DNA of 49,844 bases from the NCBI GenBank assembly GCA_052034745.1, contig JBPOIF010000009.1, forward strand, positions 1 through 49,844. Reading direction: 5' to 3'. This stretch comes from Candidatus Nomurabacteria bacterium. GTDB lineage: Bacteria; Patescibacteriota; Minisyncoccia; Phycocordibacterales; UBA9973. The position numbers and the translations under genes were made by a program. Under the pieces are notes generated by a model. It worked only from the letters and a program-made list of their open reading frames with translations. It was not told where the DNA came from and searched no databases. Numbering within the stretch: the stretch's first letter is position 1; each line of letters opens with the position of its first letter. Shown here one piece after another: positions 1-49,844 of the stretch.

Positions 1-125
1 TGGCGCAAAAAGTGCTCGAAGTATCAAAGCGTCCTGAGCTCACCAAACTCGCAAATGACATCATCAAAGCGCAAAATGGCGAGATTGAGATGATGAAACA
101 GTGGCAGTCTCTGTGGTTTAAATAA
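1..125 (+). CDS. DUF305-family protein, C-terminal fragment (5' end outside window)
   Basis: Frame 3 reads ...LANDIIKAQNGEIEMMKQWQSLWFK*. This tail is typical of DUF305. Hairpin terminator follows at 138-164. Confidence 0.55.
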   Translation, partial: AQKVLEVSKRPELTKLANDIIKAQNGEIEMMKQWQSLWFK

Positions 126-137
126 CACCTCTTGAAA

Positions 138-164
138 ACACCCCTCCTTGTGAGGGGTGTTTTA
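138..164 (+). terminator. Rho-independent terminator
   Basis: acacccctc-cttgt-gaggggtgt stem-loop followed by ttt. Confidence 0.7.
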
Positions 165-171
165 CAATTAT

Positions 172-199
172 TTGACAAAAGATGTCAGGCTTGTAGTAT
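172..199 (+). promoter_or_regulatory. sigma70-like promoter TTGACA-N16-TAGTAT
   Basis: TTGACA at 172-177 and TAGTAT at 194-199, 18 nt upstream of the ATG at 218. Confidence 0.5.
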
Positions 200-217
200 C
201 GATAAAAAAGTACACGT

Positions 218-697
218 ATGACAAAGACAAAGAGAATCTCCCGGAAACTCAGGATCCAGGGCAAGAAACATGCCTGTTCAAATCCACCAAAAAATGCAAA
301 ATCAAAATTGCAGTCACCAAAGGATCTCAAAGAGCCCACGAGTATTTCAAAGCTTTTTCCGCCAGACCACAACAAACTGCTTTCGAAGGTACGCATCAGG
401 CCCTGGCAGGTCTTTATTGTAGATATTTCCAATGTGGAAATAAAGATTCTGAAAGGCAAAAAGTTCCCCTTTATTTATTTCGATAAGGTGAGTCGTGTTG
501 CGGTTCAGAGGGTTTTGCAGAAGGGCAAGAAAAAAGGCCTGGACGCAAAAATGGTTCAGTTTGATGCAGGTGTTGGAGCGCCGATGATTCCTGGAAGTTA
601 CGATGTCAAAGGTCTTCAACTCAAGCTGGACGGCAAGCAGGGCGCTTTGATCGTCCTGGGGACTGCGCAGACAGAATGGCAACGGTTGGTTGCCTAA
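218..697 (+). CDS. hypothetical protein, lysine-rich N-terminal half
   Basis: 159-aa ORF bracketed by a consensus-like promoter (172-199) and a hairpin terminator (712-743). No motif recognised. Confidence 0.45.
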   Translation: MTKTKRISRKLRIQGKKHACSNPPKNAKSKLQSPKDLKEPTSISKLFPPDHNKLLSKVRIRPWQVFIVDISNVEIKILKGKKFPFIYFDKVSRVAVQRVLQKGKKKGLDAKMVQFDAGVGAPMIPGSYDVKGLQLKLDGKQGALIVLGTAQTEWQRLVA

Positions 698-711
698 AAA
701 TGAAATAGTAT

Positions 712-743
712 AAAAAGCGATGGCACCTCTATCGCTTTTTTTG
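712..743 (+). terminator. Rho-independent terminator
   Basis: aaaagcgat-loop-atcgctttttt. Confidence 0.65.
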
Positions 744-751
744 TTTCTCAG

Positions 752-795
752 TTGACTTCAATCATAGAAAATGTAGTATCAAGGAAAATTGTAAA
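752..795 (+). promoter_or_regulatory. promoter/leader cassette P0 (TTGACT-N16-TAGTAT + AAGGAAAATTGTAAA leader)
   Basis: -35 at 752-757 and -10 at 774-779. The 15-nt leader 781-795 is identical to 2372-2386. Confidence 0.55.
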
Positions 796-798
796 TAT

Positions 799-1359
799 AT
801 GAAACCAAAGCTTTTTATGGTCCTGGTGGGTTGCAAACCCCAAGGGCGTTTTACTGAACAACATGATATGTTTTTCGGTATCGCTCCAACTCTCAAAGAT
901 CTCCTTCCTGCAATTGGTATGTTTTGGTGGGATGCCGGGCAGATTCATATTGATGTTTGGAGAGAGGTGACCGTCGTTGACGGCAAGGCAATCAACGTTG
1001 TTCCGTTGGAAACCCCGATAGAACCGTTCGAGCAAGAGAAAATCTTTTTTCTCAATCTCGGTGGCTACAAAGAAGGGGACTTCGAGGAATATCATTATAA
1101 AATGCTTTGCCTGGGAAAAGATAAAGGGGAAGCAATCGCAAAAGCGAAAGAAACTGCCTTTTACAAACACACAGGCTTTGCAGGGGCCAATTCGCATATC
1201 GACGACAAGTACGGCGTCGATGTGGATGATATCTATGAGATTTCAGACGTACTTTCGCAATATATGAAAAAGAAGTACCGCATCCAGGTGACAGATGTGA
1301 AGTCAGACGAAAAAGATATCTTTCATGCTGGATATCTGAAACTCAGTAAGATCAAATAA
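799..1359 (+). CDS. DUF1543-like protein (two repeats)
   Basis: MKPKLFMVLVGCKPQGRFTEQHDMFFGI... and ...FFLNLGGYKEGDFEEYHYKM resemble the duplicated LGG...E.HD signature of DUF1543. Own promoter and terminator. Confidence 0.55.
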   Translation: MKPKLFMVLVGCKPQGRFTEQHDMFFGIAPTLKDLLPAIGMFWWDAGQIHIDVWREVTVVDGKAINVVPLETPIEPFEQEKIFFLNLGGYKEGDFEEYHYKMLCLGKDKGEAIAKAKETAFYKHTGFAGANSHIDDKYGVDVDDIYEISDVLSQYMKKKYRIQVTDVKSDEKDIFHAGYLKLSKIK

Positions 1360-1378
1360 CAAAAAACATTCTCACGCA

Positions 1379-1407
1379 GACCCCTCTTGAACACGAGGGG
1401 TCTTTTT
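1379..1407 (+). terminator. Rho-independent terminator
   Basis: gacccctc-ttgaacac-gaggggtc + ttttt. Confidence 0.75.
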
Positions 1408-1411
1408 GCGC

Positions 1412-1452
1412 TTTTTGACAAAAACAGGGGAGGTGGTAGGGTAAAGGAAAAT
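1412..1452 (+). promoter_or_regulatory. promoter/leader cassette P1 (TTGACA-N16-TAGGGT)
   Basis: The 41-bp string tttttgacaaaaacaggggaggtggtagggtaaaggaaaat is identical to 2340-2380. The ATG lies 8 nt downstream. Confidence 0.6.
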
Positions 1453-1459
1453 ATTTGTC

Positions 1460-2299
1460 ATGAAAACATTACAACACGGAGGATATCAAACACAGACTGC
1501 TTTTGATATTAAGCCACACGATTATGCAGCTGCCGGGCACACTGATTATGTGGAACTTTTAGAGATTCTCGATCCTCCAAAGGGAAAAGAGAGATTTGTT
1601 GTCAATCACTATAGTGTCCATTATGGGTATCATTTTTGTGAGACAAGCACGCTCGCTATTGCGAAGAAAGCTTTTGGCGTAGTTGCAAGCGGTCTCGTGG
1701 ATAATGTGCAAAAAGCATGGGAAACGTATGGTATCAACAAGATCTATACCACAAAAAGTACTCTCGTTGAGCCCTGGTTCTATTCCAAGTCAAAACAGTT
1801 CTTTGGAGATGCCGAACAGTTTACTGCAATCAAAAAACTTACTCAATCAGTAAAAACTGTTTCCCAGGGAAAGGAGTATCTCCTTTTTTCTGAGAAACCA
1901 GCTTTTTCGTTTGAAACGGTAGCTGGTATTTATGGTAAGGACTCTGTTGTGTGGGAATCGAGCAGAAGTTCATCTGTCCGTTCTCTCGCAATGATTTCAT
2001 CTTATGCTGACGAATGGAAGGATCCGAAAGCGGTGAGCAAATGGATGAAGTTTCTTTCAACCGGGGAGCAAACAGTGATCGAGATTGAGCTTCCAATTTG
2101 GACCCTTATTTTTGATCTCAGTAACGAGTTCGGAATGATTTATCTGCGACTCGCTATTGAAGAAGAGTTCAAAGGGGTGAAAGTTCAGCAGGACTACTGG
2201 AAGGACAGAAAACAGATTCCAAAAGGGTTGATTTTGGTAAACCAGTATCCTTCAGTAGCGGATTCCATGGTTGACGTAGTAAAGTTCTTCATTTCTTAA
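1460..2299 (+). CDS. hypothetical protein (279 aa)
   Basis: Long ORF with its own promoter cassette P1 and terminator 2312-2344. No motif recognised. Confidence 0.6.
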   Translation: MKTLQHGGYQTQTAFDIKPHDYAAAGHTDYVELLEILDPPKGKERFVVNHYSVHYGYHFCETSTLAIAKKAFGVVASGLVDNVQKAWETYGINKIYTTKSTLVEPWFYSKSKQFFGDAEQFTAIKKLTQSVKTVSQGKEYLLFSEKPAFSFETVAGIYGKDSVVWESSRSSSVRSLAMISSYADEWKDPKAVSKWMKFLSTGEQTVIEIELPIWTLIFDLSNEFGMIYLRLAIEEEFKGVKVQQDYWKDRKQIPKGLILVNQYPSVADSMVDVVKFFIS

Positions 2300-2311
2300 A
2301 TTCAATTTTTA

Positions 2312-2344
2312 AAAGGCGGCTCATTTACTGAGGCGCCTTTTTTT
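2312..2344 (+). terminator. Rho-independent terminator
   Basis: aaaggcg(g)ctca-tttac-tgag(g)cgccttt + T-run. Confidence 0.65.
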
Positions 2345-2380
2345 GACAAAAACAGGGGAGGTGGTAGGGTAAAGGAAAAT
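2340..2380 (+). promoter_or_regulatory. promoter/leader cassette P2 (TTGACA-N16-TAGGGT)
   Basis: 41/41 identical to 1412-1452. -35 at 2343-2348 and -10 at 2365-2370. Confidence 0.6.
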
Positions 2381-2388
2381 TGTAAAAC

Positions 2389-2937
2389 ATGGAAACACAA
2401 CAAAAAACTGCTTATACGCAGGTTATCCCAGACATTCCGGCTTTTTTGAAACAAAGAAAGGAGGAAATAAGCACCTTAAATTCCGAAGCAAAGGCTCTCG
2501 TAGAAAAAATGGAAACTATGGTAAAGGAGCACCGGGTAACCATATTGGTCACCGTTCCTTTTACTGAAGTTTTGACGACTTTTGCAAAACAACAAATGGT
2601 CAACTTCTTTCCAGGATTGTCTCTTCCGGAAGGGGGACTTTTTTTGAAGAAAGTTGATTTTGTTCATGTGGAGCGAGTTTCAAAAGAGAATCTCCGCGCC
2701 CCTTATCAATCGGATATCAGGATCGGCTTTTCTTTTAATGATGAGCGTTTCAATAGTTTCGTAATACTGGAGAAGCTCGGTTTTAATGATGAGGACCAGA
2801 GAGTCGCTGAACAAGTGTCTAGTCTCGGATATGACCCGCACTTTGTATCACCGCAAAAGTATAAAGAAGTGAAAGATATTCTCCGTGAAGTGCGAAGCAA
2901 CCTGCTCGATTTGCAGGAAGCCGTTAAAGAGCAATGA
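2389..2937 (+). CDS. hypothetical protein (182 aa)
   Basis: ORF with promoter cassette P2 and strong terminator 2954-2982. No motif recognised. Confidence 0.6.
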   Translation: METQQKTAYTQVIPDIPAFLKQRKEEISTLNSEAKALVEKMETMVKEHRVTILVTVPFTEVLTTFAKQQMVNFFPGLSLPEGGLFLKKVDFVHVERVSKENLRAPYQSDIRIGFSFNDERFNSFVILEKLGFNDEDQRVAEQVSSLGYDPHFVSPQKYKEVKDILREVRSNLLDLQEAVKEQ

Positions 2938-2953
2938 TCTGAAAAGTAAATTT

Positions 2954-2982
2954 AAAACCCCTGAAATTTCAGGGGTTTTTTT
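2954..2982 (+). terminator. Rho-independent terminator
   Basis: aaaacccctgaaa-tttcaggggttttttt. The T-run runs into the next -35 box. Confidence 0.8.
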
Positions 2983-3008
2983 GACAAAAACAGAGGTCCT
3001 GGTAGGAT
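2978..3008 (+). promoter_or_regulatory. promoter cassette P3 (TTGACA-N16-TAGGAT), diverged copy of P1/P2
   Basis: The first 16 nt, tttttgacaaaaacag, are identical to P1/P2. -35 at 2981-2986 and -10 at 3003-3008. Confidence 0.55.
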
Positions 3009-3023
3009 GGAAAAAAAGAAAAA

Positions 3024-3419
3024 ATGTACTATCAAACAAGCTATTCTCATGGCGAACCCTTTAAAAAGTACTCGACTATGAAAGTAGTTGCGAACTTCAA
3101 TTTTGCTCAGAAGTACTCGATTAGAGTATCACCGTTTACATCCCATGGTTGCAAGCTCAGTCTTTTTGATGAAAAACAGAATGAGATGTTCAAAGGGGAG
3201 TATACGTACATTCAGTATTCTCTGGGTGAGCTTCATACCAAAATGGCTTCTGACGTTGCAGAAAACATGAATATTCTTTTTGAGCTGGAAAATGTATCTG
3301 AGAAAATTCAATCAGAGCAGTTTGAAAAGATAATGCTGGAAGTGTTGACCCATTGTGAGCTTATGGACCAAAGAGAGCTTCTGGTTCATGGGTATGCAGT
3401 AGAGATTGTTTTTGAGTAA
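3024..3419 (+). CDS. hypothetical protein (131 aa)
   Basis: ORF downstream of P3, followed by a 10-bp-stem terminator at 3442-3479. Confidence 0.55.
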   Translation: MYYQTSYSHGEPFKKYSTMKVVANFNFAQKYSIRVSPFTSHGCKLSLFDEKQNEMFKGEYTYIQYSLGELHTKMASDVAENMNILFELENVSEKIQSEQFEKIMLEVLTHCELMDQRELLVHGYAVEIVFE

Positions 3420-3441
3420 GTCGTGAAAAAAATCTAATGAA

Positions 3442-3479
3442 AAAAGGCCAATCGCAATCGCGATTGGCCTTTTGTTTTT
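3442..3479 (+). terminator. Rho-independent terminator
   Basis: ggccaatcgc-aatc-gcgattggcc + ttttgttttt. Confidence 0.8.
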
Positions 3480-3497
3480 CGAGACATGGATGATGTG

Positions 3498-3525
3498 TTG
3501 ACATAGTCGAGACAAGTGCTATTGT
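3498..3525 (+). promoter_or_regulatory. promoter TTGACA-N16-TATTGT
   Basis: TTGACA at 3498-3503 and TATTGT at 3520-3525, upstream of the methyltransferase gene. Confidence 0.5.
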
Positions 3526-3561
3526 AATCAAAAACTATCTTGAACCTTTAAACACATATTT

Positions 3562-4353
3562 ATGGATAAAAACAAAATCTGGAATACACCAGAAGAAATT
3601 GCCTATGCAGTAATGCAGGGATATTCAGTTACAGACAAGGAGACAATCCGGAAGCAGTATCTTGCTCAGGTTGCTCAGTATCCGCTTTATGAAAAATGGT
3701 TTGAAAAAATCGAAGCGATACTCACTTCGCCTCAGATTGTTGTTGAGTACGGGAGCGGCCCCGGCGTTCTTGCTGAACGATTGAAAGACAACAAAAATGT
3801 CCTTTCTTATACGGCTATCGAACCTGGGGAAACGTTTCGTGAGATGACTATAGAGTGTAACCCCAAGGCATTTGTTTTTGATGCAACAGCAGAAACGTAT
3901 GTACTGCCGGGAGGAAACTTTTTTGATTGTGCTATTGCTACAGCAACCTACCACCATTTTCATGATAAGGTAAAGTCGTTGGACAATATCTATCGGAACC
4001 TGAAGATCGGTGGTCAGTTGATCATTGCTGACGGATTTCTTCCTGTGTATGAGTTTGATGAAAACTTCAATCCAACAGACAAAGCAGAATTTGTTGATGC
4101 GGTGATGAAATATGTTTCAGCGCAGATCAAATTGATGCCCAACCCGACAGAAGCCGATATCGAAGACCAGATGAGGACTGCGATACTGGATACGCTTCGT
4201 GTAGAAGAGTTGAAGGTATGTATGCCGATCCTCGAAAAACAGCTTGCGTTGGTCGGTTTCCAGGAGGTGAAGATTGAACTAATGAGGCAGGATGATGAGA
4301 GGGTAAACTACAATCATCTCGGCTGGTATTTTGTAACCGCAAAGAAGTTGTAA
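3562..4353 (+). CDS. class I SAM-dependent methyltransferase
   Basis: Motif I VVEYGSGPGVLAERL and post-motif GGQLIIADGF. 263 aa. Terminator at 4370-4397. Confidence 0.8.
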   Translation: MDKNKIWNTPEEIAYAVMQGYSVTDKETIRKQYLAQVAQYPLYEKWFEKIEAILTSPQIVVEYGSGPGVLAERLKDNKNVLSYTAIEPGETFREMTIECNPKAFVFDATAETYVLPGGNFFDCAIATATYHHFHDKVKSLDNIYRNLKIGGQLIIADGFLPVYEFDENFNPTDKAEFVDAVMKYVSAQIKLMPNPTEADIEDQMRTAILDTLRVEELKVCMPILEKQLALVGFQEVKIELMRQDDERVNYNHLGWYFVTAKKL

Positions 4354-4369
4354 CCGTAAAATGTTTTTG

Positions 4370-4397
4370 AAAGACCTGCTGAGGCAGGTCTTTTTTA
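4370..4397 (+). terminator. Rho-independent terminator
   Basis: gacctgc-tgag-gcaggtc + tttttt. Confidence 0.8.
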
Positions 4398-4616
4398 GTT
4401 TTTGAAACTTTCGGGTTGCCTATTGAATGTGTGATCACGAGTTACTACGGGGACCGTCTTCGACTTATCTCCCTCGAGTCAAAGCACTGTCAGACACAGT
4501 TTTGTGTTGTGTCACGAGTTACTAAGTAAAATTCTTCGCGTTGCTCGAATTGTACTAAGTACTCGCGACCCCGGCTCGGCCTGTCTAAAGACATGACCTG
4601 CGCCTTCACAACGTAA
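4398..4616. other. non-coding, repeat-containing spacer (possible structured RNA or recombination scar)
   Basis: No credible ORF. An 18-bp direct repeat tgtg(a)tcacgagttacta occurs at 4429-4447 and 4508-4524. A 10-bp stem lies at 4525-4563. The spacer is bounded by terminators on both sides. Confidence 0.3.
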
Positions 4617-4648
4617 CAAAAAAGACTGAAGCAGTTCAGTCTTTTTTG
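4617..4648. terminator. bidirectional hairpin terminator (terminates tRNA-Glu on the minus strand)
   Basis: aaaaaagactgaa-gcag-ttcagtctttttt, with A-run and T-run on either side. Confidence 0.7.
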
Positions 4649-4654
4649 TCGTTG

Positions 4655-4726
4655 TGACCCTACGGGGAATCGAACCCCGATTAACGGCTTGAAAAGCCGG
4701 CGTCCTAACCGTTAGACGATAGGGCC
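4655..4726 (-). tRNA. tRNA-Glu (anticodon UUC)
   Basis: The reverse complement is GGCCCTATCGTCTAACGGTTAGGACGCCGGCTTTTCAAGCCGTTAATCGGGGTTCGATTCCCCGTAGGGTCA. It folds as a cloverleaf with loop TT-TTC-AA. CCA is not encoded. Confidence 0.9.
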
Positions 4727-4785
4727 ATGTATTTGTTTATCAAAATGAAACTGACTCAACCGCCAGACCTGCCTGCGCAGGCAGG

Positions 4786-4796
4786 CGATAGGGCCA
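4786..4796 (-). repeat. 11-bp duplicate of the tRNA-Glu 5' end
   Basis: cgatagggcca at 4786-4796 equals 4717-4727. It sits next to a perfect 18-bp palindrome at 4768-4785. Confidence 0.6.
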
Positions 4797-4825
4797 AATT
4801 GAGCAAAAACATTGTAACAATTTTT

Positions 4826-4860
4826 TAGAAAAAATCAAATGGGCCGCGAATGCGGCCCAT
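4826..4860 (-). terminator. Rho-independent terminator of the 4868..5383 gene
   Basis: On the minus strand: atgggccgc-attc-gcggcccat followed by ttgatttttt. Confidence 0.75.
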
Positions 4861-4867
4861 GAGGGGG

Positions 4868-5383
4868 TTAAGAAAGACAAACAATCTTTTGATACGTTAC
4901 CGCATCGGGGATGGGACGTTCTCTTGATGCATAGCTGAACACAATAAAGTATTCAAAATCGAACTGCTCGCTACTGTGGTCAAAGTGGGAATGATGACCA
5001 TCTTTGTCGCAGATCTCTTGAATCATTGCGAGTAACGCATCAGGTCCGAAAATCCAAAGTTTCCCAGGTTGTTTTTGAAGAACATGAGAAGCGATTTCTG
5101 CGTACGTATGAGCGTACTCGATGAGCGCATCTTCTCCTTTTTTCGATGCACTGTGATACTTGTCCTGGTCTACAAAAAGGAAGTGAATCTTTTCTGACCC
5201 GATACACACATCTCCTTTTTCTCCGTACACCTTTATTCTTTGAGCAACAAAGGGGAGCGTAGTGATGACTGCATAGACTGAGGAGGGTCCTACTGAATCT
5301 GAATAGACTTCTAATACTTCCTGCCTTGGATTTACACTAAACAGGCAAATCCTTGATTTTTTAATCCTTTCTAAACGTGACAT
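4868..5383 (-). CDS. hypothetical protein (171 aa from MSRLERIKK...)
   Basis: ORF 4868..5437, with the start placed at the internal ATG 5383. Terminator immediately downstream. No secure motif. Confidence 0.5.
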   Translation of the reverse strand: MSRLERIKKSRICLFSVNPRQEVLEVYSDSVGPSSVYAVITTLPFVAQRIKVYGEKGDVCIGSEKIHFLFVDQDKYHSASKKGEDALIEYAHTYAEIASHVLQKQPGKLWIFGPDALLAMIQEICDKDGHHSHFDHSSEQFDFEYFIVFSYASRERPIPDAVTYQKIVCLS

Positions 5384-5461
5384 TTCGGTTTGGTTTTTTT
5401 GTGAGAACTGGGGTTTTCCAAGAAGTACTTTACACATTTAGTTTCATATTGTCAAATACTG

Positions 5462-5489
5462 TTGATTTCCGGAAGAGATACGGTATGAT
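5462..5489 (+). promoter_or_regulatory. promoter TTGATT-N16-TATGAT for tRNA-Val
   Basis: -35 at 5462-5467 and -10 at 5484-5489. The tRNA starts 14 nt downstream. Confidence 0.55.
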
Positions 5490-5502
5490 GGTCTCTGTGA
5501 GC

Positions 5503-5575
5503 GAGCGATTAGCTCAGCTGGTAGAGCGCTACATTGACATTGTAGAGGCCACAGGTTCAAGTCCTGTATCGCTCA
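5503..5575 (+). tRNA. tRNA-Val (anticodon GAC)
   Basis: GAGCGATTAGCTCAGCTGGTAGAGCGCTACATTGACATTGTAGAGGCCACAGGTTCAAGTCCTGTATCGCTCA. Canonical cloverleaf. No encoded CCA. Confidence 0.92.
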
Positions 5576-5580
5576 CAAGA

Positions 5581-5612
5581 CGAAAATATCCCATCTGCTT
5601 GGGATATTTTCG
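5581..5612 (+). terminator. 13-bp hairpin downstream of tRNA-Val
   Basis: cgaaaatatccca-tctgct-tgggatattttcg. Confidence 0.5.
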
Positions 5613-5749
5613 TACTTGGGAGGGCTGGAGCGTTGATTTTGTTTTCTCTACTAATTTGGCAGAGAAAGGCAAAATCCGCGAGGCGGGGTCGCGCAAAATT
5701 TCCGTCAGGAAATTTATGAGTGACCACAAAGGAGCAACTAGTCGCGCGT

Positions 5750-5761
5750 AAGTCCTGTATC
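5750..5761 (+). repeat. 12-bp duplicate of the tRNA-Val T-arm/acceptor 3' segment
   Basis: aagtcctgtatc at 5750-5761 equals 5559-5570 inside the tRNA. Confidence 0.6.
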
Positions 5762-5771
5762 TGGGCCTGTA

Positions 5772-5799
5772 TTGACGAACCGACGTATTTTCGTAGTAT
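5772..5799 (+). promoter_or_regulatory. promoter TTGACG-N16-TAGTAT
   Basis: -35 at 5772-5777 and -10 at 5794-5799, upstream of the 5855 gene. Confidence 0.5.
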
Positions 5800-5854
5800 A
5801 GAGGGTAAAATCATTGTTTTTTAAAATATTCTTTCACTCAAAAACGCACATTCA

Positions 5855-8698
5855 ATGCCAAAAATTACTATTGCTGCGTCGCAGTTGCGACAGGCTCTGG
5901 AGGGCATTGAATGTCCTTCACCACAAAAAACAGCGCTTTGGAATGAACTCCGAAGCGGCTATCTCGACTTTGTCGTCGAGCAAATTATTCAAGGAGGTCT
6001 CGCGTCAGACGTGGTTGAATCGATTCGTTTTCTCGTAAAGCACAAAAGCGATACGAATAAAAAAACCCAAAGAGTCACTTTGGGAGATATCGATCGATCA
6101 TCTTCAAACAATGTGTTGTATAAACGCATTGATGAAAAACAAGGAAAGGAACGGTCTGCACACAATGGAGACCTTTCTCGACTCTTTGGTACTCGTGGAC
6201 ATGATGCAATTCCGAAACTTTTTTCGGGAGAACTTCTTAAATTAAGCGATCCAAAGGCAAAAGGCGCACAGATGGTTCAGCAAGAGCTTGCTCTTGGTGG
6301 TCCTGATGGAGAGATCAACTTTGATATCAAGCAAGGAAGAGCTTCGTATGAGAGTACCTCTCAAAAGCTCGTTCAGCGCCATATCAAAAAGGTGGCTTCG
6401 CTCTGGTCTCATGTTGTTCGCACAATGGCTCAGGACATGTTTCCTGCGCACACTGGGCATTACCGGGAACTTCTTGAAGCATTGCACAAAGTATTTGGGC
6501 AAGAGCTCGACAAGCTTAGTATGCTCGGGAAAAGGAGTGAACAGGCAGAGTATATGCTCTTTTTGAGCACACTTACCTGGGCGACGACTATCTTGTACTA
6601 CCAAGATTTTGGTACCAAGATTTTGTTCAAAGAAGTGAGTTTGTTTCCGTATCACTATGATGTTAGTCTCGGGCGCATCGATGCGCTTGAGGTGGTGGCG
6701 ATTCGAGGAATTCCTCCGACGCCTCCACAAAAAGAAGTGCTCAAACGCTTGGCGAGTGTTCGTTATGATTCGCTCGGACATCTGTTGTACATCCTTGTTC
6801 AGCAGTTTGGAAAAGGAATCAGTATTATCATTCACGACTGGAAATTTGCCGTCGGTGATGGAGACAATGGTGTAGGGAAGACTTTGAATATCATCCATAC
6901 AGCTGATGTTCAAAACGCTCCTATATTGAAACACAAAAATCAAATGGACAGGTATCTCTCTACAGCACCTGTTTCCTATGGTGTCATGCTTTCTGAACAC
7001 ACTGAAAACAGACGAGCATTATGGAACAACAACGACTTTGAGATTAGTGGTGCCCTGCACTACTTCTTTCCTAATCGTTTACCGATTCGCTATGACGTCG
7101 TCATGAGCAATGATGAAAAACGAGAATCGTTTGGCAGGATTGCCGCATCGTACGCAGACGCAGAGTATCGAAGGAAGTTCCTTACCGTGAGTCGTTCGTG
7201 GCTCGAGCTTGGGCTTACCCTTGCAGAACAGGGGCAATTGCAAAAGAAACAAGCCCTTGCACAACCAGCGATTCCTGGGGTGCTTGAAACAACATCTGTT
7301 GCAAAAAGTGTTCATGCTACCGGCAAGGTATCCGCGGTTCTTCGGGACTCAGTGATTCGCAATTTCATTGATGAATTTGAAATTGTTGAGCAGGTAGAAA
7401 TAAAGTCAGAATCTCGACTTTTCATGCATCTTGATGCGCTCTTTTCCGCTATTGAACAAGGCAAGGTTGCCGTTGGGAAAAATTGGGATTTTGCGACTGG
7501 AGGATTTGTATCTTGTTTCCTACCCGACCATGCACACCATGGGAAAGGAACGCCGTCTCTTAGTATTACGTACAAAAACGGAGGTTTCTTTAAGTGTTTT
7601 GGAGCGTGTGGTGCGACAGGGCATTTTGCTCTTGATTCGGTACCGAAACCTTTTGAAGGGCTGATTCAGCCTGCAAATGCTCGGTTACAAATCAAAAGTT
7701 TCAGTGATCTCGAAGCATTTCGTGTCTCTCCTCGTCACATAGAGATTATGACGAGTGCACAGCGGATATTTCAAAATCAATTTTTGGATAGCCCTGGTGC
7801 CAGGTATCTCGAACAAGAACGGAGGCTCAATCCTGAACTTTCGATGAAACACGGTGCAGGATATGCTGACGAACGATCTGTGGAGTATCTGCTCGAATCT
7901 GGTTTTACCTATGACGAACTTATTACCTTTGGATTTGTTGTGCTTTCGCACAACATCAAAGAGTACGGGAGGTATTCGACGATGGTCGACATTCTCAAAA
8001 AAAGAGGAATGTCAGTTGACCAGATTGTTCGTCCCAAAATGAAAACCGTTGATGGAAAGCCTCAAGCAGTACCAACACTTCCACTTCTTGCGCTTAACAA
8101 GCACGTGACGTATCCACTGGATATCAATCACACGGTGACCTCATTCTATGGGAGATCTGTTCCTGATCGTCCAAAAGAGTACTCCCACGTGAAGACTATT
8201 TCTCAAGGGGTGCCACAAGGAGGATACAACTTCACCAATGCGATGGAGTCTGCAATAGCAAAGGCTAGAAAGTCTAATGACACACCCATGATATTTGGGA
8301 CCGAGGCCATCATCGATGCTGACACCCAGATGCAATTTGGTGATATCAAAGAAGGAGGAGCGTTTGTCGGGATAAGGAATCGCATGCTTTGGCAAGTACT
8401 TGCCATGTTTAAGGGTGGTATCATTACTGCGCTCAATTGGGATCCATCAAATATTGTCGATGGGAAAGAGAGAGGTATGTCAGGCCAACGAGCAACTGCT
8501 GATTTTGTCGCTTTCCTCAAACAGGTTAATTTCCATTACCCAGTGTATGATTTTACACAGGAAATGATCAAAAAGGTTCCTTCCTTCAATGACATCAATC
8601 AGTACTGGAAAGAATCTTATAAAGAATATTTTGTTCATCATCGAGTGCAAAATCTCGCACGTCCTGAAATGCTCTTTTGTAAAAAACGCGTACTCTAA
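5855..8698 (+). CDS. PD-(D/E)xK (RecB/Cas4-like) nuclease domain fused to a DnaG-type primase (CHC2-like Zn finger + primase core/TOPRIM-like)
   Basis: Nuclease motifs: GRID (aa 273-276), HDWK (327-330) and QMDRY (363-367). Zn finger: CFLPDHAHHGKGTPSLSITYKNGGFFKCFGACGATGH (554-590). DnaG-like blocks: ARYLEQERRL, GAGYA, FYGRSV..KEYSHVKT and IFGTEAIIDAD. Confidence 0.7.
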   Translation: MPKITIAASQLRQALEGIECPSPQKTALWNELRSGYLDFVVEQIIQGGLASDVVESIRFLVKHKSDTNKKTQRVTLGDIDRSSSNNVLYKRIDEKQGKERSAHNGDLSRLFGTRGHDAIPKLFSGELLKLSDPKAKGAQMVQQELALGGPDGEINFDIKQGRASYESTSQKLVQRHIKKVASLWSHVVRTMAQDMFPAHTGHYRELLEALHKVFGQELDKLSMLGKRSEQAEYMLFLSTLTWATTILYYQDFGTKILFKEVSLFPYHYDVSLGRIDALEVVAIRGIPPTPPQKEVLKRLASVRYDSLGHLLYILVQQFGKGISIIIHDWKFAVGDGDNGVGKTLNIIHTADVQNAPILKHKNQMDRYLSTAPVSYGVMLSEHTENRRALWNNNDFEISGALHYFFPNRLPIRYDVVMSNDEKRESFGRIAASYADAEYRRKFLTVSRSWLELGLTLAEQGQLQKKQALAQPAIPGVLETTSVAKSVHATGKVSAVLRDSVIRNFIDEFEIVEQVEIKSESRLFMHLDALFSAIEQGKVAVGKNWDFATGGFVSCFLPDHAHHGKGTPSLSITYKNGGFFKCFGACGATGHFALDSVPKPFEGLIQPANARLQIKSFSDLEAFRVSPRHIEIMTSAQRIFQNQFLDSPGARYLEQERRLNPELSMKHGAGYADERSVEYLLESGFTYDELITFGFVVLSHNIKEYGRYSTMVDILKKRGMSVDQIVRPKMKTVDGKPQAVPTLPLLALNKHVTYPLDINHTVTSFYGRSVPDRPKEYSHVKTISQGVPQGGYNFTNAMESAIAKARKSNDTPMIFGTEAIIDADTQMQFGDIKEGGAFVGIRNRMLWQVLAMFKGGIITALNWDPSNIVDGKERGMSGQRATADFVAFLKQVNFHYPVYDFTQEMIKKVPSFNDINQYWKESYKEYFVHHRVQNLARPEMLFCKKRVL

Positions 8699-8733
8699 AT
8701 CAATGTCTATTGATAGGAGACGCGTTTTTCTTT
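8682..8733 (+). terminator. long hairpin terminator overlapping the stop codon
   Basis: aaaaacgcgtactc ... gag-acgcgttttt with an inner tcaat-gtct-attga hairpin, then a T-run. Confidence 0.6.
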
Positions 8734-8806
8734 TGACCATTTTTTTACTCCCTGTCTATCTTTACTCCGTGTTTAAAAAAGGGACAATAGAGAAAACGTT
8801 CATCAT

Positions 8807-9655
8807 ATGGGAGTACAACACGCTTTTCGAAAAAAAAGCATTTCTCTCGATACGTTGTCATTTGTCAAACCATTTAGTCACTTGTGTAAGGGGCCTGGGC
8901 GCTATACGGGAAAGCCGGTACTTATAGAGGGGTTCAGCAAGAGACCTGGAGTTTTGATTACTCGGTTCAGGAATACGAACGGGGTCGTCTCTTATCAGGT
9001 CAAATTCCACAGCTTTTCTGTTGCTCAATCTGCGAGCAGGATATATCAGTTGTTGTTAAAGAAGGGGATTACAGAAATCGAGTTTTGTCCGATTGCTTGT
9101 TCTACAAAACAGGCAGCACTATTCATTACTCGGATTCAAAAACAGCTTCGTACGCAACCACTTGATACTCATCTTGAGAAAGTACGAAATTGGTTTCGTG
9201 ATCCTCAGGCAGAAAATTTTCCTTTCGAGCAGCTCCATTTTAGAAGACCCTTTCTTGATTTTGGGACTTTTAAAAAGACCTCTTTTATTGATTATTCGCG
9301 TACTTCTGGTGTTTACCTGATTCGGGAGTATCGAGTGCTTGAGAATTCTTTTGTAACAGTCTATGTCGGGAAAAGCACGTCTGTTCTTGGAAGTCGTATT
9401 CGCAACAAGTTTTATTCCAATCCTCATTTGTTTTATAAGGATATTGAAGGGGAGTTGGAGTACCACATCTTTGCTATTGAGATCTCACCGCTTACGGTTT
9501 CTCGGAGAGAAGATCACATAAAACTTCTTGAACAGTACGAATCGGTTCTTATCAAAGTATTGCGCCCGCGGGACAACAAGCTCGGAAATCCCGATTATTT
9601 TATTCCTGAGAGTAAATGGATACCAATTGATGACGGCGAAGAGATGCCATTTTAA
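8807..9655 (+). CDS. protein with a C-terminal GIY-YIG nuclease domain and an unknown N-terminal domain
   Basis: SGVYLI (167-172), VYVGKS (185-190), SRIRN (R197), LEQYE (E242) and RDNK (N256), in GIY-YIG order. Confidence 0.65.
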   Translation: MGVQHAFRKKSISLDTLSFVKPFSHLCKGPGRYTGKPVLIEGFSKRPGVLITRFRNTNGVVSYQVKFHSFSVAQSASRIYQLLLKKGITEIEFCPIACSTKQAALFITRIQKQLRTQPLDTHLEKVRNWFRDPQAENFPFEQLHFRRPFLDFGTFKKTSFIDYSRTSGVYLIREYRVLENSFVTVYVGKSTSVLGSRIRNKFYSNPHLFYKDIEGELEYHIFAIEISPLTVSRREDHIKLLEQYESVLIKVLRPRDNKLGNPDYFIPESKWIPIDDGEEMPF

Positions 9656-9685
9656 AATCCCTATGTGAAAACAGGGATTTTTTTT
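9654..9685. terminator. bidirectional terminator shared by the GIY-YIG gene and tRNA-Ser
   Basis: aaaatccct-loop-agggatttttttt. Confidence 0.7.
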
Positions 9686-9686
9686 G

Positions 9687-9773
9687 CGGAAACGGAGAGA
9701 TTTGAACTCTCGATGAGGTTACCCCCATGCCGCGTTTCGAGTGCGGTGCCTTCAACCACTCAGCCACGTTTCC
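9687..9773 (-). tRNA. tRNA-Ser (anticodon CGA), long variable arm
   Basis: The reverse complement is GGAAACGTGGCTGAGTGGTTGAAGGCACCGCACTCGAAACGCGGCATGGGGGTAACCTCATCGAGAGTTCAAATCTCTCCGTTTCCG. The loop is CT-CGA-AA. Confidence 0.9.
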
Positions 9774-9877
9774 AATATTCTTTTCATTCATCTGGAACAC
9801 TCGCGGCTTCGTGCTTGCCACCTCGTTTGTCTATAGTATGACAACTCGGATAAAACGCAAAGCAGTTTGCCTTTTAT

Positions 9878-9902
9878 CCACTCAGCCACGTTTCCAATAT
9901 TC
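9878..9902 (-). repeat. 25-bp perfect duplicate of the tRNA-Ser 5' end plus 7 nt of upstream flank
   Basis: ccactcagccacgtttccaatattc at 9878-9902 equals 9756-9780. Confidence 0.85.
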
Positions 9903-9909
9903 CTTCTAT

Positions 9910-10857
9910 TTACTTTGTTGTTTTGATCCAGATGTAGATATCCTCAAGTGCCTTGATAGCATCACCTGTTGCGATATTGTTCTGATGATATCTGCCATCT
10001 GTACAATCACCCGCAGCCCAAAGTCCGAGTATATCGGTTCGCTGGTTTGTCGGGTCGACAACGATGGTACCTGTTTCTGTGCGCTTGGCAAGACCTTCCA
10101 CAAGTTCTGTGTTTGGGAGCTGTCCGATCTCGACAAAGATACCACTGACAGTGAGTTTGTGCTCTTCGTCAGAATCTTTGACTTTATAGGTGAGCCCGTC
10201 GACAAACTGCTCTCCGGTGACACCCGTAAGTTCTGCATGTGTGATGACGGCAATTTTTGGGTTGTTCTGCACCATGGTGACTGTGATCGGGTCGGCACGG
10301 AAATTGTCAGAGCGGTGAATCAGCGTCACTTCACTTGCGTATTGTGCGAGCTGGATAGCGGCTTCAAATGCAGCATTGCCTCCACCGATGACCGCAACAG
10401 GCATTCCTCCAAAGAGTGGCCCGTCACAGGTCGCACAGTACATGATGCCTTTATGGTCGAGCTGTGCGGCTCCAGGAGCCTCGAGCTTGCGATGTCTGCT
10501 CCCGGTGGCTATGAGGACCGCACGCGCGTTGATAGTGCTCCCATCGCTCGCCTGGAGGGCAAAAGCAGCACCTTCTTTGGTGATGGTGGTGATTTTGAGA
10601 CCCGTTGAGAGGGTGACGGTACCCTTTTCTCCTGCTTTTTCGGGCGTGTATTCTTCGACGTGTTTTTTGAGGGATTGCGCAAGCTCTGTTCCTCCAATAG
10701 CAGGAGTACCGATCCAGTTGTAGATAGTCTCAGAGACGGCAGATTGACCACCGATCTCTTCGGCGATCATGATTGTTTTTAGTTGTTTGCGTCCAGCATA
10801 GACAGCAGCGCCGCATGCCGCAGGGCCGCCTCCGATGATTGCGAGTTCGTATTGCAT
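9910..10857 (-). CDS. trxB: thioredoxin-disulfide reductase family flavoprotein
   Basis: IIGGGPAACGAAVYA FAD motif, redox CATC, and a second Rossmann motif GGGNAAFEAA..HRSDNFRA. Confidence 0.9.
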   Translation of the reverse strand: MQYELAIIGGGPAACGAAVYAGRKQLKTIMIAEEIGGQSAVSETIYNWIGTPAIGGTELAQSLKKHVEEYTPEKAGEKGTVTLSTGLKITTITKEGAAFALQASDGSTINARAVLIATGSRHRKLEAPGAAQLDHKGIMYCATCDGPLFGGMPVAVIGGGNAAFEAAIQLAQYASEVTLIHRSDNFRADPITVTMVQNNPKIAVITHAELTGVTGEQFVDGLTYKVKDSDEEHKLTVSGIFVEIGQLPNTELVEGLAKRTETGTIVVDPTNQRTDILGLWAAGDCTDGRYHQNNIATGDAIKALEDIYIWIKTTK

Positions 10858-10884
10858 AGCCGGTAGTATAACAGAACGAGTAAT

Positions 10885-10923
10885 TAGCTTCTAGCTTTTA
10901 GCTGCTCGCGTCTAGTATTTAGC
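10885..10923 (+). repeat. heptad array (TAGCNNN)x6
   Basis: TAGCTTC TAGCTTT TAGCTGC TCGCGTC TAGTATT TAGC with a strict 7-bp period. Confidence 0.8.
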
Positions 10924-10949
10924 AAAAAATCCCTGCGAGGGGATTTTTT
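10924..10949. terminator. bidirectional terminator downstream of ftsZ
   Basis: aaaaaatccc-tgcgag-gggatttttt. Confidence 0.7.
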
Positions 10950-10950
10950 G

Positions 10951-10987
10951 CTTTCAGCTAGCTAACTAGTTGCTAATAGCTAGTGGC
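10951..10987 (-). repeat. CTAG-rich degenerate array
   Basis: cagctagctaactagttgctaatagctagtggc. On the minus strand, TAG triplets fall in all three frames just after the ftsZ stop. Confidence 0.6.
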
Positions 10988-10991
10988 TGGC

Positions 10992-12161
10992 TTATTTTTT
11001 ATTTCTTCGAAGAAAGGCCGGGATCGCACCGTACTTATCGAGATCTTCATCGCTCACTTCGCCGTCGAGGAGTTCTGCATCTGCTGGCTTGTCCGCCTTT
11101 TGAATCATCGGTTTATTTTCTAAATCGATTGTTGGAGGAGGAGTAGGGCGTTGGAATGCTTGTTGTGCTGAAGAAAAGAGAGTTGATTTCTTTGAGTTTT
11201 CATTTGGAAAACCGGTGGCAATGACGGTTATCTTGAGTTCACCTTTTTTCATCCGTTCGTCAGAGATAGTACCGATGATGACGCGAGCGTCTTTGTCGAT
11301 CGATTCGGTGATGACTTTTGCTGCGTCTTGAAATTCTGCCATGGTGAGGTCGTCATTTGATGATATCGCAAAGAGGACACCTCGGGCACCGTTGATAGAG
11401 ATATCGAGGAGGGGAGAGTTGATAGCTTGGATCGCTGCTTTTTCAGCGCGACCTTCACCTGCGGCAACACCGACACCCATGAGCGCGGTTCCTGCATCAA
11501 GGAGCACGCTTTTCATGTCAGCAAAGTCGACGTTGATGATCCCTGGTGAGGAGATGAGTTCAGAGATACCCTCGACTGCTTGGAGGAGGACCTCGTCACA
11601 TTTTGCAAAGGCGTCTTTGAAAGTGGTGTCCTTTCCTGCGATTGCAAGGAGTCGGTCGTTTGGAATGACGATGATCGCATCAACTTCTTTTTCGAGATCT
11701 TCGATACCTTGTTCTGCGATCTTCATGCGCTGGTTTCCTTCGAAGAAGAAGGGTTTGGTTACTACCGCAACGGTGAGGATGTCTTGTTCTTTTGCTGCGC
11801 GTGCAATGATAGGAGCGCCACCAGTACCAGTGCCACCTCCCATACCGCAGGCAATAAAGACCATGTCAGCACCTTTGATTGCGTCTTGGATCTCTGCCTT
11901 GGTTTCTTCAGCAGCACGAGCCCCAATCTCTGGGTTCATTCCTGCTCCGAGACCCTTGGTGAGGTTCTTGCCAAGGTGGATTTTCTTTTCCGCCTGGGAC
12001 TTGTGAAGGTCTTGGACGTCGGTGTTCATCGCGATGAACTCGACGCTCTTGACCTTGTTATTTATCATGTGGTTTATAGCGTTGCCGCCAGATCCACCGC
12101 AGCCAACCACTTTGATGCGTGCTGCAGTTTCTATTTCTGGATTAATTTTTGCCATACTCAA
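10992..12161 (-). CDS. ftsZ: cell division GTPase FtsZ
   Basis: GGGTGTGGAPIIA tubulin signature and NTDVQDL. 389 aa. Confidence 0.96.
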   Translation of the reverse strand: MSMAKINPEIETAARIKVVGCGGSGGNAINHMINNKVKSVEFIAMNTDVQDLHKSQAEKKIHLGKNLTKGLGAGMNPEIGARAAEETKAEIQDAIKGADMVFIACGMGGGTGTGGAPIIARAAKEQDILTVAVVTKPFFFEGNQRMKIAEQGIEDLEKEVDAIIVIPNDRLLAIAGKDTTFKDAFAKCDEVLLQAVEGISELISSPGIINVDFADMKSVLLDAGTALMGVGVAAGEGRAEKAAIQAINSPLLDISINGARGVLFAISSNDDLTMAEFQDAAKVITESIDKDARVIIGTISDERMKKGELKITVIATGFPNENSKKSTLFSSAQQAFQRPTPPPTIDLENKPMIQKADKPADAELLDGEVSDEDLDKYGAIPAFLRRNKK

Positions 12162-12293
12162 CTCTCTTTAATTGGTATGAGGGTATCTTAGCAGAACGGC
12201 GCCGAAGCGCAATGGAAACAAAAATTTGCCAAGAGGGGATTGACTGATACAAAATCTCGTGTCGTTAAAAAATAATAAAAAATAGAAGCACTA

Positions 12294-13472
12294 CTACGGC
12301 ATCAATTGTTTGAAAAAGTTTTTGATGACGCCGATAAATCCATCGCTATCAAGTGATGATGCTGTGCTTGTTCCTTTGCCTTGTGACAGATGTGTTGGAT
12401 CTCCGACCGCAACTCCATACGCACTCACGAGTCGCCCATCTTTGAGAGGACCTTTGATGCTTGGGATATCGAGGTGTACTACTTTGACCGGAATCTTGAG
12501 CATCGTTTTTGCAACTTGTTCAATCATTGGGAGATTGCTTCCTGCACCAACGAGCATTGCTCCTGCAGGCAAGAGTCCACTCCGACCAATCTTCTTAAAG
12601 TATTTGTCGACGAGTTCAAAAATGTCAGTGAGACGAGCTTCGATGATCTCATCGAGTTTCTTTTTTGGAATTGATTGGAAACTAACGACACCACATTTGA
12701 GTGATTCGGCTTCTTCGGGAGTGATGCGCAGTCCGAGCGCGATATCTTTGGTGACATCGAGTGATCCGATACCAAAGACATGGAGCGAGGTGATGGTGTT
12801 GTTTTCAAAAACTGATACCGATACGGTTTCGGCGCCGATATCGATGAGTGCACAGCCAAAATTGCGCTGAAGGTCAGACAGAAGTAGTTTCTCCGCAGCG
12901 ATAGGTGTTGCAGTAAAGCCGGTCACTTTGACACCCGCATCATTGACGACGCCGATGATGTCATCGAGGTGTTGCTCGAGGATCGTGACAAAGAGTGTGC
13001 GCACTTCGATCTTGCCCCCCGTGATTCCTTCTGGACGAGTCGGGAGTTCTTTTCCATCAACTTTGAAGCTCGTAGGAAATGCGTGGATGATCGCCTTGTT
13101 TTTGAGTTCGAGTTGCATCTCTGCTTCGGCGATAGCCTTTTCGATATCAAATCGACTGACGATACTATCGGCACGACTGACGACAGCAGTCCCTGTTGAT
13201 GCTTCGCAGGCAAGTCCTACACCGCCGATACAGAGGGTCGCTTGTCGAATGCGAGTGTTGCTTTCTTTTTCGGCATCTTTGATTGCCTTGCGGAGTGCGT
13301 TTGCAACCTCTTCTCGATGGAGGACATATCCATGGCGCACTCCACGTGTTTCCGCGATACCCACGCCAAGAACAATCGGGAGTTTTCCTCCTTGGGATTC
13401 TGTGCTCGTGACGACCACTTTGATAAGTGATGAGCCTATATCAATACCGACTGATGTGTTGTGTTTTGCCAT
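12294..13472 (-). CDS. ftsA: cell division protein FtsA
   Basis: Actin-fold motifs VGIDIGSSLIKVVV, ALIDIGAETVSV and LVGAGSNLP. Directly upstream of ftsZ. Confidence 0.9.
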   Translation of the reverse strand: MAKHNTSVGIDIGSSLIKVVVTSTESQGGKLPIVLGVGIAETRGVRHGYVLHREEVANALRKAIKDAEKESNTRIRQATLCIGGVGLACEASTGTAVVSRADSIVSRFDIEKAIAEAEMQLELKNKAIIHAFPTSFKVDGKELPTRPEGITGGKIEVRTLFVTILEQHLDDIIGVVNDAGVKVTGFTATPIAAEKLLLSDLQRNFGCALIDIGAETVSVSVFENNTITSLHVFGIGSLDVTKDIALGLRITPEEAESLKCGVVSFQSIPKKKLDEIIEARLTDIFELVDKYFKKIGRSGLLPAGAMLVGAGSNLPMIEQVAKTMLKIPVKVVHLDIPSIKGPLKDGRLVSAYGVAVGDPTHLSQGKGTSTASSLDSDGFIGVIKNFFKQLMP

Positions 13473-13475
13473 TCA

Positions 13476-13871
13476 TTAAGAAAAAAGCGCAAGCAATTGT
13501 TTTTCCTTACGTTCCATTGTACCGCTATGTGCGTATCCTTTCAAATGAAGCATGCTATGGATAACTAAAAAAGTGACATATTTTTCGATCGGCATGTCCC
13601 ATGAACGGTACTGCAGGCGAATTGCAGGGAGGCAGAGGATGATCTCTCCACTTTTTTTTGAAAGTGAAAAAGACAATGTGTTGGGTGTGTATTCTTTTGC
13701 GCGATGGTTGATGTTGAGGGCGCGTGCTTCTTTTGCAGGAATAAATGCGATGGAGAGTTCATAATCGGTTCCGAGTATTTTGTTCTTGATATCCAAAAAA
13801 GGCACTCTCTGGATAGGCTTTGGGAGAGTGCCTTTTGCGGTGACGGTGAGGTTGTGATAATCAAACGTCAT
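13476..13871 (-). CDS. ybeY: rRNA maturation endoribonuclease YbeY
   Basis: IHSMLHLKGYAH matches the HxxxHxxGYxH zinc motif. 131 aa. Confidence 0.8.
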   Translation of the reverse strand: MTFDYHNLTVTAKGTLPKPIQRVPFLDIKNKILGTDYELSIAFIPAKEARALNINHRAKEYTPNTLSFSLSKKSGEIILCLPAIRLQYRSWDMPIEKYVTFLVIHSMLHLKGYAHSGTMERKEKQLLALFS

Positions 13872-13886
13872 ATGGTTTCTGGATGA

Positions 13887-14111
13887 TTACATCTTTCCAA
13901 GCTTTTTGAGGCGTTCGACTTCTGTGCGTCGAGCGAGTCGTCGGAGCGCCATGTTCTTTTGGGAGAGCTTTGAGAGGTCTCGTTGGTTATAACGCTGACC
14001 CTTCACCTTTTGGATGATTCCAGATTCTTGCATTTTGCGAGAAAAACGGCGGACGAGTGAAAGTCCGTTTTCGTGACCTGTTTTTTTGATTTCTACGTTG
14101 ATCATTGGCAT
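13887..14111 (-). CDS. rpsU: 30S ribosomal protein S21
   Basis: MPMINVEIKK..LSLVRRFSRKMQESGII..RYNQRDLSK..RR resembles bS21. The start is placed at MPMINV, as in other S21 proteins. Confidence 0.8.
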   Translation of the reverse strand: MPMINVEIKKTGHENGLSLVRRFSRKMQESGIIQKVKGQRYNQRDLSKLSQKNMALRRLARRTEVERLKKLGKM

Positions 14112-14162
14112 GAGCCTATAAGATACCACAGCTCGCCTTGAGTGGCAAGCACGCCTGGGTGC

Positions 14163-16031
14163 CTACAATCGCTCAGGATTGCGCTCTATTTTAAAAGGGA
14201 ATCGGAGCGATTCAAAAAAGCTCATGAGGTCACGACCTTCTTCTTCGAGGTACTCATTGGGTACTTTGACAAGCCATGAAAGGAGCACCTTCATACTACT
14301 GATACTGATGCGTCGAGCAGGGAGCATCGTTTGATCAAGGTCGTGTATGTACTCTTGTATTTTCTCGAGCACTTCCCGGTGGTGCCCTTCAGGGACGGTG
14401 ACGCTTATCTTGAGAAGTGTCCCAAACGGTGGATAACCGAGGTCTTTTCGAAGCGTGAGTTCTTCAGTCATGATGAGCGATGTTTTTTGTGTTTCAAGCT
14501 GTGTGACGAAGGGAACGTCAGGATTTTTTGTGCAGATGATGACACCGTCGATTGCGATTTCGTTGCACTGCATCACCAGTCGCAGGAGTGATTCGGTGGT
14601 GTACAGGCTCGGAATCGAATAGAGACGATCAAAAAAAGGGATCACTGCATAATGGATGCGTTTGATATAAGGGAGTGCTTTTTGAGTACCGACGATGACG
14701 GCAAACTTTTTTGATTCGATCGTTTTCAATATGTCTTCGATAGTTTTGCTATCAGGAGAGATGTCGTCATCGATTGCGACGACCGAGTCTTCTCCGACGA
14801 TATGAGCGACCGCGTCTTTGAGGCTCTCTGTTCCGATTGCGACAGGGACGATGTTCCATCCACCGCAATAGCTACAGGTATGATCAGGCGGGAGTGTTGT
14901 ACTACAGTGCAGGCAGAGAAAGAGTCGCTCTCTTGTTCCTCCTGACGTTTTGAAACGCAGTGCCATAGGGAGAGAGCACTCGGGACATTCGACAACGGTT
15001 CCACAATCTGCACATCGAGACAGCGGAGCGATACCTTTTCTGTTGGTGTAGAGAAAAAGTCGGCGTTTCTTTTTTTCTGCATGGCGAATGAGTTCGATCA
15101 CTTCAGTGGGGAGAACCGTGCGATAGTGTTCGACGGGAACGATATGAAGTTTGTCCGGGATAAATGATCGAGGGAGTCGATCCGCACCACAGTGAGCGAG
15201 TGTTTCAAATCGAGGGAGTGTGTCTCCGTAGATAAGGGTCGCCCCGATACGTGTTGCGAGCGCTGCAAAAAATACTCTCGTGTCGCTTTCGTAACGATCA
15301 GAGGTGTGATAGAGATCGCTACTCTCGTCTTCGAGGACGACAGAGCCGATAGTAGTGACCGGAACAACGGAGAACCCGGGTGTCGCAAATACAAGAAAAG
15401 GGACATTGTCATTTTTGATGGCTGCAAATTGTGAACGAAGCATCTTCTTGGTGACCTTGCTATGAAAAATCATCACATGTCTGCCGATGCCTTTTTCGAG
15501 TTGACTCTTCCACCATTCGAGAGACCTTATAGTGGGTGCAATAAAAAGGACGCTTTCTTTAGAAGCAAAAGAGCTTCGAATCATACGTTTGTACTCATCG
15601 ACTCTTGAAGCTCTCGTTCCTACGAGACTCTTTTTTTCTCCTCCGAGAGGGCGAAGGGTATTTTCAGAAAGGAGTGATGCGACCTTTTCACCTGCGATGT
15701 ATTCAAAGAGGATCTGAGGAAGTACCGCAGAAGCGACTGCTCCCAAAGGAGAAAGAGTGGCTGACGCTGTTTCTTTGAGAGCAGCGATGATTGCTTCAAA
15801 GTAGCCGACATGTCCAATGATTGATTTTATTTTTTTGAGTGAAAACGCTGCTTGTTTTACAAATGCTTTTGCTTCGATGAGGGGTATTGTTTCGGTGATG
15901 ATGCCGTAGAGTGTTTGTCGCCCAAAAGGAATAGTCACCAATGTTCCTGGTTCAAGAGGTTCAGGCGCATAGTAGGTGAGTGTATCGAAAGGGATACCGC
16001 GAGCAATGGGGATAATCGTTGCGATATGCAT
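14163..16031 (-). CDS. priA: primosomal protein N' (PriA) with degenerate ATPase motifs
   Basis: N-terminal 3'-DNA-binding region, Cys-rich CADCG..CPECS..CLHCS..CSYCG zinc module, and C-terminal GYPPF. The Walker A position reads LVGTRASRVDEY. The DEEH position reads LEDESS. Confidence 0.85.
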   Translation of the reverse strand: MHIATIIPIARGIPFDTLTYYAPEPLEPGTLVTIPFGRQTLYGIITETIPLIEAKAFVKQAAFSLKKIKSIIGHVGYFEAIIAALKETASATLSPLGAVASAVLPQILFEYIAGEKVASLLSENTLRPLGGEKKSLVGTRASRVDEYKRMIRSSFASKESVLFIAPTIRSLEWWKSQLEKGIGRHVMIFHSKVTKKMLRSQFAAIKNDNVPFLVFATPGFSVVPVTTIGSVVLEDESSDLYHTSDRYESDTRVFFAALATRIGATLIYGDTLPRFETLAHCGADRLPRSFIPDKLHIVPVEHYRTVLPTEVIELIRHAEKKKRRLFLYTNRKGIAPLSRCADCGTVVECPECSLPMALRFKTSGGTRERLFLCLHCSTTLPPDHTCSYCGGWNIVPVAIGTESLKDAVAHIVGEDSVVAIDDDISPDSKTIEDILKTIESKKFAVIVGTQKALPYIKRIHYAVIPFFDRLYSIPSLYTTESLLRLVMQCNEIAIDGVIICTKNPDVPFVTQLETQKTSLIMTEELTLRKDLGYPPFGTLLKISVTVPEGHHREVLEKIQEYIHDLDQTMLPARRISISSMKVLLSWLVKVPNEYLEEEGRDLMSFFESLRFPFKIERNPERL

Positions 16032-16086
16032 ATCTAGGTTATACCGCGCTCTCGTTATTTCGACAAAAGTTGTTCGTGGGTATACT

Positions 16087-17118
16087 ATGATAAGCGCAAT
16101 GTTTCGTCTCCTGCAGGGTAAAAAAATAGGTATCGACCTCGGTACGACATATACAAATGTCTATCTTTCGGGGCGAGGAATCGTCGTGTCGGAGCCCACA
16201 GTGGTTGCAATCAATACGACGACAAAAGAGATTGTCGCCATTGGTGCAGAAGCAAAAGAGATGATAGGAAAGACTCCTGAAACTATCTCTGTGATTCGTC
16301 CGATGCAAGATGGAGCGATCGCGAACTACCAGTTGACCTATGCGATGCTCAAATACTTCATCACGCGAGCACTTGGGCGTGGGGCACTCTTTAAGCCAGA
16401 TGTGCTTGTATCGGTTCCCTCAGGGATCACCGGAACGGAGCGTCGCGCGGTGATCGAGGCGACTATCAAAGCAGGTGCAAAAAATGCATTTATCGTCAAA
16501 GAGCCGATCCTTGCAGCAATCGGTGCAGGAGTACCTATCAATGAACCACGAGGGCACATGATCATCGATGCAGGGGGTGGAACGACTGATGTTGCGGTGA
16601 TTTCTCTCGGAGGTGTGGTGGCCAGTACTTCGGTCAAATGTGCAGGGAACAAAATAGACCAGGCGCTTCGTGAATATCTCCGCCGTACGTACGGTATATT
16701 GATCGGAGATCAAACAGCAGAAGAGTTGAAAAAAAATCTCGCTAGCGCGCTCGCAATCAACCCGGATGTGACCGGACAAGTAAAAGGACGCGATCAAAAT
16801 ACTGGACTTCCAAAGACGCTCGACCTGACGACGAACGAACTCGTCAAAGCGATCGATTATGAACTCAAACAGATCGTGAGAGCAATCAAGACCGTACTCG
16901 AAGAGACTCCTCCCGAGCTCGCAAGTGACATCATCGACAACGGTATCGTCATGACCGGAGGAACCGCACTTCTCGCACACTTGCCAGAGCTTGTTGAAAA
17001 AGAAAGTGGAGTCAAGGTCCGTCGTGCTGACAACGCACTCCTTGCAGTTGCAAATGGAACAGGGATACTCCTCGAACACCTCGGTGATTACAAACGCTCA
17101 ATCCTCGCAAAGCGATAA
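16087..17118 (+). CDS. mreB: rod-shape determining actin homolog MreB
   Basis: [14 protein letters not shown] and IIDAGGGTTDVAVISLGG. An alternative start lies at 16099 (MFRLL). Confidence 0.9.
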   Translation: MISAMFRLLQGKKIGIDLGTTYTNVYLSGRGIVVSEPTVVAINTTTKEIVAIGAEAKEMIGKTPETISVIRPMQDGAIANYQLTYAMLKYFITRALGRGALFKPDVLVSVPSGITGTERRAVIEATIKAGAKNAFIVKEPILAAIGAGVPINEPRGHMIIDAGGGTTDVAVISLGGVVASTSVKCAGNKIDQALREYLRRTYGILIGDQTAEELKKNLASALAINPDVTGQVKGRDQNTGLPKTLDLTTNELVKAIDYELKQIVRAIKTVLEETPPELASDIIDNGIVMTGGTALLAHLPELVEKESGVKVRRADNALLAVANGTGILLEHLGDYKRSILAKR

Positions 17119-17121
17119 AAT

Positions 17122-17148
17122 AAAAAACCTCCTGGAAGGGAGGTTTTG
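17122..17148. terminator. bidirectional terminator between convergent genes
   Basis: aaaaaacctcc-tggaag-ggaggtttt. Confidence 0.7.
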
Positions 17149-17161
17149 CATAGTCTGTGTT

Positions 17162-17458
17162 TTAATGGGGTCTGTCTTTATTTTTCTCTCTATCCGCTCT
17201 GACCATGTCACGGATTTCTGTGTTTGACAGAATTGCGTGCATTTCCAAATAAGCAAACACCCAGCCTATCCAGCGTCCAGCTTTTAAAGCGAGATCGAGT
17301 GATGTTGTATCCATTTTTTCTATTTCATCACACATCCACAAAAGATGAGACAGTGGTGGAAGCATTCCTTTGACCAGAGTCGCTTCGGCTGGTTCTGTAT
17401 AAGGAGAGGATTTTTTTATAACAGAGCGGATGTTCCCTATAGATATTTGGTAGTACAT
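17162..17458 (-). CDS. hypothetical protein (98 aa)
   Basis: ORF with a divergent promoter (TTGACA on the minus strand at 17499-17504) and a shared terminator. No secure motif. Confidence 0.5.
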   Translation of the reverse strand: MYYQISIGNIRSVIKKSSPYTEPAEATLVKGMLPPLSHLLWMCDEIEKMDTTSLDLALKAGRWIGWVFAYLEMHAILSNTEIRDMVRADREKNKDRPH

Positions 17459-17497
17459 AAAAATTTATTTCTCTCACCTTACAATCCAATATTGACT

Positions 17498-17525
17498 TTG
17501 TCAAACGGGGGAGGTAGAGTAGGGA
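17498..17525 (+). promoter_or_regulatory. promoter cassette P4 (TTGTCA-N16-TAGGGA), related to P1/P2
   Basis: ttgtcaaacgggggaggtagagtagggaaaaataaat shares the GGGGAGGT spacer core with P1/P2. An ATG follows at 17535. Confidence 0.5.
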
Positions 17526-17657
17526 AAAATAAATGTATGAATTTAAAATTCTCAGATCTTTTGCAGCCGATCATCGATCGCTTTAATGTACAAGCTCAAA
17601 TTTTTATTTGCTCCGAACCCGGTGAGGATATTTGAAAGAGTTTGTTATACTAGGTCC

Positions 17658-18281
17658 ATGGAACATATCTGGGTAAAGTCGACCAATCAAGAAGAATCAG
17701 AAAAACTTGCAAAAATAGCGCAGAGCGCATCTGAAAATATAGAAAATAAGTCGCCGACGAAAGAGATGCTTGATGAAGAAATTCAGAGGTATATAGATAT
17801 ACGATTTCCAGTAACAAATGAGGATAATCTTCAAGAAGATGCTGCACAGAAGTTTGTAATCGATAGTAATTATTTAGACGAACTTCACAAAAATGAAGCG
17901 TTAGGAGAGCAAGTAAATCAAGAAATTGTTGATGGTCTATGGAGGATGTATGAGAAGATGTTGGAACAAGGTGCGTATTTAGATCTGCAGAGAGAATTGA
18001 GTCCTAAGATAAATAAGCTCTTAGATAGTCTAAAAGTTTTAGAGCTCCAAAATGAGATTAAAGAACAATTTCCAATGGCGAAATCAGCTATAACGAATAA
18101 AGAAGCATTTTTTATCGCGCAAAATGAAATAAGTCATATAAAAAGTGAGTTGGATAGTATACGAAATGAAGAAGTATCTCCACAAAGTGTCGGACAGTTA
18201 CTTGAGCAGTACAAAGCATTGTCGGAAAAATATCAGACAGTCAGAGCTTTAATTGAACCTGAAAATTCTGCATTAAATTAG
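17658..18281 (+). CDS. hypothetical coiled-coil-like protein (207 aa)
   Basis: E/K/Q/L-rich ORF. An alternative start lies at 17586. The stop TAG abuts repeat copy A. Confidence 0.5.
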   Translation: MEHIWVKSTNQEESEKLAKIAQSASENIENKSPTKEMLDEEIQRYIDIRFPVTNEDNLQEDAAQKFVIDSNYLDELHKNEALGEQVNQEIVDGLWRMYEKMLEQGAYLDLQRELSPKINKLLDSLKVLELQNEIKEQFPMAKSAITNKEAFFIAQNEISHIKSELDSIRNEEVSPQSVGQLLEQYKALSEKYQTVRALIEPENSALN

Positions 18282-18340
18282 TGCCCCGACTGTGTACCGC
18301 CGTAGTCTTGGCGGAGGGATAGCTTGGGACGATGTTCGAA
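18281..18340 (+). repeat. island repeat copy A
   Basis: gtgccccgactgtgtaccgccgtagtcttggcggagggatagcttgggacgatgttcgaa. It starts on the G of the upstream TAG stop. Confidence 0.85.
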
Positions 18341-18391
18341 AGGAGATATCTGTTATATAATAAGGTTATTACCACTTAATATTCTAAATAT

Positions 18392-18544
18392 ATGGAAAAT
18401 TTCCCCAAAACAGAAGAAAATTCATCTGAAAAAAACCTTAAGGTTAACTCTGAAGGAAAGAAGTATGAATACGAAAAGGATGGTGTTTATTACGGCGGGG
18501 ATTATCTAGCCGAACCACCACAGGAGTTAAACATTAACGCTTAG
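18392..18544 (+). CDS. small hypothetical protein (50 aa, MENFPKTEENSSEK...)
   Basis: ATG ORF not in the supplied track (under 60 aa), followed directly by a strong terminator at 18551-18581. TATAAT at 18355-18360. Confidence 0.35.
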   Translation: MENFPKTEENSSEKNLKVNSEGKKYEYEKDGVYYGGDYLAEPPQELNINA

Positions 18545-18550
18545 TCTTTA

Positions 18551-18581
18551 AAATCACCCATTACGGGTGATTTTATTTTTT
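18551..18581 (+). terminator. Rho-independent terminator
   Basis: aaatcaccc-attac-gggtgattt + tattttt. Confidence 0.8.
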
Positions 18582-18598
18582 AGGTTATTATTAAGTTA

Positions 18599-19129
18599 AT
18601 GAAAGAATACGAAAAAGACGCATTGTTAAGATTAATCGAAGGTGGTCGGTATATTTCTGTTTTACCTGACTCTCCAGAGGCGAGATATTTTGTTCAAACT
18701 AATAATCTAGATGTAAGAATATTACCACCAAAAGAAATTGGTCAGATAGTGGTCGGAACTCATAAAAAGATAAGAGACGTTATTTCTATTGAAGATATAA
18801 ATGAAGTTGGTTTCCCTGAGTATATTAATGAGTTAAAAAATCTTTACGCTAAGATTTCTGACGAATTAGTAGTAGACGCCTTCATTCTTTTGCAGAATCT
18901 ATTTATAGAAAATAATTATCAGTTTCCCGAAATTGATATAATCTATGGATTACTGTTTCGATTTAAAGTATGTGACATACGTTACTATGTTCAAACCAGG
19001 GATCAAGGAATAGAAAAGCATTCACTAGAGGCAATTATTGATGAGCATATAGGTGACCGAGTAAGAAACATTGAAGAGCAACAAGTATACTGCTACGAAT
19101 GTTCTAAAAAGATTTTAGGAATAAAATAA
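18599..19129 (+). CDS. hypothetical protein (176 aa)
   Basis: AT-rich ORF. Repeat copy B begins 11 nt after its stop. Confidence 0.55.
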   Translation: MKEYEKDALLRLIEGGRYISVLPDSPEARYFVQTNNLDVRILPPKEIGQIVVGTHKKIRDVISIEDINEVGFPEYINELKNLYAKISDELVVDAFILLQNLFIENNYQFPEIDIIYGLLFRFKVCDIRYYVQTRDQGIEKHSLEAIIDEHIGDRVRNIEEQQVYCYECSKKILGIK

Positions 19130-19140
19130 ACTTCAAAAAA

Positions 19141-19202
19141 GCGCTCCGACTGTGTACCGTCGTAGCTGAAAGCGGGAGGAGTAATTTGGGAGGATGTTCG
19201 AA
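19141..19202 (+). repeat. island repeat copy B
   Basis: gcgctccgactgtgtaccgtcgtagctgaaagcgggaggagtaatttgggaggatgttcgaa. 60/62 identical to copy C. Confidence 0.9.
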
Positions 19203-19212
19203 TAGAAATAGG

Positions 19213-19259
19213 CTAATAAAAAAGCCCACCAATGAAGATGAGCTTCAATATGGCAGGCT
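19213..19259 (-). terminator. minus-strand terminator (stem uses G-U pairs only on the minus-strand RNA)
   Basis: On the minus strand: agccugcca-loop-uggugggcu + uuuuuuauu. Confidence 0.45.
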
Positions 19260-19263
19260 TATG

Positions 19264-19731
19264 TTAGTTTGCTTCTCTTACAATACCCTTGATGAGTTCT
19301 ACATAGGTATACTGTCCGTTTTCTATGCTTTCATAAAATGGCGATTTAATAGAAACCAAATCCCAATATGTCTCTTGTGGAGGGTCATATTTATGAGAAT
19401 ACTTTAACTGAACAGTATCTCCAACCGTAACTCCATTCTCATATGCAAACTTAATTGAACGGCTATACAGTTCATTATTAGTGTTAAACCTGTTTGCATA
19501 CGCTTCTGGGTCTTTATGGTGTAAATCAATATCGTTTTGTTCAGCTCTTTTATAAGCTGGCATCACGACATCAATTACCATTTGAGTAGGAAGTTTTTCT
19601 GTGTTAGTTACTTCCTTTATTTGTTGTGGTGGATCTAATGAAACATTCCACTTACAAATAAAGAACACTATTGTTCCAATAACTACTACAGATAGTATTA
19701 TTTTTATCCAGGTCATCGTGCTATTTTTCAT
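19264..19731 (-). CDS. membrane-anchored hypothetical protein (155 aa)
   Basis: N-terminal hydrophobic helix WIKIILSVVVIGTIVFFICKW, followed by a soluble domain. Confidence 0.6.
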   Translation of the reverse strand: MKNSTMTWIKIILSVVVIGTIVFFICKWNVSLDPPQQIKEVTNTEKLPTQMVIDVVMPAYKRAEQNDIDLHHKDPEAYANRFNTNNELYSRSIKFAYENGVTVGDTVQLKYSHKYDPPQETYWDLVSIKSPFYESIENGQYTYVELIKGIVREAN

Positions 19732-19866
19732 TGCTGATTATTTAACTGTTTTAAATTATTGATTCCTCTCTAATCCCACAGAGGAGCAGGGAAGAACCAA
19801 CAAAATCAACACTAAATAATCAAGTAATTCAAAGAACTATTATGGGTATACTATAGCATAAAATGA

Positions 19867-19895
19867 TTGACAAGTCAAGTACAGTGTGCTATCAT
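19867..19895 (+). promoter_or_regulatory. promoter TTGACA-N17-TATCAT
   Basis: -35 at 19867-19872 and -10 at 19890-19895. About 100-nt leader before the ATG at 19996. Confidence 0.5.
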
Positions 19896-19995
19896 AATAC
19901 CAGAAATTAACACGGCTCTCTGTACAGAATTAACCATTTTGAGTAGCTCAGTACAGGGAAACGGTAACTATAAGTAACACTAAAAACTTATAGTT

Positions 19996-20244
19996 ATGAC
20001 ACAGAAAACAATTGAGAAAGAAAACACAGTTTTTTATCGTCTCCTCAAACACACGAGGTTTGTAGGAAATCCTGAGTGTAAACCCGAGGTTCTATGGGAA
20101 GGAAATCATATTCCTGACCTTATAAGAAAACATCCTCGGAATTATCGTATAGAATATTTTTCCTGCGATGATTTTGACACATGGGTCTCAATGGAAAGAA
20201 TGGAGAATGACCAGTGGCAAAAAACTGATGACATTCGTCCATAG
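19996..20244 (+). CDS. hypothetical protein (82 aa)
   Basis: ORF with an upstream promoter and terminator 20255-20281. Confidence 0.5.
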   Translation: MTQKTIEKENTVFYRLLKHTRFVGNPECKPEVLWEGNHIPDLIRKHPRNYRIEYFSCDDFDTWVSMERMENDQWQKTDDIRP

Positions 20245-20254
20245 TGAAATTGGT

Positions 20255-20281
20255 AGCCCCTTTAACAAAGGGGCTTTTTTC
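20255..20281 (+). terminator. Rho-independent terminator
   Basis: agcccctt-taaca-aaggggct + ttttt. Confidence 0.8.
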
Positions 20282-20316
20282 TTTTCCAAGACCTTCACAA
20301 CATGCACAACGTTCAC

Positions 20317-20344
20317 GTGCTCTGAATTTGGGACGATGTTCGAA
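20317..20344 (+). repeat. island repeat copy D (internally deleted: both ends retained)
   Basis: gtgctc|tgaatttgggacgatgttcgaa. It keeps the 5' hexamer and the 3' 22 nt of the family. Confidence 0.7.
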
Positions 20345-20372
20345 TGAGCTTGTCAGTAGTACACTGAAGGGT

Positions 20373-20591
20373 ATGAGGAAAAAATATCTTTCAATTTTTC
20401 TATATATTTTATCTGGAATCTCACTAGTTATATTTTTGTTAGGTGTCCCATTAATTCTATGGTGTTCTATTGGCATACATAAAATCGGATCAGGGTCTTG
20501 TGAAATGAATACTGCCCTGATTAAAATCTGGTTGTGTTTAGCTATCTCAGTTATCTTATTTGTTGTTGCACGTGCTAGTCATCATAAATAG
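20373..20591 (+). CDS. small membrane protein, two predicted TM helices (72 aa)
   Basis: MRKKYLSIFLYILSGISLVIFLLGVPLILW...IWLCLAISVILFVVA. GAAGG lies 3 nt upstream. The stop TAG abuts repeat copy C. Confidence 0.45.
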   Translation: MRKKYLSIFLYILSGISLVIFLLGVPLILWCSIGIHKIGSGSCEMNTALIKIWLCLAISVILFVVARASHHK

Positions 20592-20652
20592 TGCTCCGAC
20601 TGTGTACCGTCGTAGTTGAAAGCGGGAGGAGTAATTTGGGAGGATGTTCGAA
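20591..20652 (+). repeat. island repeat copy C
   Basis: gtgctccgactgtgtaccgtcgtagttgaaagcgggaggagtaatttgggaggatgttcgaa. Confidence 0.9.
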
Positions 20653-20660
20653 GCTCTCTC

Positions 20661-20689
20661 AAATAAAAACCACCCTGAAGACAGGGTGG
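20661..20689 (-). terminator. minus-strand Rho-independent terminator
   Basis: On the minus strand: ccaccctg-tctt-cagggtgg + tttttattt. Confidence 0.75.
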
Positions 20690-20793
20690 GGTGCTCGGAT
20701 GATAATCTCATTTAGGTATTCCAAGGTAGATCATACCCTCTTTGATTTTTGCCAAAGAGCTAATGGAATATAGAACTTACGGCCCGAACTTCT
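20662..20793 (-). ncRNA. candidate small RNA (~130 nt) with its own promoter and terminator
   Basis: Promoter at 20800-20828 and terminator at 20661-20689. Internal hairpins ctctttg-N8-caaagag and ggtat-N13-atacc. The longest ATG ORF is 8 codons. Confidence 0.45.
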
Positions 20794-20799
20794 AAGTAG

Positions 20800-20828
20800 A
20801 TATTATCACATATATTAAGATTTGTCAA
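20800..20828 (-). promoter_or_regulatory. minus-strand promoter TTGACA-N17-TAATAT
   Basis: The reverse complement reads ttgaca aatcttaatatatgtga taatat. Confidence 0.55.
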
Positions 20829-20830
20829 AC

Positions 20831-20890
20831 CTGCTCCGAACGTGGGACAGCCTGCCCCTTCGAAGCTTTAGCGTAGAGGGGATGTTCGAA
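20831..20890 (+). repeat. island repeat copy E (diverged centre, conserved ends)
   Basis: ctgctccgaacgtgggacagcctgccccttcgaagctttagcgtagaggggatgttcgaa. Confidence 0.7.
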
Positions 20891-20945
20891 TGAGTCTCGT
20901 AAGGAAAGAGGGGAAGATAGGCTTGTAAATAAAGGGTTATTATGT

Positions 20946-20974
20946 TTGACAAAGTGTGTATTCTATGCTATTAT
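20946..20974 (+). promoter_or_regulatory. promoter TTGACA-N17-TATTAT
   Basis: -35 at 20946-20951 and -10 at 20969-20974. Confidence 0.55.
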
Positions 20975-21013
20975 AAACAGGTAAATAAGTTCCTTAACTC
21001 TAAAACTGAATAT

Positions 21014-21397
21014 ATGTCGGATAAAAGCGCTTTACTTAAAAGGTTGCACGAAGTATCGAAACTCGGAAAAATAAAAGCAAAAGAAGAGGCGGTTAAACGT
21101 AGCATTAAACAGGATCAGGAAAAAGAAGCGGAACAATTAAAAAAATGGCAAAATGAAGCCAAAGAAATTGTTGACAGAGCTTTAACTGAAGAAGAGCTGT
21201 TTGTGGCTGCAGAAAATGGAACTACTCATTACTGTATAAAGTCCATGAATAGTTACATTCCAGCAGAACGACTAATGGGTCTTGAGAAATGTATTTTTGA
21301 AGAAATTGCTAAGCACGGATTTACCCCGTTAGTTATTACCGAGACCGAAGAAGATTTTGACTTTTACTACATTGGAATTCAGTGGAGAGATATTTAA
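21014..21397 (+). CDS. hypothetical protein (127 aa from MSDKSALL)
   Basis: ORF 20942..21397. The first 24 codons overlap its own promoter, so the start is moved to 21014. Terminator at 21422-21449. Confidence 0.5.
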   Translation: MSDKSALLKRLHEVSKLGKIKAKEEAVKRSIKQDQEKEAEQLKKWQNEAKEIVDRALTEEELFVAAENGTTHYCIKSMNSYIPAERLMGLEKCIFEEIAKHGFTPLVITETEEDFDFYYIGIQWRDI

Positions 21398-21421
21398 TTA
21401 TCAACCTGTAAATCATTTTGG

Positions 21422-21449
21422 CCACCCTATAAATGGGTGGCTTTTTTAT
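21422..21449 (+). terminator. Rho-independent terminator
   Basis: gccaccc-tataaat-gggtggc + tttttt. Confidence 0.8.
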
Positions 21450-21494
21450 TGGATGAATATTGAACTCTTTAGCATGTATACTAGAGACATAGTT

Positions 21495-22100
21495 ATGATC
21501 GATTTCGCACAATACGCGCCACAAAAGATGTTTCTCTTGCAAGGAGACCAAGAGGTTTTTGACCGCACACTTGAGCACTTTGTGAAGCAGTATCCACTCA
21601 CACAGGCGCTCTCGGTGCCACGCTTTACTATAGAACACGCACGTTCTGTTGCGGAGTTTGCACTTGAAGGGACGGGTGAGGCGAGAGTCTTTGTCGTCTT
21701 TTTCTCGGTATTTTCTCCTGACGCAGCCCAGGTACTCCTCAAGTCACTCGAAGAGCCAGATCGGCAGACCACTATCGTCTTTATCACTGCATATCCATAC
21801 CTTGTGCCAAAGACAGTGCGTTCGAGAGTCACACTTGTAAGCGGGCAACACATAGCAGTGTCTTCAAAGAGCACTCGAGCAAAAGTGATTGCTGATATCC
21901 AAAAAGAAGCTGCTGAAAAAGAAGACGATCCTGCGACACGGAGAGCACGAGCGGTGCTCCTCCTTGATGTTCTCGAGTCTGTTGTTCGTACCGATTCGAG
22001 TGATGCCAAAGTGGTGTATGAAGCAAAAGATATGCTTTTCAAGGCAAATATGCCGACAAAATTTGTGCTTGATTATGTTGCAACGGTAGTTCGCTCATAA
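21495..22100 (+). CDS. holB: short DNA polymerase III delta'-like clamp-loader subunit
   Basis: AAQVLLKSLEEPDRQTTIVFITAYPYLVPKTVRSRV matches the LLKxLEEP...TIxSR box. The start is placed after the upstream terminator. Confidence 0.6.
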   Translation: MIDFAQYAPQKMFLLQGDQEVFDRTLEHFVKQYPLTQALSVPRFTIEHARSVAEFALEGTGEARVFVVFFSVFSPDAAQVLLKSLEEPDRQTTIVFITAYPYLVPKTVRSRVTLVSGQHIAVSSKSTRAKVIADIQKEAAEKEDDPATRRARAVLLLDVLESVVRTDSSDAKVVYEAKDMLFKANMPTKFVLDYVATVVRS

Positions 22101-22126
22101 AACACCCGCTCATGGCGGGTGTTTTA
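22099..22126. terminator. bidirectional terminator
   Basis: aaaacacccgc-tcatg-gcgggtgtttt. Confidence 0.75.
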
Positions 22127-22252
22127 TTATTTCTTGCGCTTGCTTGTTTTTTTACTTGCGAGCATTACTCTCTTTGCAGCAAGACGTTTCTTTGTTTTGT
22201 GAGATCGGGTAGATTTCTTTTTTGGACCAAGTGATGTTGCTCTTTTTGCCAT
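22127..22252 (-). CDS. very basic 41-aa protein (MAKRATSLGPKKKSTRSHKTKKRLAAKRVMLASKKTSKRKK)
   Basis: ATG ORF not in the track (under 60 aa). It ends at the bidirectional terminator. Composition is like small ribosomal or nucleic-acid-binding proteins, but no family was recognised. Confidence 0.4.
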   Translation of the reverse strand: MAKRATSLGPKKKSTRSHKTKKRLAAKRVMLASKKTSKRKK

Positions 22253-22343
22253 ACGTAATTGTCTTTAATCAAATAAGATATATAGTATGCCCTATTTTTC
22301 GATTTAATTCTATCATCGGGCGCCCATGGTATACTGAGAGCCT

Positions 22344-22880
22344 ATGTACGATTTGACGATACTGAAACAAGAACTGAAACAAGCGAGTGAGTGGCTTTTG
22401 AAAGAATACTCACAGATACACACAGGACGAGCAGCGCCAGCGCTTCTCGACGGAGTGCAGGTTGAGGTGTATGGCATGATCCAGCCACTCAAGAACTGCG
22501 CAAGTATCTCTATCGAAGATCCAAAGACACTCCGCGTTCTTCCTTGGGACAAGAGTATCATCAAAGATGCTGAACGCGCACTCTATGCTTCAAACTTGGG
22601 ATTTTCTGTTGCGGTTGATGACGCAGGTATTCGCGTCATTATCCCTGCGCTTACTACGGAGACACGGACCAGTCTCGTAAAGATCGCCAAGGAAAAACTA
22701 GAAGATGCACGTATCACGGTGCGCAAAGCGCGTGAAGCAGGACTCTCGATGCTCAAAGACACATCTCTTCCCGAAGATGCACTTGTTCGCGCAAAAGAAG
22801 AAGTGCAAAAGCATGTCGACGAAGCAAATGATGCGCTCGAAGGGCATTTCAAGCAAAAAGAATCTGAGATCATAAGTTAA
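22344..22880 (+). CDS. frr: ribosome recycling factor
   Basis: EYSQIHTGRAAPALLDGVQVEVYG...IPALTTETRTSLVKIAKE. 178 aa. Confidence 0.92.
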   Translation: MYDLTILKQELKQASEWLLKEYSQIHTGRAAPALLDGVQVEVYGMIQPLKNCASISIEDPKTLRVLPWDKSIIKDAERALYASNLGFSVAVDDAGIRVIIPALTTETRTSLVKIAKEKLEDARITVRKAREAGLSMLKDTSLPEDALVRAKEEVQKHVDEANDALEGHFKQKESEIIS

Positions 22881-22888
22881 ATCATTCG

Positions 22889-23944
22889 ATGACGATCATT
22901 ATCTTTCTTTTGGTTCTCCTGGTGTGTGTGCTTGTTCATGAATGGGGACATTTTTTTGCTGCGAGAAAGAGCGGGATGCTGGTGCAAGAGTTTGGATTTG
23001 GTATTCCTCCGAGACTGTGGGGCAAGAAAAAAGGGGAGACGCTCTACTCTATCAACGCACTTCCTATTGGTGGTTTTGTAAAAATCGCAGGAGAAAATGG
23101 GCTTGATGACGATACCCCAACAGAGAGACAGTTCGAATCAAAACCTTGGTATCTCAAAGCATTTGTCCTTGTTGCAGGCGTGGTGATGAACTTTGTGCTT
23201 GCACTTGTCCTCTTTACCCTTGCGTACAGTCTCGGTATGCCGACTGCAACAAAAGGGGGCACGCCGACTGTTGTTGCTGTCACTCCGCAATCACCTGCAC
23301 AAAAGGCAGGTGTCGTGATTGGAGACACGATACAAAAGGTCACGGTTGATGGAATCCATGCAACAACAATCGCGACTGAGGACTTGCGCGCACTCATTGC
23401 ATCATCGGCTAAAGAGGTGCGCATCGTCTATACGCATGCGGGAGAGCAAAAAGAGGTGACCGTGGTGCCACAAGGTGAGCAGGGCGCCCGTTTTATCGGA
23501 GTTGCTGTTGAGCCGATCGGGATCGTAAAGGCAAATCTTTCTGAGTCGATACATGCAGCGTGGTTGCAGACCTGGAGTCTCGTTGCGGCGATCTGGAACA
23601 CCCTCGCTCATCTTGTCGGAGGAATCTTTGTTGCAGGGGATCAGGGAGGCGTCAGTGACCTTGTAGGGCCTGTAGGACTTGCAAATCAGGTTCGTGGTGC
23701 TGCAACGATTGGTTTTGCCTATCTCCTTGCCTTTACCGCAGTGATCTCCGTCAATCTCGCCGTGCTCAATATCATGCCATTTCCTGCCCTCGATGGGGGA
23801 CGACTTGTCGTGGTTCTCCTTGAAGCAGTGACGCGAAAGAAATTTTCTCGAACAGTCATCGGCTACATTCATGCGGGAGGATTTTTGCTCCTCATTCTTC
23901 TGATGCTCGTGCTTACTGTTGGCGACATACGAAAGTTATTGTAA
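22889..23944 (+). CDS. rseP: site-2 protease, M50 family (RseP-like) with PDZ
   Basis: HEWGHFFAARKSGM HExxH motif, ALPIGGFVKIAGE, and C-terminal NLAVLNIMPFPALDGG. Confidence 0.88.
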   Translation: MTIIIFLLVLLVCVLVHEWGHFFAARKSGMLVQEFGFGIPPRLWGKKKGETLYSINALPIGGFVKIAGENGLDDDTPTERQFESKPWYLKAFVLVAGVVMNFVLALVLFTLAYSLGMPTATKGGTPTVVAVTPQSPAQKAGVVIGDTIQKVTVDGIHATTIATEDLRALIASSAKEVRIVYTHAGEQKEVTVVPQGEQGARFIGVAVEPIGIVKANLSESIHAAWLQTWSLVAAIWNTLAHLVGGIFVAGDQGGVSDLVGPVGLANQVRGAATIGFAYLLAFTAVISVNLAVLNIMPFPALDGGRLVVVLLEAVTRKKFSRTVIGYIHAGGFLLLILLMLVLTVGDIRKLL

Positions 23945-24032
23945 AAATGCTTTTTGGGGGAGAAAAAAAGCGTATCGATCCCGCCAGAGAACTGTTATAG
24001 ACAAAGGCTTTCGTAGCCATCCCCCAATATGT

Positions 24033-24060
24033 TTGACTTTTCCTATATCCATGATAGAGT
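24033..24060 (+). promoter_or_regulatory. promoter TTGACT-N16-TAGAGT
   Basis: -35 at 24033-24038 and -10 at 24055-24060. Confidence 0.5.
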
Positions 24061-24095
24061 AAGTAAATACAAATTTAGAAAACACCACAAACACC

Positions 24096-25124
24096 ATGCC
24101 AATTATTAGTTTCAAACCAAAACAGGTCACGAAGCGGCTCCTCTCAACACTCCAGGATCGATCGCACGATATCATCGTCAATCGATATGGACTTGGTGAC
24201 AATGCAGATACCAAGACACTCGAAGCCATTGGTAAAAAGTACAGCATCACTCGCGAACGTGTTCGACAAATTGAAAATGCAGCACTTTCTGCGATTAGAA
24301 AAAGTGATTTGTTCAAAACAGAACACAAGGTGTTTTCTGAAATCAAGTCAGTCGTTGAAGCAATGGGAGCATTGGTTCACGAAGATGATTTTCTCTCTTA
24401 TATCTCAAAAGACAAATCAGTACAAAACCATGTACGTTTCTATCTCGTCCTCGGTGATCACTTTGAAAAACTCAAAGAAGATGACCATTTTCATGCACGA
24501 TGGACCGTTGATAGTGAGCTTTCTGAGGTAGTACATACTGCACTGCAGTCAATCTACAAGTCGCTCTCTGATAAGGAGCTCCTCTCTGAGGATGATCTCG
24601 TGAAGCGATTTTTGACTGAACTCAAAGACGTCGCTTCTCAATACAAGAACGAAGAGGTTGCACGACGTTGGCTCGGTATTTCAAAGCGTATCGGCAAGAA
24701 CCCTCTCGGTGAATGGGGTCCTGCAGAATCTCAAAATATAAAAACTCGCGGTATCAAAGACTACGCGTTTCTTATGATGCGAAAACATGGCTCCCCAATG
24801 CACTTCCGTGAAGTTGCAAAGGCGATCCAAGATACCTTTGGCAAAAAGACTCACATCGCAACCACACACAACGAACTCATCAAGGACCCTCGTTTCGTTC
24901 TTGTTGGACGCGGATACTACGCACTCGCAGAATGGGGCTACAAGCCAGGAGTTGTTCGTGATGTTATCGCCGAAATCTTGAAAAAAGACGGACCACTTAC
25001 AAAAGACGAAGTTGTCGATCGCGTACTCAAGGAGCGATTTCTCAAGAAAAATACTATTTTGGTTAATCTTCAAAATCCAAAGTACTTCAAGAAACTTTCT
25101 GACGGTACATATACGATTGCATAA
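24096..25124 (+). CDS. sigma-70 region-4-like HTH plus C-terminal HARE-HTH domain protein
   Basis: LEAIGKKYSITRERVRQIENAALSAIRK (region 4.2-like). The C-terminal MHFREVAKAIQ..RFVLVGRGYYALAEW is HARE-HTH-like. Confidence 0.6.
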   Translation: MPIISFKPKQVTKRLLSTLQDRSHDIIVNRYGLGDNADTKTLEAIGKKYSITRERVRQIENAALSAIRKSDLFKTEHKVFSEIKSVVEAMGALVHEDDFLSYISKDKSVQNHVRFYLVLGDHFEKLKEDDHFHARWTVDSELSEVVHTALQSIYKSLSDKELLSEDDLVKRFLTELKDVASQYKNEEVARRWLGISKRIGKNPLGEWGPAESQNIKTRGIKDYAFLMMRKHGSPMHFREVAKAIQDTFGKKTHIATTHNELIKDPRFVLVGRGYYALAEWGYKPGVVRDVIAEILKKDGPLTKDEVVDRVLKERFLKKNTILVNLQNPKYFKKLSDGTYTIA

Positions 25125-25155
25125 ACGGCAGTCCGTTCTATACTGATATACATAT

Positions 25156-25641
25156 ATGGCGGATGATAAAGGCGGAGGAGGTGGAGGTTCATCATGGGGG
25201 ACCTTTGAGATTGTTATCGGCATTGTCCTTTTGGTAGGACTTCTTGATCGTATCTCTGCACGTATTCCTGGAATCGTTTCTTCTGGTGTTTCAGGTTCCG
25301 ACACCGCAGTAAAGAGTGAGACACTTTGTGGCCTCAGCATCAAGACGCCAATTCCTTCACAAAAAGTTGGTCGTGATGTCGTGGTATCAGGCAGTGCTGG
25401 TTCGTGTGATTGGGAAATCGTGAACGGTATCGCACTGTTTGCACAAGTAGTGGACAGTAAAGGGGCACCACTTTCAAGTTACACACCTATTCGCACAAGG
25501 GGTGAAGATGATGATTCTTTTTATGGGACAGTTGCCGTAACTTCGATTCCCAAGACAACGACAGGGTATCTCTTTCTTGTTCCTGCGTCACAAAATTCAT
25601 CTGACGAGACAGTGTCCACGCGCATTCCCATCAAGTTTTAG
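25156..25641 (+). CDS. membrane-anchored protein with Gly-run and Ig-like (Gmad2-like) domain
   Basis: GGGGGGSS, then TM FEIVIGIVLLVGLL. IKTPIPSQKVGRDVVVSGSA resembles Gmad2-type domains. Confidence 0.5.
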   Translation: MADDKGGGGGGSSWGTFEIVIGIVLLVGLLDRISARIPGIVSSGVSGSDTAVKSETLCGLSIKTPIPSQKVGRDVVVSGSAGSCDWEIVNGIALFAQVVDSKGAPLSSYTPIRTRGEDDDSFYGTVAVTSIPKTTTGYLFLVPASQNSSDETVSTRIPIKF

Positions 25642-25678
25642 TCGCGAAAATAAAACAGTCTAATGCTATACTACACGC

Positions 25679-26938
25679 ATGGAATCTATCGGTGCATTTT
25701 TTAATTTTGCCGGGATATTTATTGTTCTCGTGTTTCTTGTCGTGCTCGCGTGGAACTTATGGATGCACTATATCAACAAGCTCTACATCAACTCGGTTGA
25801 TTGGGTTCTCCTCGAAGTCATCCCTCCAAAAGAGGTGTTCAAATCACCGCAAGCAATGGAGCTCGTGCTCAACTCTCTCTATGGTGGCGATGCGACAAAC
25901 TGGTATCTCAAATATTGGAAAGGTGAACTTGGACAAGTCTATTCACTCGAGATTGCTTCTATTGAAGGGAAGGTTCATTTTTATGCTCGATTTCACAAAA
26001 AGTTTAGAAAAGGTTTTGAATCTCAACTCTATGCGCAGTACCCACAAGCAGTAGTCAAAGAAGTAGAAGACTATACACGATCTGTTCCTTCGTTTAAAAA
26101 AGACGGCAGCATCAATCTCTTTGGCTATATGATGGCACTTGCAAAAGACGACCCGTATCCTATCAAATCATATATTGATTATGGTCTTGATCGTGCCGTA
26201 GGTAGTCTCGAAGAGGCGGAGCGAATCGATCCTATCACCCCTGTACTTGAAACGATGGGTTCTATTGGAAAAGGAGAACAGATTTGGATGCAGATTATTA
26301 TGCAAAAGGAGATCAAGCGTCATACGATCAAGGGTGAGAAGGGTGAGGAGACAGGAAAGAGTTCAAAAGATAAGGCTCGTGCGATTCTCAGTGAGCTGAA
26401 GCAGAAACAAAAAATTGTAGACAAAGAAACAGGAAAGGTGACCTCTGCAGATAGGCCATCAAAAGGGGAGCAGTCAGTGGTTGAGGCTATTGAGCGCCAT
26501 ATGAACAAGCCGGGATTTGATTGTGGTATCCGTGTCATCTACCTTGCTGACAAGGAGCACTTTAGTGGTAATACGATCACTGCATTTACAGGGATGTTTC
26601 GTCAGTTTACTTCTGAAGATCTCAACACACTCAAACTCAGCGGTCTCACAAAACCACCTGATGAGCCGTGGAAAGATCTAGGAAATCGAAAAATGAATAA
26701 GAAGAAAAAAGAGATCCTCGCTGATTATAAAGAGAGAGATTATTTTTACGGATGGTTCAATTTCAAGAAGCTCAAGAAGTATTTTCATGCACCCGCATCG
26801 CTTGGTGAAAAACCAATGCTCCTTTCGACAGAAGAGATTGCGACACTGTGGCACTTGCCAGGACGTGTTGCAGAGACTCCAACCTTTGCTCGTATCGAAG
26901 CAACCAAGGCAGAGCCTCCAACAAATCTTCCGATATAA
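25679..26938 (+). CDS. hypothetical membrane protein (419 aa)
   Basis: N-terminal TM FNFAGIFIVLVFLVVLAW. C-terminal LLSTEEIATLWHLPG motif. No family assigned. Confidence 0.55.
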   Translation: MESIGAFFNFAGIFIVLVFLVVLAWNLWMHYINKLYINSVDWVLLEVIPPKEVFKSPQAMELVLNSLYGGDATNWYLKYWKGELGQVYSLEIASIEGKVHFYARFHKKFRKGFESQLYAQYPQAVVKEVEDYTRSVPSFKKDGSINLFGYMMALAKDDPYPIKSYIDYGLDRAVGSLEEAERIDPITPVLETMGSIGKGEQIWMQIIMQKEIKRHTIKGEKGEETGKSSKDKARAILSELKQKQKIVDKETGKVTSADRPSKGEQSVVEAIERHMNKPGFDCGIRVIYLADKEHFSGNTITAFTGMFRQFTSEDLNTLKLSGLTKPPDEPWKDLGNRKMNKKKKEILADYKERDYFYGWFNFKKLKKYFHAPASLGEKPMLLSTEEIATLWHLPGRVAETPTFARIEATKAEPPTNLPI

Positions 26939-26941
26939 GGT

Positions 26942-27913
26942 ATGTACTATAGATCGTCGCAACAAGGTTTTGTTCGTCAAGCACTTCTGGCAATTGTTCT
27001 CGGGGTCGGGGTTTGTTTTGTCGGTATCAAACTCTTTATTCTCCCTCCGCAGGATTTTCCGAAAGGGTATACATTTACGATAGTAAAAGGGGACACGTTG
27101 AGTTCGGTAGCATTTCGATTGCAGCAAGACAGGCTCGTTGCTTCTCCAGAAGCGTTTAAAATGTTCCTCGTTGTTTTAGGGAATGAACATCGACTGAGTG
27201 AAGGGAACTATTATTTTGAAGCGCCGATCACTTCGATCGAGGTTGCTTTGAAAATAGCAGGAAATGAATTTGATCTTGTGCAACATCGAGTTACTTTTCC
27301 AGAAGGATTTACCAATGAAGAGATCGCGCAGCGGCTTGAGAAACAATTTCCTCAATTTGATGGGCAAACGTTTCGATTGCGCACGAAAACATTGCAGGGG
27401 AGACTGTTTCCTGACACGTATGGTTTTTCTGCAGCACCGAGTGTCGATGAAGTTTTGACGGCGTTTGAGAAAAATTTTGAAGAAAAAGTAGCGCCGCTTC
27501 GTGAAGAAATGCAGGCTCAAAAAAAATCGGAAGAAGACATCCTTACTATGGCGTCACTTTTGGAAAAAGAGGCAAATACAGGACAAGAAGCTTCGGTGGT
27601 CGGAGGGATATTGTGGAAGCGGATCGCACGAGGTATCCCACTTCAGGTAGATGCACCCTTTTTATTCCTCTTTGGAAAAACATCTGCAGAGCTCACGCGA
27701 CAGGATCTGGCAGTTGATTCCCCATTCAATACCTATCGATACAAGGGTCTGCCTCCAAGTCCCATCAACAATCCAGGCCTTGCTGCGATTGAGGCAGCAC
27801 TTCGACCGATAGATTCTCCGTATCTCTACTATCTCCACGATGCCGAGGGGCGCATTCATTATGCAAAAGACTATGCGGGGCACTTGGAAAATAAGAAAAA
27901 GTATTTACAATAG
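26942..27913 (+). CDS. mltG: endolytic murein transglycosylase MltG (YceG-like)
   Basis: ILTMASLLEKEA, LQVDAPF and YNTYRYKGLPPSPINNPG. Confidence 0.88.
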   Translation: MYYRSSQQGFVRQALLAIVLGVGVCFVGIKLFILPPQDFPKGYTFTIVKGDTLSSVAFRLQQDRLVASPEAFKMFLVVLGNEHRLSEGNYYFEAPITSIEVALKIAGNEFDLVQHRVTFPEGFTNEEIAQRLEKQFPQFDGQTFRLRTKTLQGRLFPDTYGFSAAPSVDEVLTAFEKNFEEKVAPLREEMQAQKKSEEDILTMASLLEKEANTGQEASVVGGILWKRIARGIPLQVDAPFLFLFGKTSAELTRQDLAVDSPFNTYRYKGLPPSPINNPGLAAIEAALRPIDSPYLYYLHDAEGRIHYAKDYAGHLENKKKYLQ

Positions 27914-27919
27914 AGTGTC

Positions 27920-28462
27920 ATGATACTAGAACAATCACTTGCATTTGTTGATATAGAAACGACAGCGCTTGGTCGTGAAAAAGGAGAGATCATTGAGCTT
28001 GGTGTTGTTGTCGCAAAAATGAAAGACGGAGTGCTTGTCGTCTGCGATGAGCTTGATCTCAAGATCCACCCAAAACATATCGAAACTGCGGAACCGCAAG
28101 CACTTCGCATCAATGGCTACAATGAAGCCGATTGGCTCTTTGCTACCACACTTGAGGAGGCAATGAAGGCGTTTGTTGAAAAAACAAAGGGGGCGATATT
28201 TCTCGCACACAATATCACCTTTGATTACCCATTTATTGAAAAAGCACTTGTTGATACAGGACTTGAACACGACATGCATTTCCACAAAATCGATACACTC
28301 TCACTTGCCTTTGGGGTGCTCCACACAACAAACGATATGGGGAAGCTCTCACTTCGTATGCTCTGTGAAAAATACGGTATTGAAAATAAAAAAGCGCATA
28401 GTGCATTTGCTGATGCCTACGCGCTGTACGAAGTGTTCAAGAAGATGATGAATTTGAGATAG
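27920..28462 (+). CDS. DEDDh 3'-5' exonuclease (DnaQ/epsilon-like)
   Basis: FVDIETTAL (Exo I), HNITFDYPFI (Exo II) and HSAFADAYALYEVF (Exo III). Confidence 0.82.
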   Translation: MILEQSLAFVDIETTALGREKGEIIELGVVVAKMKDGVLVVCDELDLKIHPKHIETAEPQALRINGYNEADWLFATTLEEAMKAFVEKTKGAIFLAHNITFDYPFIEKALVDTGLEHDMHFHKIDTLSLAFGVLHTTNDMGKLSLRMLCEKYGIENKKAHSAFADAYALYEVFKKMMNLR

Positions 28463-28482
28463 TCTTGTGATAGTATCAGTTC

Positions 28483-29538
28483 GTGTTTAAGAAAAAGAAG
28501 AAAATTTTTGTTGGGATTTCAGGCGGAGTTGATTCGTCTGTTGCCGCGTACCTTCTCAAAAAGGACGGGTATGATGTCCATGGCGTATTTGTAAAGACAT
28601 GGTCACCTGAATGGATCCCTTGTACGTGGGTGGATGAGAAGCGTGATGCGATGCGCGTGTGTGCAGCGCTTGATATTCCGTTCCACTTCCTCGACGCAGA
28701 AGAGGAATACAAAAAAGGCGTTGCTGACTATATGATCGCTGAATATCGCGCGGGACGTACTCCAAATCCTGATGTTCTGTGCAATCGAGTGATAAAGTTT
28801 GGAGTGATGTGGCAGTATGCAAAGTCATGTGGTGCTACTGCGATTGCCACGGGGCACTATGCGCAGATAGGCGATGATGGGATGCTCCGCAGGGCAGGTG
28901 ATAGTGCAAAAGATCAGGCATATTTTCTCTGGATGCTCACCCGTGAAGATCTTGCACACACTTTGTTTCCTATCGGACACCTTGAAAAAAGCGAGGTGAG
29001 AAAGATCGCGCTTCACGCGGGTCTTTTTACCGGAGAAAAAAAGGATAGTCAGGGTATTTGTTTCCTTGGAGAGGTTGATATGAAAGAATTTCTCTTGCAC
29101 TATATTGAACAAAAACGAGGTGAGGTTGTTGATGGACAAGGGAAGGTCATTGGTCACCATGAAGGGGTCTGGTTCTATACTCTCGGAGAGCGACACGGGT
29201 TTACTATCTCAGATGCGCACTATCGAGGGGAACCCTACTATGTTGTTGCAAAAGACGTTGAAACCAATCGCCTTGTTGTTGCTACTATTGATCGGACAGC
29301 AACAATATTGAAAGACAAGAAGGTTGTACTGCGAGATGCGAACTGGACAAAACCCCCTGTGGTGGGGGCGCTGTATGATGCCCAGATTCGATATCATGGT
29401 GAGCTGTACAAAGCATCATTTGATGCAGAAGGAGTAGTCACACTTGCTTGCGAAGGGCCAATCCCTGAAGGACAATCTCTTGTTGTTTTTGAAGGGGAAG
29501 CACTCATTGGAGGAGGGGTTATTGACAAAGTAATTTAG
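28483..29538 (+). CDS. mnmA: tRNA 2-thiouridine(34) synthase MnmA
   Basis: VGISGGVDSSVAAYLL PP-loop, TPNPDVLCN and ATGHYA. Confidence 0.92.
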   Translation: MFKKKKKIFVGISGGVDSSVAAYLLKKDGYDVHGVFVKTWSPEWIPCTWVDEKRDAMRVCAALDIPFHFLDAEEEYKKGVADYMIAEYRAGRTPNPDVLCNRVIKFGVMWQYAKSCGATAIATGHYAQIGDDGMLRRAGDSAKDQAYFLWMLTREDLAHTLFPIGHLEKSEVRKIALHAGLFTGEKKDSQGICFLGEVDMKEFLLHYIEQKRGEVVDGQGKVIGHHEGVWFYTLGERHGFTISDAHYRGEPYYVVAKDVETNRLVVATIDRTATILKDKKVVLRDANWTKPPVVGALYDAQIRYHGELYKASFDAEGVVTLACEGPIPEGQSLVVFEGEALIGGGVIDKVI

Positions 29539-29568
29539 TTGGTGTATTTTTTGAAAAAATGGTAAATC

Positions 29569-29901
29569 ATGAAAAAATACATTGTTCTTATCTTCTGCGT
29601 ACTCGCAGTATCTCTGAATGTCAGTGCCCAACAGTGGAGGCACTCTTCAAGAAGAGATTTCGGTCGTTCGTTTCAGCTGAGCGTTCATTTTTGCAATTTT
29701 CACGGCAGAAATGACCGGTGTGAGCGTGGACTTAGATATTCTTCTGCATTTCGTCCCAGGTATTCCGGATATTACGGGTACGGCGGCAGTGCTTTCCGAA
29801 GTCGTTACGGGAGAGATATCCGTTATGATCGTGGAAATTATTACGGGCGACATTCCTACAATAGTTGGCGCTATCGCAGTTACAGGTACCGGCGGTATTG
29901 A
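29569..29901 (+). CDS. secreted Arg/Tyr/Gly/Ser-rich low-complexity protein (110 aa)
   Basis: Signal peptide MKKYIVLIFCVLAVSLNVSAQ, then RY-rich repeats (RSRYGRDIRYDRGNYYGRHSYNSWRYRSYRYRRY). Terminator at 29922-29950. Confidence 0.5.
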   Translation: MKKYIVLIFCVLAVSLNVSAQQWRHSSRRDFGRSFQLSVHFCNFHGRNDRCERGLRYSSAFRPRYSGYYGYGGSAFRSRYGRDIRYDRGNYYGRHSYNSWRYRSYRYRRY

Positions 29902-29921
29902 GGATGTAAAGTTTTAAAATG

Positions 29922-29950
29922 GTGCTCTGCATATGCAGAGCGCTTTTTTA
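29922..29950 (+). terminator. Rho-independent terminator
   Basis: gctctgcat|atgcagagc palindrome + tttttt. Confidence 0.75.
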
Positions 29951-29978
29951 TTTTGGTATTGAGCGATATACTGAACTG

Positions 29979-30449
29979 ATGGAAACATTTGCATTGAGTG
30001 ATATTTATGTTCATCTTTTTTTGGCGATGGCGCTGGGGATGATTTTGGGACTTGAACGATTTGTTGCGCACAAGACTGCTGGTATGCGCACGTACACACT
30101 GGTATCACTTGGTTCAGCACTTTTTGTTGTTATCTCACAAGTAGTGACTGCAGAGTTCGTTGGAACAACAACCTTTGACCCACTTCGTGTCGCAGCACAG
30201 ATTGTTGCCGCAGCAGGATTCCTCGGAGTAGGTGCGATTGTGCACCGAAGCGACAATCAGGTCAGCGGTATCACTACTGCAAGTGGTCTGTGGGTTGCGG
30301 CAGGTGTCGGTATGGCATGTGGTTTTGGTCTCTACCAACTTGCCGTTATTGTCACAGGGCTCGGATTGTTCACTTTTATCGTCTTGTGGCTTATCGAAAA
30401 ACAAATTCGAAAGCTTCCACATACGGATGGCACCCAAGAACCACTCTAG
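29979..30449 (+). CDS. MgtC/SapB family membrane protein
   Basis: LAMALGMILGLERFVAHKTAGMRTYTLVSLGSALF. Confidence 0.8.
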   Translation: METFALSDIYVHLFLAMALGMILGLERFVAHKTAGMRTYTLVSLGSALFVVISQVVTAEFVGTTTFDPLRVAAQIVAAAGFLGVGAIVHRSDNQVSGITTASGLWVAAGVGMACGFGLYQLAVIVTGLGLFTFIVLWLIEKQIRKLPHTDGTQEPL

Positions 30450-30459
30450 ATGTTATTTA

Positions 30460-30484
30460 AAAAGGTCCGTTTCGGACCTTTTTG
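30460..30484 (+). terminator. Rho-independent terminator
   Basis: ggtccg-ttt-cggacc + ttttt. Confidence 0.75.
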
Positions 30485-30507
30485 ATTTTCTGGTATGATG
30501 GGCTTCT

Positions 30508-32361
30508 ATGAAGCAATGGAATACCGCACCTGAACTCCTCATTTATCTGAACCAAACCTATACAAATCTCCACCAAACTTTTGAGAAGCTTTTTTGGGTC
30601 TCTGCAATGGGTGATCATTCGGTAAATAAAAAAAAAGAAAAAGCGCAAGTCACTCTTGACTCTTTTCGGGGCGACAGAGATCTCTCTCGAGCTGTGAATG
30701 TTTTGCTTCCAAAAGAAAGTGGTGAGACAAAGGAGCGGTTGGCGCATTGGGATCGATTTTTTTCTTTGCACCAAGTCCCTGATAAGGCAAAAAAGATAAA
30801 AGAAAAAATATCAGCACTTGAAACAAAGATCAACACTGCTCGTGCAAAGCGTAAGGAGGGCTACCAGGACCCGTATACGAAACGATTTGTCGAAGCATCG
30901 TCAAATGCAATGGGGTCGCTCATGATCTCTCATGAAGACGAAGGTGTTCGAAAGGCATGCTTTGATGCACGAGAAAAACTTTCGGTACAACATGTTGTTG
31001 ATTATGTTCGACTTGTTGCTCTTCGAAATCAGTATGCAACCATACTCGGATACCGCGATTTTTACGCGTACAAACTTGCAATCGAGGAAGGGATGACCAA
31101 GAAGGACCTGTTTCCACTTTTTGATACCATCTACAAAAAGACAGCATACGCATTTAAAAATCTTCGAGCACTTGAGAAAAAGATGCCAGGGCTTCGAAAG
31201 CCTTGGAATTTCTCTTTTTTGCTTTCGGGGTCGTTTACTCACGAAGAAGACCCTTATTTCCCTTTTGAAGAAGCACTCACTCGATGGGGGCAATCATTTT
31301 CCGCGCTCGGTATTGATTATGCACAAGGAGCTCTCACACTTGATCTCCTTGACCGAAAAGGAAAATACAACAATGGTTTTTGTCATTGGCCGGTCAATGT
31401 CTACTATGACAAAGCGGGCAACCGAGTACCAGGGGTCTCTGATTTTACCTGTAATGTCGTTCTTGGGACTCCGGGGGACGCAAAGAGAGGGTATGTCACA
31501 CTCTTTCACGAAGGGGGACATGCAGCGCACCTTTTGAATGCTGATATGAAAGATACCTGTGTGACGAGTGAATATCCGCCACTTTCGACTGCGTGGGCTG
31601 AAACACAGAGTATGTTTCTCGACACAGTATTTTCGAGTATGGAATGGGTGCATCGATACGCAAAGACTCGGGAAGGGGCGTCATACCCATTTGAGCTTTT
31701 TGAGCGAAAGGTAAAACAACTGAGCCCGCTTCGCCCTCATGGGATAGTTTCTGCAGTTTCAGCTGTCTGCGAATTTGAAAAAAAGGTATACGAAGAAAAG
31801 AACCTCACCAAAGATCGAGTGCTTTCACTCGCACGATCCGTTTACAAAAAATACAATGATTTTACGGTGGATTCGTACCGCATCCTTAACATACCGCACC
31901 TTTATTCATGGGAAAGCGCATGTTCGTATCATGGCTATGGTCTTGCAACGCTGGCACTTCATCAATGGCGTGAGTATTTTTACAAAAAGTATGGGTATAT
32001 CGTTGATAATCCAAAAGTAGGGGAAGAAATGAAAAAAGTCTGGCGTCTCGGCGGGTCAAAGACGTTTCCAGAATTTGTTGCCCTTGCAACAGGCAAGAAA
32101 CTTACCGCGGATGCATATCTTGCATCGGTGACGATGTCTGATGCACAGCTTATCAAAAAAGCAAAAGAGAGGATCGCAACATTGGAGAAGAAACCACTGC
32201 ATATAAAAGCGCTTTCGCTTAATGCGTCTATTAAGCTTGTTCATGGCAAGAAGTTGATCGCTGACAATACAAAAGGGTTTGAAGCGATGGCTAAAAAATA
32301 CGCCGTGTGGCTCAAGGGTCAGTATCCAAAAAAGGTTGCCCAAAAAAAGGCAAAGAAGTAA
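30508..32361 (+). CDS. M3-family oligoendopeptidase (PepF-like)
   Basis: TLFHEGGHAAH HExxH motif in an M3-like context. 617 aa. Confidence 0.78.
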   Translation: MKQWNTAPELLIYLNQTYTNLHQTFEKLFWVSAMGDHSVNKKKEKAQVTLDSFRGDRDLSRAVNVLLPKESGETKERLAHWDRFFSLHQVPDKAKKIKEKISALETKINTARAKRKEGYQDPYTKRFVEASSNAMGSLMISHEDEGVRKACFDAREKLSVQHVVDYVRLVALRNQYATILGYRDFYAYKLAIEEGMTKKDLFPLFDTIYKKTAYAFKNLRALEKKMPGLRKPWNFSFLLSGSFTHEEDPYFPFEEALTRWGQSFSALGIDYAQGALTLDLLDRKGKYNNGFCHWPVNVYYDKAGNRVPGVSDFTCNVVLGTPGDAKRGYVTLFHEGGHAAHLLNADMKDTCVTSEYPPLSTAWAETQSMFLDTVFSSMEWVHRYAKTREGASYPFELFERKVKQLSPLRPHGIVSAVSAVCEFEKKVYEEKNLTKDRVLSLARSVYKKYNDFTVDSYRILNIPHLYSWESACSYHGYGLATLALHQWREYFYKKYGYIVDNPKVGEEMKKVWRLGGSKTFPEFVALATGKKLTADAYLASVTMSDAQLIKKAKERIATLEKKPLHIKALSLNASIKLVHGKKLIADNTKGFEAMAKKYAVWLKGQYPKKVAQKKAKK

Positions 32362-32370
32362 GCTACCACT

Positions 32371-34107
32371 ATGACCAGCAGTGAAATACGAAAACGATTT
32401 CTCGATTTTTTTGCAAAACGTAACCATGCGGTGCTTCCGAGCGCTTCGCTTGTTCCTCGTAACGACCCTTCGGTTTTGTTCAACACAGCCGGTATGCAAC
32501 CACTCGTGCCGTATCTGATGGGCGAGATGCACCCACAAGGTACTCGACTGGCAAGTTGTCAAAAGTGCGTCCGCACTGGAGATATCGATGAAGTAGGAGA
32601 CAATCGCCATCTAACTTTTTTTGAAATGCTCGGCAACTGGTCTCTCGGAGACTACTTCAAGGAAGATGCGATCGCGTGGAGCTACCAATTCCTCACCTCA
32701 AAAGAGGAAGGTCTCGGTCTTGATCCGGCGCGTCTCTATATCACAGTGTTTGAAGGCGATGACAATGCTCCTCGAGATCTCGAAGCGGTAGAAATCTGGA
32801 AAAAATATATTCCCGAGTCAAGAATTTACTTTTTGCCAGCAAAAAACAACTGGTGGAGTCCTGGGGATAATGGCCCGTGCGGTCCAGATACCGAGATGTT
32901 TTATGATGTGACGGGAACACTGGGAGATTTGTCACACGAGCAATTTGTTGCCGCTGATGATAAGGGAGAGGTTGTGGAAATCTGGAACGATGTCTTTATG
33001 GAGTATGAGAAAAAGGATGGCAAGGTGATCGGCAAGCTCGCGCAAAAAAACGTCGATACCGGGAGCGGTCTCGAACGTGTCACGATGGTGGTGCAAGGGA
33101 AATCAACTGTCTTTGGGACAGACCTGTTTGCTCCGGCGCTCGCTATATTGAACCAAGAGTCCGAAGTTTACAACGAACGAAGCGCTCGCGTTGTCGCTGA
33201 TCATATTCGAACGGCGCTGTTTCTCTTTGCTGATGGTGTTCTTCCAAGTAGTAAAGACCAAGGCTATGTCTTGCGGAGAATCATTCGTCGAGCAGTCTTG
33301 CAAGCAAAGAAGTTGGTGCTTGCTGACGGCGCTCTCTGTCGAATCGCAGAGCTCTACCAAGAACTTTACAAAGACCACTATAGTGAAATAGTTGATACAA
33401 AATGGATTGAACTTCTCGCACAAGAGGAAGCAAAATTTAAAAAGACGCTTGAAGCAGGACTGAAAGAGTTTGAAAAAGGGATTGATCCATTTCTCCTCGC
33501 TACTACCTATGGTTTCCCTATAGAGATCACTGAAGAGCTCGCAAAAGAAAAAAATGAAGTGATTGACCGTGCTCTTTTCGATACAAAGATGAAAGCCCAT
33601 CAAGACGCATCTCGTGCCGGCGCTGAGCAGAAATTTAAAGGGGGACTTGCAAATACAAGCGAAATAACGACGAAGCTTCACACAACGCACCACCTTCTTC
33701 TGGCTGCTCTCCAGCAGGTCCTTGGGAAAGAGGTCAAACAACGAGGAAGCAACATCACTGAAGAGCGACTCCGTATCGACTTTTCTTTTGATCGCAAGAT
33801 GACTGATGAAGAAAAAAAAGCAGTAGAAAAGATCGTCAACGATGCTATTGTCGCGAATTACAAAGTCGTTAAACGTGAGATGCCAAAAGAGGAGGCTGAA
33901 AGTCTTGGTGCTGAGATGGAGTTTGGAACCAAGTATCCTGATGTTGTATCGGTGTACTTCGTCGAAGATGAAGCAGGGCATGTCATCTCCAAAGAATTTT
34001 GTGGTGGACCACACGTAGAACACACCGGAGCTCTTGGAAAGTTCACTATTCAAAAAGAAGAAGCCGTCGCACAAGGGATTCGTCGTATAAAAGCCACGCT
34101 TTCATAA
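32371..34107 (+). CDS. alaS: alanine--tRNA ligase, short form lacking the C-terminal C-Ala/DHHA1 region
   Basis: IRKRFLDFFAKRNH, FNTAGMQP, FFEMLGNWSLGDYFK, and editing-site HTTHHLL...CGGPHV. Only 578 aa. Confidence 0.92.
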   Translation: MTSSEIRKRFLDFFAKRNHAVLPSASLVPRNDPSVLFNTAGMQPLVPYLMGEMHPQGTRLASCQKCVRTGDIDEVGDNRHLTFFEMLGNWSLGDYFKEDAIAWSYQFLTSKEEGLGLDPARLYITVFEGDDNAPRDLEAVEIWKKYIPESRIYFLPAKNNWWSPGDNGPCGPDTEMFYDVTGTLGDLSHEQFVAADDKGEVVEIWNDVFMEYEKKDGKVIGKLAQKNVDTGSGLERVTMVVQGKSTVFGTDLFAPALAILNQESEVYNERSARVVADHIRTALFLFADGVLPSSKDQGYVLRRIIRRAVLQAKKLVLADGALCRIAELYQELYKDHYSEIVDTKWIELLAQEEAKFKKTLEAGLKEFEKGIDPFLLATTYGFPIEITEELAKEKNEVIDRALFDTKMKAHQDASRAGAEQKFKGGLANTSEITTKLHTTHHLLLAALQQVLGKEVKQRGSNITEERLRIDFSFDRKMTDEEKKAVEKIVNDAIVANYKVVKREMPKEEAESLGAEMEFGTKYPDVVSVYFVEDEAGHVISKEFCGGPHVEHTGALGKFTIQKEEAVAQGIRRIKATLS

Positions 34108-34129
34108 ACGCTCGTGATATACTCTCTAT

Positions 34130-35308
34130 ATGTTTGGTTCAAAAAAGCGCCATGGCACTGCGATTGCGGTATTTGATGTGAGTTCATCAAGTGTCGGTGG
34201 TGCGCATGCGTTGTATCACCCACAAAATACTTCACCGCTTACTCTCGTTGCAAATATTCGCTCAGATAGTACGCTTCAAGAAGACATAAATATGAAGCGT
34301 TTTGTTTCTGATACTGTTCATAATATCGAAACGGTTGCTTCATCACTGCGCAAGGCAGACATGCACAAGCCTTCACATATAGAGATAGTCCTCGCGTCTC
34401 CTTGGTATGTCTCCCATACAAGAACTATCTTGTATGAGCAGGACACGGCATTTGTCTGCACCAAAAAACTGATCGCCAAGCTTGTTGACGAGGAGATAGC
34501 TCATTTGGTTAAAAATGAACTTGAACGATTTGGTACCTACGGAAAAGAGGGAACGATAGTAGAGAAGCAGATTTCGATGGTGCGACTCAATGGGTATGTC
34601 ACGGGTGACCCTTTTGGAAAAAAGGCAAAAAGAGTTGAGCTTTATTTGACGGTCACCATAGTCCCAAAAGGGATTGTCGATGAGTTTACGGGCGCACTAC
34701 AGCGCATATACGGTACTCATTCGATAAATATAACGACGAGCCCGTACGCGACTTTTGTTGTTGCACGAGACTATCTCAATAACGGCCAGGAGTGTGTCAT
34801 TATCGACGTAGGAGAGGAGGTGACCGATATCGGCTTTGTTAAGAACGGTCTCTTTAGTTACCAGCATTCTTTTCCAGTAGGTATCTATGGACTGTATCGA
34901 GCCCTCATTCAGGGCGCGGGGCATACTCCAGTGGAGGCAAAAGCGGTAGTGGAAGCATTTCGCTTGGGGAAATTGAGTGCTTCTGCAAAAACAAAAGTTG
35001 AAAAAGCGCTTGCGACGTTCTCTTCTGATTGGCAACGAGGCCTCCAAGAAGCCTTTGAACAGGGGCACTATGGATTTTGTTTGCCTGACTCGTGCTATAT
35101 CACTGCAGATCCTCGTTTTGAAGAGGTATTTCCTTCGATTATTTCAAATGATCATTTTATTCAGCAGACATGCTCAAGAGGACAGGTAAAGCCATTGTTT
35201 ATCAACGAAGCGATGCTCGCTCCTTTTATTGGTTCTCTCGATGCGGGGTATGATATCCCTCTTGCGACCGCTGCGCTTTTTGTTAGTAGAACAATTTCAC
35301 CACAATGA
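34130..35308 (+). CDS. actin-fold (FtsA/PilM-like) protein
   Basis: AIAVFDVSSSSVGGA and VIIDVGEEVTDIGFVKNG resemble ASKHA phosphate motifs. Confidence 0.5.
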   Translation: MFGSKKRHGTAIAVFDVSSSSVGGAHALYHPQNTSPLTLVANIRSDSTLQEDINMKRFVSDTVHNIETVASSLRKADMHKPSHIEIVLASPWYVSHTRTILYEQDTAFVCTKKLIAKLVDEEIAHLVKNELERFGTYGKEGTIVEKQISMVRLNGYVTGDPFGKKAKRVELYLTVTIVPKGIVDEFTGALQRIYGTHSINITTSPYATFVVARDYLNNGQECVIIDVGEEVTDIGFVKNGLFSYQHSFPVGIYGLYRALIQGAGHTPVEAKAVVEAFRLGKLSASAKTKVEKALATFSSDWQRGLQEAFEQGHYGFCLPDSCYITADPRFEEVFPSIISNDHFIQQTCSRGQVKPLFINEAMLAPFIGSLDAGYDIPLATAALFVSRTISPQ

Positions 35309-36567
35309 AGCTGTACGATGTCATCCGCAAAGAAAAAGAAAATGCTTCAGAGCTTTCTCGAAGAGAACAAGAGGGGAGCGCACCCAAGTTCAATGATTTT
35401 GAGCCAGCGCAGGGTCCACGATTTGTCCTGACACGGAAACGGCTTGTCATCATACTCGCGAGTATCGCGTTTCTGGTCATTTTGTATGTTGCAGGGCTTG
35501 CGCTCGTGCAAGCAAAGATCACGATTGTTGAACGGCGCATTCCCTTTTCGCTTTCAGATGCTCGGCTTGAACTGAGCAACCAAGAAAAAGCAGACGAAGG
35601 GAGGCTCTCGTTTCAGGCTATGGTAGTGACGACGTCGATCACAAGAGAGGTGTATGGCTCTGCGCTCACGACGAGCAATACGAAAGCAACAGGAAGTGTT
35701 GTGTTTTTTAATGAATATAGTTCTGCAAAACAGACGGTCAAGAAAGGGGCGATTCTTACTGCCACAAATGGTAAAAAATATGTCACACAAGCACAGGTTG
35801 TTGTTCCAGGATATACAACCGTGAGTAAGAAAAAGACAGCGGGGACCAGTCCTTCGGTGGCAATTGCGGCACTTGAGGTGGGCGAGTCATATAACAGTGA
35901 AGGTACTACCTTTTCTGTCAGTGGCTGGACCAACGCTTCAAAAACCTTTTATGCTCGTTCTACCGACATTGTCGGAGGAGAGTCGGGGGTCAGTCATACA
36001 CTTACCGCAAAAGAGCAACAAGATGCTGTCGCTACGTTTCAAGTCCAACTCGTTGAGCGTCTCAAGCGGGAGACAAGAGGGCAGATTCCTGATGATTTTG
36101 TGACATTTCCAGAACTCCAATTTCCGATTATTGATACAGAGTCTTTTGTGTTTAAGGGCGGAAAGGTTCGGTTTCCTGCCACAATGACAGGAACAATGGT
36201 CTCGTACCTTATCCCGAGAGCACTCCTCGAGCAGGCTATCGCTTCAAAGGCCATCACTGAGCGTTCATATCCACAAGTAGCAGTACCTTCACTCGGTGAT
36301 CTGACCTTTGACCTCCGTTCTGCTGTTCCCAATGATCCCAAAATCATCCCTGATGCGATTACGATTGGAGTCTCTGGTTCTGGTACTGTCATCACAAAAG
36401 TTCCTATCGACAAGATCAAAGAAGCGCTCATCGGGAAGCCACGGAGAGACTTCTCAGATGCAATCGTTGGCATCGCTGAAGTAGACACCGCACGCTTTCG
36501 ATTGCTGCCATTTTGGTCTCCTCGCTTCCCTTCGAAGTGGTCCAAAATAGATGTTTTGGTCAAATAG
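35305..36567 (+). CDS. hypothetical single-pass membrane protein (420 aa)
   Basis: ATGA overlap with the upstream gene. TM helix LVIILASIAFLVILYVAGLALV. Confidence 0.5.
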   Translation: MKLYDVIRKEKENASELSRREQEGSAPKFNDFEPAQGPRFVLTRKRLVIILASIAFLVILYVAGLALVQAKITIVERRIPFSLSDARLELSNQEKADEGRLSFQAMVVTTSITREVYGSALTTSNTKATGSVVFFNEYSSAKQTVKKGAILTATNGKKYVTQAQVVVPGYTTVSKKKTAGTSPSVAIAALEVGESYNSEGTTFSVSGWTNASKTFYARSTDIVGGESGVSHTLTAKEQQDAVATFQVQLVERLKRETRGQIPDDFVTFPELQFPIIDTESFVFKGGKVRFPATMTGTMVSYLIPRALLEQAIASKAITERSYPQVAVPSLGDLTFDLRSAVPNDPKIIPDAITIGVSGSGTVITKVPIDKIKEALIGKPRRDFSDAIVGIAEVDTARFRLLPFWSPRFPSKWSKIDVLVK

Positions 36568-36610
36568 TTGACCAAAAAATAAAAGAATAGTATTATTGTT
36601 TTTGCAACGC

Positions 36611-36823
36611 ATGTCAGAAAAAGAAGAAGCAGTAGTCCGCGGTACCGTCTCAGAGGCTTTGCCTAACACGATGTTCCGAGTAGTTCTCGATAGCGGCGAA
36701 ACAACGCTCGCTTATTTGGCTGGAAAGATGCGACTCCATAGAATCAAGGTTCTTGTGGGAGATACTGTCGAAGTACTCCCTGATTCATATGGAGGAAAGG
36801 GGCGTATTGTCAGAAGATTATAA
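36611..36823 (+). CDS. infA: translation initiation factor IF-1
   Basis: GTVSEALPNTMFRVVLDSGETTLAYLAGKMRLHRIKVLVGDTV. Confidence 0.92.
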   Translation: MSEKEEAVVRGTVSEALPNTMFRVVLDSGETTLAYLAGKMRLHRIKVLVGDTVEVLPDSYGGKGRIVRRL

Positions 36824-36870
36824 GTAGTGTATACTCCTGCGGCTTGATTTAGAGCAGTCTTTTTATTTTT

Positions 36871-36981
36871 ATGAAAGTACGATCAACAGTCAAAAAGATG
36901 TGTGAAAAGTGTAAAATCGTTAAACGAGGTGGACACGCACGCGTCATCTGTAGCAACCCAAAACATAAGCAAAAACAATAA
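36871..36981 (+). CDS. rpmJ: 50S ribosomal protein L36
   Basis: [36 protein letters not shown]. Not in the ORF track because it is under 60 aa. Confidence 0.88.
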
Positions 36982-36987
36982 TTTTTT

Positions 36988-37368
36988 ATGCGTATCTCAG
37001 GTATTACTATCCCAGAAAAGAAACAGCTCGCCATTGGTCTGACCACGCTCTACGGCGTCGGCTATACGACCGCTCGCAAAGTACTCGAGGAGGCAAAGGT
37101 AGACCCATCTCTCAAACCTTCAGATCTCACTGTTGAACAAGAAAACGCAGTTCGAAAATTGCTCGAAGCAAAAAACATCGAAGGAAACCTCAAGCGAGAA
37201 GTCTCTGGAAACATCAAACGTCTCAAGGATATCAAATGCTACCGTGGCACTCGTCACATGAAGCGTCTCCCTGTTAATGGACAGCGAACAAAGACCAACT
37301 CTCGTACTGTTCGAGGAAACGTTCGAAACACAATGGGAAGTGGACGTCGTAAGGAAAGTAAGACATAA
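36988..37368 (+). CDS. rpsM: 30S ribosomal protein S13
   Basis: MRISGITIPEKKQLAIGLTTLYGVG. Confidence 0.95.
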   Translation: MRISGITIPEKKQLAIGLTTLYGVGYTTARKVLEEAKVDPSLKPSDLTVEQENAVRKLLEAKNIEGNLKREVSGNIKRLKDIKCYRGTRHMKRLPVNGQRTKTNSRTVRGNVRNTMGSGRRKESKT

Positions 37369-37386
37369 CAATTTAGATATTACGCT

Positions 37387-37821
37387 ATGGGAAAAAAACG
37401 AATCGCAACTCAAGAGGGACAATTGGTAGACGCTGACAAACGAGCACGCGCTCTTTCACGCACCGCAAAGAAAAAGATCACAACAGTGATACTTGCCATT
37501 GAAGCTACCTTTAACAACACCAAGGCAGTGGTGAGTGATACGAAAGGAAATGTACTCTTTTGGTCTTCAAGTGGTTCACTTGGCTTCAAAGGAGCAAAAA
37601 AGGGGACTCCTTTTGCAGCATCAAAAGTAGGTGAGGTTCTCGCCGAAAAGTCTACCGCTGCTGGTATCAAGGAGGTAAAAGTAGTGGTCAAAGGAGTAGG
37701 AAGTGGTCGCGAACCACTCATCCGAGCCTTTGTTGCAACAGGGATAGAACTTTTGTCGGTAAAAGATCAAACCCCAGTGCCTCACAATGGTCCAAAAGCT
37801 AAGAAACCTCGTCGAGTATAA
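37387..37821 (+). CDS. rpsK: 30S ribosomal protein S11
   Basis: ATFNNTKAVVSDTKGNVLFWSSSGSLGFKGAKKGTPFAA. Confidence 0.95.
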   Translation: MGKKRIATQEGQLVDADKRARALSRTAKKKITTVILAIEATFNNTKAVVSDTKGNVLFWSSSGSLGFKGAKKGTPFAASKVGEVLAEKSTAAGIKEVKVVVKGVGSGREPLIRAFVATGIELLSVKDQTPVPHNGPKAKKPRRV

Positions 37822-37833
37822 TCAAAAATTTTT

Positions 37834-38442
37834 ATGAAAATCGGAGCAAAATACAAAATCTGTCGTCGCCTTGGTCCTGGAGTATACGAAAAGTGCCAGA
37901 CCCAAAAATTCGTACTTTCTGAGTCAAAGAAGGTAAAAGGCAAAAAGGGCGGTCGCCCAAAGGCTCTTTCTGACTACGGTCGTCAATTGATCGAAAAACA
38001 AAAAGTTCGTGTCTCATATGGTCTTTCTGAGAAGCAGCTTGGAAATTATGTTGAAAAGGCAATGAACACAAAAGGGATGCCAGTGATCGACAAGCTTGGA
38101 CAGTTGCTCGAAACTCGACTCGACAACGTCGTCTATCGACTTGGATTTGCAGGCACACGCCGCTTCGCGAGACAACTTGTTTCTCATGGACACTTCACAG
38201 TGAACGGCAAAAAGATGACTATCCCTTCGTACGCAGTGCGCGTAGGAGATATCGTTTCTGTGAGAGAAGGCAGTCGCAAGAGCCCTATCTTTGCTGAATT
38301 TGATAAAAAAGTGAAGAACTACACGTGGCCAAACTGGCTCAAACTTGTTCCTGAATCATTGCAGGGAGAAGTGAAGGCAATGCCAAAAAATGACGAGCAG
38401 TTCCTTCAGTTTGATACGGTGCTTGAGTTCTATAGCCGATAA
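37834..38442 (+). CDS. rpsD: 30S ribosomal protein S4
   Basis: LETRLDNVVYRLGFAGTRRFARQLVSHGHFTVNGKK. Confidence 0.95.
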   Translation: MKIGAKYKICRRLGPGVYEKCQTQKFVLSESKKVKGKKGGRPKALSDYGRQLIEKQKVRVSYGLSEKQLGNYVEKAMNTKGMPVIDKLGQLLETRLDNVVYRLGFAGTRRFARQLVSHGHFTVNGKKMTIPSYAVRVGDIVSVREGSRKSPIFAEFDKKVKNYTWPNWLKLVPESLQGEVKAMPKNDEQFLQFDTVLEFYSR

Positions 38443-38494
38443 AATAGGACACGAGTTTGTAAAAATTACAAATTAATTGTATAATCGACCCACT

Positions 38495-39499
38495 ATGAGC
38501 GAACAAAAAATCATTCTTCCATCAAAACCACGAGCTACTCTTGAAGAGGACAACAAGGGCGTCTTTGAAATAGACGGTCTCGTTCCAGGATACGGCTATA
38601 CGCTCGGCAACTCTCTTCGCCGAATCATACTCTCATCTCTCCCTGGTGCTGCGGTTACCGCCATCAAAATCGAGGGTGTCAGTCATGAATTTTCAACAAT
38701 CGAGGGTGTCAAAGAGGATGTCATCACCCTCATCTTGAACCTCAAAAACGTTCGCTTTGAACTCGCTACTGACGAGCCACAAAAAGTAACTATTTCTCTC
38801 AAAGGTCCAAAAGTAGTGACTGCACAAGATATCACTCCAAATGGACAAGTAACGATTGCAAACCCAGACCAGCATATTTGTGAAATAACTGGCAAGATAT
38901 CACTTGATATCGAACTTACTATCGAACGAGGTCTCGGCTTTGTCTCTCGTGATGCTCATCACAAGCAAAAGGCTGATATCGGCACTATCTTTCTCGATGC
39001 GATCTTTTCTCCTATTCGTCGCGTGAGCTACGATGTTGAAGAGATGCGTGTTGGTGACAAGACCAACTTCAATCGTCTCCGTATGACGATTGAGACAGAT
39101 GGTACTATTTCTCCTCGTGAGGCGCTTGAGCGATCAGTACACACGATGATCGATCAGCTTGCTGCTATTGTTTCTGTAGATACCGAAACAGTGATTGCTG
39201 AAGTACAAACTCGCATGACTGCTCACAAGATGGTTGCTCCATCAGTAGCATCACACGAAGAAGAGGTTGTCGACGGAGATGCCGGTGTCGATGTTACCGA
39301 TGTTATGAAGAACCGTATCGACGGAATCGGCCTCTCTACTCGCACCCTGAACGCACTCTCAGCTGCAAATATCCGCACTGTCGGAGGAATCGCTCGAAAG
39401 CGCGCTGAAGACCTCCTTGAGATCGAAGGGATCGGAGACAAGGGGATCACTGAGATCAAAGACGCCCTCGGACAATTCGGCTTGTCTTTGAAGGAATAA
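38495..39499 (+). CDS. rpoA: DNA-directed RNA polymerase alpha subunit
   Basis: [29 protein letters not shown]. C-terminal domain [19 protein letters not shown]. ATG at 38495. Confidence 0.92.
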   Translation: [334 protein letters not shown]

Positions 39500-39532
39500 T
39501 CCTGTATAACTGTTTGACCGAGAAAAATTACC

Positions 39533-39886
39533 ATGCGACACCATAACGCCAACAGAACATTTGGAAGATCAAAAAATCAACGAGCAGCGCTCTTGAAGGG
39601 TCTTGTCACATCTCTCGTATCAAACGAGCGTATTGAGACTACCGAAGCGAAAGCAAAGGAACTCCGCCCTGCAATCGAAAAGATGGTGACTCGTGCAAAA
39701 AATCCTACACTTGCAAACAAGCGCCACCTCCTCGCAGGTCTCTACAACAATGAGACAGCAGTCAAGAAGCTCGTCGAAGCGATTGCTCCACGATACATGG
39801 AGCGTGCCGGTGGATATACTCGAATCACCAAACTTGTCCCACGAAAAGGTGATGGAAGCAAGATGGCTGTTATAGAATTTGTATAA
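39533..39886 (+). CDS. rplQ: 50S ribosomal protein L17
   Basis: MRHHNANRTFGRSKNQRAALLKGL...GGYTRITKL. Confidence 0.92.
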   Translation: MRHHNANRTFGRSKNQRAALLKGLVTSLVSNERIETTEAKAKELRPAIEKMVTRAKNPTLANKRHLLAGLYNNETAVKKLVEAIAPRYMERAGGYTRITKLVPRKGDGSKMAVIEFV

Positions 39887-39891
39887 ACGAT

Positions 39892-40236
39892 ATGAACTAC
39901 ACGATTGATGCAACAAATAAATCATTGGGACGACTCGCAAGTGAAGTAGCTGCAAAGCTTATGGGAAAAGACTCAGCTTCATTTGTTCGAAACCAAGTTT
40001 CTGAGAACACCGTCACTGTCACCAATGCCTCAAAACTCAAGGTGGACCCACGCAAGCTTGAAATGAAAGGCTACGTCTCATACTCTGGGTATCCAGGTGG
40101 TATGAAGCGAGAAACGATGGCAAAGGTTGCCACCACCAAAGGCTACAGCGCAATCGTCGAGCGTGCAGTCAAAGGCATGCTTCCTGACAACAAGCTCAAG
40201 AAAAGCTTTCTGAAGCACCTTACCGTAACCGAATAA
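39892..40236 (+). CDS. rplM: 50S ribosomal protein L13 (short)
   Basis: IDATNKSLGRLASEVAAKLMGK...YVSYSGYPGG...VKGMLP. Confidence 0.85.
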   Translation: MNYTIDATNKSLGRLASEVAAKLMGKDSASFVRNQVSENTVTVTNASKLKVDPRKLEMKGYVSYSGYPGGMKRETMAKVATTKGYSAIVERAVKGMLPDNKLKKSFLKHLTVTE

Positions 40237-40241
40237 TTTTT

Positions 40242-40649
40242 ATGACGACAGAAAAAACAAAACACTATATCGAAACCATCGGCCGACGAAAGACTGCAAC
40301 AGCTCGTGTTCGTCTCACTCCTGCAACCAAGCAAGCATTTGTTATCAACGACAAAGATCTCGCGACCTATTTTGGTACTGAAGAGCTCCAAAAGATCGTC
40401 ACTGATCCATTTGCGAAACTCGAAGGAGGCACGCACTACAGTGTCTCAGTGAAAGTTGTTGGTGGAGGGATCCACTCACAAGCCGAGGCAGTACGCCACG
40501 GTATCTCACGAGGCCTCGTAAAGGAAAACGAAGAAACCAAGCCAAAGCTCAAGCAGGCAGGATTTCTCAAGCGTGACCCTCGTGCAAAAGAGCGCCGAAA
40601 ATTCGGTCTCAAAAAAGCCCGCAAGGCACCTCAGTGGTCAAAACGTTAG
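40242..40649 (+). CDS. rpsI: 30S ribosomal protein S9
   Basis: GRRKTATARVRL...GGGIHSQAEAVRHGISRGL...RDPRAKERRKFG. Confidence 0.93.
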   Translation: MTTEKTKHYIETIGRRKTATARVRLTPATKQAFVINDKDLATYFGTEELQKIVTDPFAKLEGGTHYSVSVKVVGGGIHSQAEAVRHGISRGLVKENEETKPKLKQAGFLKRDPRAKERRKFGLKKARKAPQWSKR

Positions 40650-40654
40650 TAATA

Positions 40655-40690
40655 AAACAAAACTCCATTCAAAAGATGGAGTTTTGTTTT
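40655..40690 (+). terminator. Rho-independent terminator ending the ribosomal operon
   Basis: aaacaaaactccat-tcaaaag-atggagttttgttt. Confidence 0.8.
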
Positions 40691-40738
40691 ACATTGACTT
40701 TCATTTTATCTACTATAAAGTGAGAGAAAACATTAAAA

Positions 40739-41017
40739 ATGGAAACGGAGTACTTTTTCTTAATCTTTTTGATATTTTGGATAGTTATTCTTTTTTTTGC
40801 TTTGAGAAAATATCATAGTTACAAGTATTGTCATGAGTGTAAGAGAAAAACATTACATGAAGTGATAGATGCGGATGATAGATGGCGTGGACCAGGGCAA
40901 AAGCTAAAAAGACATGAGAATCTCAGATGCATGAGGTATAAAAAACACCCAGGCTATCGTCCGACTATTTCTGATGACAGATTTAAACCACCAGAAAAAC
41001 ACTGGCCTCTTATTTAA
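40739..41017 (+). CDS. small membrane protein with CxxC (92 aa)
   Basis: TM FFLIFLIFWIVILFFAL, then CHECKRK. Terminator at 41022-41045. Confidence 0.45.
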   Translation: METEYFFLIFLIFWIVILFFALRKYHSYKYCHECKRKTLHEVIDADDRWRGPGQKLKRHENLRCMRYKKHPGYRPTISDDRFKPPEKHWPLI

Positions 41018-41021
41018 CGAT

Positions 41022-41045
41022 AAGCCCTCTGCGAGGGCTTTTTTG
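41022..41045 (+). terminator. Rho-independent terminator
   Basis: agccctc-tgc-gagggct + tttttt. Confidence 0.75.
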
Positions 41046-41074
41046 TTTGTCATTTTTCTGTATAATAACCGCGT

Positions 41075-41644
41075 ATGAAAGACGAAGATATTACTATTGA
41101 AAATGAAGGGGAAGATGTTGTCTTCGAAGAGTCTACCGAAGAGGGAGAGGCTCTCTCTGGTGGAGCAAAGATAAAGAAGCTTCAGGATCGCATCAAAGAG
41201 CTCGAAAAGGAAAAGCAGGAGTATCTCGACGGCTGGCAGCGCGCTCGTGCTGATTATGCCAACCTGCAAAAGATTACCGAAGATGACAAAAAAAGGTTCA
41301 AGGAGATGTTCGCAGAATCTTTTGTCTCTGACCTCATTCCTGTTGTTGATAGTTTCCTCATGGCGATGAGTAACAAAGAGGCTTGGGAAAAAGTTGACCC
41401 TGCATGGCGCACTGGTGTGGAATACATTTACAACCAGCTCATGAGCGCGCTCGATGCCCACAAGCTCGCACTTTTTGGTGAGGTAGGGGAAGGATTTGAT
41501 CCTGTACAACATGAAGCAGTCTCAGAAGAAGTTACCGATGATGCTTCAAAAGATCACACAATCGCAAAGGTTATCCAAAAAGGCTTTCTCCTCAATGGAA
41601 GCATCCTCCGTGCCGCAAGAGTGGTGGTGTACGCAAAGAACTAG
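41075..41644 (+). CDS. grpE: nucleotide exchange factor GrpE
   Basis: LDGWQRARADYANLQK...VIQKGFLLNGSILRAARVVV. Confidence 0.9.
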   Translation: MKDEDITIENEGEDVVFEESTEEGEALSGGAKIKKLQDRIKELEKEKQEYLDGWQRARADYANLQKITEDDKKRFKEMFAESFVSDLIPVVDSFLMAMSNKEAWEKVDPAWRTGVEYIYNQLMSALDAHKLALFGEVGEGFDPVQHEAVSEEVTDDASKDHTIAKVIQKGFLLNGSILRAARVVVYAKN

Positions 41645-41673
41645 TTGACCTGAAGAGAGATGGCGAGTAGGAT
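41645..41673 (+). promoter_or_regulatory. promoter TTGACC-N17-TAGGAT
   Basis: -35 at 41645-41650 and -10 at 41668-41673. Confidence 0.45.
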
Positions 41674-41690
41674 GTTAAAAACTTCTTACT

Positions 41691-41951
41691 ATGACAGTAA
41701 AAATTCTTGGAGAAGAGCGCGCAAATCCTGAGTCAATTGAAAAAGCGAAGTGCTATAAAAGCAGGATAGAAAAAGAGTTTTCTTGCCTTTCAAATAAGTT
41801 CTGGGAATTCTGGAAGGAGGTTGAGAAAGATTTTCCTGAGAGTTGGGTGCCAGGAAGAGGAAAAGTAGACGTATTGATTTGCGTTCCAACCGCTGTTAAT
41901 GTTTGTTCTCCAGAGGCAATCCAATTTGCTCTTCGGTCTTTGAAAGACTGA
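41691..41951 (+). CDS. hypothetical protein (86 aa)
   Basis: ORF between a promoter-like site and the bidirectional terminator 41959-41995. Confidence 0.4.
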   Translation: MTVKILGEERANPESIEKAKCYKSRIEKEFSCLSNKFWEFWKEVEKDFPESWVPGRGKVDVLICVPTAVNVCSPEAIQFALRSLKD

Positions 41952-41958
41952 AGATGTT

Positions 41959-41995
41959 AAAAAATCGAACGGTACACACTGTTCGATTTTTTTTA
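41959..41995. terminator. bidirectional terminator
   Basis: aaaaaatcgaacggt-acac-actgttcgatttttttt. Confidence 0.7.
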
Positions 41996-42517
41996 TTTCA
42001 TCAATGCAAAGAAAGCTTGTTCAGTTTCGGGGTCTATTTTGTCAGTCACAACGATCATGAGTTCTGTACTGAGGTCAAAATCTTTTTTGATGTTTGCAAA
42101 GAGGTGTTCATAGGGGAGCGGGGAGATCCAGACGCTATTTTTGAGGCACACAAACCCTGCTTTTTTGAGGAGATATCTGAGTGCGTCGCGCTCGTCTTTT
42201 CGAGATTCTGGCAAATCGAGGAGGACCATTCGCCATTTCCCATCCCAACTGTTCACCAGGGAGCTATTGGCTTCGAGGAGGTGACTTCTCGCCTTTACGC
42301 GCCCCGACTTGGTGAGGCGGGCGTATTGCTGTCTGCCGGAGGACGCCTGTTCTATGAGTCCTGCTTCGACAAGTCCCTTTATTGAGCGAGAAATAGCGTA
42401 TACGGGCTTTTTTGAGGTCTCCGTGGGGGTGAGTCGGGTGACGAGTTCTGGAAGCGCAAAAGCGGGCTTTTCGGTCAATGTTTTCAATATTTTTTTAGAG
42501 TAATCACTTTTTTTCAT
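41993..42517 (-). CDS. PaaX-like winged-helix transcriptional regulator
   Basis: WDGKWRMVLLDLPESRKDERDALRYLLKKAGFVCLKNSVWISP is the PaaX C-terminal signature. The start is moved to MKKSDYS so that it clears the dnaK -35 box. Confidence 0.6.
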   Translation of the reverse strand: MKKSDYSKKILKTLTEKPAFALPELVTRLTPTETSKKPVYAISRSIKGLVEAGLIEQASSGRQQYARLTKSGRVKARSHLLEANSSLVNSWDGKWRMVLLDLPESRKDERDALRYLLKKAGFVCLKNSVWISPLPYEHLFANIKKDFDLSTELMIVVTDKIDPETEQAFFALMK

Positions 42518-42558
42518 ATGGGTTCTATCCCGCAAAGCTCCAAAGGAGCGACGTGGGA

Positions 42559-42587
42559 TTGACATACAAAAATCCTAGCACTATACT
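42559..42587 (+). promoter_or_regulatory. dnaK promoter TTGACA-N17-TATACT
   Basis: -35 at 42559-42564 and -10 at 42582-42587. Confidence 0.6.
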
Positions 42588-42598
42588 CCTGTTTGTAC

Positions 42599-42636
42599 AA
42601 GTATTTCGCGACCGAGAAATTTCTGTAGAAATACTT
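42599..42636 (+). promoter_or_regulatory. nested inverted repeats in the dnaK leader (candidate operator or RNA element)
   Basis: AAGTATTTC (42599-42607) pairs with GAAATACTT (42628-42636). The pair encloses the 10-bp palindrome AGAAATTTCT (42615-42624). Confidence 0.5.
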
Positions 42637-42687
42637 AATTTGTTATTGGAAATTGGAATTTTATTATTAACCTAATCTTTTTAAATT

Positions 42688-44568
42688 ATGGGAAAAATCA
42701 TCGGAATTGACCTTGGAACAACAAACTCAGCTGTAGCCATCATCGAAGGTGGTCAACCAAAAATCATAGAAAACATCGAAGGTGCACGAACCACCCCTTC
42801 TATTGTCGCAATCGGCAAAAACGGCGATCGTCTTGCGGGGCTCCTTGCAAAGCGCCAGGCAGTCACCAATCCTCAAAATACTATCTACGGTATCAAGCGC
42901 TTCATGGGTCACAAGTATGATGACCATGGCATGGAAAAAGTCATCAGTCACAGTCCTTTCACCGTGACCAAAGGCCCTGACGGTGGTGTTCTCGTCAAGA
43001 TGTCTGACAAAGAATATCGTCCAGAAGAAATCTCTGCGATGATTTTGCAAAAGATCAAAGCTGATGTAGAGGCAAAGCTTGGGGAAAAAATTACTGAAGC
43101 GATCATCACCGTGCCTGCATATTTCAACGACGCACAACGCAAGGCAACCAAAGATGCGGGAGCAATCGCAGGACTTGATGTGAAGCGTATCATCAACGAA
43201 CCAACCGCAGCTGCTCTTGCTTACGGACTCAATACAAAAAAGGATGAAAAGGTAGTCGTGTATGACTTCGGAGGAGGAACTTTTGACGTCTCAGTCCTTG
43301 AGATCACGAACGATGTTATCGAAGTGAAGTCTACCGACGGAGACTCGCTCATGGGAGGTCGTGATATCGACCAAAAGATTTTGCGATGGATCGCAGATGA
43401 ATTCAAACGAGAGTCCGGTATCGATGTGACCCGCGATCCGCTCGCACTCCAACGTCTCGATGAAGCTGCCGAAAAAGCAAAGATCGAGCTCTCAACGACG
43501 ACCGAAGCCGAAATCAATATTCCGTTTATCACATCAACCGATGCAGGACCACAGCACCTCTTGGTAAAGATGACTCGTGCAAAGCTCGAAGAGATCGCCG
43601 ATGAATTTATTGTTCAGTCGATCGAGATCACCAAGCGCGCACTCGAAGCATCGCCATTTGCGATGAACGAAATCAACGAAGTTATTCTTGTCGGAGGACA
43701 GACTCGTATGCCAAAGATCGTCGAAGAGGTAAAGAAACTCTTTGGTAAGGAACCAAACCGCTCTATCAACCCAGACGAAGTCGTTGCGCTCGGTGCTGCA
43801 GTGCAGGGAGGCGTGCTCCAAGGAGATGTGCGCGATGTGCTCCTCCTCGATGTGATCCCACTTTCTCTCGGTATCGAAACTCTCGGAGGTGTCGCCACCA
43901 AGCTCGTTGAGCGAAACACGACCATCCCTTCATCAAAGACCCAGGTCTTTTCAACCGCAGTCGACAACCAGCCATCAGTGGAGATTCATATCACCCAAGG
44001 TGAGCGCCCTATGGCAGCGGACAACAAATCACTCGGACGATTTGTGCTCGATGGTATCGCGCCAGCACCACGAGGAATGCCACAGATCGAAGTGACCTTT
44101 GATGTCGATGCCAACGGTATCCTCTCAGTCAAAGCAAAAGATAAAGCAACGAACAAAGAGCAATCTATCCGTATCGAAGCATCGTCAGGTCTTTCAAAAG
44201 AAGATATTGAGCGCATGCAAAAGGATGCCGAACTTCATGCAAAAGAAGATGAAGAAAAGAAAGCACTTGTCGATGTCAAAAACACTGCCGACATGATGAT
44301 CTTTTCTGCAGAGAAAGCACTCTCTGAACATGGCGCAAATATTCCTGAAGAGGTCAAAACTGGTGTACAGGCAAAGATAGACGATCTCAAAAAGGCAAAA
44401 GACGGCTCTGACAAAACCGCTATCGACACTGCAACACAAGCACTCTCGCTCGAGATGCAAAAGATCGGTGAACACGTAAACAAGAGCGCTTCACCAGAGC
44501 CAGCACCAGCAGGAGATGCTCCAGAAGCAAAGGACGCGACCGGAGAAGAAAAGGCTGACAATAACTAG
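42688..44568 (+). CDS. dnaK: molecular chaperone DnaK (Hsp70)
   Basis: [25 protein letters not shown] and [12 protein letters not shown]. Confidence 0.97.
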
Positions 44569-44582
44569 TTTTCTGCTATAAT
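44555..44582 (+). promoter_or_regulatory. promoter CTGACA-N16-TATAAT inside the dnaK 3' end
   Basis: -35 at 44555-44560 and consensus -10 at 44577-44582. Confidence 0.5.
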
Positions 44583-44588
44583 CACTGT

Positions 44589-44832
44589 CATGAATCCCGT
44601 TAGAGATTGCTCCCGTTGAGCATCTTTCGGGAGGAGATAGTATCAGATCGAAATGGTATATTATTACGAAGACTAATTTATGATACGGATATTGCAAAAT
44701 ATCCTATCTCTAAACGGGATGAATAAGAAGAGAAAAGTAGCCGCAAAGAAAAAGGCAAAACGAGAAGGGAAACAAGTCTCTCTCAGACATCGTTAGAAAA
44801 CTTGAAAATCCCGCTCGAAGCGGGGTTTTCTT
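44589..44832 (+). ncRNA. candidate structured transcript between dnaK and dnaJ (may also encode a 25-aa basic peptide)
   Basis: A long-range stem (44594-44607 with 44706-44720) encloses hairpins 44610-44633 and 44687-44704. ORF 44719-44796. Terminator at 44806-44832. Confidence 0.4.
44806..44832 (+). terminator. Rho-independent terminator
   Basis: cccgc-tcgaa-gcggg + gttttctt. Confidence 0.6.
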
Positions 44833-44857
44833 GTGAATCAACTCACAGACAATCTCT

Positions 44858-45934
44858 ATGAACAAAGACTATTACAAAACACTCGGTATAGAAAAAAGTG
44901 CCTCAAAGGACGACATCAAGCGTGCGTTCCATAAACTCGCGCACAAGTATCACCCTGACAAAAGTGGCGGCGATGAAGCCAAGTTCAAAGAAGTAAACGA
45001 AGCCTATCAAGTGCTCTCTGATGAAGGAAAGCGCGCTCAATACGATCAGTTCGGAAATGCCGGACCTCAAGGAGGCTTTGGAGGACAGGGTGGATTTGGT
45101 GGCTTCGACTTTTCAAACTTTGGAGGATTTCAAGGTACTGATGGAGCAATGGAGTTTGATCTCGGAGACATGTTCGGGGACTTTTTTGGAGGCGGTGGTC
45201 GCAACAAGAAACGTCGAGGAGGTGACTTGCAGACGAGCATCTCACTTGATTTCAAAGACGCGATTTTCGGTATCGAAAAAGAGATTCGCATTACAAAACC
45301 TTCGACTTGTACGACTTGTAAAGGAAGTGGAGCAAAGCCAGGAACAGAGCTCCATACATGTAGTCAATGTAACGGCAACGGTACGGTGCGCAACATTCAG
45401 CGTACGATTCTTGGCTCGATTGCGACGACACAGACCTGTGACAAATGTCACGGCGTAGGAAAGATCCCCAAGGATCCTTGTGGTATCTGTCATGGCAAGG
45501 GCGTCGTCAACGAACCGCGTACGATCTCTATCAATGTCCCTGCTGGTATCCAAAACGGTGAGACACTTCGTCTCTCAAGTATGGGAGAAGCTATCTCTGG
45601 TGGACAATCAGGTGATCTGTATGTACGAGTCGCTGTCGGAACGCACAAGAGTATCACTCGAGAACGCTACGACCTCGTCACCACACTCCAGATCAAACTT
45701 TCTGATGCGCTCCTTGGTGCGCAGTATGCAGTGGAGACGCTCGATGGATCAAAGCCGATCACGGTTCCTGCGGGGACAAAGATAGGGGATACTGTTGTAC
45801 TCAAAGGTCTCGGAGTACCAAGTGCCGCTTCAAAGCGGGGCAACTTCGTCGTGAAGCTCAACATCAAGCTCCCTGAAAAGCTTTCAAAGAAAGCAAAAGA
45901 GATCATCGAAGAGCTCAAGAAGGAGGGAATATAG
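44858..45934 (+). CDS. dnaJ: co-chaperone DnaJ
   Basis: J domain KLAHKYHPDK, G/F region, and four CxxCxGxG zinc repeats. Confidence 0.96.
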   Translation: MNKDYYKTLGIEKSASKDDIKRAFHKLAHKYHPDKSGGDEAKFKEVNEAYQVLSDEGKRAQYDQFGNAGPQGGFGGQGGFGGFDFSNFGGFQGTDGAMEFDLGDMFGDFFGGGGRNKKRRGGDLQTSISLDFKDAIFGIEKEIRITKPSTCTTCKGSGAKPGTELHTCSQCNGNGTVRNIQRTILGSIATTQTCDKCHGVGKIPKDPCGICHGKGVVNEPRTISINVPAGIQNGETLRLSSMGEAISGGQSGDLYVRVAVGTHKSITRERYDLVTTLQIKLSDALLGAQYAVETLDGSKPITVPAGTKIGDTVVLKGLGVPSAASKRGNFVVKLNIKLPEKLSKKAKEIIEELKKEGI

Positions 45935-45940
45935 GAAGAG

Positions 45941-45972
45941 TAGCTACTAGCTCTTAGCTTCTAGCGACTAGC
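45941..45972 (+). repeat. heptad array (TAGCNNN)x5
   Basis: TAGCTAC TAGCTCT TAGCTTC TAGCGAC TAGC with a strict 7-bp period. It shares the 12-mer TTAGCTTCTAGC with 10884-10895. Confidence 0.8.
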
Positions 45973-45974
45973 AT

Positions 45975-46000
45975 AAAAAGCCTTAGAAATAAGGCTTTTT
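45975..46000 (+). terminator. Rho-independent terminator of dnaJ
   Basis: aaaaagcctta-gaaa-taaggcttttt. Confidence 0.8.
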
Positions 46001-46004
46001 ATGT

Positions 46005-46033
46005 TTGACTTTTGTGATCATATATGCTATAAT
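46005..46033 (+). promoter_or_regulatory. promoter TTGACT-N17-TATAAT
   Basis: -35 at 46005-46010 and consensus -10 at 46028-46033. Confidence 0.6.
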
Positions 46034-46114
46034 ATACGCATAAAGTTCTTTGAACGTTTTTATGGTTTCCAGAGTTTCTACGAGGAAATTGTGGTAACCA
46101 TAAAAACAAAATGC

Positions 46115-46282
46115 ATGAAATATTTTAATGTTTTAAGTTTCGGTTTAATCTTTGCTTTTATTGTAATCTTCGTGAGTTCAGTGGAAAGCAAGAATATTTA
46201 CGCTCTCGGCGTAGCTGAGCTGTTTGGTTTTGCAGCAATCGTTTGTTTTCGAAAAGCAAACAAAAAACCGGTAATTTCTTAA
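46115..46282 (+). CDS. small two-TM membrane protein (55 aa)
   Basis: MKYFNVLSFGLIFAFIVIFVSSV...LGVAELFGFAAIVCF. The 5' part of ORF 46001..46282 overlaps its own promoter. Terminator at 46299-46324. Confidence 0.35.
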   Translation: MKYFNVLSFGLIFAFIVIFVSSVESKNIYALGVAELFGFAAIVCFRKANKKPVIS

Positions 46283-46298
46283 AAACATATCTGATTCT

Positions 46299-46324
46299 AA
46301 GCCTCCTTCGGGAGGCTTTTTTTG
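46299..46324 (+). terminator. Rho-independent terminator
   Basis: aagcctcc-ttcg-ggaggctt + ttttt. Confidence 0.8.
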
Positions 46325-46351
46325 TTGGCTTTTTTCAGGTACACTACGCCC

Positions 46352-47815
46352 ATGTCATCCATCGAAGACCTCCGAAATGAGCGCCTGAAAAAGAAGGCCA
46401 TATTGCTCGAAAAAGGGCTTGATCCCTACCCAAACGAATCTCATCGCACCGATACGATCGAGGTGTTTGTCGACCGATTTACTCTCTATGAGTCGGGCAA
46501 AGACGCGATCACACTCGCAGGACGCATCATGAGCAAGCGCGGACAAGGTGGTCTGAGCTTCCTCGATATATTTGATGGTACAGGAAAGACACAGCTTGTC
46601 TTTAAACGAGACGAGATGGACGAGGTGCTGTATGACCTTCTCGTAGACACAGTCGATGTGGGAGACTTTCTCGAAGTCGCCGGACATGCCTATACCACAC
46701 AGCGCGGGGCACAAAGCCTGTTTGCGCATTCATGGCGCATGCTTTCAAAGTCACTTCGGCCTATCCCTGACGGATGGTATGGACTCAAAGATGAAGATGA
46801 TCGACTTCGTCTGCGGTATCTCGATATCCTCCAGGATGCTGGTGTTGCCGGTATGGTAAAGAAGCGTTCGGTATTTTGGAATACAATGCGAAGCTTTCTC
46901 CTTGCGCAAGATTTTGTCGAAGTAGAAACACCAGTGCTCGAAAATACGACTGGAGGAGCTGACGCTCGACCATTTGTCACGCACCACAACGCGCTCGATA
47001 TCGACGTATATCTTCGTATCTCAGCAGGAGAACTTTGGCAAAAGAAGCTCATGGTTGCAGGTATTCCTCGCACTTTTGAGATTGGGCGCATCTTCCGCAA
47101 TGAAGGCATGTCTGCGGAACACCTCCAAGACTACACGCAGATGGAGTTCTACATGGCGTACAGCGATTATCAGAAAGGAATGGAGATGGTACAGGCGCTC
47201 TATCGTGAAGTTGCCGAAAAGACATTTGGCACCACGACATTTACGATCAAGGGCTTTACCGTAGATCTCGCAACTGAGTGGGCGATGTATGACTTTTGTG
47301 CACTCATCAAGGAAGAGTACGCTATCGATCCGCTCGCGACAACCGTAGATGCAGTCGAAAGTGCGCTCAAACAGCACGATATCGAGTATGACAAAGCAAC
47401 ACTTTCTATCGAACGCGGTGTCGACCTCCTCTGGAAAAAGATCCGCAAAGGGCTCGGTGGACCAGGATTCCTCGTCAATGTTCCTGTCTATCTCGAACCA
47501 CTCGCAAAGAAAAATCGCGATGGGAGCGAGACCGTAGAACGATTCCAAGTGATTATCGCGGGTTCTGAAGTCGGAAAAGGGTTCAGTGAGCTCAACGATC
47601 CAGTCGATCAGCGCGAGCGCTTCATGAAGCAACAAGCACTCCGTGACGCAGGAGATGATGAAGCACAGATGGCAGATATGGAGTACGTCGAAGCGATGGA
47701 GTACGGTATGCCACCCGCATTTGGTTTCGGTGTCTCAGAACGACTCTTCTCATTCCTCCTCGACAAACCAGTCCGCGAAGCACAAATCTTCCCACTGATG
47801 CGACCAAGAGAGTAA
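46352..47815 (+). CDS. lysS: lysine--tRNA ligase, class II
   Basis: FRNEGMSAEHLQDYTQMEFYMAY (motif 2) and GFGVSERLFSFL (motif 3). The start falls after the terminator. Confidence 0.95.
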   Translation: MSSIEDLRNERLKKKAILLEKGLDPYPNESHRTDTIEVFVDRFTLYESGKDAITLAGRIMSKRGQGGLSFLDIFDGTGKTQLVFKRDEMDEVLYDLLVDTVDVGDFLEVAGHAYTTQRGAQSLFAHSWRMLSKSLRPIPDGWYGLKDEDDRLRLRYLDILQDAGVAGMVKKRSVFWNTMRSFLLAQDFVEVETPVLENTTGGADARPFVTHHNALDIDVYLRISAGELWQKKLMVAGIPRTFEIGRIFRNEGMSAEHLQDYTQMEFYMAYSDYQKGMEMVQALYREVAEKTFGTTTFTIKGFTVDLATEWAMYDFCALIKEEYAIDPLATTVDAVESALKQHDIEYDKATLSIERGVDLLWKKIRKGLGGPGFLVNVPVYLEPLAKKNRDGSETVERFQVIIAGSEVGKGFSELNDPVDQRERFMKQQALRDAGDDEAQMADMEYVEAMEYGMPPAFGFGVSERLFSFLLDKPVREAQIFPLMRPRE

Positions 47816-48453
47816 TGAAAATCACAAAATTTGAACAATCTGGATTTATTTTAGAAGCCAAAGACGGTTTTACTTTGGCTCTTGATATCGGCAACAAAAC
47901 ACCCGTTGAAAGACTCGCTGGTTTGTCAGTAGACGCAATGGTTGTTTCGCATATCCATGGAGATCATTTCTATCTTGAGTCAATCAAAGCACTTTCTCCA
48001 AAGACGTTGTATTTGAATACTGAATGCGCGGATGCACTCAGTGAAGAATCTTTGGTCTCTGAGATAGTTCGGGTCAAAGTAGGAGATGTTCAAAAAATTG
48101 GTAATTTTGTTGTTCATTTTTTCAATGTCGATCATGGCCCGCATCTCTCAGTTCCTCTCGCAGAAAACTTCGGACTTTTAATCGAAGGAGACGATGAGAA
48201 AATTTACTTCTGTGGTGATATGTGTGTTCCGTCAGGTATGCCTGTAGACGATCTCTCAGTGGACTACATATTACTTCCTGTTGGTGGATATTACACTTTT
48301 GATCCTCAAGAGGCGTTTGATTTTGCAAAACAATTTAAAAAAATTCAAACCATAATCCCGATGCACTTCGAGAAAAACAACTTTGTTGATCCGATAAGAA
48401 GAGACGAATTTGTGGAGATTGCAAAGAATAATTTTATGATAGATATTCTATAA
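47815..48453 (+). CDS. MBL-fold metallo-hydrolase
   Basis: VVSHIHGDHF HxHxDH motif. The start overlaps the lysS stop (TAATG). Confidence 0.8.
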   Translation: MKITKFEQSGFILEAKDGFTLALDIGNKTPVERLAGLSVDAMVVSHIHGDHFYLESIKALSPKTLYLNTECADALSEESLVSEIVRVKVGDVQKIGNFVVHFFNVDHGPHLSVPLAENFGLLIEGDDEKIYFCGDMCVPSGMPVDDLSVDYILLPVGGYYTFDPQEAFDFAKQFKKIQTIIPMHFEKNNFVDPIRRDEFVEIAKNNFMIDIL

Positions 48454-48458
48454 ATTTT

Positions 48459-48785
48459 ATGCCTTCAAAAAATGTAAAACTTGTTGTTTTTGTTCCGCTT
48501 AGTCATTCGGATATTGTGAGACAGGCCCTTGGTGAAGCTGGCGCAGGTAAAATTGGAAATTATGATTTTTGCTCATTTTCTAGTCGCGGTGTTGGGAGAT
48601 ATAAGGGCAATGAAAATTCAGATCCTTTTATAGGAGAAAAAGGAGTTCTTGAATCAGTAGAAGAAGAACGAGTAGAAGTTCTCGTTCCGAGAGAGATACT
48701 AAAAGAGGTAATAGAAAAGATGAAATCAGTTCACCCTTATGAAGAAGTCGCTTTTGATATTTATCCGTTAGAAGATTTTGAGTAA
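48459..48785 (+). CDS. PII-like small protein (COG3323 / Nif3-insert-like)
   Basis: KLVVFVP..ALGEAGAGKIGNYDFCSF...DPFIGEKG...VHPYEEVAFDIYPL matches my recollection of the YqfO-insert-like family. Confidence 0.55.
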   Translation: MPSKNVKLVVFVPLSHSDIVRQALGEAGAGKIGNYDFCSFSSRGVGRYKGNENSDPFIGEKGVLESVEEERVEVLVPREILKEVIEKMKSVHPYEEVAFDIYPLEDFE

Positions 48786-48788
48786 AGT

Positions 48789-49184
48789 ATGATTCATATA
48801 AAATACAAACTAGACAGGTCGGATAAGCACGGCATTGGGTTATTTACAGACGAAGATTTGAAAGCGGGGCAACTTGTTTATACTGCGAGCCCACTTCTTG
48901 ATGTGAATATTACGCAAGAACAATTTGATTCTTTGAGTGAGCGAGAGAAAGAAGAGTTTCGTTGGTGGGGATTTTTTGATGAAGCATCACAAAAATGGCA
49001 TGTTGATTTTGACGTTTCAAAATTTATCAACCACTCTTTTGAAGGAACAATTACTCAAGACAAAAATCATACTGAGGCCTATCTTATAACAACTCGTGAC
49101 ATAAAGAAGGGTGAAGAACTTACTCAAAACTATCTTGAATTCGAAAGTGAAGAAGATTTAAAACATAGAGGAATCATTAAATAA
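48789..49184 (+). CDS. SET-domain protein
   Basis: GIGLFTDEDLKAGQLV, FINHSFEG and KKGEELTQNY, in SET order. Confidence 0.7.
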   Translation: MIHIKYKLDRSDKHGIGLFTDEDLKAGQLVYTASPLLDVNITQEQFDSLSEREKEEFRWWGFFDEASQKWHVDFDVSKFINHSFEGTITQDKNHTEAYLITTRDIKKGEELTQNYLEFESEEDLKHRGIIK

Positions 49185-49185
49185 T

Positions 49186-49716
49186 ATGAAAAAACCAACG
49201 CTTCTAGTAACATTTGGTTTTCCTGGCTCTGGTAAGTCATATTTTTCTGAAAAACTTTCAAAAGAAAAAGAATTCTTTCATATCAATTCTGATATTATTC
49301 GATTTACACTTTTTAAAAACCCTTCGTTTACAAAAGAAGAACATGAAGGAGTTTTTGCACTTATGGATCTTATAACTGAAAATTTACTCAAATCCGGAAT
49401 AAGTGTTATCTATGATTGCAATACAAATCTTCGTTCACACCGAACAAGAATAAGAAACTTAGCGAAGAAATCTAAGGCTAATCATTGCTTAATCTGGATA
49501 AAAACAGATATAAAACTTGCAGAAAAAAGACTAGAAAAGAGGTTAAAAATAAAAGATGGAAAAAAGAAACTTATGTACAGACCTGTGACCCTTGAAACTC
49601 TCCACAATTTAAAAAATGAAATGCAAATGCCAAAGGGTACCGAAAAATTTATAATAATAGAAGGACACCTACCATTTTCAAAACAAATTAAAACACTAGA
49701 TAAAATATTTAAATGA
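49186..49716 (+). CDS. P-loop kinase-like ATPase (AAA_33/zeta-toxin-like fold)
   Basis: Walker A GFPGSGKSYFS near the N-terminus. 176 aa. Confidence 0.65.
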   Translation: MKKPTLLVTFGFPGSGKSYFSEKLSKEKEFFHINSDIIRFTLFKNPSFTKEEHEGVFALMDLITENLLKSGISVIYDCNTNLRSHRTRIRNLAKKSKANHCLIWIKTDIKLAEKRLEKRLKIKDGKKKLMYRPVTLETLHNLKNEMQMPKGTEKFIIIEGHLPFSKQIKTLDKIFK

Positions 49717-49844
49717 GTATGCAATCACGAGCAGTATCAAAAGAAGCCGTCTATGCAGTGCTCCGGCATTATGTCGGGCAGTATCGCAAGTATCCTATCG
49801 CAACCGCAATTGCGTTTGTTTTGCCTGCTATCGGTACCATTCTC
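49713..49844 (+). CDS. membrane protein N-terminus, possibly an ABC exporter (3' end outside window)
   Basis: ATGA overlap with the upstream gene. MSMQSRAVSKEAVYAVLRHYVGQYRKYPIATAIAFVLPAIGTIL resembles MsbA-type N-termini. Confidence 0.4.
   Translation, partial: MSMQSRAVSKEAVYAVLRHYVGQYRKYPIATAIAFVLPAIGTIL

What the first reader, a model, noticed from the sequence alone, without database searches (positions are those of the whole stretch)
5772..9685. Two-gene nuclease-primase module between tRNA-Val and tRNA-Ser
The 947-aa ORF (5855..8698) combines two enzymatic halves that I do not know as a standard architecture.

- **N-terminal half:** it carries the ordered RecB/Cas4-type PD-(D/E)xK motifs GRID (aa 273-276), HDWK (327-330) and QMDRY (363-367), at roughly nt 6671-6955.
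- **Primase half:** this begins only at about aa 554 with a CHC2-like zinc finger, CFLPDH...KCFGACGATGH (nt 7514-7624). Its spacing is C-x4-H-x21-C-x3-C rather than the classical C-x2-H-x17-C-x2-C.
- **DnaG-like blocks follow:** ARYLEQERRL, GAGYA, FYGRSV..KEYSHVKT, and a TOPRIM-like IFGTEAIIDAD. The second TOPRIM acidic motif reads NWDPS, so DxD looks degenerate.
- **Contrast with canonical DnaG:** there the zinc finger sits at the extreme N-terminus. Here about 550 residues, including a nuclease-like fold, precede it.
- **Transcription signals:** the gene has its own promoter (5772-5799) and terminator.
- **Second gene:** it is followed by a protein with an unknown ~165-aa N-terminal domain and a C-terminal GIY-YIG nuclease domain (GVY..YVG..R..E..N).
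- **Context:** both flanking tRNA genes carry partial duplications.

Candidate interpretations are a replication/mobilisation module of a degraded integrative element, an uncharacterised nuclease-based defence or DNA-processing system, or a lineage-specific elaborated DnaG.
Basis: partly seen in the sequence, partly recalled or inferred. Interest (0 to 1): 0.78.

Follow-up and report, generated by a model that had tools for sequence, protein, structure and literature searches.

The report
Nuclease-primase fusion gene of Patescibacteria
A 947-residue protein of an uncultivated ultra-small (Patescibacteria/CPR) bacterium joins a RecB-like DNA-cutting domain to a complete DnaG-type primase without the usual helicase-docking end; it belongs to a large, unstudied, chromosomally inherited family that exists beside the normal primase where this could be checked, so it is probably a DNA repair or replication-restart enzyme, not a mobile element or a defence system.

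Summary
ORF 5855..8698 (947 aa) and ORF 8807..9655 (282 aa) exist, and every quoted motif is at the stated residue.

- **C-terminal half:** a DnaG-type primase (family profile vs Aquifex DnaG 2au3, E=2e-22; Foldseek vs DnaG polymerase domains, E down to 2e-7). Zn ligands and catalytic residues are conserved. There is no DnaB-binding domain.
- **N-terminal half:** no profile-HMM match to anything. A confident AlphaFold model (pLDDT 84) gives weak but consistent PD-(D/E)xK/RecB-like fold hits. RecB-type catalytic residues H116, E260, D276, K330 and Q363 are invariant in 50 relatives down to ~20% identity, and D328 and Y367 are conserved in at least 90%.
- **Family:** at least 173 clusters, nearly all 870-960 aa, in Patescibacteria MAGs. 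None were found in phages, plasmids or viral contigs.
- **Context:** housekeeping and syntenic (fusion, partner, trxB, ftsZ, ftsA, ybeY, priA) down to 32% identity, so the island idea is refuted.
- **Paralogy:** two relatives (L009, L012) carry a canonical dnaG within 4-6 kb of the fusion.
- **Partner:** a GIY-YIG protein (UvrC domain, E=5e-5) that co-occurs in one subclade and always ends in an SSB-like acidic ...PF tip.

Function is inferred, not shown. Whether the window's own genome keeps a canonical dnaG is unresolved.

The parts
5503..5576 (+). tRNA-Val(GAC), the conserved upstream neighbour. It is not an island border.
   Evidence: ARAGORN and Rfam, 72.8 bits. The same tRNA-Val lies upstream of the orthologue in L001.
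5772..5799 (+). Sigma-70-like promoter match (TTGACG-16-TAGTAT). Plausible but not statistically supported.
   Evidence: 9/12 match; 10 such sites in the region vs 6.7 +/- 2.6 in shuffles.
5855..8698 (+). Nuclease-primase fusion gene (947 aa), a member of a Patescibacteria-wide family of 870-960 aa proteins.
   Evidence: ORF. At least 173 clusters at E<1e-30, nearly all matching end to end. AF2 model pLDDT 83.9, pTM 0.72.
5855..6169 (+). N-terminal helical region (aa 1-105), function unknown.
   Evidence: AF2 secondary structure. No fold or profile match.
6170..7150 (+). RecB-like PD-(D/E)xK nuclease domain (aa ~106-432) with a helical insertion (aa 133-250). Motifs: G112..H116 (nt 6188-6202), E260 (6632-6634), GRID (6671-6682), HDWK (6833-6844), QMDRY (6941-6955).
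   Evidence: Invariant or near-invariant residues in 50 sequences. In the model E260 is on a strand at 257-262, D276 on 274-283, D328/K330 on 322-331, and Q363/Y367 on the helix at 358-378. Foldseek: ACE1 Cas4-family 9iac_A, prob 0.75; viral PD-(D/E)XK and RecB-like exonucleases at E 2.6e-3 to 0.2. Motif-by-motif match to E. coli RecB H956/E1020/D1067/D1080/K1082/Q1110/Y1114. No profile-HMM support.
7151..7369 (+). Linker: a long helix followed by a low-confidence segment (aa 464-489).
   Evidence: AF2 pLDDT <50 for residues 464-489.
7370..7639 (+). DnaG-type CHC2 zinc-binding domain. Ligands are C554, H559, C581 and C585 (nt 7514-7609), with small insertions giving C-x4-H-x21-C-x3-C.
   Evidence: PF01807 in 39/50 family members. 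Family profile vs 1d0q at 5e-9 and vs 2au3. Ligands align with E. coli C40/H43/C61/C64.
7727..8644 (+). DnaG RNA-polymerase core including TOPRIM: R656, R767, K780, E817 (nt 8303-8305), D821, N861-W-D863 (nt 8435-8443), D913-x-N915. The protein ends shortly after, with no DnaB-binding domain.
   Evidence: Profile vs 2au3 at 2.4e-22, plus 5vaz, 1eqn, 1dd9, 4e2k. Foldseek 5guj at 2e-7. Residue mapping to E. coli R146/R221/E265/D269/D309/D311. Toprim_2 in 32/50 members and no DnaB_bind hit. Family C-termini end right after the KD(F/W)N..WW motif.
8682..8735 (+). Terminator-like hairpin plus U-run overlapping the stop codon of the fusion gene.
   Evidence: -20.2 kcal/mol, z=-4.64, 0/200 shuffles as stable.
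8807..9655 (+). Partner gene (282 aa): unknown N-terminal domain (aa 1-150), C-terminal GIY-YIG nuclease domain (aa ~155-260, nt 9269-9586), and a conserved acidic ...EEMPF C-terminal tip (nt 9629-9652).
   Evidence: Orthologue immediately downstream of the fusion in 10 further loci. Profile vs UvrC GIY-YIG domain 1yd6 at 5e-5. PF01541 passes its cutoff in the L006 orthologue. Invariant G168, Y170, G188, E245, N257 and F282. ...PF tips.
9654..9686 (+). Terminator-like hairpin plus U8 after the partner gene.
   Evidence: -9.7 kcal/mol, z=-2.5.
9686..9773 (-). tRNA-Ser(CGA), a neighbour also present in L005 and absent in L001/L002.
9788..9909 (.). 122-bp strain-specific insertion bounded by a 38-nt direct repeat (9751-9788 / 9873-9910) that copies the 5' 23 nt of tRNA-Ser plus 15 nt upstream.
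   Evidence: Repeat. Absent from the otherwise identical contig L018.

Best explanation
The 947-aa gene is a vertically inherited chromosomal core gene of a subgroup of Patescibacteria. It encodes a two-enzyme fusion.

**Architecture.** A RecB-family PD-(D/E)xK nuclease domain, with no Cas4-type Fe-S cysteines, is joined by a flexible linker to a complete DnaG-type primase (CHC2 zinc-binding domain plus RNA-polymerase/TOPRIM core). The primase has lost the C-terminal DnaB-helicase-binding domain.

**Status.** It is a paralogue of the replicative primase and not its replacement. This is shown in two lineages and inferred for the window.

**Most likely mechanism (inferred, not shown).** It works away from the DnaB-coupled replisome as a repair or replication-restart enzyme. 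The nuclease trims or resects a DNA end, flap or nick to expose single-stranded template. The tethered, helicase-independent primase then lays down an RNA primer there so that a polymerase can resume synthesis.

**Partner.** In the window's subclade the adjacent GIY-YIG protein probably supplies a UvrC/Slx1-like incision. It may dock through its SSB-like acidic ...PF C-terminal tip.
For: **Shown: primase half.**
- Profile vs 2au3 at 2.4e-22, plus other DnaG cores.
- Foldseek 5guj at 2e-7.
- PF01807 in 39/50 and Toprim_2 in 32/50 members.
- Catalytic and Zn residues conserved against E. coli DnaG.
- No DnaB_bind hit, and the family ends just after TOPRIM.

**Shown: nuclease half.**
- Confident model.
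- PD-(D/E)xK/RecB-like fold hits in two libraries.
- RecB-type motif residues, five invariant and two conserved in at least 90% of members, on the expected strands and helix.

**Shown: paralogy.**
- L009 has dnaG (TIGR01391, 439 bits) and rpoD upstream of the fusion.
- L012 has a full canonical DnaG 3.7 kb downstream of the fusion.
- A cultivated Saccharibacterium has an essential canonical DnaG (PMC10633639 Table S1).

**Shown: core-gene status.**
- At least 173 clusters.
- Synteny with trxB-ftsZ-ftsA-ybeY-priA holds down to 32% identity.
- Other lineages have housekeeping contexts: secE-nusG-rplK, dut-argS, smpB, ftsH, recG.
- No phage, plasmid or viral relatives and no PADLOC hit.

**Shown: partner.** GIY-YIG domain, adjacency conserved in 11 loci, conserved ...PF tip.

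**Inferred:** the nick/resect/prime mechanism and the docking role of the tip. E. coli DnaG's C-terminal domain is known to bind the SSB C-terminal tail (PMC3632105, title and abstract seen).
Against: - No biochemical or genetic evidence exists for any activity.
- The nuclease assignment has no profile-HMM or sequence-level statistical support. The best PDB fold hit is only E=0.23.
- In the window protein the first TOPRIM Asp is Asn (N861), and the third acidic cluster (E. coli D345/D347) could not be aligned.
- Coexistence with canonical DnaG was shown only in two distant relatives (~27% identity) that lack the partner gene. It was not shown in the window's own subclade.
- Proximity to priA (window, L022) or recG (L015, L021) is not statistically meaningful in such small genomes.
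- The family seems absent from the one Tn-seq-characterised Saccharibacterium, so there are no fitness data.
Confidence: 0.55

Rival explanations
1. In the window's own subclade (the one with the GIY-YIG partner) the canonical dnaG has been lost. This fusion is then the sole, housekeeping replicative primase: a lineage-specific elaborated DnaG.
For: - No second DnaG-like ORF exists in the 49.8-kb window or in any of the partner-bearing loci.
- The gene is strictly syntenic with core genes.
- NCBIfam's dnaG model does not recognise it, so it could be overlooked as 'missing dnaG'.
Against: - Only 5-50 kb per genome was visible.
- The protein lacks a DnaB-binding domain.
- Two family-bearing lineages keep a canonical dnaG next to it.
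- A cultivated Saccharibacterium has an essential canonical DnaG.
- The window protein has N in place of the first DxD Asp.
Confidence: 0.15
2. The primase-like half does not make primers. It serves as a nucleic-acid-binding or TOPRIM-nuclease module, as in archaeal DnaG of the exosome, RNase M5 or OLD/AriB. The protein would then be a dual nuclease or an RNA/DNA-processing enzyme.
For: - TOPRIM domains act as nucleases in OLD, AriB and RNase M5 (PMC6755086 and PMC12409363, abstracts), and archaeal DnaG is an exosome subunit (PMC4227792).
- The DxD motif is degenerate in this sequence.
- The third acidic motif could not be aligned.
Against: - The whole primase apparatus is conserved, not just TOPRIM: Zn ribbon ligands, and basic-ridge residues R656 and R767 equivalent to E. 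coli R146 and R221 (49-50/50).
- The best fold matches are to complete DnaG polymerase domains.
Confidence: 0.12
3. A nuclease-based anti-phage defence or other conflict system (fusion plus GIY-YIG effector).
For: - Two or three nuclease-type domains sit in adjacent genes.
- One relative (L009) has a PycTM-like small protein immediately upstream.
Against: - No PADLOC hit.
- Position is conserved among housekeeping genes over deep divergence.
- No presence/absence variation was seen.
- The partner is absent from half the family.
- No phage or plasmid homologues.
Confidence: 0.06
4. A replication/mobilisation module of a degraded integrative element inserted between tRNA-Val and tRNA-Ser.
For: - tRNA genes flank the pair.
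- A 38-nt partial copy of tRNA-Ser and a 12-nt repeat of tRNA-Val exist.
Against: - The same gene order, including tRNA-Val, recurs in relatives at 38-54% identity, and the pair recurs without tRNA-Ser.
- GC content does not depart from neighbouring sequence.
- There is no integrase.
- The tRNA-Ser repeat bounds a 122-bp strain-level indel outside the gene pair.
- No MGE homologues.
Confidence: 0.03

Closest known systems
Bacterial DnaG primase (TIGR01391; Zn_ribbon_DnaG + DNAG_N + Toprim + DnaB_bind)
   Same: Same zinc-binding domain, RNA-polymerase core and TOPRIM fold. Zn ligands and most catalytic residues are conserved.
   Different: About 500 extra N-terminal residues including a nuclease fold. 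No C-terminal helicase-binding domain. Far below the TIGR01391 cutoff: no hit for the window protein, 37-45 bits for relatives, against 283.6. Coexists with a canonical dnaG.
RecB-family PD-(D/E)xK nucleases (RecB/AddA/AddB nuclease domains, Cas4, lambda-Exo/RecE-type exonucleases; Pfam PDDEXK_1, Cas_Cas4)
   Same: Same order of catalytic motifs: G..H, E, hhD, DxK and QxxxY, on the strands and helix of the alpha-beta-beta-beta-alpha-beta core. Fold hits to the Cas4-family protein ACE1 and to viral RecB-like exonucleases.
   Different: No Pfam or PDB sequence-profile match. No conserved cysteines for a Cas4/AddB Fe-S cluster. A large helical insertion lies between the His motif and the core. 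It is fused to a primase instead of a helicase.
T7 gp4 / Twinkle / P4 alpha-type multifunctional primases
   Same: A DnaG-type primase covalently fused to a second replication enzyme.
   Different: Those fuse the primase N-terminally to a hexameric helicase. Here the partner domain is a nuclease placed N-terminal to the primase, and no helicase is present.
LigD / PrimPol-type repair primase-polymerases (functional analogy only)
   Same: A primase module combined with an end-processing nuclease in one polypeptide for break repair or repriming (review PMC4538821, listed).
   Different: Those are archaeo-eukaryotic (AEP) primases, unrelated in fold to DnaG. Their nuclease is a phosphoesterase, not a PD-(D/E)xK.
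UvrC N-terminal / Cho / Slx1 GIY-YIG nucleases (for the partner gene)
   Same: GIY-YIG catalytic core with the Tyr, Arg, Glu and Asn hallmarks. The best PDB match is the UvrC GIY-YIG domain.
   Different: The GIY-YIG domain is C-terminal to an unknown 150-aa domain. There is no UvrC RNase H/HhH part. The protein ends in an SSB-like ...PF tip.

Membership tests
DnaG-type bacterial primase | CHC2 zinc ribbon with four Zn ligands | tested here: met
   C554/H559/C581/C585 align with E. coli C40/H43/C61/C64. Cys are 50/50 and His 42/50. PF01807 in 39/50 members. 1d0q at 5e-9.
DnaG-type bacterial primase | RNA-polymerase core with TOPRIM fold and catalytic residues (E. coli R146, R221, E265, D269, D309, D311) | tested here: met
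   2au3 at 2.4e-22 and other cores. Foldseek 5guj at 2e-7. R656, R767, E817, D821 and D863 are conserved. The D309 equivalent is N861 in the window and D in 40/50 relatives.
DnaG-type bacterial primase | C-terminal DnaB-helicase-binding domain | tested here: not met
   No DnaB_bind/DnaG_DnaB_bind hit in 50 members. Proteins end just after the TOPRIM-associated KD(F/W)N..WW motif. The canonical DnaG of L012 does hit DnaB_bind.
DnaG-type bacterial primase | Scores above the TIGR01391 equivalog cutoff (283.6 bits); single replicative copy | tested here: not met
   Window protein: no NCBIfam hit at E<=1. Relatives score 37-45 bits. L009 and L012 also encode a true dnaG.
RecB-family PD-(D/E)xK nuclease | Catalytic motifs in order: (G..H), E, D, (D/E)xK, QxxxY | tested here: met
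   H116, E260, D276, K330 and Q363 are invariant; D328 and Y367 are >=90% conserved in 50 sequences. They correspond to RecB H956/E1020/D1067/D1080/K1082/Q1110/Y1114, checked in the real RecB sequence.
RecB-family PD-(D/E)xK nuclease | Restriction-endonuclease-like alpha-beta-beta-beta-alpha-beta fold | tested here: inconclusive
   The model is confident in this region (pLDDT mostly 85-97). Fold hits are consistent but weak: 9iac_A E=0.23, prob 0.75; viral PD-(D/E)XK proteins E=2.6e-3 (prob 0.99), 0.028, and 0.1-0.2.
RecB-family PD-(D/E)xK nuclease | Match to a family profile (PF12705 PDDEXK_1, PF01930 Cas_Cas4) | tested here: not met
   No such hit in any of 50 members at E<=0.01. The N-half profile finds nothing in PDB at E<=10. 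hhalign vs RecB nuclease and vs a PDDEXK_1 protein was not significant.
Cas4 proper | Four conserved cysteines for an Fe-S cluster; CRISPR-cas neighbourhood | tested here: not met
   No invariant or near-invariant Cys in the N-terminal half. No cas genes in any locus.
GIY-YIG nuclease (partner protein) | GIY..YIG beta-hairpin motifs plus catalytic Arg, Glu and Asn; profile match | tested here: met
   G168-V-Y170, Y186-V-G188, E245 and N257 are conserved. Profile vs UvrC GIY-YIG 1yd6 at 5e-5. PF01541 scores 26.6 bits (cutoff 22.6) in the L006 orthologue and is borderline in L001/L002. The window protein alone has no Pfam hit.
tRNA-targeted integrative element / genomic island | Integrase, flanking att direct repeats from the tRNA 3' end, and presence/absence among relatives | tested here: not met
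   No integrase. The repeats are a 12-mer 190 nt from tRNA-Val and a 5'-end copy of tRNA-Ser outside the pair. The interval is occupied in all relatives.
Known anti-phage defence systems (PADLOC) | Match to a defence-system protein model; defence-island context | tested here: not met
   No PADLOC hit for either protein. All neighbourhoods are housekeeping.

The most novel reading that the evidence does not exclude
Patescibacteria possess a previously unrecognised, helicase-independent 'cut-and-prime' enzyme. A RecB-type nuclease hard-wired to a DnaG primase defines a clade-specific replication-restart or break/gap-repair route. In one subclade it works with a GIY-YIG incision nuclease that is recruited through an SSB-tail mimic. 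In that same partner-bearing subclade it may even have taken over as the only primase.
Probability: 0.25. Interest if true: 0.8.

Novelty: new variant of a known kind. Interest (0 to 1): 0.6.

Why it matters
Bacteria are textbook users of one DnaG primase that works by docking on the DnaB helicase. A second, helicase-uncoupled DnaG fused to a nuclease, conserved as a core gene across a large part of the candidate phyla radiation, would point to a repair or restart priming pathway not seen in model bacteria.

It would also give a function to a large family now annotated 'hypothetical' or 'CHC2 zinc finger domain-containing protein'.

There is a practical side. This protein is invisible to the standard dnaG marker model, and its nuclease domain is invisible to Pfam. 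It is therefore a concrete example of dark-matter enzymology that needs structure prediction to be recognised.

Tried and rejected
- **Single-sequence profile scans:** Pfam, NCBIfam, PHROGs and PADLOC on both window proteins gave nothing.
- **First homologue search:** the word-indexed search found only 6 relatives. The exhaustive profile search was needed to reveal the family.
- **First AF2 model:** built from 6 sequences, it was poor (pLDDT 60.8) and was replaced by the 50-sequence model.
- **Metagenome scan:** added only 4 loci.
- **Last large-database search, N-half profile:** returned a single family fragment.
- **Sequence-level tests of the nuclease call:** hhalign of the family profile against a PDDEXK_1 protein from L010 and against the E. 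coli RecB nuclease domain was not significant. The N-half profile against PDB gave no hit at E<=10.
- **Literature:** searches for this architecture (Patescibacteria/Saccharibacteria + primase/DnaG; CPR + TOPRIM + nuclease; DnaG + RecB-like nuclease; PDDEXK + DnaG + Cas4) found no description of it.
- **Rejected, integrative element:** synteny argues against it.
- **Rejected, defence system:** the context is housekeeping and there were no PADLOC hits.
- **Rejected, phage or plasmid origin:** no hits.
- **Considered, priA/recG linkage:** I do not claim functional linkage to priA (window, L022) or recG (L015, L021). Given genome size and the number of repair genes, this proximity is not significant.

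Full report
**1. The observation**

The two ORFs exist as described: 5855..8698 (+, 947 aa) and 8807..9655 (+, 282 aa). They lie between tRNA-Val(GAC) at 5503-5576 (+) and tRNA-Ser(CGA) at 9686-9773 (-) (Rfam confirms).

Taken alone, neither protein matches anything in Pfam, NCBIfam, PHROGs or PADLOC. The domain assignments therefore could not be confirmed from the single sequences.

**2. Family**

A word-indexed search found only five relatives at 26-54% identity. One of them carries PF01807. An exhaustive profile search of 1.84 billion representatives then found 173 clusters at E<1e-30, nearly all 870-960 aa and matching end to end.

A 50-sequence alignment reaching ~20% identity (A4) shows these conserved residues:
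- Invariant in the first half: G112, H116, E260, D276, K330, G334, D335, Q363.
- Invariant in the second half: C554, C581, C585, Y765, R767, D863.
- At least 90% conserved: D328, Y367, R656, H778, K780, E817.

Carriers named in GTDB/NCBI records are uncultured Candidatus Saccharibacteria, Candidatus Paceibacterota and 'Patescibacteria group' MAGs. NCBI calls members 'hypothetical protein' or 'CHC2 zinc finger domain-containing protein'.

**3. Primase half**

- The family profile hits Aquifex DnaG (2au3) at 2.4e-22. It also hits the catalytic cores of Pseudomonas, E. coli, B. subtilis, S. aureus and M. tuberculosis DnaG, and the Bacillus stearothermophilus zinc-binding domain.
- Individually, 39/50 members hit Zn_ribbon_DnaG, 32/50 hit Toprim_2, and none hit a DnaB-binding domain.
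- The AlphaFold model built on A4 is confident (mean pLDDT 83.9, pTM 0.72). Its best PDB fold matches are DnaG RNA-polymerase domains (5guj 2e-7, 4e2k, 4edg, 2au3, 5vaz, 1dd9).

Aligned with E. coli DnaG fetched from MG1655, the key residues correspond as follows:

| E. coli DnaG | Window protein | Conservation in 50 members |
|---|---|---|
| C40/H43/C61/C64 (Zn ligands) | C554/H559/C581/C585 | Cys 50/50; His 42/50 |
| R146 | R656 | 49/50 |
| R221 | R767 | 50/50 |
| E265 | E817 | 49/50 |
| D269 | D821 | 40/50 |
| D309 | N861 | D in 40/50 |
| D311 | D863 | 50/50 |

The D345/D347 cluster did not align. By my own inspection, the conserved P909..D913-x-N915 near the C-terminus may be its counterpart (inference).

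Most family members end a few residues after the 'KD(F/W)N(E/D)WW' motif. So this is a complete primase catalytic apparatus without the helicase-docking domain.

**4. Nuclease half**

No sequence-profile method links residues 1-500 to any known family:
- Pfam on 50 members gave nothing.
- PDB searches with the full-length and the N-half profiles gave nothing.
- hhalign against a PDDEXK_1 protein and against the RecB nuclease domain was not significant.

The evidence is structural and motif-based.
- In the confident model, E260 lies on strand 257-262, D276 on strand 274-283, D328/K330 on strand 322-331, and Q363/Y367 on the following helix 358-378. This is the PD-(D/E)xK core arrangement.
- After the DnaG hits, Foldseek returns the Cas4-family protein ACE1 from PDB (9iac_A, E=0.23, prob 0.75).
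- From the viral library it returns a run of PD-(D/E)XK, RecB-family and RecE-type exonucleases (E=2.6e-3 with prob 0.99, then 0.028, 0.035, and 0.1-0.2).
- The first, poorer model had picked out the same ACE1 hit.
- The motif series G..H116 / E260 / GRID276 / D328-W-K330 / Q363-x3-Y367 parallels RecB's GTFLH956 / E1020 / GFID1067 / D1080-Y-K1082 / Q1110-x3-Y1114. I verified the RecB series in the actual E. coli sequence.
- There are no conserved cysteines in this half, so it is not a Cas4/AddB-type Fe-S nuclease.

I rate 'RecB-like nuclease, probably active' at about 0.8.

**5. Context: not an island, not the only primase**

The order fusion, ~290-aa gene, trxB(-), ftsZ(-), ftsA, ybeY, priA-like, mreB in the window recurs in several relatives:
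- L001 (38% identity, with tRNA-Val upstream).
- L002 (43% identity).
- L005.
- L022 (32% identity, with a few inserted genes).

Other lineages place the gene among secE-nusG-rplK and dut-argS (L016), or near smpB, ftsH and recG (L015, L021). GC content does not depart from neighbouring sequence. No relatives exist in IMG/VR, INPHARED phages or PLSDB plasmids. The rest of the window is housekeeping (alaS, dnaK/dnaJ, synthetases, rseP).

The key result is that two family-bearing contigs also encode a canonical DnaG close by.
- In L009, a 601-aa protein scores 439 bits on TIGR01391 (cutoff 283.6). It is followed by rpoD and lies ~4 kb upstream of the fusion.
- In L012, a 569-aa protein with Zn_ribbon_DnaG, DNAG_N, Toprim and DnaB_bind lies 3.7 kb downstream of the fusion.

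The cultivated Saccharibacterium Southlakia epibionticum has an essential canonical DnaG next to rpoD. It appears to have no second DnaG-core protein (PMC10633639 Tables S1/S2).

So the family is a paralogue, it is not universal in the phylum, and canonical DnaG is the replicative enzyme where tested. What I could not test is whether the window's own genome has a canonical dnaG. None is in the 49.8 kb.

**6. The partner**

The 282-aa protein has orthologues immediately downstream of the fusion in L001-L003, L005-L007, L016/L017, L018 and L022. It has none next to the fusion in L004, L008, L009, L012, L015 or L021.

The nine-sequence profile matches the UvrC GIY-YIG domain (1yd6, 5e-5) and, more weakly, I-TevI. 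PF01541 passes its threshold in one orthologue. G168/Y170, Y186-V-G188, E245 and N257 are conserved. The N-terminal ~150 residues match nothing.

All orthologues end in F, and most end in an acidic ...(D/E)x(x)PF tip: EEMPF, DELPF, GEAPF, GDDPF. Among 521 ORFs of at least 100 aa in all fetched DNA, 13 end in PF:
- 9 are this partner.
- 3 are other DNA-metabolism proteins: the L008 fusion itself (...DDDPPF), the N-half-only protein of L010 (...EDEVPF), and a MutS-family protein.
- 1 is a spurious antisense ORF.

A few other fusion proteins carry such a tip. The tip resembles the SSB C-terminal tail, which E. coli DnaG's C-terminal domain is known to bind (PMC3632105). This is a lead, not a result.

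**7. Side claims**

- The promoter match at 5772-5799 is at chance level.
- Both genes are followed by hairpin plus U-run structures, so separate transcription is possible.
- The tRNA-Ser partial duplication is real. It bounds a 122-bp insertion that is absent from an otherwise identical contig.
- The tRNA-Val 'duplication' is a 12-mer.

**8. Mechanism (inferred)**

The protein combines a RecB-type nuclease with intact catalytic residues and a complete DnaG primase. It has no helicase-docking domain, it sits in a housekeeping position, and it coexists with the replicative DnaG where this could be checked.

The most economical reading is a helicase-independent 'cut-and-prime' enzyme for repair or restart. 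The nuclease exposes or trims single-stranded template at an end, flap or nick, and the tethered primase primes it. In the window's subclade the GIY-YIG partner would provide the incision.

Alternatives are listed as rivals: sole replicative primase in this subclade (0.15), non-priming TOPRIM or binding module (0.12), defence (0.06), and element remnant (0.03).

**9. Novelty**

I found no description of a PD-(D/E)xK-DnaG fusion in the held literature. Both halves belong to known enzyme superfamilies, so I class it as a new variant (a new architecture and a new paralogous family) of known kinds.

Interest is 0.6. It is a large, conserved, unannotated family in microbial dark matter with a testable and unusual enzymology, but no functional data exist, and the nuclease call lacks sequence-level statistics.

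Noticed in passing
window 9629-9652 (partner C-terminus); L002, L003, L005, L007, L016, L022 orthologues; L008 9941-12664; L010 220-1746; L021 17130-19088: All partner orthologues end in a conserved, mostly acidic ...PF tip (EEMPF, DELPF, GDDPF and similar) that resembles the SSB C-terminal tail. The same kind of tip ends the fusion protein itself in L008 (...DDDPPF), the N-half-only protein of L010 (...EDEVPF) and a MutS-family protein in L021 (...EDDLPF).
   Followed up: partly
window 9788-9909 (repeats 9751-9788 and 9873-9910): A 122-bp insertion between tRNA-Ser and the trxB stop codon is bounded by a 38-nt direct repeat that includes the 5' 23 nt of tRNA-Ser. It is absent from an otherwise identical contig from another sample (L018).
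   Followed up: yes
L010 220-1746 (+) and 1748-2521 (-): A Paceibacterota contig encodes only the N-terminal (nuclease) half of the family, as a 508-aa protein in the contig interior. It is followed by a convergent 257-aa gene that hits Pfam PDDEXK_1 (22.9 bits). So a stand-alone version of the N-half exists.
   Followed up: partly
L009 4207-7241 and 9938-12832; L012 9881-12646 and 16319-18028: In two lineages the fusion lies within 4-6 kb of the canonical dnaG (dnaG-rpoD in L009). This hints that the fusion's primase half may have arisen by local duplication of dnaG.
   Followed up: no
L001 809-1039 and 963/1092-3686: In L001 the first ~75 residues of the fusion are encoded by a separate 76-aa ORF just upstream of the main ORF, which means a frameshift, a stop or an assembly error. 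L014 shows a similar split at 695-1927 / 1891-2694.
   Followed up: no
window 5559-5570, 5750-5761 and 28253-28264 (-): The 12-mer AAGTCCTGTATC from the T-arm of tRNA-Val occurs three times in the window (0.01 expected). One copy lies inside a protein-coding ORF ~22 kb away. These may be tRNA-derived remnants.
   Followed up: no
window 14163-16031 (-): The 622-aa gene in the conserved block hits only PriA's 3'-DNA-binding domain (PF17764, 30.6 bits) and no helicase domains at E<=1e-3. It looks like a diverged PriA-like protein, conserved in L001 and L022.
   Followed up: no
L009 9332-9793: The small protein immediately upstream of the L009 fusion hits PycTM (Pycsar effector transmembrane domain, 30.2 bits). 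This is the only defence-flavoured neighbour seen in any locus.
   Followed up: no
window 24096-25124: A 342-aa protein combines a Sigma70_r4 domain at its N-terminus with a HARE-HTH domain. This looks like an RpoD-unrelated regulator or delta-subunit-like protein typical of CPR genomes.
   Followed up: no

Follow-up and report, generated by a model that had tools for sequence, protein, structure and literature searches.

Gene content of the mreB-holB island

The window analysed here comprises 49,844 nucleotides from the chromosome of a Paceibacterota-like member of the Patescibacteria (CPR), in which an island is inserted between mreB and holB. The genes, sites and other features found at this locus are as follows.

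16006..17118, plus strand: mreB, conserved left anchor (Pfam MreB_Mbl, E = 1e-123)
17162..17458, minus strand: g1, 98 aa, in the island but not part of the site array; matches phrog_7775
17610-17636, plus strand: site F, short and degenerate, first of the array (GCTCCGAACCCGGTGAGGATATTTGAA; 25.8 bits by weight matrix)
17658..18281, plus strand: g2, 207 aa, cassette F-A; gene call in L002/L003
18281-18340, plus strand: site A, long form (left arm GCCCCGAC, a 32-nt insert, then CTTGGGACGATGTTCGAA)
18392..19129, plus strand: cassette A-B, with gene calls g3 (50 aa, 18392-18544) and g4 (176 aa, 18599-19129)
19141-19202, plus strand: site B, long form (31.2 bits), between convergent g4 and g5
19264..20244, both strands: cassette B-D, with g5 (155 aa, 19264-19731, minus) and g6 (82 aa, 19996-20244, plus)
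20282-20316, plus strand: accessory module of 35 nt, immediately 5' of site D
20317-20344, plus strand: site D, canonical short form (GTGCTCTGAATTTGGGACGATGTTCGAA) and collinear with the L014 consensus
20373..20591, plus strand: g7, hydrophobic 72-aa ORF, cassette D-C; stop overlaps the first base of site C
20591-20652, plus strand: site C, long form
20660..20793, minus strand: candidate small RNA of cassette C-E, with promoter and terminator both on the minus strand
20831-20890, plus strand: site E, long form with an unrelated 32-nt insert (31.8 bits)
21014..21450, plus strand: g8, 127 aa (21014-21397), plus terminator; last unit before holB
21495..22100, plus strand: holB (DNA polymerase III delta'), conserved right anchor (Pfam DNA_pol3_delta2)

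From left to right, the array thus has the order F, g2, A, g3 g4, B, g5 g6, D, g7, C, small RNA candidate, E, g8. Arrays of this kind are foreign-looking, with a GC content of 36-37% as against 41-47% in the flanks. Homologs of holB (P0001-P0120) were retrieved, and homology with the loci L007, L011, L008 and L012 resumes at 21494-21510 on the holB side. Outside the array, g1 shares 75% amino acid identity with positions 448-744 of L011, whose locus occupies the same place without sites. The cargo of the arrays is orphan or accessory (NUDIX, CYTH, LMW phosphatase, oxidoreductase and methyltransferase genes). In the window, g2 had no Pfam, PADLOC or significant PHROG match, g5 and g6 had no family matches in Pfam, PHROG or PADLOC, and among 1.84 billion representative proteins, relatives of g4 numbered just 17.

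Strong promoters lie 3' of the sites, and terminators lie 5' of them. Here, site F ends 21 nt upstream of the g2 start codon, with an extended -10 (TGTTATACT) positioned 6 nt upstream of the ATG, while cassette A-B has a terminator at 18549-18575, and cassette B-D has divergent promoters (-19878, +19867) and two terminators (-19246, +20255). Cassette C-E, in which no convincing ORF was found, has a promoter (TTGACA-17-TAATAT, 20828-20800) and a terminator (20689-20670) on the minus strand, and the candidate RNA between them folds with z = -2.6. Judged by such signals, the cassettes are autonomous transcription units, and since each comes with its own promoter and terminator, its gene can occupy either strand.

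Anatomy of the repeated site

A sequence-only reading of this DNA had described five co-oriented copies (A to E) of a repeat of about 60 bp. The five copies, their coordinates and their shared plus-strand orientation were all borne out, as the window contains exactly five occurrences of GATGTTCGAA, each of them on the plus strand between 18331 and 20890, and the 5' block, with 0-2 mismatches, is found at the same five places. In a two-block weight-matrix scan, the copies scored 26-32 bits and every other match 21 bits or less. The count, however, was one short, since a sixth and degenerate copy, F, is also present. All copies in the window lie on the plus strand and within the low-GC island, and this co-orientation holds, as had been noted, despite the opposite-strand gene. 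Likewise, sites A and C do begin on the G of TAG stops (ORFs ending at 18281, g2, and 20591, g7), and B and C are identical at 60/62 positions. As a side observation, contig L001 breaks inside site B.

The proposed size of the unit, on the other hand, did not hold. We found that the basic unit is a 26-28-bp site with the consensus TTTTGCTCCGAACCT-TAGAGG-ATGTTCGGAAT, and that the long forms A, B, C and E consist of this canonical site plus 32-34 nt inserted directly 3' of the left arm. Site D, which had been taken for an internal deletion, is no such derivative, and it aligns collinearly with the canonical form, the prevailing one in related genomes. D and F are both canonical short sites; in searches with model R1, F gave 22.2 bits (E = 5e-6) and D gave 18.6 bits (E = 7e-5), while the two halves of E were each matched separately. 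As to the inserts, the centres of A and E had both been considered different from those of B and C, which is correct only for E, as the centre of A is homologous to the B/C centre over its first 15 nt (TGTGTACCGYCGTAG).

In the alignment A1 (n = 28 sites), the layout is 11-6-11. Two 11-bp arms, GCTCCGAACCT and ATGTTCGGAAT, show inverted symmetry at 8/11 positions and flank an asymmetric 6-bp centre, which is TAGAGG or TGGAGG in general and GGGASG in the window copies, and the best-conserved columns are this centre and the GATGTT motif. The terminal inverted repeat of the earlier description is therefore real, yet no compensatory changes between the arms were found across the 28 aligned sites. 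With arms that lack covariation, the site is not a selected hairpin, and their uncompensated variation indicates a duplex that is read by a protein.

The same site in related loci

We sampled five lineages. The terminal blocks, which the sequence-only reading had suggested looking for in relatives, were found in L007, L012 and L014, whereas scans of public genomes and metagenomes with the long-form pattern returned only chance matches in coding sequence. In L007 (holB 72% identical at the amino acid level), which is another species, two short copies surround a methyltransferase gene just upstream of holB and thus at the same hotspot as in the window, and L012 has two copies and one half-site. 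More conspicuously, L014 contains at least 23 co-oriented copies in a 14-kb island between a 320-aa gene and hpf, where they separate about 25 small genes. These sites (18 strong short, 3 weak and 2 interrupted) are all on the plus strand, with nearly one per intergenic gap, while 15 of the genes are on the plus strand and 10 on the minus strand. The accessory module of site D is homologous to the sequence 5' of two L014 sites, 7135 and 9249 (TTTTCTCCAGACATYCACGAC..AACGTTCAC).

In the empty-site relatives L009, L010, L012 and L013, mreB directly adjoins holB, and other relatives carry different cargo between these two genes; this junction is an insertion hotspot in the clade. In a similar manner, L017/L018 have just 4 genes, and no site, between the sequences that flank the array in L014. 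No sites were found in housekeeping DNA, of which some 45 kb came from the window and some 90 kb from other loci. The island is hypervariable, and the small gene cassettes in it are delimited by the repeats.

Cargo exchange and breakpoints

Cargo is shared across lineages. The g8 protein is 96% identical to that of a cassette inside the L014 array (90% at the nucleotide level), and the 3' 202 nt of the g8 unit are 94.5% identical to L012, though the L012 HolB protein is only 64% identical. In comparison with this shared g8 unit, mreB and holB are only 70-75% identical in nucleotides. By these identities, cargo moves between lineages.

Junctions, too, lie within the site. L012 has a fusion of the left arm TTTTGCTCCGAACCT to an internal part of g8, and the join is precisely where the arm gives way to the centre. 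Two of the L014 sites are interrupted 3' of GGATG by inserts of 65 and 175 nt that are related to each other. Counting against recombination at the site, the homology of the g8 unit begins 14-30 nt after the site and, in L014, stops 28 nt before the site, rather than at the site itself. Comparison between strains, which had been proposed as a check for cassette gain and loss, turned up no cassette that had been gained or lost with its ends exactly at two sites, the array being identical in L002, the sole second strain. Across the 4.7 kb of the island and holB, the strain comparison gave 1 SNP versus 63 SNPs in the next 2.2 kb, which amounts to a recombination mosaic at the strain level.

Interpretation of the array

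Among the alternatives that the sequence-only reading had listed, recombination sites for an unknown recombinase fit best. On balance, we consider it somewhat probable that this is a self-transcribed gene-cassette array bounded by double-strand dif-like recombination sites, with the recombinase encoded elsewhere. In such an arrangement, the functional unit would be a duplex site some 28 bp long and built like dif or lox, whose 11-bp arms would bind the recombinase and whose asymmetric 6-bp centre would confer polarity. The enzyme, a site-specific recombinase whose gene would lie elsewhere in the genome, would most plausibly be an Xer-like tyrosine recombinase. Recombination between two directly repeated sites would then excise a circular cassette, the reverse reaction would insert one at an existing site, and repeated rounds would build a head-to-tail stack with all sites pointing one way. 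Recombination itself, the enzyme class and the cleavage positions are what we infer here, whereas the family of sites with its layout and uniform orientation, its placement of one per gap, its restriction to variable low-GC islands of several lineages and the cargo that lineages have in common are what was observed.

The earlier reading had seen no integrase, and no recombinase gene was found in the 49.8-kb window (ORFs below about 130 aa being incompletely scanned), nor was a recombinase gene found in the 30 kb spanning the L014 array. Two further findings count against recombination. First, the 6-bp centre differs among sites of one array, and classical tyrosine recombination requires identical centres. 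Second, 4/6 of the window sites have arms 33 nt out of register, making them unlikely substrates; the long copies A, B, C and E could be sites that are crippled or fixed.

Of the other explanations, an operator or insulator is the strongest, although we regard it as unlikely. Here, a dimeric DNA-binding protein (a foreign-gene silencer or island repressor) would sit on the inverted arms in each intergenic gap of an acquired island, where it would control or insulate transcription without recombination. Arms without covariation are also what protein recognition of duplex DNA would leave, a promoter or extended -10 is found 5-15 nt downstream of many copies, and no recombinase is nearby. However, the distance from site to -10/-35 ranges from 5 to more than 100 nt, site orientation is fixed relative to the chromosome and not to the neighbouring gene, and convergent genes end right beside B, C, L007a and several L014 sites. 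Moreover, the asymmetric centre is conserved as much as the arms, which is unusual for an operator spacer, and both the cargo differences marked by sites and the L012 half-site fusion would be left unexplained.

Slightly less likely still are homology patches, that is, linker or boundary sequences at which RecA-type recombination swaps modules after DNA uptake, with no dedicated recombinase involved, as has been proposed for phage-genome boundary sequences and promoter-stem-loop cassettes. The highly similar island DNA common to diverged lineages, the strain mosaic, the promoter modules also common to several cassettes and the lack of a recombinase nearby would all suit this explanation. Nevertheless, at 26-34 bp the patches barely reach, or fall short of, the shortest length at which RecA recombination is efficient, breakpoints occur at specific positions inside the site, and nothing in the scheme needs inverted arms and an asymmetric centre, which are exactly what is conserved.

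A selfish REP/REPIN/MITE-like miniature element, accumulating in intergenic DNA by means of a transposase encoded elsewhere, is improbable. While it would account for a short imperfect palindrome confined to intergenic DNA, and for the extra sequence inserted between the conserved ends of some copies, all of the roughly 35 copies are co-oriented within each array at almost exactly one per gap, and none was detected in about 135 kb of housekeeping sequence, the restriction being to variable islands. In addition, there are no target-site duplications, and 26-28 bp is below the size of known MITEs. The island had no match in phage and plasmid collections, and a short-site pattern scan of viral contigs found nothing.

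The sequence-only reading had recognised in the repeats the logic of a CALIN-like attC array, with reservations. Its cassette logic is upheld by the related loci L007 and L014, whereas the assignment to attC or CALIN is not, given the site size, folds and promoters. A genuine attC array, with atypical attC sites that fold as single strands and IntI elsewhere, would fit with the co-orientation, the cassettes of 0.3-1.3 kb, the sites overlapping stop codons, the AAC...GTT cores in the arms and the frequency of CALINs without a nearby intI (PMC4889954). Yet the palindromic cores of canonical sites are only 10 nt apart, so that a 26-28-bp unit has no room for L boxes or a variable hairpin, and the long copies, folded as single-stranded DNA, do not outperform shuffled sequences (z -0.6 to +1.4). 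Moreover, compensatory changes are absent, each arm fits the R-box consensus RYYYAAC/GTTRRRY at 5/7 positions, in keeping with the mismatch already remarked on, and the cassettes have their own promoters with genes on both strands. We thus hold this explanation to be very improbable.

Just as improbable is an RNA module common to the transcripts of the neighbouring genes, whether it served as a 3'-UTR stabiliser, as a processing site or as an anti-Shine-Dalgarno mimic. Even with GGAGG boxes, a possible 7-bp stem in RNA, and A and C right after stop codons, there was no Rfam match at E up to 10, the RNA folds of B and C were no better than shuffles, and the arms do not covary. Moreover, a site that follows terminators and keeps one DNA orientation whatever the strand of its neighbour would be transcribed from one strand or the other, or remain untranscribed.

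Comparison with known systems

Like REP/BIME elements, the sites are short imperfect intergenic palindromes, often just after stop codons. REPs, however, are dispersed genome-wide in both orientations and linked to RAYT, while the sites here are co-oriented, one per gap, and found only in variable islands.

The logic is integron-like, yet the array is neither an integron nor a CALIN, the latter being an array that lacks a neighbouring integrase (PMC4889954). As in integrons and CALINs, small and mostly single-gene cassettes of orphan or accessory content are stacked head to tail, each with one co-oriented imperfect palindrome that can overlap a stop codon; site variants are array-specific, and a neighbouring integrase can be missing. 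In contrast, attC is a folded hairpin of 57-141 nt with R/L boxes and extrahelical bases, rather than a 26-28-bp duplex, and integron cassettes are promoterless and co-oriented, whereas here each strand carries genes, and these have promoters and terminators of their own. Patescibacteria are absent as hosts from the integron reports found in the literature searched. Altogether, this suggests an undescribed integron-like gene-capture system without integron attC sites.

A resemblance is also seen with the IMEX arrays at chromosomal dif (CTX, TLC and VGJ in Vibrio; the gonococcal island), where tandem elements lie between directly repeated 28-bp dif-like sites and are integrated by host Xer without an integrase of their own, as we propose for the cassettes here. 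However, IMEX sit at the replication terminus, while the GC skew of the window has a single sign throughout, and the arrays here occur in two housekeeping contexts (mreB-holB and 320-aa gene-hpf). Furthermore, IMEX units are phages or islands rather than single genes.

With respect to plasmid dif modules, the sequence of the arms is unrelated, the exception being an ATGTT core, which would also occur in E. coli dif. The arrays here are chromosomal, contain up to at least 23 sites, and belong to CPR bacteria, and their sites are all direct, whereas in pdif arrays the orientation switches from one site to the next (C and D modules), which prevents the excision of single modules. In Acinetobacter, the pdif sites are 28 bp long, with two XerC/XerD-binding arms and a 6-bp spacer, their recombinase is encoded elsewhere, and sites whose spacers are the same recombine preferentially (PMC13141974). 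What the two systems have in common is the organization of discrete gene modules between 28-bp arm-spacer-arm sites, with the recombinase elsewhere, or, for the arrays described here, presumably so.

Repeat copies in the window

We recovered the five repeat copies of the sequence-only reading at their positions in the window sequence, all on the plus strand, and a two-block weight-matrix scan (copies at 26–32 bits; other matches in the scanned sequence at ≤21 bits) added a sixth, degenerate and short copy, F, which was confirmed by R1, our later sequence model of the site (E = 5e-6). This brought the window total to six co-oriented sites, listed here.

17610–17636, plus strand, copy F, short site, degenerate
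18281–18340, plus strand, copy A, long form of about 60 bp
19141–19202, plus strand, copy B, long form
20317–20344, plus strand, copy D, short site
20591–20652, plus strand, copy C, long form
20831–20890, plus strand, copy E, long form

The shared 5' block recurs at the same places as the copies, as first described, and all five occurrences of the 10-mer GATGTTCGAA in the 49.8-kb window are at repeat copies. Likewise, copies B and C are indeed identical at 60 of 62 positions, and the first base of copies A and C is indeed the final G of a TAG stop codon. In the window copies, the 5' arm reads CCGAC or CCGAAC and the 3' arm GTTCGAA. Copy D had been taken for a deletion derivative. However, D is collinear with the short consensus (F nearly so), and we thus regard it as the ancestral unit and the 60-bp copies as derived, with A, B, C, and E each consisting of the short site plus 32–34 nt inserted directly 3' of the left arm. 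As for the different centres ascribed to A and E, the insert of E is unrelated to the others, but that of A is related to those of B and C. The repeat was rejected as coding sequence, as A and B/C differ by non-synonymous changes in the sole open frame. A degenerate left half-site near 21458–21480, upstream of holB, was suggested by eye but went undetected by R1 and is therefore not claimed here.

Genomic setting of the island

The window is bacterial chromosome and not phage. Its genes include ftsZ, ftsA, priA, mreB, frr, rseP, yceG, alaS, rpsD, rpoA, dnaK, and dnaJ, its tRNAs are tRNA-Glu, tRNA-Val, and tRNA-Ser, and the homologs of its holB-like gene carry the source labels Candidatus Paceibacterota, Nomurabacteria or Patescibacteria. 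The repeat-bearing island lies between mreB and holB (17.1–21.45 kb), with a GC content of 36% against 45–47% in the flanks. None of its eight small proteins (g1–g8) gave a Pfam or PADLOC match, and in a PHROG search only g1 was significant (phrog_7775, E = 1e-7), while 1.84 billion representative proteins include just 17 relatives of g4. Near and distant searches of phage and plasmid collections left the island without a match. Strong consensus promoters and intrinsic terminators occur in the island on both strands.

Elsewhere in the window, the 5' end and flank of tRNA-Ser(CGA) (9747–9901; about 34 nt, CCACTCAGCCACGTTTCCAATATTC) are repeated 121 nt away, and the intervening 121 nt are missing from L001, a sequence of the same organism; the strains differ here by an indel that a partial tRNA duplication delimits. 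We also observed that many genes start 3–9 nt 3' of an extended −10 (TGnTATACT), with no Shine-Dalgarno (17640–17660, 20355–20375, and 21475–21497 in the window; 995–1017 and 4233–4252 in the related loci L007 and L009), which suggests that this lineage commonly has leaderless or nearly leaderless mRNAs. At 24096–25124 (plus strand) is a conserved 342-aa protein with an N-terminal sigma-70 region 4 and a HARE-HTH domain, an unusual architecture for a transcription factor, found at the same position in all relatives (L007–L010 and L013). The holB–frr spacer holds a very basic 41-aa ORF (22127–22252, minus strand), to which the gene calls assign no family and which is conserved in the related loci L007, L011, and L016 (73% nucleotide identity in the last); it is probably a real small gene, with a ribosomal-protein-like composition.

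Anatomy of the site

An alignment of 28 short sites (A1) gave the consensus nTTTGCTCCGAACCTTAGAGGATGTTCGGAAnAn, which parses into an 11-bp arm (GCTCCGAACCT), a 6-bp asymmetric centre (TAGAGG), and a second 11-bp arm (ATGTTCGGAAT). The canonical length is 26–28 bp, 10 nt separate the palindromic cores, and, read directly from the A1 consensus, the two arms agree at 8 of 11 positions once the right one is reverse-complemented. The centre is not constant within one array, and in four of the six window sites the arms are out of register. Between the arms, the 28 sites offer no compensatory changes (the observed covariation score is reached by 484 of 500 shuffles), and the central G–C pair is broken in 11 of them. 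No flanking target-site duplications are visible at the sites. Most likely, this anatomy is that of a double-strand target of a site-specific recombinase, having two similar, independently read arms and a conserved asymmetric centre that sets polarity.

Sites in related genomes

Comparison with loci of related genomes (L007–L018) revealed that the mreB–holB locus is a hotspot. In L009, L010, L012, and L013, mreB is followed directly by holB, while the gap is occupied by an aminoglycoside/fructosamine-kinase-like gene in L008, by g1 and two other small genes in L011, and by a 181-aa gene and a g8 homolog in L015. At the same junction of L007, a methyltransferase gene is flanked by two short plus-strand copies, GGCTCCGAACTTTAGATGATGTTCGAA and TGCTCAAAACCCTGGATGATGTTCGGAA, and the family is therefore present in another species (holB 72% identical in amino acids) with different cargo. 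Here, we also noticed that the kinase-like gene of L008 is flanked by 44-bp direct repeats (5727–5770 and 6790–6833) that include the holB −10 region, that a partial left half-site, CTCTGAACTTTAGATGAT, lies directly 5' of the second, and that 5321–5348 of that locus is a decayed site (R1, E = 0.007).

The largest array is that of L014, a 20-kb piece of a 68-kb contig reached by a homolog search with g8. With 18 strong copies of 26–28 bp, three weak ones, and two split by inserts, all on the plus strand, it comprises at least 23 sites, in nearly every intergenic gap of a 14-kb island of 37% GC and about 25 small genes (15 on the plus and 10 on the minus strand). At one border of the array is a 320-aa gene that is widely conserved, and at the other are hpf, fmt, and def; between these flanks, L017 and L018 have just four genes and no site. 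The 320-aa border protein (P0123, L014 521–1483) shares 60–80% identity among contigs labelled Paceibacterota, Gracilibacteria, Uhrbacteria, and Yonathbacteria, which is unusually high for such distant CPR classes. Two further copies were found in L012, in an island downstream of holB.

No copy was detected by R1 in about 45 kb of window housekeeping DNA nor in about 90 kb of other loci, and viral contigs scanned with the short-site pattern gave no match. The long-form two-block pattern, when applied to GTDB genomes and JGI metagenomes, returned chance matches only, within coding sequence of an Elusimicrobiota MAG and two soil contigs.

Cassettes and their cargo

We read the window array as F / g2 / A / g3 g4 / B / g5 g6 / D / g7 / C / small RNA / E / g8. 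The cassettes contain consensus promoters and terminators, and their genes are on both strands, the minus-strand units of the window being g5 and the small-RNA candidate. The latter (cassette C–E, 20660–20793, minus strand) has no convincing ORF; its promoter (TTGACA-17-TAATAT, 20828–20800) adjoins site E and its strong terminator (20689–20670) adjoins site C, and the transcript of about 135 nt folds with z = −2.6, which makes it a candidate small RNA. A seemingly gene-less cassette of L014 (10487–10875) has the same promoter/terminator layout, but an uncalled 78-aa ORF lies inside. Moreover, a promoter module (AAGAGGGGAAKATAGSCTTRTAAATAAAGG...TTGACAA...TATTAT) opens several cassettes about 14 nt after the site (window 20905–20978; L014 8439–8511 and 9908–9961), so that cassettes have regulatory modules in common besides their boundary sites.

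Lineages have cargo in common. At the nucleotide level, the g8 unit and its L014 counterpart are 90% identical, and over the 3' 202 nt of the unit the identity to L012 is 94.5%, as against only 70–75% for mreB and holB; a second cargo gene is found both in the L014 array and at the mreB hotspot of L011. Such sharing, at an identity far above that of core genes, fits a recombinase target, though the ends of g8-unit homology do not coincide exactly with the sites. In L012, the left arm TTTTGCTCCGAACCT is fused to the g8 interior exactly at the arm/centre boundary, and this fits the remnant expected of secondary-site recombination. Two L014 sites (4235–4445 and 8329–8426) are interrupted after GGATG, at the same point, by related inserts of 175 and 65 nt, respectively, with the common ends YTCCCG... 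and ...AGCGRAGCRRAGTCGTG, and the shared point of interruption likewise fits a recombinase target. These inserts may represent a tiny element that targets the crossover region, much as insertion sequences target attC or pdif sites.

The one second strain compared (L002) has an array identical to that of the window. Across 4.7 kb of island and holB (17353–22100) it differs by a single SNP, and across the next 2.2 kb (22101–24530; frr and rseP) by 63, a sharp mosaic boundary in the holB–frr spacer that points to a recent homologous exchange within the population.

Proposed recombination and its alternatives

We infer that recombination takes place at the sites. Circular cassettes inserted repeatedly would leave all sites directly oriented, and this orientation would permit excision, not inversion. 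The array would be maintained by a recombinase encoded elsewhere, an Xer-like tyrosine recombinase being the most economical guess, with predicted cleavage at GCTCCGAACCT^TAGAGG^ATGTTCGGAA. More broadly, CPR chromosomes may carry an undescribed gene-capture platform, analogous to integrons and mechanistically distinct, in which single-gene, self-transcribed cassettes would be gathered at housekeeping junctions via a 28-bp dif-like duplex site (11-6-11), by a recombinase encoded elsewhere (maybe the cell's own Xer-type enzyme), and exchanged between divergent lineages. We put this forward tentatively, at slightly under an even chance. The weaknesses of the recombination reading are the lack of a recombinase in the sequence covered, the identical array of L002, the off-site ends of g8 homology, the variable centre, and the out-of-register arms. 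Two alternatives carry real weight, namely that the site is an operator or insulator bound by an island-specific DNA-binding protein, or that the copies are short homology patches for general recombination.

In an integron-like (attC/CALIN) array, the interpretation first raised, cassettes are separated by two or more sites of one orientation, whether or not intI is nearby, and our data agree on this point (six in the window; at least 23 in L014). Nevertheless, attC sites are single-strand hairpins of about 57–141 nt, with L''/L' boxes, unpaired central spacers, extrahelical bases, and a variable loop, whereas the canonical site, at 26–28 bp, is too short and has no L boxes. Its consensus arms TCCGAAC and GTTCGGA each match the R''/R' boxes (RYYYAAC and GTTRRRY) at 5 of 7 positions, keeping the AAC and GTT cores and failing at positions 1 and 4. 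Nor are the cassettes mostly promoterless and co-oriented with the array. That no integrase lies in the window was borne out, as neither intI nor a Phage_integrase domain was found there or in L014 and L016, and Pfam (40 window proteins, plus precomputed assignments for L014 and L016) identified no recombinase genes.

A shared UTR RNA module had also been proposed. Single-stranded DNA folds of the 60-nt window copies gave z-scores of −0.6 to +1.4 on both strands, and most copies folded no better than shuffles; since no fold, as ssDNA or RNA on either strand, was consistent or significant, we rejected both the attC hairpin and this module, for which covariation was likewise lacking. Rfam 15 at gathering thresholds returned the three window tRNAs only, and nothing overlapped the repeats at E up to 10. 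Hence, the site is neither a structured RNA nor a hairpin under selection. The remaining suggestion, a REP/MITE-like element, fails because each array uses one strand, the housekeeping DNA scanned holds no copies, and no flanking duplications are visible; REP, BIME, and MITE elements would be dispersed over the genome in both orientations, with target-site duplications (MITE) and a linked RAYT or transposase. Finally, we dismissed a promoter element (the distance to the −10 or −35 that follows differs greatly between copies, several of which adjoin the 3' ends of convergent genes), a −35 element (8–15 nt from the −10, with canonical TTGACA boxes elsewhere), and a tRNA T-arm or att-site remnant (no tRNA-like match).

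Implications

CPR bacteria, most of them uncultured, have tiny genomes that are considered poor in classical mobile elements, and these arrays bear on the question of how accessory genes are gained and turned over in such cells. If the gene-capture reading is true, stockpiling of orphan genes at defined sites would be a concrete and searchable mechanism for strain-level variability, TTTTGCTCCGAACCTTAGAGGATGTTCGGAAT and its variants would be a simple tag for harvesting the CPR flexible gene pool from metagenomes, and the minimal duplex site could be a recombination tool. It would also mean a second, independent cassette-array solution beside integrons. If the site is an operator instead, it would mark foreign DNA in CPR in a regulon-like way, and this would be new as well.

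Comparison with known systems

Our literature search turned up no account of such arrays, whether in CPR bacteria or in other organisms. Among known systems, integrons and CALINs follow the same logic with a different site and a different cassette design (PMC4889954). The layout matches that of dif and pdif sites, which are 28 bp long and arranged as 11-6-11 (PMC13141974). Correspondingly, ours is a 28-bp site with two partially inverted 11-bp arms and a 6-bp central region. A terminus location is not indicated, as the cumulative GC skew of the window rises monotonically with no sign change, and the arrays occupy two different housekeeping contexts. The dif modules of Acinetobacter share the anatomy and a recombinase encoded elsewhere, but theirs alternate in orientation and reside on plasmids (PMC13141974). 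IMEX arrays do have dif-like sites in direct orientation, but these lie at the terminus and bound entire elements, whereas the arrays described here lie in two unrelated housekeeping contexts, that of the window with no skew switch.
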